From the NCBI GenBank assembly GCA_014685065.1, contig GCA_014685065.1_4092.2: 64,000 nucleotides of DNA; one strand, 5' to 3'. The DNA is from a phage. Position 1 is the stretch's first letter, and the number at the start of each line of letters is the position of its first letter. Made by a program: the position numbers and the translations under genes. Under the pieces are notes generated by a model, which saw only the letters and a program-made list of their open reading frames with translations, searched no databases and was not told the DNA's origin. Below are positions 1-64,000 of the stretch, one piece after another.

Positions 1-9
1 TACAAAACA

Positions 10-252
10 TTGTTCAACCGAATGTACCCAAATCATCCAATTGTAGTTGTACTTTTGATTCTTTCAGTTTCTCAAATAATCGTTGAAACTACAATGGGTA
101 TCAGTAGTGTACATTATAGTTTTGGCACTATAGTAATTATTACTATGCTTATTGCATACATTTTAGTACTTGGATATGGTATCTTTGGTAATATTGGTAT
201 GAAAATGTATCATCGAATTAAAACATTACGTGATAATCTACCGGAGCGTTGA
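10..252 (+). CDS. small hydrophobic membrane protein with basic C-tail; frame open to window edge, may be 5'-truncated
   Basis: ORF track (TTG at 10, ATG at 22); hydrophobic runs; resembles 254..598 and the 6603..9383 family. Confidence 0.4.
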   Translation: MFNRMYPNHPIVVVLLILSVSQIIVETTMGISSVHYSFGTIVIITMLIAYILVLGYGIFGNIGMKMYHRIKTLRDNLPER

Positions 253-253
253 T

Positions 254-598
254 ATGTATAATTTGAACCTAATCTCATATATTATAACAACACTGTTTAC
301 ATTCTATGCCTTTGTTGGTATAATCCTACTGTACTTTAAATTTTATAAAGTGTTTAACCGTTTCTATCCTTCAATGGAGAATGAGTTTTTCTTTGTGTTG
401 TACGTATGTTACACATTAATGGCTACATGTTTCACTGTAGCCGATGGTGTCATCGGCATTAAAACTGCTTCCCCAAATGGTAGTACGCTGGTTGCATTTA
501 TTCTTACTGGATTCCTTGCAACTTATATTGCCTTCATTACAACATGGTCAGTGGTTGAATTTCTCTTGCGACTACGAAAGAATATGCCGAATCGATAG
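254..598 (+). CDS. small membrane protein paralog
   Basis: ATG at 254 one nt after previous stop; hydrophobic; C-terminal LRLRKNMPNR basic tail like 7282..7629. Confidence 0.5.
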   Translation: MYNLNLISYIITTLFTFYAFVGIILLYFKFYKVFNRFYPSMENEFFFVLYVCYTLMATCFTVADGVIGIKTASPNGSTLVAFILTGFLATYIAFITTWSVVEFLLRLRKNMPNR

Positions 599-607
599 GA
601 GACATAT

Positions 608-862
608 ATGTTTGCGTTGCGTAATAAAAACACTAAAGAATTATTATGTATTGATACCGTATGGGATTGTGCGGGATCAACTACAGTTCTTGAAGAAGGA
701 ACTGGATATTGCGTGTTTGTTGTACATGATAGGAATGAACTCGAATTATTACTTGCTGAGTTCAATGCTGGTGGTAATCCTAACTGTACTGAATACCCTG
801 AGATTATCAATCCAGCACCACCAGGCTCTTATGAAATTCTACAACTGTGGGAGTTGAAGTAA
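608..862 (+). CDS. hypothetical protein
   Basis: ORF track; SD-like GGAGA upstream. Confidence 0.5.
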   Translation: MFALRNKNTKELLCIDTVWDCAGSTTVLEEGTGYCVFVVHDRNELELLLAEFNAGGNPNCTEYPEIINPAPPGSYEILQLWELK

Positions 863-1242
863 TGCGTCAAATGCACAAAGTAACCGAGCTAAACAAGCGT
901 CTGGTTAAACAATCAATGTTCGAGGATAAAGAGTCTTATTATAACTTTAAACGTGCAGTAGAGGCTGCTATCCACATTCAGAAGCTTAAAGAACGTGGTT
1001 GTATTATTCTGGAAAATGGTTCGGAAGTTGTAACGGATGACTTTAGTGTAGCGTTTGATGTTTCACCTGACGGGACGCTATCAATGCCCCGCTTAGGAAC
1101 TGGAAACATGACTGTTTGGGTTGGCTTCACTATGGGGAATGTACCTGGTACTGTGTACGTAGATGATGCAGAATTGAAAGACAGTTTCAAAAACTTATCT
1201 TATCTTGAACCACAATACGCACATGAAATGAATTTATTTTGA
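862..1242 (+). CDS. hypothetical protein
   Basis: TAATG overlap with previous gene; ATG at 862 inside tracked ORF 847..1242. Confidence 0.55.
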   Translation: MRQMHKVTELNKRLVKQSMFEDKESYYNFKRAVEAAIHIQKLKERGCIILENGSEVVTDDFSVAFDVSPDGTLSMPRLGTGNMTVWVGFTMGNVPGTVYVDDAELKDSFKNLSYLEPQYAHEMNLF

Positions 1243-1243
1243 G

Positions 1244-1300
1244 TTGACAAACACATTCAGTACTGTATAATGCTTATCAAGGGGATGAACTTCTCATCCC
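1244..1300 (+). promoter_or_regulatory. sigma70-like promoter (TTGACA 1244-1249, TATAAT 1266-1271, 16-bp spacer) plus leader hairpin GGGATGA-N5-TCATCCC
   Basis: hexamers and inverted repeat read directly; precedes 1319 gene. Confidence 0.55.
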
Positions 1301-1318
1301 TACAATCGAGGAACTACC

Positions 1319-1873
1319 ATGATTACTTTTAAGAAAACTGCTAACCACATCCATGAAATCTACATTAACGGTCACAAAGCTGGCCTTCTTCGTTTACTCG
1401 CCCATCACCCTGATGCTACCGTATCTGATAATGAACCTAAAGATTGGCGTGTCTTTTTCTTTGGAAAGTACAGTGATTTTCAAGTATCAAACCTGAAGAA
1501 CATTCGTTCAGTATGCACGTTAACTGAAATTAAAGAAAAGTTAGCACAAGCATTGAAAACTAATCCAGATGGTGTTCTTCCACCTGATAACTTTGTAGAG
1601 AAAGGTTATGCCTTAGCTCATTTCAAAGATGGTACTATTCAATCTATCAGTACTGAATATGAATATCATTGGACTGAGTACTTCACTTATGGTTCGAGTA
1701 ATACATTGATGGATTCACGTAGTAAATTGGAAGAAGTACTGACTCGTATGAATGAACGCGAGCGTCAGTTATATGACAAACCAGAAATGTGGAGTTCAAC
1801 TTACATTGACCGTATTGACTATGTTATTATGACTCCAATCTTTGACACTGCTTACTATGATTCTTTGAAATAA
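1319..1873 (+). CDS. hypothetical protein (184 aa)
   Basis: ORF track; SD GAGGAA 8 nt upstream. Confidence 0.65.
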   Translation: MITFKKTANHIHEIYINGHKAGLLRLLAHHPDATVSDNEPKDWRVFFFGKYSDFQVSNLKNIRSVCTLTEIKEKLAQALKTNPDGVLPPDNFVEKGYALAHFKDGTIQSISTEYEYHWTEYFTYGSSNTLMDSRSKLEEVLTRMNERERQLYDKPEMWSSTYIDRIDYVIMTPIFDTAYYDSLK

Positions 1874-1884
1874 GGATAACTTAT

Positions 1885-2061
1885 ATGAAACTACGTACTC
1901 GTAATCGACTGATGGATGCACTGTACAATGAACAGCTTTCACTGAATGAAGTGAAGCGTCAGTTAATGTACACATATCAGTTTCCCGCTCGCATTGCAAA
2001 ACAACGTGCTAAAGAATTGCTGAAAGAAGCAATCGAGTACTGGGAATCTGATTCGTACTAA
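1885..2061 (+). CDS. small hypothetical protein (58 aa)
   Basis: hand-translated ORF below the track threshold; SD AAGGA upstream. Confidence 0.4.
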   Translation: MKLRTRNRLMDALYNEQLSLNEVKRQLMYTYQFPARIAKQRAKELLKEAIEYWESDSY

Positions 2062-2100
2062 TATTACGTGATATGTCACGTTAATTAAGTGAGGCGATAA

Positions 2101-2352
2101 ATGAAAATATTATTAGTTCTAATACTACTAATAGTTTTACCATTTACTTTAGTATCCCCTGGACTTGCATGGAATGTATTTGTGTACTTAGTATGTACTA
2201 TTGTAGTAAATGGTATCTTGTTCTTAGTTCTATTCATAAATGGAATAGGACACGGTGGAGGATGGACCAGTACTGCTGATATTGTACATAAAACCACTAT
2301 GTCTTTATTTGTAATGTGGAATTTATTCTGGACTTGGTTTGTGTTCTTCTAA
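2101..2352 (+). CDS. small membrane protein
   Basis: ORF track; SD GAGG; strongly hydrophobic. Confidence 0.5.
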   Translation: MKILLVLILLIVLPFTLVSPGLAWNVFVYLVCTIVVNGILFLVLFINGIGHGGGWTSTADIVHKTTMSLFVMWNLFWTWFVFF

Positions 2353-2360
2353 TTAAAAAT

Positions 2361-2732
2361 ATGAATATAGATTTGAAAGGTGCAACACGAACTGTTATCC
2401 TCATTGGGGAATATGCTATCAAGATTCCAACCTTTAAAAGTTGGAAGCTATTCTTAACAGGGATGATAGCTAACCTCAATGAACGTTCGTGGATGCAGTA
2501 CTCCAATCGTAGTGATAGTAGTATCTGTCCTACGTTGTGGTCATCATGTACTGGACTAGTAACTGTACAGAAACGTTGTAAGCCAGTTCAACATAGGGGT
2601 TTATTTTGGGTGGAGTTGTGTGCTTTAGCATTGAATTCAGAGTTAAGTACTGACTTCTTCTATTCAGATGCGAAGCCAGAAAACTTTGGGTATCTGGGTG
2701 GTAAGTTAGTTAAACTTGATTATGGAGATTAA
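2361..2732 (+). CDS. hypothetical protein
   Basis: internal ATG of tracked ORF 2316..2732 chosen to avoid overlap. Confidence 0.5.
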   Translation: MNIDLKGATRTVILIGEYAIKIPTFKSWKLFLTGMIANLNERSWMQYSNRSDSSICPTLWSSCTGLVTVQKRCKPVQHRGLFWVELCALALNSELSTDFFYSDAKPENFGYLGGKLVKLDYGD

Positions 2733-2733
2733 T

Positions 2734-3003
2734 ATGTACGCACTGTATAATAAAGAAAAGAAACGATTTGCTAAGGTTGAAATTTCGATTGATACATTTG
2801 ATATGTTGGAGTACTGTATTGTAACTGACCTATATGCTAACTTGTATTACGTTCTTGATGACGTATCAGTACTGCAACGATTGCTTGAGAATTCCAAAAG
2901 TCAATGCCAGGGCATCCATGATGGTTCATCTTATGAAACACCTGAGTGTTCCTACGGCTATCTGGACGGGTATGAGATTGTGAAGTTGGGGATCATTGAA
3001 TAA
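2734..3003 (+). CDS. hypothetical protein
   Basis: ATG at 2734 adjacent to previous stop. Confidence 0.5.
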   Translation: MYALYNKEKKRFAKVEISIDTFDMLEYCIVTDLYANLYYVLDDVSVLQRLLENSKSQCQGIHDGSSYETPECSYGYLDGYEIVKLGIIE

Positions 3004-3009
3004 AGAAAA

Positions 3010-3042
3010 GGGTTGACTTCGGTCAGCCCTTTTTGCTATAAT
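3010..3042 (+). terminator. terminator hairpin GGGTTGAC-TTCG-GTCAGCCC + T5 whose arm and tail also spell TTGACT-N18-TATAAT (dual terminator/promoter element, copy 1)
   Basis: read directly; one G-U wobble in stem; UUCG loop. Confidence 0.6.
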
Positions 3043-3070
3043 TATTTCATCAAGACGAGAGGATGAATAC

Positions 3071-3586
3071 ATGACACGCATTAACTTAGTACACGTTAAA
3101 GAACTTGCTGACCAACATCTGATGGCTGAATATCGTGAACTCCCACGTGTATTTGGTGCTGTACAAAAACACGTTCAAGCACGTAAGCGTGTACGTGATT
3201 TCAAAATTAACAGTACTTATCTGTTAGGTTCAGGTCATGTGACATTCTTTTACGACAAGTTGCTGTACTTACAGAAGCGTCATATCGATATTGTTAACGA
3301 ATGTTTGCGTCGTGGTATGAAGATTCAAAACACTGAAGTAAACGACATTAGCGGCTTCCCTGCTGAGTTTTGTAATGACTACGTACCAACGGAGTCAGAG
3401 ATTAAAATGTCTCGTGATCGTTTGATTGAGAAGCTCCAGATGAAGCCTACGTGGTATAAGTTTACTGATGTTGAATGTCCACAGTACGTTAAAGATATGC
3501 AGAACGTAAGTAGTAAGAACGAATCTAGTACTGATATGTTCGACGAAATTGAAGAACAAATCAAAGATGAAATGAATAATTATTAA
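3071..3586 (+). CDS. denV: pyrimidine-dimer DNA glycosylase / endonuclease V
   Basis: N-terminal ~130 aa align with T4 DenV as I recall it ([50 protein letters not shown]); extra acidic C-tail. Confidence 0.85.
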
Positions 3587-3624
3587 AGGAAAGGGTTGAC
3601 TTCGGTTACACAAAGGAACATAAC

Positions 3625-3819
3625 ATGTTATTAGTATATTCAAAGCGTTTCTGGATTTCTTTTATTGTACTATCGCTAATCGGCTTCGGTTTGAGTATAC
3701 TCTTTTCGTGGGATGAATTGGGTACATGGTATTATGAAGTCCCGTGGTACATGAAGATAGCTCCTTGTTATGCGGCATTGTTCGTGTCATTCCTTATTGT
3801 TGTCTTCAGCGAGGATTAG
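3625..3819 (+). CDS. small membrane protein
   Basis: ORF track; hydrophobic. Confidence 0.45.
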   Translation: MLLVYSKRFWISFIVLSLIGFGLSILFSWDELGTWYYEVPWYMKIAPCYAALFVSFLIVVFSED

Positions 3820-3870
3820 TTGATGTAGTATGTGCTACACCAAAGTATTTGGATATTTTAGATATAAACA

Positions 3871-3899
3871 TTGACACCTGTTCTATCTTTCTGTATTAT
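3871..3899 (+). promoter_or_regulatory. sigma70-like promoter TTGACA-N17-TATTAT
   Basis: read directly; precedes 3926 gene. Confidence 0.5.
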
Positions 3900-3925
3900 G
3901 TACATCACCAAATGAGGAATACAAC

Positions 3926-4285
3926 ATGGCATCTTTAAGTGAAATCGCAGAATACAACCCACTAACAATCTCAACAATTCAACGTACAAAAACTTTTTAT
4001 TTCCGTCCTGCTGATGGATGGAAACGTGGAATGAATGGTGACTATCGAGTACTGGAAGATTCACTAATCGAGCGTATCAACTCTGAACTACAGAAGTATG
4101 AAGGTGTTAAAGTTGTGCGTTCAACTTCTCGTTATTTTGAGTACTACATTGAGTCTTCAACTGTAAATGAAAACTCATCATTCTCGGTGGACAACACTGA
4201 TATTCTTCGTAATGCTGTTGGTCTTTTATGCAGGATTGCAGAAGAAATTGGATTAACTATCACCACAATGAGTGAGTTAGAATAA
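3926..4285 (+). CDS. hypothetical protein
   Basis: ORF track; SD GAGGAA. Confidence 0.6.
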   Translation: MASLSEIAEYNPLTISTIQRTKTFYFRPADGWKRGMNGDYRVLEDSLIERINSELQKYEGVKVVRSTSRYFEYYIESSTVNENSSFSVDNTDILRNAVGLLCRIAEEIGLTITTMSELE

Positions 4286-4291
4286 CATAAA

Positions 4292-4324
4292 GGGTTGACT
4301 TCGGTCAGCCCTTTTTGCTATAAT
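4292..4324 (+). terminator. terminator/promoter dual element, copy 2
   Basis: GGGTTGACTTCGGTCAGCCCTTTTTGCTATAAT. Confidence 0.6.
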
Positions 4325-4350
4325 TATTTCATCAACACAAGAGGTAACAA

Positions 4351-4587
4351 ATGAAACTATCTTTTATACGATTAGCTGAATTCTTCGGTACTGATGTAAT
4401 TACTTTACAACAAATTGCAGATAATACTTCATTAAGTACACAAGAAGTACTTGACTTAGATGTAATTCAGTGCGATAATACTTCCATCGATTTCAAAGAA
4501 GGTCTTGTCGAAAAAGATAAGATTAAAGCTAAGATTAATGGTGCTGGGCGGGTTCAGTACTGGAAAGGAGTATTAAGTAATGTTTGA
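4351..4587 (+). CDS. hypothetical protein
   Basis: ORF track; SD GAGG. Confidence 0.5.
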   Translation: MKLSFIRLAEFFGTDVITLQQIADNTSLSTQEVLDLDVIQCDNTSIDFKEGLVEKDKIKAKINGAGRVQYWKGVLSNV

Positions 4588-5698
4588 ACAGTATTATTTA
4601 AATGAAGATGGTGAAAAAGTTTATTTTCATGAAGAACTTGGTATGCGTTTTGAATGGATGAAGCCTGAAGATATAAAAAGGGTTTCAAAAGGACTCACTG
4701 CTAAGGATCATGTTGATGACATAGAAGCAAAATTAAAAAACAAAGATATTGACAATATTACTATTATTGGATTATCAGTTAAATCATCACGTGAGTTTGG
4801 TAAAAACGGAAATAGTAATAACAATTTACTGATTATGTATAATGGGGTATTGTATGATAATTATAAAATAACTGGTTTAAAAACAAAGCTTGAAAAAATA
4901 ACAAACAATAAATTCAAGCCATCATTTACCTATACAGATGAAAATTATTATTACTATGTAACCAAATTGGGTTCTCTTGAGGAAAGAGGATGCTATATAT
5001 ATGAAAATGAACATTTAGACAATGGGATAATGTCATATATTAAATTCACATATTCCGATGGATTTACACAACCACGAAGAATAAATGATATAATTACAAA
5101 AACATCAATGAACGTTAGATATTTTATAACACCTGAAATGCGTGAAACAATTGCTAACACACGCTGTAATGAACTAGGATATACATTAAAAGAAGTTTAC
5201 AAGAAATCAAATGGTCGTTATTATGTAAAATATATATGTGATAAAGGACACGAGTGTAATCAAGACTATTATGCGTTTACTAGTAAACAAGCACAAAAGT
5301 GTGGATGCTGTTCCCAATTAGAAACACACTCATTTGGTCATAATGATTGTAAAGAGTTTTTGAGAGGAATGTTTGTTACTGAAAGAGAGAAAACATTTCC
5401 TGATTTAAAAAATAAATCAAAACTTCCATATGATTTTTATATTCGTGATATTAATACGTTATTTGAATATGATGGTAGTAATCACTTTGAAGAACGTGAA
5501 TCAGGATGGGGAAACGGACTTATGAGGAAAAAACACGATAAAATCAAAACAGAATACGCAATAAAAAATGGATATAACTTCATTCGTATTGCGTATTATG
5601 AAGACCATATTGGAGCATTGAAATCTTTCCTTAAACTCATTGAAGAGAATCCAGGAAAGCAAATCGTGCAGATCTATGGTGAAGTACAAATTATCTAA
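4580..5698 (+). CDS. putative endonuclease with C-terminal Vsr/DUF559-like PD-(D/E)XK domain and Cys/His cluster; very AT-rich
   Basis: motifs PYDFYI..LFEYDGSNHFE..RKKHDKIKTEYAIKNGYNFIRI; CDKGHEC..CGCC; SD GGAAAGGAG. Confidence 0.55.
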   Translation: MFEQYYLNEDGEKVYFHEELGMRFEWMKPEDIKRVSKGLTAKDHVDDIEAKLKNKDIDNITIIGLSVKSSREFGKNGNSNNNLLIMYNGVLYDNYKITGLKTKLEKITNNKFKPSFTYTDENYYYYVTKLGSLEERGCYIYENEHLDNGIMSYIKFTYSDGFTQPRRINDIITKTSMNVRYFITPEMRETIANTRCNELGYTLKEVYKKSNGRYYVKYICDKGHECNQDYYAFTSKQAQKCGCCSQLETHSFGHNDCKEFLRGMFVTEREKTFPDLKNKSKLPYDFYIRDINTLFEYDGSNHFEERESGWGNGLMRKKHDKIKTEYAIKNGYNFIRIAYYEDHIGALKSFLKLIEENPGKQIVQIYGEVQII

Positions 5699-5705
5699 AA
5701 CAAAA

Positions 5706-5738
5706 GGGTTGACTTCGGTCAGCCCTTTTTGCTATAAT
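5706..5738 (+). terminator. terminator/promoter dual element, copy 3
   Basis: GGGTTGACTTCGGTCAGCCCTTTTTGCTATAAT. Confidence 0.6.
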
Positions 5739-5766
5739 CATTTCATCAACTGAAGAGGGTAAAGAA

Positions 5767-6537
5767 ATGACCAGAGAAGCACGCAGCATTCAAATTCAGA
5801 AAAACTTCAACTCCATGATGGTTGCTCTTGAGTGTTTGCTCGATGATAGCAGTACTGTAAAAAGTATGGTTGTCAGTGGTGCTCCTGGTGTTGGTAAGAC
5901 TTACACCTTGTCCCAACGTCTCCAGAAGGCTCATGACGCAGCAGAATGGAACGTAGCTACTATCAGTGGTAAGATGACTACACTGGCTCTGTACGAAGTT
6001 CTGTACAAGAATCGTCACAGCACCAACGTGTTAGTACTGGATGATATGGACAGCATCTTTGATTCTGAAGACGGTATGAACCTGCTCAAAGCTGTTTTGG
6101 ATAGTGGTAAGCGTACTGTATCTTATATGACTAGCTCTAAGTACTTGAGCACTAACGGCATTCCTAATAGCTTTGATTTTAATGGTCGCATCGTATTCAT
6201 TACTAACAAAGATTTAGCGTTAGATGCTAAAGCTAAAACTAAAATGTCTGCTCATTATGCTGCTCTTATGTCTCGTTCTGTGTACGTGGATTTACAGATT
6301 CAGACTAAAAGTGATATCATGATTCATATTGAAAATGTAATGACTAAGACTAATATTCTTGCATCTAAAGGTGTTAACAGTAACGGTAGTAAAGCAATTC
6401 TGAATTGGATGTTGAAGCACGAAGATTCTCTTCGTTCACCTTCACTGCGTATGCCACTGTTGATTTCGGCAGTATATAACAACAACCCATACGATTGGGA
6501 AGAACAGTGCGAAAACTTGTTCCTTGAAAAAATTTAA
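5767..6537 (+). CDS. P-loop NTPase (AAA-like ATPase)
   Basis: Walker A GAPGVGKT, Walker B VLVLDDMD. Confidence 0.7.
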   Translation: MTREARSIQIQKNFNSMMVALECLLDDSSTVKSMVVSGAPGVGKTYTLSQRLQKAHDAAEWNVATISGKMTTLALYEVLYKNRHSTNVLVLDDMDSIFDSEDGMNLLKAVLDSGKRTVSYMTSSKYLSTNGIPNSFDFNGRIVFITNKDLALDAKAKTKMSAHYAALMSRSVYVDLQIQTKSDIMIHIENVMTKTNILASKGVNSNGSKAILNWMLKHEDSLRSPSLRMPLLISAVYNNNPYDWEEQCENLFLEKI

Positions 6538-6602
6538 TTCAATATTGACAGTACTAACAATGTGTAGTACTATAACAAAAGTTTAATCACTGGAGACACC
6601 CA

Positions 6603-6944
6603 ATGCGTGAGTTTTTTGAATCTAATATAATGCTTGGTATTACACTGATATACATGTTTGTATTCTTGTTTTATCATTCAATTGTAATTAGTCTTTGGTA
6701 TTTTAAAAGGAAAGTTGTTTTTAAATTGTATTCGTATGATAATGTATTCTTAGTTGTATATAGCATTATACAAGGTGGGTTTATTTTATTTGGTGTGATG
6801 ACATATGTGATTTACATGTTACAAATTGATAACACACCACACATTACACAATATGTTGTGTTTTCAGGACTAATCGTCTGGTTATTGGTGTGTACTATGT
6901 ACTTTATTATTAAAGCTCGTAATAACTTTAAATGGGGATTCTAA
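6603..6944 (+). CDS. small membrane protein paralog
   Basis: ORF track; near-duplicate of 6944..7282. Confidence 0.55.
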   Translation: MREFFESNIMLGITLIYMFVFLFYHSIVISLWYFKRKVVFKLYSYDNVFLVVYSIIQGGFILFGVMTYVIYMLQIDNTPHITQYVVFSGLIVWLLVCTMYFIIKARNNFKWGF

Positions 6945-7282
6945 TGTTAGAATTTTTTAAATCAGATACAATGATTAGTATTACTTTGATTTATCTGTTT
7001 GGTTTTTTCTTTTATCATGCACTAGTTGTAGTACTATGGTATTTTAAAAAGAAAATTGTTTTTAAACTGTATCCAGTGAGGAATTCATCACTAGTTCTTT
7101 ACACACTTGTTCAAGGTTTGTTTGCAATTGTTGGTCTTATGGCACACTTAATTTATTGTGCTAATCCTCACTTGAACTCAATCTCACAATATATTGTATT
7201 CTTTGGGTTGTTCATTTGGTTAGTTGTATACTTAATCCATCTCATTATTCATGGTAGAGATAAAATTCGCGGAGACTTCTAA
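6944..7282 (+). CDS. small membrane protein paralog
   Basis: TAATG overlap; WYFKKKIVFKLY motif shared with 6603 gene. Confidence 0.55.
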   Translation: MLEFFKSDTMISITLIYLFGFFFYHALVVVLWYFKKKIVFKLYPVRNSSLVLYTLVQGLFAIVGLMAHLIYCANPHLNSISQYIVFFGLFIWLVVYLIHLIIHGRDKIRGDF

Positions 7283-7629
7283 TGTTTGAAGCTTATCTTG
7301 AGTTTTTAAGGAGTAGTCCAGTTGCACATTCACTTGCAGGGATTATTCTAACAACTTATGTATCATTTTGGGTAGTTATGTTTCTAGGATGGTATTTTAA
7401 ACGACAATTCTATAAACGTAATGGTGAAGATTTTATGAATTCTGTCATTAATCAATCGTTGTTTGCATCAACATTGATTGCATGTATTGTAGCAACACTC
7501 ACAGGAAAGGTACTACCAGCTTTTTCCGCAGTTTACGGCACACTTGGGATGATATGTTTAACTTTTATATTGACCATTAAAATTTGTTGTGTTATGATTG
7601 AACTTCGAAATAAGATACCGGAGGAATGA
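7282..7629 (+). CDS. small membrane protein paralog
   Basis: TAATG overlap; hydrophobic; WYFKRQ motif. Confidence 0.5.
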   Translation: MFEAYLEFLRSSPVAHSLAGIILTTYVSFWVVMFLGWYFKRQFYKRNGEDFMNSVINQSLFASTLIACIVATLTGKVLPAFSAVYGTLGMICLTFILTIKICCVMIELRNKIPEE

Positions 7630-7964
7630 TGGAGTACTTTATTGATTTACTGCCGTGGTATATGAAAGTTAGTACTTTGTACTATATTATTAGTGCTGGA
7701 TTCTACTTTCTGATGTGGTTCTTCAAACGACCAATTTCAGTATTCATCGCTGATAACATGCTGCAATTAAAATTACACGCATGGTTTGGTATGGCGATGA
7801 TTATGCCTATTATTCACTACTCAATGATTAGTAGAGGTTTCCGTTCTAATGGTGAACCAATTGTATTAGTATTCTATTGGGGTTCAACTATTGCATATGT
7901 AAGTTTGTTGTTGTTCCCAGTCGTTCATAAATTACGTGCTAAAGTTCCTGATGCGAGGTACTAA
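7626..7964 (+). CDS. small membrane protein paralog
   Basis: ATGATG overlap; hydrophobic; WFFKRP motif. Confidence 0.5.
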   Translation: MMEYFIDLLPWYMKVSTLYYIISAGFYFLMWFFKRPISVFIADNMLQLKLHAWFGMAMIMPIIHYSMISRGFRSNGEPIVLVFYWGSTIAYVSLLLFPVVHKLRAKVPDARY

Positions 7965-8278
7965 TGGATATCGTAACATTGATTTACACGTTGTATTCAT
8001 TCTATTTCATTATGTGTTGGGTTGGATTTTTATTTGTACTGAAGATGTTTGATTATGTTGAAAAACAGATAAAAGAATTTTGTATTCCTTTTATTGGGTC
8101 AACCATTATTAGTATTACTTGTTTGTATTATTTGGTATGTGATCCACCTGATAATACAGCAATGATTGACTTGATGTTACTACCAACAACTGTTACTTTT
8201 TTATGTAGTCTGATGCCGCCGATTAGCCGTGGACTAACAGAATTTAGACGCAATCAAAAGCGTAAACGAGGGATGTAA
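7964..8278 (+). CDS. small membrane protein paralog
   Basis: TAATG overlap; hydrophobic. Confidence 0.5.
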   Translation: MDIVTLIYTLYSFYFIMCWVGFLFVLKMFDYVEKQIKEFCIPFIGSTIISITCLYYLVCDPPDNTAMIDLMLLPTTVTFLCSLMPPISRGLTEFRRNQKRKRGM

Positions 8279-8646
8279 TGGAAATTGCTCTTATTATCTT
8301 AACTGCTATGCTGTTTATTAGTACTGTGGTTATAATTGGTAAATTCTTTTGTGTATCATTTTTAGAAACGGTATACGATGAAATTGCTGATGATTATGAA
8401 TTACAAGCCGGATTTTTCATTACGTATTGGCTTAGTTTATTTTGTCTAGTCATTGCTTGGATTTTACATATCTTTAAATGGGGTATGGTAGACGGTGATC
8501 CTATTATGGCAATTATTGTTCTAGTGTTTGGTATCCTTGGTGGTGCAGTGCATAATCTAATGGTTATCTGGCAAACTGTTCAATATGTTTTGGTTCCCTA
8601 TTTCGAAAAGATGCACAGTACAATTAAAAAACGTAAACGAGGTTAG
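8278..8646 (+). CDS. small membrane protein paralog
   Basis: TAATG overlap; hydrophobic. Confidence 0.5.
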   Translation: MEIALIILTAMLFISTVVIIGKFFCVSFLETVYDEIADDYELQAGFFITYWLSLFCLVIAWILHIFKWGMVDGDPIMAIIVLVFGILGGAVHNLMVIWQTVQYVLVPYFEKMHSTIKKRKRG

Positions 8647-8647
8647 T

Positions 8648-9010
8648 ATGAACGGGATAGAATTATCTTTCGTTGGTCAATTACTAGTAATGGCGTATAC
8701 ATTTATCTTCTCACTGAATGCATTCGTGTGCATTGGGAAGTACTTCCATAAGCGACCATTATCAAATATATATGATGTAATCCAAAAGAGATATAGTCCA
8801 GCATATACTGTGTTGGGTACAGTATTCAATTTTGGTTTTATTGTATTAATAATTGGACTGTTCACATCCTCTTTGAATACAATAACCTTCGGTCTTATGA
8901 TATGTTCATTGGTATTAGCCGTAATTATATGTTGTTTAGTACTGCACCTTGTGGTACTATTGTATATAAAGATCTCTGAAATCCACCAACGTTTGGGTAT
9001 GAGGAAATAA
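8648..9010 (+). CDS. small membrane protein paralog
   Basis: ATG at 8648 after previous stop; hydrophobic. Confidence 0.5.
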   Translation: MNGIELSFVGQLLVMAYTFIFSLNAFVCIGKYFHKRPLSNIYDVIQKRYSPAYTVLGTVFNFGFIVLIIGLFTSSLNTITFGLMICSLVLAVIICCLVLHLVVLLYIKISEIHQRLGMRK

Positions 9011-9011
9011 T

Positions 9012-9383
9012 ATGAGTTACCGTGAGATATTTTCCATTATTTCAATTATTATGTTCAGTACTGGAACACTGGTATGGTTATTATACTTCTTCTGTATTAA
9101 TCCAGTGTATAATATGTTATGTAATATTAAATCAAGTGCCGGATATATCACTTTTATGGTCTTTATGGGATATTATTGTCTAAGCATTTTAGGTGTTGTT
9201 TTGGTTGTTATATTTGATGTGGGACCAAATAGTGATGGTATGGAAATACATGAATTAATAACCATGTTTGGATGTATGATACCAACAGCACTACTGTTTG
9301 TAGCTACTGGTAGTGGATTGATAAAATTATATAATTATTTAAAATCCATTCATAATTCCATTCATAATAAGCGTATGTCATAA
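9012..9383 (+). CDS. small membrane protein paralog
   Basis: ORF track; hydrophobic. Confidence 0.5.
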   Translation: MSYREIFSIISIIMFSTGTLVWLLYFFCINPVYNMLCNIKSSAGYITFMVFMGYYCLSILGVVLVVIFDVGPNSDGMEIHELITMFGCMIPTALLFVATGSGLIKLYNYLKSIHNSIHNKRMS

Positions 9384-9424
9384 TAAAAATCCAGTACTTA
9401 ATAGTACTGGATGTATAAGGAGTT

Positions 9425-19740: not shown

Positions 19741-19804
19741 ATTCCCTCCTTTATTTGTTATACTATATTTAATACAAATAAGAAAGCCAGTACAGTGTAC
19801 TGGC
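19741..19804 (-). promoter_or_regulatory. array intergenic terminator/promoter cassette
   Basis: hairpin 19786-19804 + conserved block. Confidence 0.5.
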
Positions 19805-19810
19805 ATTATG

Positions 19811-20920
19811 TTATTTTGGTAAATCAATTTTAGTAAAGACTGCAACATCCTCGATTGCACCTGGAATGGCGTAATACGATCCAGTACTATACACATCTCC
19901 ATTTTTGGTTAATATCGATGTCAAACCATCACTAAAAAGAACATCCCTAATCTCACTAACTTCAACGGGTAATTGTAAATTGGTAGCACTATATATAGCA
20001 CCAGTTTGAGAATTGTTTAATCCCAAACCACGGTTCGCCCCAACACCCTTCTGATATGTACTAGTAATTACCATTTGTGTAGCAGTATTTAAGGCAGGTG
20101 AATTCGTCATAAACAATGGAGAACTATTAGGCAAAGTACTTACAGGAACTGCACGGAATGTAGTCGTACCTGAACTAAGAAAGTTTGGAGTTTGACCACA
20201 TACGAAATATGATGTACCATTATAGTAATTTAATGCATTACCACCAATGGCTGCATCGATTACACCAGAACTACGCAATCCCCAAGTGTTAATTTGTGTT
20301 TGGTTCCCCGTACCATGCTGCCCACTACTATTCCATCCAGAACTATATAGCTTATTATCTAATGTAAGATACATACTATCATTCGCATTGGTCATTACTT
20401 TACGAACGTTCGTAGCACATTGAGTTAATGTGTAAATTGATGAGGAACCAATACCCAAAGAACCACGATATCCATTATCTCCTGCACCATAGAGTACTGA
20501 ATTAGTGCTAAGTACAAATATTAAACCATTTGTACATACAATATTAGCAATTTCACTTACTGGTATAGCATTGGTAAACCAATTAGTTCTTTCAACTAAT
20601 ACAGTACTGTAAGAAGTAGTTGTAGAAGATGAGAACCAGTACGTTTGACCTGATGTCCATATCGTATTATCATTTTTAATAATAACAAGTGTACGATCAC
20701 CCACGAAAAAATTAGAAACATCTGCACTTACTAATGTCCACGAAGACACCGTGTTGGTATTACCATTTCCAGATTCACCACCTTGATTTCTACCTATGTA
20801 ATATAAATCATGTGAATCAGTCAATAAGAATTGGCCTTGGGTAGAAGCACCAACTTTAATTATTTTTTTAGGACCAGGGACAATATTTCCATACCTAATC
20901 ATTCTTCCAAAAGGTAACAT
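19811..20920 (-). CDS. RCC1-like beta-propeller protein with MLPFGRM leader
   Basis: ATG at 20918-20920 after AGGAGGG. Confidence 0.75.
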   Translation of the reverse strand: MLPFGRMIRYGNIVPGPKKIIKVGASTQGQFLLTDSHDLYYIGRNQGGESGNGNTNTVSSWTLVSADVSNFFVGDRTLVIIKNDNTIWTSGQTYWFSSSTTTSYSTVLVERTNWFTNAIPVSEIANIVCTNGLIFVLSTNSVLYGAGDNGYRGSLGIGSSSIYTLTQCATNVRKVMTNANDSMYLTLDNKLYSSGWNSSGQHGTGNQTQINTWGLRSSGVIDAAIGGNALNYYNGTSYFVCGQTPNFLSSGTTTFRAVPVSTLPNSSPLFMTNSPALNTATQMVITSTYQKGVGANRGLGLNNSQTGAIYSATNLQLPVEVSEIRDVLFSDGLTSILTKNGDVYSTGSYYAIPGAIEDVAVFTKIDLPK

Positions 20921-20928
20921 ATTCCCTC

Positions 20929-22131
20929 CTATTGTTGCCATAACTGCGTTGGCATTAATGTTAGTGTAGTAATACTATAAGTACCATTAGGTAATCTACC
21001 ACCATTTCCATTCCAGCCACCACATGCATATAATTTATAATCTTTAGTAATTATTATGGTTCTGCTCCAATCTTTAGATGCCATAAGAACATTGTCATAA
21101 CCACCACTTATTGCACTAAGATTAAAAATATTCCAAGTTCTAACTAATGTATTAGTTCCATTACCTTCTTGACCATATGAGTTAGCACCACTACTTCTAA
21201 CATATGGTGCGTATTGTGCCATAGGTGCACCAATTGATGCATTTCCCATATTACTTGGACAAATAAAAGTACTGTACTTACTTACATCAACCGTGACCGA
21301 TGTGTTCCTAATTGGTGTTAGCTGATTTACCGATGTAGTCGTACCATTACCAGCTTGTCCAGTACTGTTAGCCCCGCTATAATATACAGACCCACCAGTA
21401 GTAAACCACCAAGTAACATCGTATGTAGTACTAATATGTTCTACATTACTAATCACGAATTTGTTCAAATATACAACAGAACTACCACCACATCCACTTT
21501 CACCAAAGTTATCCTTACCACAAAACCATGCATCTTTATTTGATTTGATATAGTGCGTTCCTTGTAATGAACATGCCATATGTGTAACTTCACCCATATT
21601 AGTCATAACTGTGAGTGTAGGGATGGAATTTTTATTACCAGAGCCACATTCACCATTGGTATTTCTTCCACACGCAATTACTCTACCATCGGTTAATAAT
21701 ATTCTAGTACTTTCACCTATATATACACTCTTGATCATATTAGCCATAACACCTATTTTATTAAATGCAACAGTAACATCAGTCCATGTTGTCAAATAAC
21801 CATTAACAGGTGTTGCATCTCCATAATCAGAAAATGCACCAACCGACCCAGTGTAGTATATTTTATTATCCAAATCAATCATCAATGAACCTTGAACACC
21901 AAGCCAAAAGGCTGCACAGTTCCTTGCAAGTACTGTAAATGACGAAACTGCTGCTGAATTCCCAAGACCAAATTGATAAAAGTTATTACTACCATAACCA
22001 TATAAAGTATTAGTTGGGTTATGGAGATACATACAGTTTGTATAATGTTGTTGTAAAACATCTGAGAACTCTACAGGTTCTGGACCTGGTGCAATATTTG
22101 CGTACTTAACCATTCTTCCAAAAGGTAACAT
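20929..22131 (-). CDS. RCC1-like beta-propeller protein with MLPFGRM leader
   Basis: ORF track; motifs GANSTGQAGNG, GANSYGQEGNG. Confidence 0.75.
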   Translation of the reverse strand: MLPFGRMVKYANIAPGPEPVEFSDVLQQHYTNCMYLHNPTNTLYGYGSNNFYQFGLGNSAAVSSFTVLARNCAAFWLGVQGSLMIDLDNKIYYTGSVGAFSDYGDATPVNGYLTTWTDVTVAFNKIGVMANMIKSVYIGESTRILLTDGRVIACGRNTNGECGSGNKNSIPTLTVMTNMGEVTHMACSLQGTHYIKSNKDAWFCGKDNFGESGCGGSSVVYLNKFVISNVEHISTTYDVTWWFTTGGSVYYSGANSTGQAGNGTTTSVNQLTPIRNTSVTVDVSKYSTFICPSNMGNASIGAPMAQYAPYVRSSGANSYGQEGNGTNTLVRTWNIFNLSAISGGYDNVLMASKDWSRTIIITKDYKLYACGGWNGNGGRLPNGTYSITTLTLMPTQLWQQ

Positions 22132-22209
22132 ATTTCCCTCCTTTATTTGTTATATCATATTTACCACAAAAAGAAAACCCTTGACATCCTTTCTGGACTC
22201 ATTTATAAT
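22132..22209. promoter_or_regulatory. divergent promoter region: plus-strand TTGACA(22181)-N17-TATAAT(22204); minus-strand TATGATATAACAAATAAAGGAGG block
   Basis: read directly. Confidence 0.5.
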
Positions 22210-22232
22210 AGAAAAAATATAAGGAGAAATTC

Positions 22233-22478
22233 ATGAACAATGTAATAGATCACTACCAAGCACTTAGCCAAAGTACTAAGAACTATATGAGCTACATGAA
22301 CGCAGAAGATTTCGCATTCTTCCTCTCAAAATTCTGTGCAATCAATACCCTCAAAAAAAGTACTACCCCAACAAGTGCACTTATGTTGAATTGCTTTATA
22401 GAGGACATCTTTGAGGGACTACAAAACCCTGACGAAAGTAAACGATTCATTAACCTTTTAGTACTGGCATCTATATGA
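22233..22478 (+). CDS. HKEYY-family small protein (divergent member)
   Basis: ORF track; SD AAGGAG. Confidence 0.5.
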   Translation: MNNVIDHYQALSQSTKNYMSYMNAEDFAFFLSKFCAINTLKKSTTPTSALMLNCFIEDIFEGLQNPDESKRFINLLVLASI

Positions 22479-22684
22479 CCCAAGAACAAATTATGCAGTA
22501 CTACCTATGTGCTCTGTCAAAAGGTGAACAGAATAGCATAGAGCATCAACAAATTATACTTGCAAATGCAAAACGTTCGGCACTTCTGCTTAACTCAGTC
22601 AGAAATAACCTCATAAGGAATTTCCTTGAAGGTAACGAGTCTATGCAGTACTATTTCATCTTAACACTATTAATCGAGTACTAA
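22475..22684 (+). CDS. HKEYY-family small protein
   Basis: ATGA overlap; C-terminal LTLLIEY. Confidence 0.5.
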   Translation: MTQEQIMQYYLCALSKGEQNSIEHQQIILANAKRSALLLNSVRNNLIRNFLEGNESMQYYFILTLLIEY

Positions 22685-22685
22685 T

Positions 22686-22895
22686 ATGAATACTGAACAT
22701 AAAGAATTCTACACCAAATACCTTAGCAACGAAGAACAATTGTTTCTAAGGAGTGTATCACCTTTAAGTATAGATACACCACACGCCAGAGATTGCTTTA
22801 ATAATTGTATACGTAGTACTATAGAAGCAATCGAATGTAATAACAAAAATATTATGTACTCAGGTTTAATAGGACTAATATATTTCTATGAATAA
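22686..22895 (+). CDS. HKEYY-family small protein
   Basis: MNTEHKEFYTKYL..LIGLIYFYE. Confidence 0.55.
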   Translation: MNTEHKEFYTKYLSNEEQLFLRSVSPLSIDTPHARDCFNNCIRSTIEAIECNNKNIMYSGLIGLIYFYE

Positions 22896-23082
22896 TCATA
22901 AAGATTTCTATTGTAGTAAACTACCCAAACAAGAACAGCTATCATTCTCTTTAGCACCACCTATGAGAAAGGATAATCTGTATTATAATTACGATTTCAG
23001 GATGGTGACACGTTATGCAATAGAACATACGTTCCCTGCAACTAAGTACCGCTCTATCCTGAACCTCATCTTTAAGTTCTAA
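22888..23082 (+). CDS. HKEYY-family small protein
   Basis: MNNHKDFY..LNLIFKF. Confidence 0.55.
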   Translation: MNNHKDFYCSKLPKQEQLSFSLAPPMRKDNLYYNYDFRMVTRYAIEHTFPATKYRSILNLIFKF

Positions 23083-23134
23083 AAGGTACACCAAGGACCG
23101 AGTACTTTAATATAGTAAGGCTAATTACATTATA

Positions 23135-23320
23135 ATGAATCATATAAGCTACTACTACCAACAACTATCCGACAGAGACAAGTACAGTCACAACTCCCAT
23201 GTGTGGTACTACAAACGCGGCAGTATAAGAGACAAACAACATTACTTCTGTATTTCTATTAAAGAAGCACTAACAACTAAGTACACGTACCGAGCAGTAC
23301 TTAAACTTATTGAAATGTAA
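23135..23320 (+). CDS. HKEYY-family small protein (divergent)
   Basis: ORF track. Confidence 0.45.
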   Translation: MNHISYYYQQLSDRDKYSHNSHVWYYKRGSIRDKQHYFCISIKEALTTKYTYRAVLKLIEM

Positions 23321-23328
23321 GGAAGAAA

Positions 23329-23511
23329 ATGAATATAGAATTCTATTTAACTAAACTACAACACGCCGAAAGATTCAATTTCAATAAGTTCAGTATTTTC
23401 TACAATTGCGGGAACAAAAAAGATAAACACACCTTCCTATATGTCGTCACAAGAGATGCACAAAACGAAAAGTACACATACAGAGAAGTAATGAAACTAA
23501 TCGCTATTTAA
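23329..23511 (+). CDS. HKEYY-family small protein (divergent)
   Basis: ORF track; shares KYTYR.V.KLI with 23135 gene. Confidence 0.45.
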   Translation: MNIEFYLTKLQHAERFNFNKFSIFYNCGNKKDKHTFLYVVTRDAQNEKYTYREVMKLIAI

Positions 23512-23519
23512 GGAATACT

Positions 23520-23699
23520 ATGCAACAATTCTATATAGAACGTATAACCATAAAAGACCGTTTCATGTACGACACCTTCGTTGATTACTACAACCTAGGA
23601 ACAAAAAGTACTAAAAATATTAATCTCAATAGCTGCATTTATGCTGTACTAACACAAGATAATCCCTACAGGGAAATCCTCGCCTTGGCATCTATATAA
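23520..23699 (+). CDS. HKEYY-family small protein (59 aa)
   Basis: hand-translated MQQFYIER..ILALASI; below track threshold. Confidence 0.4.
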   Translation: MQQFYIERITIKDRFMYDTFVDYYNLGTKSTKNINLNSCIYAVLTQDNPYREILALASI

Positions 23700-23709
23700 A
23701 GGAAACCAA

Positions 23710-24381
23710 ATGAAACTTAATGCACACAGCAAACAATACCTTAAGCACTTTAAGTACCTCAATAGTATTCAGGCAGAATCAGTTACATCTGCATATACGT
23801 ATCACCCGAATGTACTAAAGAAACGAAATAAAAAGGAAAAAACCAGTACAAATGGAGTTAACGTATCAAAGAACCTTGAATTGTACATGAAGAAAAATAA
23901 TATAGCTGTTCATTATATGAATATCTATAATACTGATTTAAAAGTATTGAGTACTAATACGAGCATGAAGGTACTAAAGAACGCATCCTTCATCATCCAT
24001 ATGCAGTTGGATAATACCCCGTGCACTTTAATGCTATACTTCGGGAATACATACTTCTTCGGGAATTGTAACACCTCCCACGATGTCAATACAGCACAAT
24101 TCCAAATGGGTGGCATATACAATATGGGTTCAAAAAAAGTACACGAGAATATGCACTTCTGGCAAGCACAACGTACAGAAGAAACTAAATCAATTGTAGA
24201 TTTCCTCAAAGAACTAGAACACAAAGAACTACAGGAAGAAGAACTATTCATGTACAGTACTGTAATCGATAATCCAGTACTCTATAAAAACGCGTACAAT
24301 CTGACAAAACATGTACAGGAAATTATCAGTACTAATAAGAAAATGCATCACCTCATTACGTATATTACAAACTATGTATAA
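23710..24381 (+). CDS. hypothetical protein (223 aa) embedded in the small-gene array
   Basis: ORF track. Confidence 0.6.
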   Translation: MKLNAHSKQYLKHFKYLNSIQAESVTSAYTYHPNVLKKRNKKEKTSTNGVNVSKNLELYMKKNNIAVHYMNIYNTDLKVLSTNTSMKVLKNASFIIHMQLDNTPCTLMLYFGNTYFFGNCNTSHDVNTAQFQMGGIYNMGSKKVHENMHFWQAQRTEETKSIVDFLKELEHKELQEEELFMYSTVIDNPVLYKNAYNLTKHVQEIISTNKKMHHLITYITNYV

Positions 24382-24556
24382 AGAATACTATATCTCTAAA
24401 CTACCCGTGCAGCAAAAATACTTTGCTGCATACAAAGTTCTTCTCATAACTCGTGCCGCTCGATCTAACTACATGAATAGCGTAAAACGTGCTATAGAAA
24501 ATGATGACGCAATGAACCAGTACTATAACATTTTACTACTAATATATAAGTACTAA
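24374..24556 (+). CDS. HKEYY-family small protein
   Basis: MYKEYYISKLP..LLLIYKY. Confidence 0.55.
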   Translation: MYKEYYISKLPVQQKYFAAYKVLLITRAARSNYMNSVKRAIENDDAMNQYYNILLLIYKY

Positions 24557-24566
24557 AGAGAACAAC

Positions 24567-24749
24567 ATGCACAAAGAATACTACAGGGATAAAATACCTA
24601 TGCATCTCCAGCACCATATACCAACAGAACCAATAGGAATAAAAGATCACGCAAAGATAATGTTCCAACAATGTACTAAGTACACGCTCATATACGATGA
24701 TAATCCATATATGCTGTACTACGTAGTAATGCTAACATTCAGGTACTAA
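24567..24749 (+). CDS. HKEYY-family small protein
   Basis: MHKEYY..MLTFRY. Confidence 0.6.
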   Translation: MHKEYYRDKIPMHLQHHIPTEPIGIKDHAKIMFQQCTKYTLIYDDNPYMLYYVVMLTFRY

Positions 24750-24750
24750 T

Positions 24751-24942
24751 ATGAATAACCACAAAGAATACTACATAGAGAAACTCCCAATGTATCTCCA
24801 ACACCTTGTACCAACAGAACCATTGGGTATAGAAAAAAACTACGAAAAAGACTACTTCATTCAGTGCACTAAATCCTCGATATATATTGAAGACTATAAT
24901 CGAGTACTGTATCACATCCTTTTACTAATATATAAGTACTAA
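24751..24942 (+). CDS. HKEYY-family small protein
   Basis: MNNHKEYYIEKLP..LLLIYKY. Confidence 0.6.
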   Translation: MNNHKEYYIEKLPMYLQHLVPTEPLGIEKNYEKDYFIQCTKSSIYIEDYNRVLYHILLLIYKY

Positions 24943-24943
24943 T

Positions 24944-25126
24944 ATGCACAAAGAATACTACACACAATTTCTCCCCAGCATTTTTGAACACTACGCCAGA
25001 TATAAAGTCCCTCTGGATAACGATTTGGCAGTACTGGGATTCAATAACTGCATAGAACGAAGTATAGAAAATAGTAGTAGTTATGACCAGCTATATAACA
25101 CTATCCTACTTATATTCAGGTACTAA
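24944..25126 (+). CDS. HKEYY-family small protein
   Basis: MHKEYYTQFLP..LLIFRY. Confidence 0.6.
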   Translation: MHKEYYTQFLPSIFEHYARYKVPLDNDLAVLGFNNCIERSIENSSSYDQLYNTILLIFRY

Positions 25127-25127
25127 C

Positions 25128-25316
25128 ATGCATAAAGAATACTACACAAAATATTTCCCAATGTACCTCAGAACTAATCTATTAGATAAACCTCGCGGTA
25201 TCAATGCACAAAATGATAAAGTGTATTTTACTATGTGCACTAAAGCATGTATACTAGATTTTGACAGCTACCATCGAGTACTGTATCATACCCTGTACCT
25301 AGCTTTCGTATTCTAA
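25128..25316 (+). CDS. HKEYY-family small protein
   Basis: MHKEYYTKYFP..YLAFVF. Confidence 0.6.
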   Translation: MHKEYYTKYFPMYLRTNLLDKPRGINAQNDKVYFTMCTKACILDFDSYHRVLYHTLYLAFVF

Positions 25317-25325
25317 GAGAACAAT

Positions 25326-25511
25326 ATGCATAAAGAATTCTACTTAAGCCATCTGGATCTAAACTCCCAAATGCTTATACCACTAATCCCAATAGATATC
25401 AAGGATAAGAAAAATACCGAACAATTCATTTACCATACACAGTGTGCGATCACCCCAAATTACATTCCATATGAATTGTACTACATTCTCGCCCTAATAT
25501 ATAGGTACTAA
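25326..25511 (+). CDS. HKEYY-family small protein
   Basis: MHKEFYLSHL..LALIYRY. Confidence 0.6.
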   Translation: MHKEFYLSHLDLNSQMLIPLIPIDIKDKKNTEQFIYHTQCAITPNYIPYELYYILALIYRY

Positions 25512-25512
25512 T

Positions 25513-25698
25513 ATGCATAGAGAATACTACACACAATTTGTTAAAGGGAACTACAAACATGCCGTACCCAGAACCCCTTTAAATTCTCATGACCCAAGTA
25601 CTATATTCTTGTTTAATGACGCAATACGTACAGTACTCAATACTAAAGATGAAGATGTGCAGTACGTATTCTTACTATTACTTATATACAGACACTAA
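25513..25698 (+). CDS. HKEYY-family small protein
   Basis: MHREYYTQFV..LLLIYRH. Confidence 0.6.
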   Translation: MHREYYTQFVKGNYKHAVPRTPLNSHDPSTIFLFNDAIRTVLNTKDEDVQYVFLLLLIYRH

Positions 25699-25703
25699 CT
25701 AAT

Positions 25704-25886
25704 ATGAATAAAGAACATAAAGAATTCTATATAAGAAAACTAACATTCGTCCCCGTAAGAATATATAAAGAATGCGACCCAAGATTATACCTATGGCACT
25801 TCAATGAGTGCATAAAAGATTCTATATACCCTAAGAACTATAAAGAACAATTGTGCTCAGTACTAACACTAGTACTATCATATTAA
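25704..25886 (+). CDS. HKEYY-family small protein
   Basis: MNKEHKEFYIRKL.. Confidence 0.55.
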   Translation: MNKEHKEFYIRKLTFVPVRIYKECDPRLYLWHFNECIKDSIYPKNYKEQLCSVLTLVLSY

Positions 25887-25901
25887 TTAATAGAGAATAC
25901 T

Positions 25902-26093
25902 ATGTATAAAAACTTCTATATAAGTAAACTAAAAGAAAATGAACAAGTATGGATTAGATCTATAATTCCACTGGCATTTAATAGATATGCATTTAACAGA
26001 TGTACCGAGATTGCTATAGACCCTTATAATATTAAAGAGAATGTACAGTATAATCAGTACTACTATATCTTAATGCTTATATATAGGAAGTAA
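25902..26093 (+). CDS. HKEYY-family small protein
   Basis: MYKNFYISKL..LMLIYRK. Confidence 0.55.
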   Translation: MYKNFYISKLKENEQVWIRSIIPLAFNRYAFNRCTEIAIDPYNIKENVQYNQYYYILMLIYRK

Positions 26094-26207
26094 TTAAACA
26101 CAAGTAGACAGGGGAAGCTCCTAGTGAACAACCTTTATGTACAGGCGAATTGTTAAAATTCAGCCTGGACAAATGCGATCACTAGGATTCTCCCCAGGCT
26201 AAACCCC

Positions 26208-26300
26208 GTAATCATAGGTAGTCATAAGTAATCATATATAAACATTTAAGTAATCATTTATAATCACTGTAGTGATCAGTAGTGATCAGTAGTGAGTACT
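26208..26300. repeat. cluster of GTAATCA(T) motifs plus tandem AGTGATCAGT x2 and AGTGAGTACT
   Basis: read directly in non-coding DNA. Confidence 0.6.
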
Positions 26301-26426
26301 AGAGTACAGGAATGTTCACGTTTAATCAAGAACGTAGCAGTACTGATATGCCACTAAGTAGGCAGAGGAAGTCTGCCGTACTTTGTAGTTTCCAAGCTCC
26401 TTTTCCATTTTGCAAATTACATCAAA

Positions 26427-26456
26427 TGTAATCAAAAGTAATCAAAAGTAATCACG
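26427..26456. repeat. tandem 10-bp repeat GTAATCAAAA x2 + GTAATCACGC
   Basis: read directly. Confidence 0.65.
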
Positions 26457-27141
26457 CAATGATTAGTACTGAATTATTACTTTCACCTTAATTTCAATTA
26501 CCCCTTTACCCTTCGGGGTAAAATTCAATTACCCCTTGAGGCTCCAGCAAAAAGTTGGTTAGTACTCCATCCTAAATCTCGATCCTAAAAATTTTGGAGT
26601 ACCTATGAAATAAAAGTTGGATCTTCGAAAGTTGAAATTTACGTTGGGACATATAGGATTTGTGGGATATAATGAGTTTTGTAGCGATACAGATTATACG
26701 ATTTCAGTACTGAATAATGAAAGAAAGCTATTGACATTATGATTCAGTACTGTATAATGTTCTACATAGAGAGATGAGTTGCTGCGAACAATTCATTTAC
26801 TCTACCTCCTGTCGTGAGACAGTACAGAAAAGATAGTTCCTCCTGTGGTGGTACATCTTTTTGAACCTCATATGAAAATCGTAATAACAGTACTGATATT
26901 AACAGAATGGTGTCAGTACTGATTTTAATCTAAAGCATTATGCCACCAGCTTGTGCTGGTGGATTCCCTCTAACAGTATTCAGTACTACATGATAGTCTT
27001 CATCCTCCTACAGTAACAGTGAGGGCTATTGTGGCAGTACTGAATACTCCCTTTCAAAAGATAGATCTATGGTATAGTACTGACGGATTTTGGGCGTAGT
27101 AACCCTAGGTTGAATTTAGACGTAGAGATGTCTAGACCTCC

Positions 27142-27298
27142 AGATGGCTGGAAGTAAAGATGGCTATCCCTCTAGGCGGCTGGATGGCTAGATTTCTAGA
27201 TGGCTGTACTGCTAGACGTTTGGACGGCTAAACGGCTAGATGGTTACACGTCTGGATGTATAGACGGCTAAATCAAAATTTTTATTTTATTTTTTCCA
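27142..27298. repeat. iteron-like array (about 9 copies of RGAYGGCT, 27142-27269) followed by AT tract (27271-27298); candidate origin or packaging signal
   Basis: copies at 27142, 27158, 27182, 27198, 27222, 27231, 27238, 27262 plus degenerate ones. Confidence 0.45.
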
Positions 27299-27951
27299 AT
27301 AGTTCCCCTACCGCGTGGGGATGGTTTCCCCGCAGTATCTGGAGTTAGATTTTTCTGAATCTGGAATCATTATCCCCGTTTTCGCCTGGTATGTCAACCG
27401 TCTGGATGAATAATTTTAAAAAATAATCTAGTACTGAATTTTGGGCGTAACTATGCACCCGGTGGGCTTGAGTCTTTCTCGACTTGATGAAACTATTATA
27501 CAGTACTGAAAAAATAAAGCAATACCCTAAACGCAAAAAGTTTTAATTAATTTGCTTGCCATCCTGGGGCGTACTATGGTACTATATTTCAGTACTGAGA
27601 AAGTGCTATGACCTGCTAAGGTGCGGGAGTGTATCCTTTTTAAATTTACTGAATTTTGGGCGTAATTCCGCACCCCCAGGGGTATCCGCTTTCTCGCGTC
27701 TATGTAGTAATTATACGCTTTTTCGGTGCTGAGTCAATAGCTAAAAACAAAATAATTGAAAATAATTTAACGCGTTTAAACGGCCCGTAAAGCCCTGGTT
27801 AGCTGGTGGCGGTGCAAATGTATAGCTTAGGTGTATTAATGCGTTAGAAAGCGGCTGAGGCCGTTTTATGGTGTATAGTACTGATTCAGTACTGAAAGAT
27901 AGTTCCCCTATATAGAAAGAAAACTATTTTAAAAGTATTTGTAGAAAGTAC

Positions 27952-28010
27952 TTGCAAAGTATTGGGAAAGGTGTAGAATGTTTTACATCGAGACGGGGGA
28001 TACGCTCCCG
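27952..28010 (+). promoter_or_regulatory. early promoter cassette: TTGCAA-N16-TAGAAT, TACATCG start region, leader hairpin CGGGGGATACGCTCCCG
   Basis: read directly. Confidence 0.55.
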
Positions 28011-28036
28011 ACTCACTTTTAAAAGAGATTAAAACG

Positions 28037-28399
28037 ATGGCGACTCAAATCAATACTATCATGCTTAACCTGGTTTCTTTCCGTGAAGAGATGAAAGATC
28101 TTCCCGCTGAGACTGTACGGATTCACATTGCAGCTTATCGGGAATTGATTGCAATGCTGCCGCTTAAGCGTGAACAGTACGCCGCTACTGCAATGCTGGA
28201 CGCAATGATACATAAGATGATCCAGACTGATTTAACGATGGCTTATCAGTACATGGGCGAAATGTTTGCAGTGTATAGCAAGCCAGTACCAGGAATGGAA
28301 AGTACAGAAGTATTGCACGGCTTAAACTTAAAACAAGATGCATGGGATAATATGCCTCGTTTCCTGGTATGGGCTGACAGCGGCAAGATTTACGAATAA
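28037..28399 (+). CDS. hypothetical protein
   Basis: ORF track; promoter cassette upstream. Confidence 0.6.
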   Translation: MATQINTIMLNLVSFREEMKDLPAETVRIHIAAYRELIAMLPLKREQYAATAMLDAMIHKMIQTDLTMAYQYMGEMFAVYSKPVPGMESTEVLHGLNLKQDAWDNMPRFLVWADSGKIYE

Positions 28400-28413
28400 G
28401 TTTAATAAAGTAC

Positions 28414-28473
28414 TTGCAAACTAAGTTTAAAAGCGTATAATGTTTTACATCAGGTGGGGAATAGTTCCCCACT
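28414..28473 (+). promoter_or_regulatory. early promoter cassette (TTGCAA 28414, TATAAT 28436) + 5' hairpin GTGGGGAATAGTTCCCCAC
   Basis: read directly. Confidence 0.6.
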
Positions 28474-28492
28474 ATATAAGAGGATTAAAAAA

Positions 28493-28732
28493 ATGGCTAA
28501 ATCAAAAATGTTCTTAGGTCACAAAAACAAAACTCAATGGAATGTAAGCCTTTGGATTAATAACGACGAATCATTATACCGGTTGGCCCAGGACTTTATT
28601 GCCGCTAACACTAATCGTAATGATGCGGCCCGTCATATGATGCTATTTTTAGAACAGACTGGACAAGATAAAACACCGGACGGCTTTAAGTATAGCACTA
28701 CTGCGATCCGTGCGGCGATGGTTGGAATGTAA
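28493..28732 (+). CDS. hypothetical protein
   Basis: ATG at 28493 after SD AGAGGA downstream of hairpin. Confidence 0.55.
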   Translation: MAKSKMFLGHKNKTQWNVSLWINNDESLYRLAQDFIAANTNRNDAARHMMLFLEQTGQDKTPDGFKYSTTAIRAAMVGM

Positions 28733-28814
28733 GAGAATAGATTAAAAGTACTATTGCACGGTGATAGTACTTTATAATAGATTTCTTTTATACAACAACG
28801 ATAGGGGTAACAGC

Positions 28815-29081
28815 ATGAATATTATATACTTTGCAACGCGTGAACTTGCTCGGATTGCCGCACGCCAGGACGGGGCGACGTTTAAAGATATGGGCGTACA
28901 ATCTGAACGTGGTAAACGTTGGGCCGTAGTAAAGCAAAGTACAGCCCGATCAATTCAGTACTGGCTATCTGCTTTAAAGCGTCCTGATAGTGTATCGCGT
29001 CGCGTGGTAGAAATAAAGCACGACCGCAAGGGCAACCGCGTTACTGTGTACAGTACTAAAAAGATTGCAGTACTTGAATAA
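28815..29081 (+). CDS. hypothetical protein, paralog of 40786..41181
   Basis: shared FATRE.AR..AR..G.TFKDMG..RWAV and HDRKGNRVTVYS. Confidence 0.55.
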   Translation: MNIIYFATRELARIAARQDGATFKDMGVQSERGKRWAVVKQSTARSIQYWLSALKRPDSVSRRVVEIKHDRKGNRVTVYSTKKIAVLE

Positions 29082-29203
29082 AAGTACTTGACAGTTATCC
29101 GGCTTAGTGAGATAATACTTACAAGCCGGACACAAGGCGATAGCCCATAGGGTGCGGGAGTGTATCTATAGGAAAGTACTAAAAACTATTTTCAAAAAAG
29201 TAC

Positions 29204-29349
29204 TTGCAAACTATGTTTAAAGGCGTATAATGTTTTACATCAGGACGGGGAATGAAATAAGTAACTCCCTGTTAAGTAGTCCAGGAGTAAGACTTACGAA
29301 AAACTCCCCTGATAAAATAGTTTGACAAAGATTTATAAAAGCGTATAAT
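29204..29349 (+). promoter_or_regulatory. duplicated long leader module with two tandem promoters (TTGCAA 29204/TATAAT 29226; TTGACA 29322/TATAAT 29344) flanking a conserved ~80-nt segment
   Basis: near-identical copy at 39531-39700. Confidence 0.5.
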
Positions 29350-29381
29350 ACTTACATCAACTAATGAATGAGGGTTACAAA

Positions 29382-29993
29382 ATGAAAACTATCACTACTA
29401 CTACTTTTGTTATGGCTTTTTCTGAACTGAACGCAGAACAACAAACGGCGGCTATCGAACTGGTTCGGGATCGGGAACGTGCAAGTGAGGATAATTTCTT
29501 TGCTGAGTCAGTACTGGAATACTATAAAGAAACAGTACTGCCAGAATACGGCATAGATGAAGCTGAATTGCAATACAGTGGTTTTTGGTCGCAAGGTGAC
29601 GGTGCATCAATCAGTACTGACCACGTTGACGCTGAGAAGTTTTTACGCAAGGTTAAGGCGTTAACTAAGTATCGCACTATCCGTCACCTGTTGAACGAAG
29701 ATGATTTAGAAATGAGTGTAGAACGTTCCCAATCGCGTTATGCACACGAAAACACGGTAGGCGGTTGCGTTGATACTCGCTACACTGATTTAACTGTAAA
29801 ACAGGCTGCATTAGCTGAGGATCTGGAAAACTTACTGACTGATACTATCCGAGAATTATCTTGTAAGCTGTACCGTGATTTAGAAAATGCTTATGAAGAC
29901 CAGTTTACTACTGAAAACATTGTAGCACTGATTGAGGGTAACGAATATCAATTTAATGTTATCGATGGTGTAGTAGAATCTATCGCATATTAA
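29382..29993 (+). CDS. hypothetical protein (203 aa)
   Basis: ATG at 29382 after SD GAGGG. Confidence 0.6.
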   Translation: MKTITTTTFVMAFSELNAEQQTAAIELVRDRERASEDNFFAESVLEYYKETVLPEYGIDEAELQYSGFWSQGDGASISTDHVDAEKFLRKVKALTKYRTIRHLLNEDDLEMSVERSQSRYAHENTVGGCVDTRYTDLTVKQAALAEDLENLLTDTIRELSCKLYRDLENAYEDQFTTENIVALIEGNEYQFNVIDGVVESIAY

Positions 29994-30010
29994 TTCAGTA
30001 CTGAATCACT

Positions 30011-30030
30011 GGCGGGGAATGGTTCCCGCC
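30011..30030 (+). promoter_or_regulatory. 5'-leader hairpin GGCGGGGAATGGTTCCCGCC
   Basis: hairpin-family member; no clean -10 found upstream. Confidence 0.4.
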
Positions 30031-30051
30031 TATATCCCAGGAGTAAGAGAA

Positions 30052-30288
30052 ATGATCGAACAAATCAAAACTACAACGCCAAACGTAACGGGTACAGTAT
30101 CACACTTCATTGGTGACGATTCGCGGGGCGTTCCTTATTGTGCAGTACATGTAAACCAAAATGGCGACTACTGGCTAACGGTTTACGGTTCTTATTCTTT
30201 CGGGCGTAGTGCACACCAAAAGATCCTGGATAAAGTACAGCCAACGGGTAAAAATATCACCGCTGAGATGTTTTATAAAAAGCACTAA
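30052..30288 (+). CDS. hypothetical protein
   Basis: ATG at 30052 after SD AGGAG. Confidence 0.55.
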   Translation: MIEQIKTTTPNVTGTVSHFIGDDSRGVPYCAVHVNQNGDYWLTVYGSYSFGRSAHQKILDKVQPTGKNITAEMFYKKH

Positions 30289-30295
30289 AAAGTAC

Positions 30296-30354
30296 TTGCA
30301 AAGTAATTAGATTAACGTATAATACTTTATATCGAGAGCGGGAATAGTTCCCGC
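30296..30354 (+). promoter_or_regulatory. early promoter cassette + hairpin GCGGGAATAGTTCCCGC
   Basis: TTGCAA 30296, TATAAT 30318. Confidence 0.6.
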
Positions 30355-30373
30355 CTTTAATGAGGATTATCTA

Positions 30374-30658
30374 ATGAGCAAAGTAATTAATAGTAAAGTA
30401 CTAACTAAAACTTTATCTATAACTGAGTGCACCGATGGTTTTTGGCTGTACGATGAAACGCGTGGCATGAATTTAGCTATGCAGGAGAAAACTGCTGATG
30501 CGGCATATCTTAAAGCACTGGAATACTACCAGAAGCGTTTAAAGGAAGTAGAAAACGATTATAATAACCTGAAAGCGAAAGTAGATCATTTTGTCGGTCA
30601 ATTCGTTGACGATGACGAGGACGGGCACTACTGCGACCGTTGCGGATCTTACAATTGA
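30374..30658 (+). CDS. hypothetical protein
   Basis: ORF track; SD GAGGA. Confidence 0.6.
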   Translation: MSKVINSKVLTKTLSITECTDGFWLYDETRGMNLAMQEKTADAAYLKALEYYQKRLKEVENDYNNLKAKVDHFVGQFVDDDEDGHYCDRCGSYN

Positions 30659-30675
30659 GTACTGAGGATTATCTA

Positions 30676-30879
30676 ATGAGTGATTTAATTGAACGTATCA
30701 AAGAGCTTGAAGAAAAAGAATTGCAGTTGATCGGGTTACGGAATAAAGTATTCCATGATTTAGGTGGCTTCATTAATGCCTGGGATAGTGGCGATCCTGA
30801 TGCGTTACCTGCTAACCGCCAGGCGATGATCAATGATGTGCGTGGTGTCTTTGATTATGTTTTAAAGCAATTAAATTAA
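30676..30879 (+). CDS. hypothetical protein
   Basis: same GAGGATTATCTAATG start context as 30374. Confidence 0.55.
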   Translation: MSDLIERIKELEEKELQLIGLRNKVFHDLGGFINAWDSGDPDALPANRQAMINDVRGVFDYVLKQLN

Positions 30880-30887
30880 AAAAGTAC

Positions 30888-30947
30888 TTGCAATTAGTTT
30901 TTAGTACTGTATAATAGTTTACATCAAGGGGGGAAATGGTTCTCCCC
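30888..30947 (+). promoter_or_regulatory. early promoter cassette + hairpin
   Basis: TTGCAA 30888, TATAAT 30910, GGGGGAAATGGTTCTCCCC. Confidence 0.6.
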
Positions 30948-30966
30948 ACTAATAAGGAGTTTTACA

Positions 30967-31188
30967 ATGGCTAATATCACTACTCTTTCCCAGCTTGAAG
31001 CACTGGTTAAATCTATGCGGGCACATGTTGACAGTATCGGCGTAGAAGATCCGGCTGTATGTTTTTGTGACGAAATAAATGATGATACGCTCGTCATTGC
31101 AGAAGTACAAGACGTTTCTAACTATTCATCGCGTTACACTTGCGGAGTATCAAAGAAAGGTGATTTCTGTTTATATCTTACTAAGTAA
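30967..31188 (+). CDS. hypothetical protein
   Basis: ORF track; SD AAGGAG. Confidence 0.6.
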   Translation: MANITTLSQLEALVKSMRAHVDSIGVEDPAVCFCDEINDDTLVIAEVQDVSNYSSRYTCGVSKKGDFCLYLTK

Positions 31189-31356
31189 TACAGAGGGGAT
31201 CAATTGATCCCCTTTATATTTTTTGTACTGAATCATTTAATAGACGGATCTATGCACCCTGTGGGTTAGTGACTATCTCGTCTTTATGTAAGTATTATGC
31301 CAGTACTGGATGCAGTTGTCAAGACTTTTTTTTCAAATACTTTTATATCAAAGTAC

Positions 31357-31384
31357 TTGATAATAGTTTTTAAATGCGTATAAT
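31357..31384 (+). promoter_or_regulatory. sigma70-like promoter TTGATA-N16-TATAAT
   Basis: read directly. Confidence 0.5.
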
Positions 31385-31434
31385 GTTTTACATCTAATCG
31401 GGAATACTCCCTAGTACTAACAAAGGATATACAA

Positions 31435-31734
31435 ATGAAAACTGCAATCATCGCCCTGGCTTTATCTGTTTCCTCTTTCGCTGTTAACGCTTCCGTTGAT
31501 GTACCGAAAGAAAAATTCATTCAGTGCACTGTTGCAATGACTAACGAGGAAACGGCTGAGATCGTTACCAAATCCCTGGAACTGGCCCCTGCAATGTTTG
31601 CTAATGGCCCGTACCATGAAGAAGATGATCAGGGTAGCACGACCATCTATTACGATGCAAAAAGTAAACGCGGTTCTGTCACTGTAATGGATACAGAGAA
31701 AGTTACATTCACTGGCGTAATTAATTGTTTATAA
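31435..31734 (+). CDS. secreted/periplasmic protein (N-terminal signal peptide)
   Basis: MKTAIIALALSVSSFAVNASVD signal-like N-terminus. Confidence 0.6.
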   Translation: MKTAIIALALSVSSFAVNASVDVPKEKFIQCTVAMTNEETAEIVTKSLELAPAMFANGPYHEEDDQGSTTIYYDAKSKRGSVTVMDTEKVTFTGVINCL

Positions 31735-31751
31735 TATAGTACTGAATCACT

Positions 31752-31779
31752 AGCCCACTATAAGCAGTGGGCTTTTTTG
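31752..31779 (+). terminator. intrinsic terminator AGCCCACT-N6-AGTGGGCT + T6
   Basis: read directly. Confidence 0.7.
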
Positions 31780-31832
31780 TTTTTGTAGTATTGTAGTACT
31801 GGTATACTTTGAAAATAGTTTTAAAAAAGTAG

Positions 31833-31860
31833 TTGACATTACCAGGGAAAAGCGTAGAAT
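31833..31860 (+). promoter_or_regulatory. sigma70-like promoter TTGACA-N16-TAGAAT with ~110-nt leader
   Basis: read directly. Confidence 0.5.
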
Positions 31861-31974
31861 GTATTACATCAAGACGGGGAACATTAAGTAGACCGCCAGT
31901 AAGTCGAATGAAAAACTGGACACGTCAATAAAACTTTGATAAACTAACTTAAACTTTAATTGAGGATTTATAAA

Positions 31975-32457
31975 ATGGCTAATGTAAAATCATTTCTGAA
32001 AGCACTGATTTCTAACGATACTGTTATTGCTGCTGAATTGCTGGCTGACCTGGATAATGATACCATGAAAGCAGTACGCAACAATTTTAACATTGCTTAC
32101 AGTGAAGCGAAAGAACTACAAGCCAAAAAGGTAGCAGAACTGGAAGAACAGAAAAAAGCCCGTGAAGCAGAACTGCAAGCAACAATAGAAAGTATTCAGG
32201 CGGCGGTGTCTGGTTTAGATCTGGAAGTGGTTATTGAAATGGCACATAAAGCCCTGGCGGTTAAGTACGGTGAAGATAAGCCGGAATCTAAGCCTAAAAA
32301 ATGGATTCAAGAACGTGTTACGGTTGTCCTTGATAACGGGGAAGAACATTTGATTCCTGTACGCGGTAACTGCATTGCGGTAGTACTAGATGCAATCAAA
32401 GAAAGCGGTATGACTCGCGAGGAATGGATCGAAGCTCACCGCAAAGTTGAAGCATAA
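31975..32457 (+). CDS. hypothetical protein (alanine/glutamate-rich, likely helical)
   Basis: ATG at 31975 after SD GAGGA. Confidence 0.6.
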   Translation: MANVKSFLKALISNDTVIAAELLADLDNDTMKAVRNNFNIAYSEAKELQAKKVAELEEQKKAREAELQATIESIQAAVSGLDLEVVIEMAHKALAVKYGEDKPESKPKKWIQERVTVVLDNGEEHLIPVRGNCIAVVLDAIKESGMTREEWIEAHRKVEA

Positions 32458-32478
32458 CAATTAAAGTACTGAATCACT

Positions 32479-32505
32479 AGCCCACTTATACAGTGGGCTT
32501 TTTTG
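32479..32505 (+). terminator. intrinsic terminator AGCCCACT-N6-AGTGGGCT + T-run
   Basis: read directly. Confidence 0.7.
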
Positions 32506-32657
32506 TGTCTATAGTATTCCATGCCGTCAGCACCTCATAGAATCGATTCTAACGCATTAAACTGATTATCTGATGCATCGCCCTAGCTGGTGGAGTTAAG
32601 GCCGTTAGAATGCGATTGAGAGTGTTAAAAGTATTTTACAAAAAGTAATAAAAAGTA

Positions 32658-32685
32658 CTTGCACGATTCAGAGATTAGCGTATAA
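32658..32685 (+). promoter_or_regulatory. sigma70-like promoter TTGCAC-N16-TATAAT
   Basis: read directly. Confidence 0.5.
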
Positions 32686-32731
32686 TGTTTTACATCAAGG
32701 CGAAACACCTTAACTAACTGAGGATATAAAG

Positions 32732-32884
32732 ATGAATACTTATGAACTGGATTGTTTCACTATGCAAGTAATGTTAGTATGCAGTAAAAAAGAATGGTCA
32801 TCAAAGGAATTTAAAGCAGTTATTGCATGTTCAAAAAAAGGTAAGTCTATTATTGAAACGGCAGCTATCGTAGATAGTCTTTAA
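32732..32884 (+). CDS. small hypothetical protein (50 aa)
   Basis: hand-translated; SD GAGGA. Confidence 0.4.
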   Translation: MNTYELDCFTMQVMLVCSKKEWSSKEFKAVIACSKKGKSIIETAAIVDSL

Positions 32885-32892
32885 AAAATAGT

Positions 32893-32921
32893 TTGACAAT
32901 AGTTTTAAGTACTGACATAAT
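32893..32921 (+). promoter_or_regulatory. sigma70-like promoter TTGACA-N17-CATAAT
   Basis: read directly. Confidence 0.5.
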
Positions 32922-32954
32922 ACATACATCAACTACTGAATAGGAATCAAAACA

Positions 32955-33182
32955 ATGGCTATCGTAATCACTCGCGTATCTGGTACTACTGGCAATTCTT
33001 CTACTGTTGCTGTAATTACTAATAAGAAAGGTGCGGAATTACATTTTGCAATGAATACCTGGGCGGTGAATGAGTTCGGTCAGTGGGCTAGTGTAGAATA
33101 CATTGAAACCTATCAAGTGCCAACCATTAGCTTAACGGATCTCGGCGTAGATCGTATCTTATGCCTGGATGAATTAAACTAA
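32955..33182 (+). CDS. hypothetical protein
   Basis: ORF track. Confidence 0.55.
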   Translation: MAIVITRVSGTTGNSSTVAVITNKKGAELHFAMNTWAVNEFGQWASVEYIETYQVPTISLTDLGVDRILCLDELN

Positions 33183-33189
33183 AAAGTAC

Positions 33190-33249
33190 TTGCAAAGTAA
33201 ATCGGATAAAGTATAATACATTACATCAAGGGGAGAAATGATTCTCCCC
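33190..33249 (+). promoter_or_regulatory. early promoter cassette + hairpin GGGGAGAAATGATTCTCCCC
   Basis: TTGCAA 33190, TATAAT 33212. Confidence 0.6.
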
Positions 33250-33267
33250 ACTAAGAGGAAACTAAAA

Positions 33268-33411
33268 ATGAAAACTTGTCAATGTGGTAAAAAATCTATC
33301 ACTGGTTTGAAACGGGGCGTTGCTCTTTGTCAGTATCACTATAACGCTCAAGTATGGGGTAAAGAGTGGGCCGACCAGGTGGAAGCAATAAAGAAAGCAA
33401 AAAGTAAGTAA
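33268..33411 (+). CDS. small Cys-rich protein (47 aa; CxCG..C..H zinc-ribbon-like)
   Basis: hand-translated MKTCQCGKK..ALCQYHY; SD AAGAGGAAA. Confidence 0.45.
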   Translation: MKTCQCGKKSITGLKRGVALCQYHYNAQVWGKEWADQVEAIKKAKSK

Positions 33412-33420
33412 AATTATTAT

Positions 33421-33459
33421 CACAGTACTATTGACATAGATTGATAGTACTGGCATAAT
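33421..33459 (+). promoter_or_regulatory. class II promoter: TTGACA-N17-CATAAT with AGTACTAT/ATAGTACT inverted repeat over -35 and spacer
   Basis: read directly. Confidence 0.55.
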
Positions 33460-33492
33460 AGATTTTATCAAGACAACTAAGAGGAAACAAAA

Positions 33493-33705
33493 ATGGCTAT
33501 CATTACAAAAATCAAAGTAAACAATTCACTGGTTAAACTGGAACAAGTGAAAGCGGGTTATAAAGTATCATGGTGCGGAATGTATCGGATGTTCGCAGAT
33601 ATTGACGATGCAATCAAATATTATACTGATACGGTTGCTAACTTTGTTCGTGCTGATGTAGTGATGGCAGTTGCACAACATAAAGCATCAAAGCAAAGTA
33701 AGTAA
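33493..33705 (+). CDS. hypothetical protein
   Basis: ORF track. Confidence 0.55.
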   Translation: MAIITKIKVNNSLVKLEQVKAGYKVSWCGMYRMFADIDDAIKYYTDTVANFVRADVVMAVAQHKASKQSK

Positions 33706-33710
33706 AATTA

Positions 33711-33753
33711 TTATCACAGTACTATTGACATAGTTTGATAGTACTGGCATAAT
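33711..33753 (+). promoter_or_regulatory. class II promoter with AGTACT inverted repeat (near-identical to 33421 copy)
   Basis: TTGACA 33725, CATAAT 33748. Confidence 0.55.
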
Positions 33754-33786
33754 AGATTTTATCAAGACAACTAAGAGGAAATTAAA

Positions 33787-34131
33787 ATGGCTAACATCAA
33801 CACTATCTCAGCACAAAATATCAACCTGTCTTCTGTTGAAGTTGTACATATTGCCGCTCGGCGTTGGTTCCAGGCTTCATATGGTAACACTTATTTCTCT
33901 TTAAGTGTAGACGTAGAAATTGATGGTAATTTTATTGAAGTAGTAAACGTGCCGTTCCAATATGGATACGGGGATCACTTTGACACTGTAGCAATGGAAG
34001 AATTTAGCAAGGTTATTAATATGGAAGATAAAGAGTTTTTACGCGGTTCTTATCTTTCCCGTTTTTGCCGTGACAATAATATCACTGTTTACAGTTCGGT
34101 AACTGATGTTAAACGCAAAAAAGATCTTTAA
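33787..34131 (+). CDS. hypothetical protein
   Basis: ORF track. Confidence 0.6.
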   Translation: MANINTISAQNINLSSVEVVHIAARRWFQASYGNTYFSLSVDVEIDGNFIEVVNVPFQYGYGDHFDTVAMEEFSKVINMEDKEFLRGSYLSRFCRDNNITVYSSVTDVKRKKDL

Positions 34132-34211
34132 TTAGCTTTACTTTATGCAGATACTTTGATATAGTGTCTGCATAGGGGAAAGAAATTAAATCAAATTAAG
34201 AGGATAGTAAA

Positions 34212-34481
34212 ATGAAAAATATCAGTACTTTAATCGATGCAGGTACTCATGTTCGTCGGTCAATGGTTGCAACCAGTACTACAAAACAAGTAGCAAGCGG
34301 TTATCTTGTATTTGTACACGAAGGAAAGCTATTGGAACGTTCAATCAATTTTGATGTTAAAAACAATTGCCGTTTTATTATTTTTAAGCGTGAACAATAT
34401 AAAATTGATTTGCCAGCAAAGCCCATTAGCGGGGCGTACAACGTGCAATCATTGTTTGAGCGTCAACCATACACCTATTAA
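34212..34481 (+). CDS. hypothetical protein
   Basis: ORF track; SD AAGAGGA. Confidence 0.55.
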   Translation: MKNISTLIDAGTHVRRSMVATSTTKQVASGYLVFVHEGKLLERSINFDVKNNCRFIIFKREQYKIDLPAKPISGAYNVQSLFERQPYTY

Positions 34482-34532
34482 TCAAAACATCGTTAGCGGT
34501 CGATTTAGGCCGCTTATATTGGGGATTATACC

Positions 34533-34703
34533 ATGAACGTTAATCAAGTACTGAATGAAGTTGAAAGCATCATTAAACCAATGAAACGTATTGATGCTGT
34601 TCCTACACCGGAAGAATGCCGCCTTTATGAGCGTTACAGTGTGGAACAAGCCCAGGAAATGGCCCGTATCCGTCCGGTTGCCAGTACTGATAAGGCGGCG
34701 TAA
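34533..34703 (+). CDS. small hypothetical protein (56 aa)
   Basis: hand-translated; SD-like GGGGA. Confidence 0.4.
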   Translation: MNVNQVLNEVESIIKPMKRIDAVPTPEECRLYERYSVEQAQEMARIRPVASTDKAA

Positions 34704-34704
34704 T

Positions 34705-34911
34705 ATGCTTACTGTACAGGATAAGATCGACATCTTAAAGGTTAATATGTATGTGATTGATGCAGATCCTGAAAAAGTATTTGCATACGATGATTCTAAT
34801 CGTAGTCCTTTTTATTGTAGTCATGTAGTTGGATACGTGCCGTTAGCGTATGTTATCGAAAGAGTGGTTGATTCAGCTTATAAACATTACTTAGAAAGTA
34901 CTTGCAATTAG
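34705..34911 (+). CDS. hypothetical protein
   Basis: ATG one nt after previous stop. Confidence 0.45.
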   Translation: MLTVQDKIDILKVNMYVIDADPEKVFAYDDSNRSPFYCSHVVGYVPLAYVIERVVDSAYKHYLESTCN

Positions 34912-34961
34912 TTTTCAGTACTGTATAATTGTTTACATAGAGGGGGGGAATGGTTCTCCCC
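34902..34961 (+). promoter_or_regulatory. early promoter cassette + hairpin
   Basis: TTGCAA 34902, TATAAT 34924, GGGGGGGAATGGTTCTCCCC. Confidence 0.6.
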
Positions 34962-34979
34962 GATACTAGGAGAAACAAA

Positions 34980-35132
34980 ATGAAACAATATAACGCTCGG
35001 TTTGATGTTACTATCGGTAACGGGAAAGGTCAGTACTCTTTCAGTACTCGTAAAAGTTATACAGAAAACTTCCTGCGTAATTGTGCACTGACCGCCGCAC
35101 AAATTAAACATTACTTTCAGGCTAAAAAATGA
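34980..35132 (+). CDS. small hypothetical protein (50 aa)
   Basis: ATG after SD AGGAG. Confidence 0.45.
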   Translation: MKQYNARFDVTIGNGKGQYSFSTRKSYTENFLRNCALTAAQIKHYFQAKK

Positions 35133-35218
35133 AATCATTAGCTTACTATAGTTCGGCCCTGGTCGGTGCAGTACTGGCGGCATTGTTAGTAACCTATCTA
35201 TTCTTTATGGTGATTTAA
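35129..35218 (+). CDS. micro membrane peptide (29 aa)
   Basis: ATGA overlap; single hydrophobic helix; speculative. Confidence 0.3.
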   Translation: MKSLAYYSSALVGAVLAALLVTYLFFMVI

Positions 35219-35356
35219 ATGAATCCAAATAATATTATCTATCCTAACGCTAAAACGAAAGCAGATAAGGTAAACGCAAAAAAAGCGAAAGTAAAGCAGT
35301 ACATCAAGCAAGGCATGACACGCAAAGCGGCATTGCTTAAAGCTAAAAATAAATGA
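35219..35356 (+). CDS. small basic protein (45 aa)
   Basis: hand-translated; Lys-rich. Confidence 0.3.
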   Translation: MNPNNIIYPNAKTKADKVNAKKAKVKQYIKQGMTRKAALLKAKNK

Positions 35357-35362
35357 AAAAAG

Positions 35363-35394
35363 TGGTTGACTTCGGTCAGCCATTTTGCTATTAT
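35363..35394 (+). terminator. terminator/promoter dual element, copy 4 (variant)
   Basis: TGGTTGACTTCGGTCAGCCA + TTTTG + TATTAT. Confidence 0.55.
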
Positions 35395-35498
35395 ATATTC
35401 ATTGAGAGATAGCTCACTAGCCCACAGGGTGCAGGAATGTATCTATTGTATAATGATTGAGTACTGAAAACTATTTTAAAGTATTTGATAAAAAGTAC

Positions 35499-35557
35499 TT
35501 GCAAACTATCTCAATAAGCGTATAATGTTTTACATCGCAAGGGGAAACGGTTTCCCC
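35499..35557 (+). promoter_or_regulatory. early promoter cassette + hairpin GGGGAAACGGTTTCCCC
   Basis: TTGCAA 35499, TATAAT 35521. Confidence 0.6.
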
Positions 35558-35577
35558 TGGTAATAAGGAAACGAATC

Positions 35578-35919
35578 ATGACTATTGCAATTGCTCAATC
35601 TAACTTTGAAAACGAAATCATCGCTCAGGCACTGCGTTTAAATGATGGTCGGGCCGAAATCAATTACGGTTTCAATAGTGGTGGATGTGAAAAATATCAG
35701 TACTTTGTAACGGCTGATGGCTGTGTCCTGGGTATCAATACAGTTATTGTAAACATTCAGAAAATTAATTTCAATGATCCAGACGATAGCCAGTTTTACA
35801 TCACGGGCGTAGACGTGAACTACGAAGATGATTCCTTAACTGATGATTACACTGGCGAGAAGTTAGAAAGTGCATACGGTGAGGATGATTATCAGTCCGG
35901 TCCAGAAGATTTTGAATAA
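35578..35919 (+). CDS. hypothetical acidic protein
   Basis: ORF track. Confidence 0.6.
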   Translation: MTIAIAQSNFENEIIAQALRLNDGRAEINYGFNSGGCEKYQYFVTADGCVLGINTVIVNIQKINFNDPDDSQFYITGVDVNYEDDSLTDDYTGEKLESAYGEDDYQSGPEDFE

Positions 35920-35933
35920 TATTAAAAAATAGT

Positions 35934-35992
35934 TTGACAATAGTTTCCAGTACTGTATAATTAATTACATCAAGGGGAGAATAGTTCTCCCC
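35934..35992 (+). promoter_or_regulatory. early promoter cassette + hairpin GGGGAGAATAGTTCTCCCC
   Basis: TTGACA 35934, TATAAT 35956. Confidence 0.65.
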
Positions 35993-36014
35993 ACTAACAG
36001 AGAGAGAAAACAAA

Positions 36015-36197
36015 ATGGCTGAATTAATCGCTCGGAATACAATTGCAGGCGTTGAAGATGTAACATTATCATATGATTCAGATAAACAAGTTTACGTCAT
36101 TCGTTATGGTCTGATTGGTGTTAACGTTGATTCAATTGACGAAGCCTTTGAAAAATACTTTGAATTTATCAACCTGGCTTATGATGATTATCGTTAA
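36015..36197 (+). CDS. hypothetical protein
   Basis: ORF track. Confidence 0.5.
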   Translation: MAELIARNTIAGVEDVTLSYDSDKQVYVIRYGLIGVNVDSIDEAFEKYFEFINLAYDDYR

Positions 36198-36205
36198 AAA
36201 ATAGT

Positions 36206-36264
36206 TTGACAATAGTTTTAAGTACTGTATAATTAATTACATCAAGGGGAGAATAGTTCTCCCC
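36206..36264 (+). promoter_or_regulatory. early promoter cassette + hairpin (near-identical copy of 35934)
   Basis: TTGACA 36206, TATAAT 36228. Confidence 0.65.
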
Positions 36265-36281
36265 ACTAAGAGGAAAACAAA

Positions 36282-36500
36282 ATGGCTAATATCCGCACTG
36301 TACTGAAAAATGCAAAACAAGTTTTATTTTCTGACGATGAATATTTTAATCGCAATATCAAAGGCGTTCGGAACATTGAGGATGTAAAGGAATTATTTGG
36401 AATCAAAGGTAACGTATATCGTAAAGGATTGCACGGTAATCATTTTGAATATAAGTTAGCTGATAGTGATTATAACTTTACACTGACTATCATTAACTAA
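36282..36500 (+). CDS. hypothetical protein
   Basis: ORF track. Confidence 0.55.
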   Translation: MANIRTVLKNAKQVLFSDDEYFNRNIKGVRNIEDVKELFGIKGNVYRKGLHGNHFEYKLADSDYNFTLTIIN

Positions 36501-36510
36501 AAATATTATC

Positions 36511-36548
36511 ACAGTACTATTGACAACTGCCGATAGTACTGGCATAAT
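36511..36548 (+). promoter_or_regulatory. class II promoter with AGTACT inverted repeat
   Basis: TTGACA 36520, CATAAT 36543. Confidence 0.55.
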
Positions 36549-36592
36549 AACTTTTATCAACAGTAGTTAACTTAACCTAAGAGAGAAACATC

Positions 36593-36736
36593 ATGACAGC
36601 ATTAGATTCATTCATCGACGCAGTACTGGCAAAAACTGGCGAGGATCTGACCGCAGAACAATACGCGATGATCGAGCAATGCCAGCAAAACGGTAAATCG
36701 GTGAAAGATACTGTTAAGATTATCCGCAAGATGTAA
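36593..36736 (+). CDS. small hypothetical protein (47 aa)
   Basis: hand-translated; SD AAGAGAGAAA. Confidence 0.4.
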   Translation: MTALDSFIDAVLAKTGEDLTAEQYAMIEQCQQNGKSVKDTVKIIRKM

Positions 36737-36841
36737 GAATATAGCCCACTGGTTAACGCTGGTGGGCTTTAATCATTTACCCTATACAATGCCAGTACTA
36801 AACCGTTTATCTCGTTAGAATGCGTTACAGGACGTTTAACA

Positions 36842-37039
36842 ATGATTAGCATGAAATCAGTACAAAAACAAATTGATACATTATCAAAAATTAAACGTAA
36901 ACAGTACTCCTTAGAATATACAATCAATGGTAACTATCATCTAATGAAAGAAAATAATTTTATAGTCATTGATGAATCATTGCAAATCATTAGTATAGTA
37001 CTGAAAGCATTAATCAATGACAGAAAAAAGTTAAAATAA
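36842..37039 (+). CDS. hypothetical protein
   Basis: ORF track; weak SD. Confidence 0.4.
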   Translation: MISMKSVQKQIDTLSKIKRKQYSLEYTINGNYHLMKENNFIVIDESLQIISIVLKALINDRKKLK

Positions 37040-37370
37040 TCTATTGACAATATTATCCAGTACTGGCATAATACTTACATCAAGACGAGAACGTCACTAA
37101 CCCATAGGGTGCACAAATGTAACTGTATAATATTGATCAAAAAATGATCTGATCAATACTTGATCAATTTGCGTAAAGTAGTATAATTCTATGCAGTTGG
37201 TTAGACGAAAGGTTATGATTAGTAGTGGAAGTGTATAAAAATTTTCATGGTGTGGTGATCCGCACATATGGGGATGAATATGTCGTGTCGTATGGATTGG
37301 AAAAAGTAAGAACAAGTAATATACTTGTCGCGTTACAGTACTATAGTAATTTTATAATGAGGTTAAAATA

Positions 37371-37628
37371 ATGGCTGTAGGATTCACGAAAGATGGGGCC
37401 GAGCAAGACGAGATTAACGCAGTGATTCAGGCCGCTGTTAACCACGCTAGAACGCAAATTAACGCACAAATAGAATCACTGATACATTGCCTCGACTGCG
37501 GCGATAAAATCCCTGAGAATCGCCGCCAGGCAGTTAAGGGGTGTAAGTACTGCATCACTTGCCAGGCTGATCATGATAGCATATTCAAACGCAATCCCCG
37601 TAATTGTTGGCATAGATCTATGAGATAA
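37371..37628 (+). CDS. DksA/TraR-family C4 zinc-finger protein
   Basis: CLDCGDKIPENRRQAVKGCKYCITCQ matches CxxCG..IP..RR.A....CxxCQ. Confidence 0.7.
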   Translation: MAVGFTKDGAEQDEINAVIQAAVNHARTQINAQIESLIHCLDCGDKIPENRRQAVKGCKYCITCQADHDSIFKRNPRNCWHRSMR

Positions 37629-37634
37629 AAAGTA

Positions 37635-37662
37635 TTGACAGTGCTGTTAGTTAGTGTATAAT
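37635..37662 (+). promoter_or_regulatory. sigma70-like promoter TTGACA-N16-TATAAT
   Basis: read directly. Confidence 0.5.
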
Positions 37663-37691
37663 ATTTTATATCTTAACTGAGGATTGAAATC

Positions 37692-38048
37692 ATGGGTATA
37701 CAACATATCACGCGTACTACAGACAATGGTGAGATCACTGGCTATCAAGTACAAGGCAAAGTAGCACAATTGCAGTACTGGTTTGTTAAACGTGGCATTG
37801 TTGCACCAGATCTTGATTATAATCGTGTAGCGTTTATTGATTCTCTTTATGTTGATCCCGATAATCGCGGTAACGGTGAAGGTACTGAATTAATGAATGC
37901 CTTTATTGATGCCGCCGATGATTCAGATTGTATCATCTTAGAATGCGATACGGGAGAAGATAACGCATTTAATCTTAAAGAATGGTATGAAAGTTTTGGT
38001 TTTGAAGTGCTGATGGACTGCGAATATCCTATAATGATTTTATCCTAG
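37692..38048 (+). CDS. possible GNAT-type acetyltransferase
   Basis: motif-A-like YVDPDNRGNGEGTELMNAF (R-x-x-G-x-G); weak. Confidence 0.4.
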   Translation: MGIQHITRTTDNGEITGYQVQGKVAQLQYWFVKRGIVAPDLDYNRVAFIDSLYVDPDNRGNGEGTELMNAFIDAADDSDCIILECDTGEDNAFNLKEWYESFGFEVLMDCEYPIMILS

Positions 38049-38051
38049 TAC

Positions 38052-38110
38052 TTGCAATTAGTTTTAAGTACTGTATAATAGTTTACATGAAGGGGAGAAT
38101 AGTTCTCCCC
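38052..38110 (+). promoter_or_regulatory. early promoter cassette + hairpin
   Basis: TTGCAA 38052, TATAAT 38074, GGGGAGAATAGTTCTCCCC. Confidence 0.65.
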
Positions 38111-38127
38111 ACTACAAGGAAAGACAA

Positions 38128-38316
38128 ATGCAAAACTTATCAAGTATTTTAGTACAAGATGATTTCGGTAATCCTGGAAGTGCTATCATTGTTCGGGGTA
38201 ATAAAGCAACATTTGTTATTGCTGGTGGACCTGTACAGCGTAGCATTAAAAACAATGCAGTTACAATCAATAATGTTCGCTATCGCTTGGATAAAGAATT
38301 GATTCATAAACTGTAA
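38128..38316 (+). CDS. hypothetical protein
   Basis: ORF track. Confidence 0.5.
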   Translation: MQNLSSILVQDDFGNPGSAIIVRGNKATFVIAGGPVQRSIKNNAVTINNVRYRLDKELIHKL

Positions 38317-38343
38317 TATTAATTTAATAGAGGATAAAAATAA

Positions 38344-38667
38344 ATGTATATTCATACTACTATCACAAAAGAAGTTCGTTGTCAATTCGAAAGTATCCCT
38401 GGTGTATGTTTCATTACAGGCACTTTCTCACCTGGTGACCGTGATAATCCAGTACTGTTACAGTTACGCCATCCATTATGGGATAAAGCATTTGATCTGC
38501 CGTTGAATGAATTCGCAACCACTGCTGATAAGTACATTAAAAATATTCGCGAGAATGATTGCCTATTCATTAATGCTTTTAGTGATGCCGCGTTAAGTGA
38601 GATCCATGCTGTATTGGTTGCAATCATGGAATCAATGGAGAAAACTATATTCAAACAAGGTGAATAA
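38344..38667 (+). CDS. hypothetical protein
   Basis: ORF track; SD GAGGA. Confidence 0.55.
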   Translation: MYIHTTITKEVRCQFESIPGVCFITGTFSPGDRDNPVLLQLRHPLWDKAFDLPLNEFATTADKYIKNIRENDCLFINAFSDAALSEIHAVLVAIMESMEKTIFKQGE

Positions 38668-38673
38668 AAACTA

Positions 38674-38733
38674 TTGACAATGTAATCTAGTACTGTATAA
38701 TAGTTTACATGAAGGGGAGAAATGATTCTCCCC
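38674..38733 (+). promoter_or_regulatory. early promoter cassette + hairpin
   Basis: TTGACA 38674, TATAAT 38696. Confidence 0.65.
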
Positions 38734-38750
38734 ACTAAGAGGAAAGAAAC

Positions 38751-38963
38751 ATGCAAGGTCAACTAATCGTTCGTAAATGGTCTGATACTAACGAAAAACC
38801 GTGGGATGTTCAATATATCGGACCGGACGGTGTTTCACGTTATCAACCTGGCGTAACGCATAGTACTGAGCAATATGCCGCCGCTCACCGTGAACGCCTG
38901 TTAGAATCTATGAAACAGGGATTCTGTGAAAAATTCATTCAAGATCATTGGCTGAAAGATTAA
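38751..38963 (+). CDS. hypothetical protein
   Basis: ORF track. Confidence 0.55.
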   Translation: MQGQLIVRKWSDTNEKPWDVQYIGPDGVSRYQPGVTHSTEQYAAAHRERLLESMKQGFCEKFIQDHWLKD

Positions 38964-38980
38964 TAGAAGGAGTACAGCTT

Positions 38981-39073
38981 ATGCAAATGAATCCGATGAT
39001 TGTTGTGTTAGCTGTACTTATGGTCATTCATGCCATCGTAGAAGTACTAACACAATCAGGAGTAATACAATGA
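38981..39073 (+). CDS. micro membrane peptide (30 aa)
   Basis: SD AAGGAG 8 nt upstream; hydrophobic; speculative. Confidence 0.35.
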   Translation: MQMNPMIVVLAVLMVIHAIVEVLTQSGVIQ

Positions 39074-39240
39074 TCCAGGTGGAATTATCAGTACTGAAAG
39101 ATCTGTTTTATCGGTTAGGCACTACTGGCGAATACCCTAAAGGGGATACTGCTAAACTATACATTGCATTGGATGTATGGCAACGTAATGAACTGGCTAA
39201 CGCCTGGCGTAAAGGTAAATCAGAGGGGATTGCAGCATGA
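39070..39240 (+). CDS. small hypothetical protein (56 aa)
   Basis: ATGA overlap; SD AGGAG. Confidence 0.4.
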   Translation: MIQVELSVLKDLFYRLGTTGEYPKGDTAKLYIALDVWQRNELANAWRKGKSEGIAA

Positions 39241-39386
39241 AAGAATTCTTATTCGAAGTAGTGTTCCAGGGCGTAGGAAGTAACCAACTGATTCGATCAA
39301 GTGGTTACAATGTTAACCAGGCATGGAATAACATTAAACAAATGTACCCGAACGCTATCACATATCGCAACCCAAAACAAGTTTAA
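39237..39386 (+). CDS. small hypothetical protein (49 aa)
   Basis: ATGA overlap. Confidence 0.35.
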   Translation: MKEFLFEVVFQGVGSNQLIRSSGYNVNQAWNNIKQMYPNAITYRNPKQV

Positions 39387-39400
39387 AAAGAATTAAAAAA

Positions 39401-39433
39401 GGGATTGACTCCGGTCAGTCCCTTTGCTATTAT
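39401..39433 (+). terminator. terminator/promoter dual element, copy 5 (GGGATTGAC-TCCG-GTCAGTCCC variant)
   Basis: read directly. Confidence 0.55.
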
Positions 39434-39530
39434 ATACGCATAGAAACAAATCAGCCCACAGGGTGCATAAATGTATCTATTATATGCTGGTGGCTAGTAC
39501 TATCAAGTACTGAAAACTATTTTTAAAAAG

Positions 39531-39700
39531 TACTTGCAAAGTATCACGATAAGCGTATAATGTTTTACATCAGGACGGGGAACGAAACAAGTAACTCCCC
39601 GTTAAGTAGTCCAGGAGTAAGACATACGAAAACCTCCCCTGATAAAATAGTTTGACAATACCAAGTAAACGAGTATAATACTTACATCAACCACAAAGAG
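39531..39700 (+). promoter_or_regulatory. second copy of the long tandem-promoter leader module seen at 29204-29349
   Basis: near-identical ~170 bp. Confidence 0.5.
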
Positions 39701-39709
39701 GAATACAAA

Positions 39710-39910
39710 ATGAAACATTTTACTTTCGGTGTAGTAGGCTTTACAGTATCCAGCGGCGTTTATAAATCAGAACGCGGTGCTAAAAATGCAGCAAGTCGGG
39801 CGTATGGTTCACAGCGTGACTTACAGGTCGGTTATATTAGTAACATTAATAACATGTTTATTCCTGTTTCACAGCGTAAAGCGGGTAACATGAAATGGGA
39901 AACAATTTGA
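39710..39910 (+). CDS. hypothetical protein
   Basis: ORF track; SD AAGAGGAA. Confidence 0.55.
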   Translation: MKHFTFGVVGFTVSSGVYKSERGAKNAASRAYGSQRDLQVGYISNINNMFIPVSQRKAGNMKWETI

Positions 39911-39918
39911 TAAAATAG

Positions 39919-39978
39919 TTTGACAATAGTTTTTAGTACTGTATAATAGTTTACATCAAGTGGGGAATAGTTCCCCAC
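39919..39978 (+). promoter_or_regulatory. early promoter cassette + hairpin GTGGGGAATAGTTCCCCAC
   Basis: TTGACA 39919, TATAAT 39942. Confidence 0.65.
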
Positions 39979-39999
39979 CTAACAAAGAGAGAAATTAAA

Positions 40000-40275
40000 A
40001 TGCGGATTCTACTGACAGCTAACGAAATCGAGCAAGTACTGACTACTAACCTGGAAGACTGGAAACGTGATGCAGATATCCAGGCGGTGCAATGGCTCAA
40101 TGATAAGTTAACGCCGGATGATTTAAGTAAGATTGTAGATCCACAATTCTATGAAGATATTCACGACACGGCTTTAAGCGTCGAGGATGTACTTGATAAG
40201 CACTACATTGATATTGATTTGCAGGTTTACGGTCGTAAAAACTTTATCACTATTCACGACATTTATAATAATTAA
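40000..40275 (+). CDS. hypothetical protein
   Basis: ORF track. Confidence 0.55.
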   Translation: MRILLTANEIEQVLTTNLEDWKRDADIQAVQWLNDKLTPDDLSKIVDPQFYEDIHDTALSVEDVLDKHYIDIDLQVYGRKNFITIHDIYNN

Positions 40276-40278
40276 GTA

Positions 40279-40338
40279 TTGACAAAGTATCTTAGTACTG
40301 TATAATAGTTTACATCAAGGCAGGGGAATGGTTCCCCT
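40279..40338 (+). promoter_or_regulatory. early promoter cassette + hairpin
   Basis: TTGACA 40279, TATAAT 40301, AGGGGAATGGTTCCCCT. Confidence 0.65.
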
Positions 40339-40362
40339 CCTAACTAAAAGAGAGAAATTAAA

Positions 40363-40686
40363 ATGACTATGATCCTTACCCAGAAAGTAGAAATGAAAAT
40401 TGTAACTTCCTTTGACATTAAAGTTAATCGGTGGACTGATAGCCACGGCAATACTTACCACTCATGCTACGTGTCTGCATTGATTGGTGACCGCTGGGAA
40501 GACCTGGGACATGAAACCTTTACTTACGGTTACGGTACACAAGGCGAATACACGGGCTTGGAGATCATTAAAGAAACTGTAATAGGTTTCAACCCGAAAG
40601 AGAAAGTACTACACAGAATTGAGGATGAGATCAACAAAGAAATTACAGTTCGTTACTACGATGTAAAACGTAAGAAAGACATGTAA
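40363..40686 (+). CDS. hypothetical protein
   Basis: ORF track. Confidence 0.55.
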   Translation: MTMILTQKVEMKIVTSFDIKVNRWTDSHGNTYHSCYVSALIGDRWEDLGHETFTYGYGTQGEYTGLEIIKETVIGFNPKEKVLHRIEDEINKEITVRYYDVKRKKDM

Positions 40687-40700
40687 TAGAATCCATTTAA

Positions 40701-40737
40701 AGTACTATTTGACATTGCCCAGATAGTACTTTATAAT
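40701..40737 (+). promoter_or_regulatory. class II promoter with AGTACT inverted repeat
   Basis: TTGACA 40709, N17, TATAAT 40732. Confidence 0.55.
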
Positions 40738-40785
40738 AGACTCTAACTTGTAGTACTAATTAACTTAACTAATAGGATGTACACC

Positions 40786-41181
40786 ATGATTACTAAATTC
40801 TTCGCTACCCGTGAACAAGCTCGCATCGTTGCTCGTGAAGAAGGTGAAACATTTAAAGACATGGGCAAAGATGCACCGAAAGGACAACGCTGGGCGGTAC
40901 AGTTCAAAGAGATCTCTGATATTGTGAATTCACCTGAGCCTGTACTTACTGAAGCAGAACTGAAGAAAGCTCAAGAACTGGCTGAAGTACTGAACGCTCA
41001 AGATGACTTCTTGGAAGGTTCTGATATTGAAGTTACAGTTAACGCAAATGCATGGACTCACGCGGATCACCTGGCAAACCTTAAGCGTCCAAGTGAACTG
41101 ATTCGTAACCAGAAAGAGATCCGTCATGACCGTAAAGGAAACCGTGTAACAGTATACAGTAAACGCCGCCAGGTTATCTAA
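40786..41181 (+). CDS. hypothetical protein, paralog of 28815..29081
   Basis: shared N- and C-terminal motifs. Confidence 0.55.
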   Translation: MITKFFATREQARIVAREEGETFKDMGKDAPKGQRWAVQFKEISDIVNSPEPVLTEAELKKAQELAEVLNAQDDFLEGSDIEVTVNANAWTHADHLANLKRPSELIRNQKEIRHDRKGNRVTVYSKRRQVI

Positions 41182-41204
41182 TAACTTTGCAGTACTAACA
41201 ACAC

Positions 41205-41229
41205 GGCGGGAATAGTTCCCGCCTTTTTT
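41205..41229 (+). terminator. intrinsic terminator: hairpin GGCGGGAATAGTTCCCGCC (same family as 5' hairpins) + T6
   Basis: read directly. Confidence 0.65.
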
Positions 41230-41244
41230 ATAGGATAAACTAAA

Positions 41245-41499
41245 ATGATGAAGGTACAACTATCTAAAGATAATATCTTGCGGGTACACTATAAAGCACC
41301 ACAGAGAATCATCACAAAGGCCGTACAGCTTGCTAATGAGTTTATTAATGGTAGTCTATTACCCAGGAAGTTAAGCAACGGGAAACTACGTGTTATCGAT
41401 GTAGACACTAACAATAGAATAGTAATTGAGAGTACTGGAAAAATTAATCTATATGAACACCAACAATACAATAAAAAAATAAAACTAATATCACGTTGA
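41245..41499 (+). CDS. hypothetical protein
   Basis: ORF track. Confidence 0.5.
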   Translation: MMKVQLSKDNILRVHYKAPQRIITKAVQLANEFINGSLLPRKLSNGKLRVIDVDTNNRIVIESTGKINLYEHQQYNKKIKLISR

Positions 41500-41555
41500 C
41501 AGTACTCAATTGTTTTAGTATTATGTATCTATACCAACACAGAGAGAGAAACAAA

Positions 41556-41774
41556 ATGAAATTATCTAAAATCGAAAAGAAAACTATTGATGAAGCAGTG
41601 AAGCACGGTTATACCTTTCGTAATGATTCACACTTCACCAGTTTTCAACAGGGAAACCGTACCATCAAAAAACTCATTGATAAAGGTTTACTCACTAAGG
41701 TTGATAACGGGAACGGTGTAGAATATCAACCGACAGAAGACGCATTATCACTAAAGAAATATTCTATTATCTAA
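41556..41774 (+). CDS. hypothetical protein
   Basis: ATG at 41556 after a TTGACAGTACTCAAWTGTTTTAGTA leader repeat. Confidence 0.5.
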   Translation: MKLSKIEKKTIDEAVKHGYTFRNDSHFTSFQQGNRTIKKLIDKGLLTKVDNGNGVEYQPTEDALSLKKYSII

Positions 41775-41831
41775 TTGACAGTACTCAAATGTTTTAGTAC
41801 TATGTACGCATACCAACACGGGGAAAACAAA

Positions 41832-42074
41832 ATGATTACTTTAGAAAAACGTATCAAAGAGACTACAACGCTGGTGGAACTGTTAACCGTTCTTAAATGC
41901 CGGGTAACTCCATTCAGTACACCGGACTTTATCAACATGGTGGACGTTAACGGTCGCTATCGTATTGCGGTCGAACAAGGTACGGCAAAAGTATTCAGTA
42001 CTAAAAATACGCGTGAAGTATTCCACGCAGTAAGTACGAAAAAAGTAGTTGCCATTGATAGTAAAGTACTGTAA
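41832..42074 (+). CDS. hypothetical protein
   Basis: ATG at 41832; same upstream repeat as 41556 gene. Confidence 0.5.
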   Translation: MITLEKRIKETTTLVELLTVLKCRVTPFSTPDFINMVDVNGRYRIAVEQGTAKVFSTKNTREVFHAVSTKKVVAIDSKVL

Positions 42075-42105
42075 TATAGTTTCATTAACTCAAGGAGTCA
42101 ACACA

Positions 42106-42690
42106 ATGCGTAACTATACTAAATTCATCCGTTCACTTCATGCAATGGAAACCAACAAAGAGATCCTTTCAGCTTGTCGGTTAGCTGGACTGGAGATCGT
42201 CGGTGCGGGTTCTTCCCGTATTGTATTCGCTTTAAATGATCGGTTAGTGATTAAGGTCGCGAATTGTGATGCGGGTGTAGAACAAAATGAAACTGAATGT
42301 AAGGTATGGAATTTTTTAGATTATGACCGTCCGCACCTTAAACAGTTCTTTGCCAAGGTGCATATGCATTTATGCGATCCTGATAATCTGTTTATTGTTA
42401 TGGATCGTTTGAGTACTGCAAGCAAAGGCAGTGTAAAGCACGTAACCGCATGTAATGAGTTAAAGTACAATATTAAACGTAACACTATTGAACGCCATCA
42501 CCATTTCGCTGATGCTCTCAATCACGTTGATGATACATTATCCACACTAACGATAAGAGATATCAGAAAACAGAATATCGGCCAGGATCGCAACGGCTTG
42601 ATTAAAGTACTTGATTACGGTTTAACCCGCAATATCTGGAATCAGTACTATAAAAAACGTGATGTTAACGCGATAACTATAACACGATAA
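42106..42690 (+). CDS. protein-kinase-like protein
   Basis: Gly loop VGAGSSRIV, VIKVA lysine, RDIRKQNIG catalytic-loop-like, VLDYG DFG-like. Confidence 0.45.
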   Translation: MRNYTKFIRSLHAMETNKEILSACRLAGLEIVGAGSSRIVFALNDRLVIKVANCDAGVEQNETECKVWNFLDYDRPHLKQFFAKVHMHLCDPDNLFIVMDRLSTASKGSVKHVTACNELKYNIKRNTIERHHHFADALNHVDDTLSTLTIRDIRKQNIGQDRNGLIKVLDYGLTRNIWNQYYKKRDVNAITITR

Positions 42691-42704
42691 AAAAGATTAA
42701 AAAA

Positions 42705-42737
42705 GGGATTGACTCCAGTCAGTCCCTTTGCTATTAT
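42705..42737 (+). terminator. terminator/promoter dual element, copy 6
   Basis: GGGATTGAC-TCCA-GTCAGTCCC + TATTAT. Confidence 0.55.
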
Positions 42738-42831
42738 ATATTCATTGAGAGATAACTCACTGACCCATAGGGTGCGGAAGTGTATCTATTATATAAGTAT
42801 TCAGTACTGAAAACTATTTGATAAAAAGTAC

Positions 42832-42891
42832 TTGCAAACTATCTTAATGAGCGTATAATGTTTTATATCGAGAGGGGGAAATGGTTCTCCC
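42832..42891 (+). promoter_or_regulatory. early promoter cassette + hairpin
   Basis: TTGCAA 42832, TATAAT 42854. Confidence 0.6.
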
Positions 42892-42914
42892 TGGTACTAA
42901 AAGGAATCAAAACG

Positions 42915-43136
42915 ATGGCTACTATGACCTGCGTTCACGCTTCAAATCTTCTGAATGATGCAGCATTTAAAGCAGGTGAAGAATATCAATGCTATCGGGA
43001 TGAAAATAAAAAAGTTTTCGTCGTTGATGCTAACGGTTTCCATATTGAATTGCAATCCGGCTTCACTGGTTTAAATGGTAAATCAGTATGGGGCGTTAAT
43101 GATGATAATGGTCTTTATCACTTTATCCGTAATTAA
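42915..43136 (+). CDS. hypothetical protein
   Basis: ATG after SD AAAGGAA. Confidence 0.55.
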   Translation: MATMTCVHASNLLNDAAFKAGEEYQCYRDENKKVFVVDANGFHIELQSGFTGLNGKSVWGVNDDNGLYHFIRN

Positions 43137-43139
43137 GTA

Positions 43140-43199
43140 TTGACAAAGTATATCAGTACTGTATAATAGTTTACATCAAGGGGAGAATAGTTCTCCCCA
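43140..43199 (+). promoter_or_regulatory. early promoter cassette + hairpin
   Basis: TTGACA 43140, TATAAT 43162, GGGGAGAATAGTTCTCCCC. Confidence 0.65.
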
Positions 43200-43220
43200 C
43201 CAATAAAAGGAAACAAAATT

Positions 43221-43493
43221 ATGTCTAGCTACTCCGCTACTATGATCATTAAAGATATGAACGGTAATCCTACTTCTGCTGGTGGATCATTTGGAAACAT
43301 TAACTTAGATGGTCGGTTATCAATTGAATCAGCCATCAATGCAGCGAAAGAAGTTTTTAAGAATGAATGCACTGTAAGTAAGCTGGATTATATGGGATTC
43401 GCTATCGAGAAAACTAATCGTTTTGTGAACTACAAAAATCCACTGATGATTGATACTAACCTGAAAGCTAACGAAGTGGAATACTTATTATGA
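43221..43493 (+). CDS. hypothetical protein
   Basis: ORF track. Confidence 0.55.
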   Translation: MSSYSATMIIKDMNGNPTSAGGSFGNINLDGRLSIESAINAAKEVFKNECTVSKLDYMGFAIEKTNRFVNYKNPLMIDTNLKANEVEYLL

Positions 43494-43681
43494 CAGTTGA
43501 AGAAGTTAAAAAAGTACTGGCAGTACTACGCTATCATAATCATTGTAAGGTGAAGAATGATCCTGATTATGTTGATTCATCCCTGGAGGAAGACACCTTA
43601 AACGCGATAAGCTATATGCAAACATTAGCAAAGCGTATGACCGAAAAGAATAGGCCGGACTATATCGGAAATAAAATTTAA
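43490..43681 (+). CDS. hypothetical protein
   Basis: ATGA overlap. Confidence 0.5.
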   Translation: MTVEEVKKVLAVLRYHNHCKVKNDPDYVDSSLEEDTLNAISYMQTLAKRMTEKNRPDYIGNKI

Positions 43682-43687
43682 AAAGTA

Positions 43688-43748
43688 CTTGCATTGTAGT
43701 TAGATTAACGTATAATGTTTTATATCGAGAGGGGGAAATGGTTTCCCC
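43688..43748 (+). promoter_or_regulatory. early promoter cassette + hairpin
   Basis: TTGCAT 43688, TATAAT 43710, AGGGGGAAATGGTTTCCCCT. Confidence 0.6.
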
Positions 43749-43768
43749 TCAAGTCCAGGAGATACACC

Positions 43769-44032
43769 ATGAACACTATCGAAATCACTATCAATGCACA
43801 CGTATACGACAACGTAGTACTGCAAACTACTATGACCGCTAATGATACCAGTACTTTGCGGAATATCGTTATTAGTTCAGTATGTGCCGCTATCGGTGAT
43901 GTTGCCCTTGAAAATGCAAAACACGTCAACGATGCCTTTACGATGTGCAAACGTGATAACTCAAAACATATCATCTGCGAAGGTTACGGCGGTGTAGAAT
44001 ACAATGTTTATATGAAAAAAGTACTTGCATAA
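43769..44032 (+). CDS. hypothetical protein
   Basis: ATG after SD AGGAG. Confidence 0.55.
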   Translation: MNTIEITINAHVYDNVVLQTTMTANDTSTLRNIVISSVCAAIGDVALENAKHVNDAFTMCKRDNSKHIICEGYGGVEYNVYMKKVLA

Positions 44033-44081
44033 TAACTAAAACAAAGTATAATGTTTTGCATAGGGGGAGATATCCTCCCCC
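44025..44081 (+). promoter_or_regulatory. early promoter cassette + hairpin GGGGGAGATATCCTCCCCC (altered loop, pairing kept)
   Basis: TTGCAT 44025, TATAAT 44047. Confidence 0.6.
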
Positions 44082-44100
44082 ACTAATAAGGAGTACTAAA

Positions 44101-44325
44101 ATGGCTAACTTTGATGAACTGATGCGGGAAGTAGCTACCCTGGCAGAAGAGAAGAAATCATTCGATTCTATATATAACACCGCTTACAGTGATTCAGTAC
44201 TGGCATGTACTCAGGATCAAAAAGATGAACTGATCGCCACCTATCATGAAGCATGGAAGTATTACCGCCAATGGGAGAAAGAAGAAAGCGAGTCTACCAT
44301 CAACGGCATCAATAATCTAATCTAA
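44101..44325 (+). CDS. hypothetical protein
   Basis: ATG after SD AAGGAG. Confidence 0.55.
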   Translation: MANFDELMREVATLAEEKKSFDSIYNTAYSDSVLACTQDQKDELIATYHEAWKYYRQWEKEESESTINGINNLI

Positions 44326-44399
44326 AGTTTTATTTCAGTACTATTGACAATGCGTGATAGTACTGATGTGATAACTTTACTAACTAAAGGGGAAACATA

Positions 44400-44657
44400 A
44401 TGGAACAGTTCACACAATATCGGGTAAATCCTCAAGCTATGGCCTACGTAGAAGACCATAAAACGTTACCAGTACTAACACCAATTAAAGGCCATATCTA
44501 TCGTGCTATGCAGTGGAATAACGCCTATAATGGCTATAAAGCGGTATCCGCTGCAATGTACTTAGGGGATGGCGAATGGTTTGATCCAAATAATCCTGGT
44601 GCACTCGATAGTACTGAAAAAATGACATGGGCCGACTATATCGAAGATATCTCATAA
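44400..44657 (+). CDS. hypothetical protein
   Basis: ORF track. Confidence 0.55.
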   Translation: MEQFTQYRVNPQAMAYVEDHKTLPVLTPIKGHIYRAMQWNNAYNGYKAVSAAMYLGDGEWFDPNNPGALDSTEKMTWADYIEDIS

Positions 44658-44664
44658 AAACTAT

Positions 44665-44726
44665 TTGACAGTACTACAAGATAATGTATAATGTTTTACA
44701 TAGAGCGGGGGAATAGTTCTCCCGCA
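44665..44726 (+). promoter_or_regulatory. early promoter cassette + hairpin
   Basis: TTGACA 44665, TATAAT 44687, GCGGGGGAATAGTTCTCCCGC. Confidence 0.6.
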
Positions 44727-44745
44727 CCTTTAGGAGTAAAACATT

Positions 44746-44946
44746 ATGTCAATCGCTAACGAATTGGTTGCAGTACTGAATGAAGCAAAAGCCAACTGCA
44801 TCGATGTACAGATAAAAGAGCTTGGCAATGGCTTGATCGGCTGTACTTGTTCCGTGCAAACGGCTACCGATTATCGGGAAGTGGAATCACTCGAATCACT
44901 GGTACGGTATATTAAAATCCTGGTAGAAGATTGGAGAATCATCTAA
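44746..44946 (+). CDS. hypothetical protein
   Basis: ORF track; SD AGGAG. Confidence 0.55.
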   Translation: MSIANELVAVLNEAKANCIDVQIKELGNGLIGCTCSVQTATDYREVESLESLVRYIKILVEDWRII

Positions 44947-44965
44947 CAAAAAAGAATAAAAAAAA

Positions 44966-44999
44966 GGGATTGACTCCGGTCAGTCCCTTTGCTATTATA
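44966..44999 (+). terminator. terminator/promoter dual element, copy 7
   Basis: GGGATTGAC-TCCG-GTCAGTCCC + TATTAT. Confidence 0.55.
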
Positions 45000-45122
45000 T
45001 ACGCATAGACAAAAACTAGCCCACAGGGTGCAGAGAAGTATCTGTAAGATAGTTAATAACGGTGAGTAACTATCTGCTGGTGGATGTAATTCCAGTACTC
45101 AAAACTATTTCAAAAAAAGTAT

Positions 45123-45150
45123 TGACAAAGTATATCAGTACTGCGATAAT
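45123..45150 (+). promoter_or_regulatory. sigma70-like promoter TTGACA-N16-GATAAT
   Basis: read directly. Confidence 0.5.
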
Positions 45151-45203
45151 GTATCTCGTAGGGCGGCGATGGTGCGACGGCCCACAAAGTTAGGAGATTC
45201 AAA

Positions 45204-45530
45204 ATGAGTACTTCAATCGCTATCGTTAAAGCTTTCATCCGTACCAATTTCGACCGCATTACTGTTGATGGTAATGATCGGGAAGTAGAATACTCTTTCA
45301 TTGTTGCACAAACCGCAAACGGTGCACGCTATATCTTAAACGATAGTGAAGCTAACCACTACTTCTATAATAAAGGATTACACTACATCCCTAGCGAAGT
45401 AGTCTACAGTAAGATGAATAAGCTGGTAGACAAGATTAACGCAAAGGGTACTATAGATTTACAGTACTGGACCGAAACAGATCCAGAATACGGCTCGTAT
45501 CGTTACCTGAATCCAGGAATTAAAATGTAA
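45204..45530 (+). CDS. hypothetical protein
   Basis: ORF track; SD AGGAG. Confidence 0.6.
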   Translation: MSTSIAIVKAFIRTNFDRITVDGNDREVEYSFIVAQTANGARYILNDSEANHYFYNKGLHYIPSEVVYSKMNKLVDKINAKGTIDLQYWTETDPEYGSYRYLNPGIKM

Positions 45531-45537
45531 AAAGTAC

Positions 45538-45600
45538 TTGCATAGTACTTAGAATCAAGTATAATGTTTTACATAGAGAGGGGGAAATGGTTCTCCCTCC
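45538..45600 (+). promoter_or_regulatory. early promoter cassette + hairpin
   Basis: TTGCAT 45538, TATAAT 45560. Confidence 0.6.
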
Positions 45601-45619
45601 TACATTAAGGAGTTTTATC

Positions 45620-46021
45620 ATGACTTTCTCAATCACTTCCTTTGCTGACGTTTTAGTACTGGCTCGGACTTTTGGTAAAGATGCACTGGAGTACGCTGTA
45701 AGTAATGGCACTCTCCAACCGGAACAATGCCGCATCATTGGAAACTGTAAACGTTGGGCGGTATCCAATACTATTGCACTAGAAAACTTCAACGATGGTA
45801 ACAATGAGTATTCAGTTGATGCAGTATTCGAAGCCGTTGATCTTGGCGGTATCTATAACACTAACCTAAATGATGTGCGTATCGTTCGCACGGGGTTCGG
45901 TGCTTATGATGTATCTATCCGTGAAGCTATGAACACCGGATACATTAGTAAGGACTTACTTGCTCACATCATGCAGCTATGGACGGAACGTAACGAAGCA
46001 CGCACTATCTTAGGACTATAA
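45620..46021 (+). CDS. hypothetical protein
   Basis: ATG after SD AAGGAG. Confidence 0.6.
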   Translation: MTFSITSFADVLVLARTFGKDALEYAVSNGTLQPEQCRIIGNCKRWAVSNTIALENFNDGNNEYSVDAVFEAVDLGGIYNTNLNDVRIVRTGFGAYDVSIREAMNTGYISKDLLAHIMQLWTERNEARTILGL

Positions 46022-46089
46022 GCATTACACATCACCAAACATCATAGGCCGCTCTCTAGCGGCCTTAACTATATCAGGAGGGCATACAT

Positions 46090-46299
46090 ATGTTCTATAC
46101 AGTATACAGCGTTCTAGGTACTATTGCTGGCGTACATGATAACGTCAGTGATGCTATGCGTACAGTACTGCAACAGGTTCCACTAAAGCCTAAGACTGTT
46201 AAGCAGATGACAGCACGACTAACCAGGGCGACGGATGGCGTGGAAGTATGGCAGGACTACGGGGATACACAGATAATCGTTAGCGTAACGAAGGATTAA
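46090..46299 (+). CDS. hypothetical protein
   Basis: ORF track; SD AGGAGG. Confidence 0.55.
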   Translation: MFYTVYSVLGTIAGVHDNVSDAMRTVLQQVPLKPKTVKQMTARLTRATDGVEVWQDYGDTQIIVSVTKD

Positions 46300-46548
46300 T
46301 GCGTAAAGGGATCTAGTACTGATTCAGAAAAAAGTCAAGGCGTTTTTAAAATTATGCGTTAAAAAAATGCATAGGTAATCCCTTGACTTTTTTGAAATAA
46401 AAGGGATTGGACTATGGCAAAATGCGTAGGGGGCTAAAGGGCGGGTAACCTTAGCGACTTCGATAAAGGGGTATTACGAATAAAATGTTATTGACTTTTT
46501 ATACAAATCGTATAAAATATGATTGATATTAATTTTAAGGGAGTCCCT

Positions 46549-46746
46549 ATGCGTATTTTAACTCAAGCAGAACACCACGAAAGACTTATCAATAACATGG
46601 CTATGATAATGTATAAGTCACATGAACGTGGTATTGCCTATAAGCGTGAATTAATTATGGCACTATTCATTGGAACTAACTTTCAGGAAAGGTATGTCAA
46701 GGATTGGATTTGGTATTTAATTGAAGATGTAACGAGTAAACTATGA
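46549..46746 (+). CDS. LGTNYQ-family small protein
   Basis: ATG after SD AAGGGAG; motif IGTNFQERYV. Confidence 0.55.
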   Translation: MRILTQAEHHERLINNMAMIMYKSHERGIAYKRELIMALFIGTNFQERYVKDWIWYLIEDVTSKL

Positions 46747-46943
46747 AAATGCGTAAATTAACCGAAAAAGAATATCAAGCACTGTTACGTAAAAACTTCA
46801 CAAAGATTTATAATACAGACTCACACGTAGAACGAATGGAGTTATACCTTTTGATTACATTGGGAACTAACTATCAGGATGCATGGGTAACGAAATATGT
46901 GGATACATTGAAAAATAAAACATTGTCCACGAGGAAACAATGA
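46743..46943 (+). CDS. LGTNYQ-family small protein
   Basis: ATGA overlap; LGTNYQDAWV. Confidence 0.6.
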   Translation: MKMRKLTEKEYQALLRKNFTKIYNTDSHVERMELYLLITLGTNYQDAWVTKYVDTLKNKTLSTRKQ

Positions 46944-47155
46944 AAACTATAACACGAACCCAATCATTCGGACTTATCTTGAAATACATGGACTTAATGG
47001 TGGATATCAGCAAAGACCTTAGTAAAACTGAAATTGAAGTTGCAATTGCAAGAGCAGAGTTCCGCATGTTGGCTGTACTGAACACAAACCATCAGGAAGA
47101 TTATGTTGAAGAATGGATTCATTTTTTAATAGAAGATATAAAGAGTAAATTATGA
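46940..47155 (+). CDS. LGTNYQ-family small protein
   Basis: ATGA overlap; LNTNHQEDYV. Confidence 0.6.
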   Translation: MKTITRTQSFGLILKYMDLMVDISKDLSKTEIEVAIARAEFRMLAVLNTNHQEDYVEEWIHFLIEDIKSKL

Positions 47156-47367
47156 TTATTATAGAAAACTCATATCAATATACTGAACGCATCGCTGCCA
47201 GACAACTTGAAATCCTCATAATATACGAAGAGACTTCTGATTTAAACTTAGCCGAGGTATTGGAAAATGATATACTATTGGGTGCATTCTTAGGAACAGA
47301 CTATCAGAAGTATTATGAGGAAAAGTATTTGTCATCTCTTGAGAAATACATCAGGAGTAAACTATGA
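47152..47367 (+). CDS. LGTNYQ-family small protein
   Basis: ATGA overlap; LGTDYQKYYE. Confidence 0.6.
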   Translation: MIIIENSYQYTERIAARQLEILIIYEETSDLNLAEVLENDILLGAFLGTDYQKYYEEKYLSSLEKYIRSKL

Positions 47368-47576
47368 TTTTTTTAACACCAGAAGAATATAAGAAACGTT
47401 TCAAATCCGCACAGGGTGAAATCTTACTTATATACCTTTCAAATGCAGACCTTGACTTATCAAGGGTATTAGAAAAAGATTTACTTATGGGTGCATTTTT
47501 GGATACAGACTTTCAGGAGTATTATGTAGGGGAATACTTAATTGCACTCCAGAAATACATCAGGAGTAAACTATGA
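47364..47576 (+). CDS. LGTNYQ-family small protein
   Basis: ATGA overlap; LDTDFQEYYV. Confidence 0.6.
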   Translation: MIFLTPEEYKKRFKSAQGEILLIYLSNADLDLSRVLEKDLLMGAFLDTDFQEYYVGEYLIALQKYIRSKL

Positions 47577-47791
47577 AACATTTAAGTATCACCGAGAAGA
47601 ATAAAATTGTCATTGCTGCAATAAACAAATATTTTACACTTCCTCACAAAGAAGGTTTATGTGTAAGGGAACACAGGATAAACACCACCGATATACGCAT
47701 GATGGCTGTACTGGGGACGAACTTTCAGGAAGAGTATGTTGTTGCACACATAGTTGCCCTCACAAATCTAATAAGGGATAAATGTAAATGA
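47573..47791 (+). CDS. LGTNYQ-family small protein
   Basis: ATGA overlap; LGTNFQEEYV. Confidence 0.6.
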   Translation: MKHLSITEKNKIVIAAINKYFTLPHKEGLCVREHRINTTDIRMMAVLGTNFQEEYVVAHIVALTNLIRDKCK

Positions 47792-48045
47792 AATACTTAA
47801 CTTCTGACGAATATTCACTTAGAATTCGTAAACTCACCCCAGAAGCAAGAGTAATCTACGATGACGATGCACTTTCATGGGTCGAGATGAAAGTTAAAGT
47901 TCATGAGCTATGGTTGCTGTACTTTGTGGGAACCCAATATCAAGAGAAATATTGTACCGATTATCTTGAACAACTAATGGATCTTATACAGGAAAAACTA
48001 AATGATCGAATTGTGGAAAAATATGAAAACTTTATCAAGCACTGA
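47788..48045 (+). CDS. LGTNYQ-family small protein
   Basis: ATGA overlap; VGTQYQEKY. Confidence 0.55.
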   Translation: MKYLTSDEYSLRIRKLTPEARVIYDDDALSWVEMKVKVHELWLLYFVGTQYQEKYCTDYLEQLMDLIQEKLNDRIVEKYENFIKH

Positions 48046-48274
48046 GTATCAAACTGCCCTCTTCTCCCTTCTAAACACCCTCCGCACGAACAATAAACTT
48101 TATAATTCCCGTGAAGCTGATATCATCAATGCTGAGGTATATCTTAATAAATTCATAGGGACAAACTATCAAGAAATGTTCACTCAACGATATATCTCTG
48201 CACTGAGAAACGCAATATGTGATAAAACCCGCCAAGCCCAAAGAGAATGGAATAAACAATGCGACAAAGACTAA
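48023..48274 (+). CDS. LGTNYQ-family small protein
   Basis: internal ATG of tracked ORF; IGTNYQEMF. Confidence 0.5.
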   Translation: MKTLSSTEYQTALFSLLNTLRTNNKLYNSREADIINAEVYLNKFIGTNYQEMFTQRYISALRNAICDKTRQAQREWNKQCDKD

Positions 48275-48510
48275 ATCACAAAATGTATTGTAAACTATTG
48301 CAGACACTGGCACAGAAACACTATGACACTGTATCTGAAATATTACCCTATGATATCATGCGTTTAATTCATAGTGAGGCAGAGATGCTTGTACTGATGA
48401 CAGGCACTGATAAAAAAGCAATTGCCAAATCAATAGATATGTTCATCGAAGCACAATGTCAACACATTAGAACCGAGATATGGAGACGAGAGAATGATAA
48501 CACTAAATGA
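48259..48510 (+). CDS. LGTNYQ-family small protein (divergent)
   Basis: ORF track; start uncertain. Confidence 0.45.
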   Translation: MRQRLNHKMYCKLLQTLAQKHYDTVSEILPYDIMRLIHSEAEMLVLMTGTDKKAIAKSIDMFIEAQCQHIRTEIWRRENDNTK

Positions 48511-48709
48511 GTTTCAGTATCATTGGAGGTTACAAACTATCAAATCAAAAGTGTATAGTATTGTGTTAAACAAATCTATTGCACAAGAGGACAAATGTGT
48601 TATAATAGCTGAAATGAAGTTGGGTGCTTTCGTAGGGACAAACTATCAAAACATCTACACTGACGTATTGTTAAGTGCCTTACGTAACAAGGTGGTATCC
48701 AAAATATGA
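48494..48709 (+). CDS. LGTNYQ-family small protein
   Basis: VGTNYQNIY. Confidence 0.55.
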   Translation: MITLNEFQYHWRLQTIKSKVYSIVLNKSIAQEDKCVIIAEMKLGAFVGTNYQNIYTDVLLSALRNKVVSKI

Positions 48710-48924
48710 GAAATTTACAAGGCTTTGAATACATCAGACTCCTGAAAACATGCACCAGCAGAAGGAAAATCTTATCAAGCGATAAGAGCATCCAAGCTAA
48801 CCTTAAGCACGCACTAGTAACTGAACTCTATGTAGGTGCACTCTTAGGCACAAATTATCAACAAATGTATGTAGATCTATGGATTGACGCTCTACAGAAA
48901 GAGGTTAAAAGTAAATGCAAATGA
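48706..48924 (+). CDS. LGTNYQ-family small protein
   Basis: ATGA overlap; LGTNYQQMYV. Confidence 0.6.
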   Translation: MRNLQGFEYIRLLKTCTSRRKILSSDKSIQANLKHALVTELYVGALLGTNYQQMYVDLWIDALQKEVKSKCK

Positions 48925-49133
48925 TTAATTTAAGTAAAGACGAATTTTATGTTATACTGGCGAAAACTTATCCAGCACGTAAGGCCGTTTATGATAGTCA
49001 CATTATTGAACCCTCAAAGAAGTTGATTTTAGTAAATGAGATAAAGATGCTTTCAGTCTTAGGAACAAACTATCAAGAGAATGCTGTACTGATGTTAATT
49101 GATGCCCTCCAGCGAGAGGTTAAACGTAAATGA
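48915..49133 (+). CDS. LGTNYQ-family small protein
   Basis: LGTNYQENAV. Confidence 0.6.
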   Translation: MQMINLSKDEFYVILAKTYPARKAVYDSHIIEPSKKLILVNEIKMLSVLGTNYQENAVLMLIDALQREVKRK

Positions 49134-49360
49134 AAATGATTAATTTAACTTACCATGAATATCAAAAACGTTTAAATGCATCCAGAGATATAAGGATTCA
49201 AATATTCAATAACAAAAGATTGAAGCCTGATATCAGGAAAATCAAAATCATAGAAGCCGTGTTGTGCAACTTCCTAGGGACTAACTATCAGGAAGGTAAG
49301 GTAGAAAACTATCTTATAGAACTCATGAATAGTATTGAAAATAAATGTAAGGGTAATTAA
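49130..49360 (+). CDS. LGTNYQ-family small protein
   Basis: ATGA overlap; LGTNYQEGKV. Confidence 0.6.
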   Translation: MKMINLTYHEYQKRLNASRDIRIQIFNNKRLKPDIRKIKIIEAVLCNFLGTNYQEGKVENYLIELMNSIENKCKGN

Positions 49361-49361
49361 C

Positions 49362-49601
49362 ATGAAAATGATTAAATTATCTCAAGCAAAATATAAAGAA
49401 CGCCTGGTAAAAATTGCACCTGGACTTAATGAAATCCATCACGGAGAAGTCATTAAACACGGAAATAAGATGATTATGAAACTTGAGTTAAAGGTGGGTG
49501 CATTCATAGGAACAAACTATCAGGAGTATTATGTAGATGAATACATAATCGCACTTAAGAGATACATTGGAAGAAAACTATATCTACAAACTAAAGAATA
49601 G
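49362..49601 (+). CDS. LGTNYQ-family small protein
   Basis: IGTNYQEYYV; internal ATG of tracked ORF. Confidence 0.55.
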   Translation: MKMIKLSQAKYKERLVKIAPGLNEIHHGEVIKHGNKMIMKLELKVGAFIGTNYQEYYVDEYIIALKRYIGRKLYLQTKE

Positions 49602-49630
49602 TATTGAAAATAAATGTAAGGGTAATTAAC

Positions 49631-49894
49631 ATGCAAATGATCAATTTAAGTAAAGATGAATATACCGAGCGTATGACAAAAATTACGCACAAACGTAATA
49701 CAATCTATCACAACCCAGAAATTCAACACAGTAAGAAAATGATTATGATGCGTGAGTTAAAGATGGGTGTATTCTTAGGAACAAACTATCAAGATACAGA
49801 AGTAAATCGCTTAATCGCGGAGTTACTACTGGAAATCAGAGGTAAGCTGTACTTTCATCAAATGACCCAACCACTGAGGTGTACTAAGAAATGA
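49631..49894 (+). CDS. LGTNYQ-family small protein
   Basis: LGTNYQDTEV; upstream junction is a duplicate of 49320-49365. Confidence 0.55.
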   Translation: MQMINLSKDEYTERMTKITHKRNTIYHNPEIQHSKKMIMMRELKMGVFLGTNYQDTEVNRLIAELLLEIRGKLYFHQMTQPLRCTKK

Positions 49895-50106
49895 TCAACA
49901 TCACATTGCAAGAAAGATTCATCCGAATCAACTATGCAATTACCAAATTAGATGCTACTATAGGATTCCAAAGTCTACCATACAAAACCAGATTGTTATT
50001 AGAGTGTGAAGCTAAGTTGGGTGTACTATTAGGGACGCAACACCAACAACGATATGTGGAAATCTGGATTGATCTTTTAACCCAGGATGTACATGAGAGA
50101 ATGTAA
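49891..50106 (+). CDS. LGTNYQ-family small protein
   Basis: ATGA overlap; LGTQHQQRYV. Confidence 0.6.
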   Translation: MINITLQERFIRINYAITKLDATIGFQSLPYKTRLLLECEAKLGVLLGTQHQQRYVEIWIDLLTQDVHERM

Positions 50107-50364
50107 ATGCAAAATGAAATGATATACTTAACCTATAATGAATACGTCGAGAGATTAGTTCGTGCCAAGAGATATACCAATAAACGTCCAATTGACCTAA
50201 ACCAAACCCCTGCCGAAAGGAGTGCAGAAGTTTTATACATTCAACTCATGTACTTTCTTGGCACTGACAGACAAGAGTATTACATTGAAAGTATGCTTCG
50301 ATATCTTAAATTCTCTATAAAGGAAAAGATACATGCTCAAGAATTTAAAAATCCTAACAGTTAA
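50107..50364 (+). CDS. LGTNYQ-family small protein
   Basis: LGTDRQEYY. Confidence 0.55.
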   Translation: MQNEMIYLTYNEYVERLVRAKRYTNKRPIDLNQTPAERSAEVLYIQLMYFLGTDRQEYYIESMLRYLKFSIKEKIHAQEFKNPNS

Positions 50365-50575
50365 TGAATATCATACGATTGTAATGAAAACTAATAGTGC
50401 AATTTCTAAAAAATCAAACCCAAAGTACATACTGGAACACACATTCGAAGAACGTCAATTAGCTTTAGTTGAAGCAAAACTTCTTGCACTCCTAGGAACA
50501 AACTATCAAGAAGAATACATCAGAAAACTAATATACCTTTTAACTAAACATATAAGAAAAAGAAAAAATGCATGA
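50333..50575 (+). CDS. LGTNYQ-family small protein
   Basis: LGTNYQEEYI; 32-nt overlap with previous gene. Confidence 0.5.
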   Translation: MLKNLKILTVNEYHTIVMKTNSAISKKSNPKYILEHTFEERQLALVEAKLLALLGTNYQEEYIRKLIYLLTKHIRKRKNA

Positions 50576-50802
50576 AACACTTGACAGATGATGAACATGG
50601 GCTTATAGTAATGGATGTAATCAACATCGAATACAAAAAGTTGATACGCTACCGTTGTTATGAAGATAAGCAACTCGTTCTAGCAGAACAGAAGTTGTTT
50701 CGACTCTTAAACACAAACTTCCAAGCACAATACGAAGAATCGTATATGTACCTTTTGGCGAGGAAAGCAAAAAGAGATTATGAAAATTTTAAGCAAAGGT
50801 GA
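50572..50802 (+). CDS. LGTNYQ-family small protein
   Basis: ATGA overlap; LNTNFQAQY. Confidence 0.55.
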   Translation: MKHLTDDEHGLIVMDVINIEYKKLIRYRCYEDKQLVLAEQKLFRLLNTNFQAQYEESYMYLLARKAKRDYENFKQR

Positions 50803-50995
50803 TTCAGTAATATTACTTATAGAGAGTTCAAGTAAATTCTTAAACATAACATTGTCTGATATAGATGAGGATGAAAAAGAGTTACTGAGAGCAGATTTAA
50901 GAGTACTGTTACATATCGGAACAAACCTACAAGAAGAATATGTAGAGTGCTACATCAATGAACTTAAAGAATCAGTACTGAGAAAATGCAAATGA
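50780..50995 (+). CDS. LGTNYQ-family small protein
   Basis: IGTNLQEEYV. Confidence 0.55.
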   Translation: MKILSKGDSVILLIESSSKFLNITLSDIDEDEKELLRADLRVLLHIGTNLQEEYVECYINELKESVLRKCK

Positions 50996-51213
50996 AAATC
51001 ATTACCGATGTAGAATACCTAACAATCATAAATGGACTGTTTTTGAAGCTCTTCGTCATTAACACATCAGATATACCAGATATGGATAAAATTATTAAGA
51101 GAAATGAAGTCTATGTTCTAGCTACCCTGGGAACGAACTATCAAGAACACGACATTAATGATTATATTAATACACTTAAACGAGCGATTGAATTAAAATG
51201 CCAAAACCCCTAG
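50986..51213 (+). CDS. LGTNYQ-family small protein
   Basis: LGTNYQEHDI. Confidence 0.6.
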   Translation: MQMKIITDVEYLTIINGLFLKLFVINTSDIPDMDKIIKRNEVYVLATLGTNYQEHDINDYINTLKRAIELKCQNP

Positions 51214-51413
51214 GAACAGCAGAATACATTGAACTCATGGGATTACACTTCTCATCCTTTCAGAAACTTATGCGAGAATCAAAGAATGATTTAGAATATC
51301 ACATCAAAAGTTCAGATTTAAGAATGCTTCTCACTCTAAACACAGATTCCCAAGAGCGTTTTGTCAATGAGCATATTAGAGCACTTTTAAATGGCATCAA
51401 GGATAGACTATGA
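51198..51413 (+). CDS. LGTNYQ-family small protein
   Basis: LNTDSQERFV. Confidence 0.55.
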   Translation: MPKPLGTAEYIELMGLHFSSFQKLMRESKNDLEYHIKSSDLRMLLTLNTDSQERFVNEHIRALLNGIKDRL

Positions 51414-51625
51414 AGGAAATATCAAATCAAGAGTACTTGGCACTATTCAGGAAGAATAATCACAAATATATGGCACTTGATTCAAGAACTGATATAGGGG
51501 AACTTGAAAAAAATCTTTTGCGTTCAGAGATGATAGTACTGACACTCTTAGGAACACAGCATCAAGAGAGAACTGTTAATTCACACATAGGTATTCTTAT
51601 ACAGATAGTACAGGAAAAGATATGA
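51410..51625 (+). CDS. LGTNYQ-family small protein
   Basis: ATGA overlap; LGTQHQERTV. Confidence 0.6.
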   Translation: MKEISNQEYLALFRKNNHKYMALDSRTDIGELEKNLLRSEMIVLTLLGTQHQERTVNSHIGILIQIVQEKI

Positions 51626-51843
51626 GAATCATAACACAACAAGATATTCTTAAGTTCACAAGGGTTCATGCATCTGAATTTGATGCTATATTATCAAAAA
51701 GTTACAACAACCCTTATACAGAAGATGTACACTACAATGAATTATGGATGTATATACTTTTAGGTACAAATAAGCAAGAGCAAGCAGTACAGAAGTATTT
51801 GACAGCTTTACGTGATGCTACAGCTAATGGAGTATGTGTTTAA
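51622..51843 (+). CDS. LGTNYQ-family small protein
   Basis: ATGA overlap; LGTNKQEQAV. Confidence 0.6.
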   Translation: MRIITQQDILKFTRVHASEFDAILSKSYNNPYTEDVHYNELWMYILLGTNKQEQAVQKYLTALRDATANGVCV

Positions 51844-51844
51844 T

Positions 51845-52096
51845 ATGAAAGTACTGACAGAACTAGAAATGTATCATAGATTTAATAAGTACTCACATTT
51901 ACTGAAACCTATACATAGGATTAAGTGTTCTTGTTATGAGAAACAGGTTTTAATCTATGAGCACAAGTTCTTTGTATCATTAGGTACAGATCAACAAGAG
52001 TACTATTTGACGTTGTACTTGATTACATTAATAGATTTAATTCACTATAAAACCACAAAATCTAAACAAGCTAATAAAGAGAAATATGAAAACTAA
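51845..52096 (+). CDS. LGTNYQ-family small protein
   Basis: LGTDQQEYYL. Confidence 0.55.
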   Translation: MKVLTELEMYHRFNKYSHLLKPIHRIKCSCYEKQVLIYEHKFFVSLGTDQQEYYLTLYLITLIDLIHYKTTKSKQANKEKYEN

Positions 52097-52430
52097 TATA
52101 CAACTCAAGGTATATAAATCATTTGAACATACATATATCAAAAGTAGTCTATGTAGAGATGTAATGGATTACAAGGGTAAGCCATTCACAATTACCTATG
52201 ATTCTTATGTTAGTGATTTATATATATCATTTGTTAATTACGAAAATAAAATATACAAGCACGTTGATATTAAAGATTTAAGTACTTTATCTGAAGAGGA
52301 ATACTTTCAGGAATCATTAGTATGGGATTTAGAGTTTCCTATGCCATTAGTCCATAAAATGATAGTACTAATGAAAGAATCTAAACAGGAGCCTAATGGT
52401 GATTATGAAGAACACACAGTTGAGTATTAA
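52086..52430 (+). CDS. EEYFQ-family protein
   Basis: motif LSEEEYFQESLVWD. Confidence 0.6.
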   Translation: MKTNIQLKVYKSFEHTYIKSSLCRDVMDYKGKPFTITYDSYVSDLYISFVNYENKIYKHVDIKDLSTLSEEEYFQESLVWDLEFPMPLVHKMIVLMKESKQEPNGDYEEHTVEY

Positions 52431-52782
52431 GAGTTATACAAGCTCAAGTACTGTGACAATCGAAGTGAATTCTATTAATGCTGGTAATGCAGTAGATAAG
52501 TTCTTTATTGCTCAAGGGTACAGGAAAGATATTCATCAATATTGTTCAGTATATGGGGAGTACAATTCCACTGAAGATATAATTTATTGGTCAACACATC
52601 AAGATTATCTAACTAAAATTGGAGTTCCAGATGTTAGTACTTTATCTGAAGAAGAATACTTTCAGTACAGCTTAGTACATGATGTACCTATACCTTTAGG
52701 GTTAATCAAGGGTATACAGGAAGAGGTTCATAAGCTTAAATCCATGAGTTCAGGCACTTTCATTAGAACAGTGCAATACTAG
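52396..52782 (+). CDS. EEYFQ-family protein
   Basis: LSEEEYFQYSLVHD; SD AGGAG; start could be 52405. Confidence 0.55.
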   Translation: MVIMKNTQLSIKSYTSSSTVTIEVNSINAGNAVDKFFIAQGYRKDIHQYCSVYGEYNSTEDIIYWSTHQDYLTKIGVPDVSTLSEEEYFQYSLVHDVPIPLGLIKGIQEEVHKLKSMSSGTFIRTVQY

Positions 52783-52841
52783 CTTGATAGTACTTTTCAT
52801 TACTGATATAGTACACTAACGTTAATCATAGGGTAAAAATT

Positions 52842-53087
52842 ATGTTAAATTTTTTAAATTTCCTTATCGTCTTGTGTATTGTTCTTGGGATTGCACCATT
52901 TGTATTGTATTTCATGGATTCAGATGAAATGCAGAAGATGAATTGCACAAGGACAGGACAGAGTAGAGAAGAGACGATTCTTATGCCTGTTACGGTTATT
53001 GTTAACAACATGCCCATTACAAACATGGTCCCTACCCTAACGACAACGTACCAGTACTCTTGTGCTGACGGAGAGAGGTGGAGATGA
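52842..53087 (+). CDS. small membrane protein
   Basis: ORF track; hydrophobic N-terminus. Confidence 0.45.
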   Translation: MLNFLNFLIVLCIVLGIAPFVLYFMDSDEMQKMNCTRTGQSREETILMPVTVIVNNMPITNMVPTLTTTYQYSCADGERWR

Positions 53088-53404
53088 AATTTAATATAGC
53101 AAAAACATCGAGTATATGTATTTTTGGTTATGCAGAAGAGTTAGGTGATATTGACATTCTTTTGTACAAAAAGGATGGTGTTATGCATTTCAAGTACCAG
53201 GATGAAGAGGCAGACAATTATCCTTTACCTAATTTAGTACAAATGCAGGAAGATGAATTATTCCAGTACAGCTTAGTATACGACATTGATATTTGCACGA
53301 TGCCAGTACTAATTAATATTCAAAAAGTGATGCTCGATATGTATGATAAGCTAATACAAGGTATGTCAGGGAGAATCATTGAAATCGATATACAAGACAA
53401 TTAA
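53084..53404 (+). CDS. EEYFQ-family protein
   Basis: QEDELFQYSLVYD; ATG at 53084 (tracked ORF begins at GTG 53078). Confidence 0.55.
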   Translation: MKFNIAKTSSICIFGYAEELGDIDILLYKKDGVMHFKYQDEEADNYPLPNLVQMQEDELFQYSLVYDIDICTMPVLINIQKVMLDMYDKLIQGMSGRIIEIDIQDN

Positions 53405-53597
53405 TCAAGAATGGAAGACCCAAAAGTACAGGGAATTCAACAGGAATTTTACAAAAGATGCATTGAATTTAAAAACAACAGAGTTTGATATGTTTATTTT
53501 TCTTGGAACACGTTCACAAGAACAATTTGTTCATTATTATATAAATTCGTTGCGAACGGAGATAGTATGCAAAACACAGGGTATTATAAAAAGGTAA
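53379..53597 (+). CDS. LGTNYQ-family small protein (dispersed copy)
   Basis: LGTRSQEQFV. Confidence 0.5.
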   Translation: MKSIYKTINQEWKTQKYREFNRNFTKDALNLKTTEFDMFIFLGTRSQEQFVHYYINSLRTEIVCKTQGIIKR

Positions 53598-53833
53598 ACC
53601 AATATTTGTACGCTACAAAGTACAGGGATTTTTGTTTAAAGGGTGGTGATGAAGATTTTTCTTTGCGATTATCAGAATTTAATCTGTTATTTTATCTTGG
53701 TACAAAAGAACAAGAAGAAATGGCACAGAAATTTATCAAGCACCTTGTACAAAAAATTAATATGCAAATTTTGATGCTTAAGATACAGAATGAGATAAAT
53801 GAATATGAATCCAGAAATAGTTCAGGATCTTAA
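53567..53833 (+). CDS. LGTNYQ-family small protein (dispersed copy)
   Basis: LGTKEQEEM. Confidence 0.5.
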   Translation: MQNTGYYKKVNQYLYATKYRDFCLKGGDEDFSLRLSEFNLLFYLGTKEQEEMAQKFIKHLVQKINMQILMLKIQNEINEYESRNSSGS

Positions 53834-54191
53834 AAAAGTAATATTTCTTTTGAATACAAGAAGTGAATTGTATACAGAGTTAAAAGAGATTAATGCATTT
53901 TATCAGAATTTTGTAATCCAAGAGTTCAGTGATTTAATTACAGATGCATTATTTGAATTCTCGGAGAAATACAAAGGAACAGAGTTCAGTGTTAAGAATG
54001 TTATTCGTCCAAGTACAAGGAAAATTATATTATCACATTTTACATTTGACAATAAAGATTTATTCAGTCATAATCCAAGTACAGCTTTATATTTTATTCC
54101 TGATTCAGACAAATATCATCCTATTCATTACGGATGGATTTTGTCATATATAGTACAAGGAAAGGAGTATCCTATTAAATGGAAAGATTAG
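53799..54191 (+). CDS. hypothetical protein
   Basis: ORF track. Confidence 0.5.
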   Translation: MNMNPEIVQDLKKVIFLLNTRSELYTELKEINAFYQNFVIQEFSDLITDALFEFSEKYKGTEFSVKNVIRPSTRKIILSHFTFDNKDLFSHNPSTALYFIPDSDKYHPIHYGWILSYIVQGKEYPIKWKD

Positions 54192-54339
54192 GGCGATTAG
54201 ATTATTACACAATTAATACAAATTATTTGTTGCGTAATATAAAATCCGATTACAAAATATGGATAAAGAACAGAGATAGTATGTGTTATGAATTTTATTT
54301 AGATTATGCCATCAAACGCTTTTTAAGAGAAGAACATTA

Positions 54340-54540
54340 ATGCACACACCGCACAAAGAGCACACAGAGCACAAAAATACAAAAACGATAAATGTTTTAA
54401 ATGATTCTTTATTGGTGAGTATAAATTTATATTATAAAATTCATTTAAATGGTGGTATTGAAAATTTTAGTTATTATTTGAGTGCAATATCGCAAGAGCA
54501 TTTAATATACCAAGATCATTTATTGCACCCGAATCCATAA
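54340..54540 (+). CDS. hypothetical protein
   Basis: ORF track. Confidence 0.4.
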   Translation: MHTPHKEHTEHKNTKTINVLNDSLLVSINLYYKIHLNGGIENFSYYLSAISQEHLIYQDHLLHPNP

Positions 54541-54548
54541 GGCAAATT

Positions 54549-64000: not shown

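What the first reader, a model, noticed from the sequence alone, without database searches (positions are those of the whole stretch)
46549..53833. Array of 25 (plus 2 dispersed) ~71-aa paralogs with a conserved LGTNYQE-YV core, translationally coupled by ATGA overlaps
From 46549 to 52096 genes recur with a ~215-bp period. Each is ~71 aa with an N-terminal M-K-x-L-T-x-x-E-Y and a central (L/I/V)-G-T-(N/D/Q)-(Y/F/H)-Q-(E/D/Q) motif followed by Y-V...I..L. Most junctions are ATGA overlaps. A gene junction is duplicated almost exactly at 49320-49365 and 49590-49635, indicating recent unequal recombination. Two further members (53379, 53567) sit inside the next family's territory. I do not recognise the family.
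Basis: partly seen in the sequence, partly recalled or inferred. Interest (0 to 1): 0.7.

Follow-up and report, generated by a model that had tools for sequence, protein, structure and literature searches.

The report
Tandem array of tiny phage paralogues
A giant E. coli phage carries 25 back-to-back (plus 2 nearby) diverged copies of a gene for a tiny three-helix protein of unknown function, each copy kept intact by selection, placed just inside the genome's terminal repeat where early host-takeover genes usually lie.

Summary
An HMM built from the family finds exactly 27 members in the 64-kb window, all on the + strand: 25 in tandem (46549-52096) and 2 at 53379 and 53567. The window comes from an Asteriusvirus (PBECO4/121Q-like) jumbo coliphage. 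Every sequenced relative has the array at the same place, with about 20-31 copies, starting ~100 bp after the ~21-kb left direct terminal repeat. The copies are old: mean identity is 24%, nearly all are intact, and 17 lineages are single-copy in all 8 genomes compared. Selection is purifying (dN/dS 0.38; core 0.26, surface 0.44). Only one duplication, a 269-bp unit giving m14/m15, is young and polymorphic between isolates. AlphaFold predicts a confident up-down-up three-helix bundle (pLDDT 93.8). The GT-N-x-Q-E motif sits at the helix 2/3 turn and looks like an N-capping box. Pfam, NCBIfam, PDB sequence and fold searches gave no characterised relative. The only match is PHROG 4148/28039, function unknown. 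The most likely role is a polycistronic early operon of diversified small binding proteins for host takeover or counter-defence. Expression, timing and targets are inferred, not shown.

The parts
46451..46451 (.). Approximate right boundary of the left direct terminal repeat (DTR); the array is the first transcription unit of the unique region
   Evidence: The vB_Ec-M-J record annotates the DTR as 1..21525. This maps by alignment to ...GGGCGGGTAACC|TTAGCGAC at window ~46450. DTRs of ~21 kb are reported for Sharanji, fEgEco12 (digest-confirmed) and BF17.
46491..46518 (+). Sigma-70-like promoter candidate TTGACT-16-TAAAAT in front of the first array gene
   Evidence: Consensus scan gives 10/12. 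It is conserved in 7 of 8 isolates, including the divergent Turkey5. It is a consensus match only; no transcription data exist.
46537..46543 (+). Shine-Dalgarno AAGGGAG, 5 nt before the ATG of m01
   Evidence: Sequence; GGAG is conserved in all isolates.
46549..46746 (+). m01, 65 aa
   Evidence: HMM 67 bits; orthologues 57-91% identical
46743..46943 (+). m02, 66 aa; ATGA overlap with m01
46940..47155 (+). m03, 71 aa; ATGA overlap
47152..47367 (+). m04, 71 aa; ATGA overlap; closest paralogue pair with m05 (52%)
47364..47576 (+). m05, 70 aa; ATGA overlap; AGGAG SD encoded in the m04 C-terminus
47573..47791 (+). m06, 72 aa; ATGA overlap
47788..48045 (+). m07, 85 aa; ATGA overlap
48023..48274 (+). 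m08, 83 aa (alternative start 48002)
48259..48510 (+). m09, 83 aa; the most aberrant motif (TGTDKK)
48494..48709 (+). m10, 71 aa
48706..48924 (+). m11, 72 aa; ATGA overlap
48915..49133 (+). m12, 72 aa (a start at 48921 would give an ATGA overlap)
49130..49360 (+). m13, 76 aa; its C-terminal codons form the first copy of the duplicated junction
49362..49601 (+). m14, 79 aa; product of the youngest duplication, missing from some isolates; the modelled member
49303..49791 (+). 269-bp tandem duplication (1.8 copies, 77% matches) with exact 38-nt blocks at 49327-49364 and 49596-49633
49631..49894 (+). m15, 87 aa; preceded by a non-coding relic of the m13 C-terminus
49891..50106 (+). m16, 71 aa; ATGA overlap; this slot holds a different allele or paralogue (42-44% identical) in 4 isolates
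50107..50364 (+). m17, 85 aa
50333..50575 (+). m18, 80 aa; found fused in frame to m19 on one metagenomic contig (P0001)
50572..50802 (+). m19, 76 aa; ATGA overlap; contains an 11/12 promoter-like site at 50581-50609
50780..50995 (+). m20, 71 aa
50986..51213 (+). m21, 75 aa (a start at 50992 would give an ATGA overlap)
51198..51413 (+). m22, 71 aa
51410..51625 (+). m23, 71 aa; ATGA overlap
51622..51843 (+). m24, 73 aa; ATGA overlap
51845..52096 (+). m25, 83 aa; last member of the contiguous array
53379..53597 (+). m26, 72 aa, TTG start; dispersed member with a divergent N-terminus
   Evidence: HMM 68 bits
53567..53833 (+). m27, 88 aa; dispersed member
   Evidence: HMM 65 bits

Best explanation
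This is an ancient, lineage-specific tandem expansion of one small soluble protein family in Asteriusvirus jumbo phages. Each unit encodes an up-down-up three-helix bundle of about 8.5 kDa. The hydrophobic core and one pole are conserved: the N-terminal strand pairs with the G-T turn, and T-N-x-Q-E acts as the helix-3 N-cap. The exposed surface and net charge differ widely between copies. The array grew by unequal crossing-over between neighbouring units. The copies then diverged and were each retained. They are packed as one polycistronic unit with overlapping stop and start codons. The Shine-Dalgarno sequence of each gene is written into the C-terminal codons of the gene before it. The TGA of the ATGA overlap forces the second codon to begin with A, which gives K, I or R. 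The operon is the first transcription unit after the left terminal repeat and is probably read early by host RNA polymerase. The proteins most likely act as a repertoire of diversified binding modules that each engage a different host (or phage) macromolecule during takeover or counter-defence. Shown here: the array, the homology, the fold prediction, purifying selection, conservation of position and the duplication history. Inferred: expression, early timing, coupling and the binding or counter-defence role.
For: Array and homology: 27 HMM hits, + strand only, with the alignment. Fold: AlphaFold2 gives pLDDT 93.8 and pTM 0.79, with helices at 8-27, 33-48 and 54-78 and a bridge between residues 4 and 51. 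Independent BFVD models of relatives superpose at TM 0.85/0.94. Real, selected genes: pooled orthologue dN/dS is 0.35-0.39 in 7 genome comparisons, split into core 0.26, motif 0.19 and surface 0.44, against 0.28 for flanking genes. Each genome has 26-28 full-length copies and almost no fragments. Old and individually retained: paralogues average 24% identity and neighbours are more alike than non-neighbours, p=0.0002. There are 37 orthologue clusters, 17 of them single-copy in all 8 genomes. The array sits at the same locus in the divergent Turkey5 with about 20 copies. Diversified surfaces: pI ranges 4.45-9.89 and net charge -6.5 to +7.8. Operon architecture: 20 of 24 junctions overlap, SD motifs are enriched with p=6e-6, and 20 of 27 second codons start with A. 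Early-region context: the array starts ~100 bp after the DTR end. Twelve perfect sigma-70 promoters lie in the DTR just upstream on the same strand, and a conserved promoter-like site sits at 46491. In the related phage PA5oct, DTR genes are early and transcribed by host RNAP. Not structural: no 8-9 kDa protein is among the 62 phAPEC6 virion proteins.
Against: There are no transcript, proteomic or phenotypic data for any member. Promoter calls are consensus matches only. Pooled surface dN/dS is 0.44, so there is no overall sign of the positive selection expected in an arms race. Known anti-defence proteins are usually structurally diverse single genes rather than one expanded scaffold. Array content barely differs between isolates grown on Salmonella and on E. 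coli. Small proteins are often missed by virion mass spectrometry, so that negative result is weak. Generic three-helix bundles carry no functional information.
Confidence: 0.45

Rival explanations
1. Co-assembling subunits. The paralogues are made in near-equal amounts from a coupled operon and pack into one hetero-oligomeric helical assembly inside the infected cell, such as a scaffold, a compartment or a nucleoid-associated structure. They would not be independent binders.
For: Tight stop/start overlap would favour fixed stoichiometry. The conserved core and pole on a common scaffold could be an oligomer interface. An in-frame fusion of two neighbours, P0001 (m18+m19), exists in nature. Acidic and basic members coexist. 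Individual retention of 17 lineages fits obligate subunits.
Against: Copy number varies from about 20 to 31, and slots are swapped for 42-60% identical alleles between isolates. That is hard to reconcile with a fixed multi-subunit machine. The distant metagenomic relative has members scattered in small groups. No prediction of an interface could be obtained, and the fusion alignment was unusable.
Confidence: 0.15
2. Small DNA-binding regulators. The L-G-T-x-x-Q stretch between helices 2 and 3 would be a helix-turn-helix, and the array would be a set of transcription factors or nucleoid proteins.
For: The motif superficially resembles the 'LG(V/T)S..T' HTH turn. Several members are basic, with pI above 9. 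One NCBIfam hit to a Sar-family regulator and two to response regulators each involve a single member at E of 0.01 or weaker.
Confidence: 0.07
3. Largely dispensable 'genomic filler'. The family would be a self-propagating duplication-prone cassette under weak constraint with no specific role, tolerated because a jumbo capsid has room to spare.
For: dN/dS is higher than in the flanks, 0.38 against 0.28, and the tails reach 0.70. Copy number and slot content vary. There are no homologues outside one phage lineage.
Against: dN/dS is well below 1 even at surface positions. Nearly every copy is intact in 8 genomes. Seventeen lineages are universally retained. The array survives at the same locus in Turkey5 and, in dispersed form, in a 29%-GC distant relative. 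Start codons and SD sites are preserved.
Confidence: 0.13
4. Recent dosage amplification ('genomic accordion') of one effector in response to a current selective pressure.
For: There is tandem architecture, and one 269-bp duplication is polymorphic between isolates.
Against: Copies average 24% identity with a maximum of 52%. TRF sees only one duplication. Orthologues are syntenic across the genus.
Confidence: 0.03

Closest known systems
PHROG families phrog_4148 and phrog_28039 (function unknown)
   Same: This is the same protein family: 26 of 27 members match phrog_4148 (best E 9e-27) and 13 of 27 match phrog_28039.
   Different: The PHROG entries carry no function, structure or description of the tandem organisation. 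None of the Asteriusvirus papers whose text I searched for paralogue, duplication or tandem-repeat terms describes the array, and the phAPEC6 sections I read (genome overview, virion proteome) do not mention it.
Terminal-repeat-associated early / host-takeover gene clusters (Bacillus phage SPO1 host-takeover module; T5 pre-early region; PA5oct DTR early genes)
   Same: These are many small proteins of unknown function on one strand at the genome end that enters first, next to or inside a long DTR. The SPO1 module is a cluster of 26 genes for host shut-off (abstract of 10.1101/569657). PA5oct DTR genes are early.
   Different: Those clusters consist of unrelated genes, each usually with its own strong promoter. 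That description fits the window's DTR region at 26.7-45.2 kb. The array instead consists of 25 paralogues in one tightly overlapped operon just outside the DTR. Early timing is not shown for this phage.
Lineage-specific expansions in other jumbo phages, e.g. about 35 copies of a zinc ribbon in Bacillus phage G
   Same: One tiny domain is expanded to tens of copies within a single jumbo-phage lineage, with function only guessed (PMC7824862).
   Different: The fold is different: a three-helix bundle with no metal ligands. Here the copies form a strictly tandem, overlapping operon.
Multigene families and 'genomic accordions' near the termini of large eukaryotic DNA viruses (ASFV MGF110/360, poxvirus K3L amplification); from my own knowledge, not tested
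   Same: Tandem paralogues lie close to the genome ends, copy number varies between isolates, and a role in host range or immune evasion is established or suspected.
   Different: The viruses and hosts are unrelated. The accordion model involves recent near-identical copies, which is not the case here.
Tandem arrays of immunity proteins in bacterial polymorphic-toxin loci (e.g. the SUKH superfamily)
   Same: These are runs of small, diversified paralogous binding proteins sharing one scaffold, each thought to neutralise a different partner. They were also recruited by DNA viruses (abstracts of PMC3113570 and PMC3482391).
   Different: There is no sequence or fold relationship. No toxin gene is associated, and the family has no bacterial members at all.

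Membership tests
phrog_4148 / phrog_28039 | Significant match to the family profile HMM over most of its length | tested here: met
   26/27 and 13/27 members match at E<=0.01. Member 1 covers profile positions 1-71 of 74 at E 9e-20.
Any curated Pfam / NCBIfam family | Score above the curated gathering threshold | tested here: not met
   Only scattered single-member hits appear, at E>=0.002 and far below the cut-offs.
Any protein of solved structure | Profile-sequence match, or a significant fold match to a specific family | tested here: not met
Helix-turn-helix DNA-binding proteins | Compact tri-helical core with a tight 3-4 residue turn, plus HTH profile or fold matches | tested here: not met
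   The model has long antiparallel helices of 20, 16 and 25 residues with a 5-residue connection. There are no consistent HTH hits.
Translationally coupled operon | Stop and start codons overlap or abut, and an SD lies inside the upstream gene | tested here: met
   20 of 24 junctions overlap, 12-14 of them as ATGA. An SD of at least 4 nt is present in 21 of 27 genes against a 35% background, p=6e-6.
Translationally coupled operon | Downstream translation depends on upstream translation | not testable with these tools
   This needs reporter fusions with upstream stop mutations, or ribosome profiling.
Early / host-takeover gene cluster | Location in or next to the terminal repeat that enters first, on the early strand | tested here: met
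   The array starts ~100 bp after the DTR end.
Early / host-takeover gene cluster | Host sigma-70 promoter driving the genes | tested here: inconclusive
   There is a conserved 10/12 site at 46491-46518, and 12 perfect sites lie upstream in the DTR. These are consensus matches only.
Early / host-takeover gene cluster | Transcription in the first minutes of infection; effect on host processes | not testable with these tools
   I found no report of transcriptome data for an Asteriusvirus: keyword searches listed 29 papers naming the genus, but only some were opened. The only analogy is PA5oct.
Virion structural protein | Detection in purified particles | tested here: not met
   No protein of 8-10 kDa is among the 62 phAPEC6 virion proteins. 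This negative is weak for small proteins.
Genomic accordion (recent dosage amplification) | Near-identical tandem copies | tested here: not met
   Mean paralogue identity is 24% and the maximum 52%. TRF detects only one 77% duplication.
HKEYY small-protein array of the same window (22475-26093) | Profile-profile similarity | tested here: not met
   hhalign probability is 1.2%.

The most novel reading that the evidence does not exclude
The array is a phage 'multigene family' in the sense used for large eukaryotic DNA viruses. One minimal three-helix scaffold would have diversified into about 37 or more specificities across the genus, each neutralising or hijacking a different host factor such as a distinct defence sensor or effector. 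This would give the jumbo phage a pre-loaded, recombination-shuffled counter-defence repertoire, expressed as the first operon after the terminal repeat.
Probability: 0.25. Interest if true: 0.75.

Novelty: new member of a known kind. Interest (0 to 1): 0.5.

Why it matters
About 4-5% of the genes of every Asteriusvirus (27-31 of roughly 550-750 annotated genes) belong to this one uncharacterised family. The copies are kept intact and individually conserved, at the position where a phage usually places its first-acting genes. If they are diversified binders of host factors, the array is a compact, ready-made library for discovering new host-takeover or anti-defence activities. It would also be a clean model of how gene duplication builds specificity repertoires in phages. 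These phages are being proposed for therapy against pathogenic E. coli and Salmonella, so knowing what a twentieth of their genes do has practical value. The tiny, confidently predicted scaffold could also interest protein engineers.

Tried and rejected
1. Homology to known families. I scanned Pfam, NCBIfam, PADLOC and PDB sequences. I also ran an exhaustive HMMER search of 1.84 billion representatives (93 hits, all small proteins of the same lineage) and two word-indexed searches of 5.8 billion proteins. None gave a characterised relative.

3. Guilt by fusion. The 269-aa relative P0182 (phage UB) has a C-terminal extension of about 200 aa with no Pfam or convincing PHROG match and no homologue in the window.

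4. Relationship to the neighbouring HKEYY array. hhalign probability is 1.2%.

5. Testing packing of neighbours with the natural m18-m19 fusion (P0001). MAFFT put all paralogues on one half, so the alignment could not support a two-domain prediction. I did not submit the job.

6. The search for related loci with the full alignment failed because no stretch was conserved enough. A subset found only phage 121Q in IMG/VR.

7. The helix-turn-helix idea prompted by 'LGTxxQ' was rejected on model geometry and the lack of HTH hits.

8. The accordion or recent-amplification idea was rejected on divergence.

9. Literature. None of the Asteriusvirus, 121Q or PBECO4 papers I checked describes the array or reports transcriptome data for the genus. 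Most were keyword-searched rather than read in full.

Full report
**What the window is.** Megablast of 46500-54000 matches 34 phage records, all Escherichia or Salmonella jumbo phages of the PBECO4/121Q type (genus Asteriusvirus, about 350-385 kb). Identity is 86-96%, and every gene under the match is annotated 'hypothetical protein'.

**Checking the observation.** The ORF list shows an unbroken run of small + strand ORFs from 46519 to 52096. I refined the start codons using upstream Shine-Dalgarno motifs and aligned 27 proteins.
- An HMM built from that alignment and run on every stop-to-stop ORF of the whole window, both strands, recovers exactly these 27 and nothing else, at 61-87 bits each.
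- Twenty-five are contiguous (46549-52096; mean spacing 221 bp, modal 212-215 bp). Two lie at 53379 and 53567, interleaved with a different family.
- T49 is invariant, Q52 and L63 are 26/27, G48 is 23/27 and E/D40 is 26/27. The N-terminus reads M-(K/I/R)-x-L-(T/S)-x-x-E-Y.
- Twelve of 24 junctions are ATGA overlaps, or 14 if m12 and m21 use their second ATG. Twenty of 24 overlap in some way.
- The duplicated junction is real. A 38-nt block is identical at 49327-49364 and 49596-49633, with none expected by chance.
- That block lies inside a 269-bp tandem duplication with 77% matches, the only repeat TRF can see in the region.

**Are these real genes?**
- Seven related genomes carry syntenic orthologues.
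- Pooled Nei-Gojobori dN/dS is 0.35-0.39 at dS 0.10-0.37.
- Split by structural class, dN/dS is 0.26 for core columns, 0.19 for the motif, 0.44 for surface columns and 0.70 for the variable C-terminal tails. Twenty-two flanking non-family genes give 0.28.
- Each genome holds 26-28 full-length copies and almost no fragments.
- Shine-Dalgarno matches of at least 4 nt precede 21 of 27 starts, against a 35% background (p=6e-6).

These are protein-coding genes under purifying, somewhat relaxed, selection.

**History of the array.**
- Paralogues average 24% identity, with a maximum of 52% for m04/m05.
- Adjacent copies are more alike than non-adjacent ones (permutation p=0.0002), which is the signature of tandem duplication by unequal crossing-over followed by long divergence.
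- Across eight genomes there are 37 orthologue-level clusters, 17 of them single-copy in all eight.
- Copy number in the fetched loci is 27-31.
- The divergent Turkey5/JNE01 lineage has about 20 copies at the same locus.
- Individual slots are mosaic. For example, m16 is 92-100% identical in three isolates but only 42-44% in four others, and m14 is missing from WPEC5, ph0011 and vB_Ec-M-J. 121Q matches m14 at only 49% and has the junction block once rather than twice.

The array is therefore old and mostly stable, with a variable fringe. The m14/m15 duplication is the only young event, and even it has diverged to 48% protein identity outside the 38-nt block. That block may persist through gene conversion or because it carries the SD and start context.

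**Distribution.**
- tblastn finds the family in 36 phage records, all Asteriusvirus-type, and in no Klebsiella, Cronobacter or Pectobacterium relative.
- The exhaustive profile search of 1.84 billion representative proteins gives only 93 hits, all 52-122 aa except one of 269 aa. The named ones are E. coli phage or E. coli assemblies.
- IMG/VR contains only 121Q.
- One 40.8-kb metagenomic contig (29% GC, no nucleotide similarity to the window) carries at least 12 members in small tandem groups. It also has homologues of other left-arm genes of the window, so it is a distant relative of the same lineage.
- A second database search with a broadened profile added nothing new.

**Structure.** AlphaFold2 on a 68-sequence alignment gives a very confident model (pLDDT 93.8, pTM 0.79).
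- Helices span residues 8-27, 33-48 and 54-78, with a one-residue bridge between the N-terminal L4 region and the G-T turn.
- Independent BFVD models of relatives superpose at TM 0.85/0.94.
- Conserved hydrophobic positions follow the 3-4 spacing of buried helix faces.
- The invariant T49 with Q52/E53 three and four residues later has the pattern of a helix N-capping box, and G48 ends helix 2. I therefore read the 'LGTNYQE' motif as structural rather than catalytic; this is inference.
- Position 2 (K, I or R) is explained at the DNA level. The TGA of the ATGA overlap forces the second codon to start with A, as it does in 20 of 27 genes.
- The conserved C-terminal I-(R/K)-x-K codons often spell the next gene's SD, for example ATC AGG AGT AAA CTA TGA.
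- Net charge ranges from -6.5 to +7.8, so the surfaces are diversified on a common scaffold.

**Genomic context.**
- The vB_Ec-M-J record annotates a direct terminal repeat of 21,525 bp, and its array begins at 21,624.
- Repeats of about 21 kb are reported for Sharanji, fEgEco12 (confirmed by restriction digests) and BF17.
- By alignment, the repeat ends at about window 46450, 98 nt before the first array gene.
- The stretch of the repeat just upstream (26.7-45.2 kb) contains 12 perfect TTGACA-16/17-TATAAT promoters on the + strand, many near-perfect ones, and individually spaced small genes.
- The array has only one promoter-like site in front (46491-46518, conserved even in Turkey5) and one inside (50581). 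No convincing terminator was found.
- In the related jumbo phage PA5oct, most terminal-repeat genes are early genes transcribed by host RNA polymerase.
- The phAPEC6 virion proteome contains no 8-10 kDa protein.

**Interpretation.** The best-supported reading is an early polycistronic operon encoding a repertoire of small three-helix binding modules that diversified by duplication, with each copy retained for its own role. Host takeover or counter-defence is the most plausible arena, given the position, size, lineage restriction and slot-level mosaicism. This functional step is inferred, not shown, and pooled dN/dS gives no arms-race signal.

The rival explanations are:
- co-assembling subunits of one complex, which fits the coupling but not the variable copy number;
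- HTH-like DNA binders, contradicted by the model geometry and by the acidic members;
- near-neutral filler, contradicted by the intactness and retention of copies;
- a recent accordion, contradicted by the divergence.

**Novelty.** The genes are in public genomes and in PHROGs, but none of the papers I checked describes the array. Tandem lineage-specific expansions of tiny proteins are a known kind of feature in jumbo phages; phage G has about 35 copies of a zinc ribbon. I therefore class this as a new, uncharacterised member of a known kind. It is notable for its size, age and position.

Noticed in passing
window 46395-46470: A block of about 70 nt (GGGATTGGACTATGGCAAAATGCGTAGGGGGCTAAAGGGCGGGTAACCTTAGCGACTTCGATAAAGGGG) is conserved in 7 of 8 isolates, including the divergent Turkey5. 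It spans the annotated end of the left direct terminal repeat of vB_Ec-M-J, so it is a candidate repeat-boundary or terminase-recognition element.
   Followed up: partly
window 26700-45200, + strand: Twelve perfect 12/12 sigma-70 promoters (TTGACA-16/17-TATAAT) occur here, plus a second recurrent class, TTGCAA-16-TATAAT, with at least 9 copies. They stand in front of individually spaced small genes, which is the architecture of a terminal-repeat early or host-takeover region.
   Followed up: partly
window 35359, 39398, 42702, 44963: A repeated 12-bp-stem hairpin, AAAGGGATTGACTCCGGTCAGTCCCTTT, is followed by GCTATTATAT. The TTGACT -35 box lies inside the hairpin, so this is a possible combined terminator/promoter element. 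A degenerate copy may sit at about 46381.
   Followed up: no
window 10545-22131, - strand: This is an array of about nine paralogous genes of 376-433 aa. By size and position they probably correspond to the ~40 kDa 'DNA condensation proteins' (gp003-010, gp549, gp551) found in the phAPEC6 virion.
   Followed up: no
window 22475-26093, + strand: This is a separate tandem array of about 15 ORFs of roughly 60 aa (MHKEYY...LLIYRY), the 'HKEYY array'. It is unrelated to the present family by profile-profile comparison (probability 1.2%).
   Followed up: partly
window 52086-53404 (and perhaps 53799-55094): A third small family with a conserved LSEEEYFQ-SLV-D motif has three clear copies, interleaved with the two dispersed members m26 and m27. 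It has no Pfam match.
   Followed up: partly
window ~26000-27900: The cumulative GC skew has its minimum at about 26 kb, next to an ORF-poor stretch. This is about 20.5 kb upstream of the DTR end, so it probably marks the physical left end of the genome and the start of the terminal repeat.
   Followed up: no
L009 (metagenomic contig SRR34023385_227669), 2098-13141: A 29%-GC uncultured phage contig carries at least 12 shorter members of the family in scattered tandem groups. It also has homologues of window ORF 52842-53087 and of the ~160-aa paralogue families at 58.7-63.9 kb, so it is a distant relative of Asteriusvirus with the same left-arm gene families.
   Followed up: partly
window 58700-63900, + strand: There is another run of paralogous genes of about 120-207 aa with overlapping junctions. 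Much of the phage's left arm appears to be built from tandem paralogue families.
   Followed up: no
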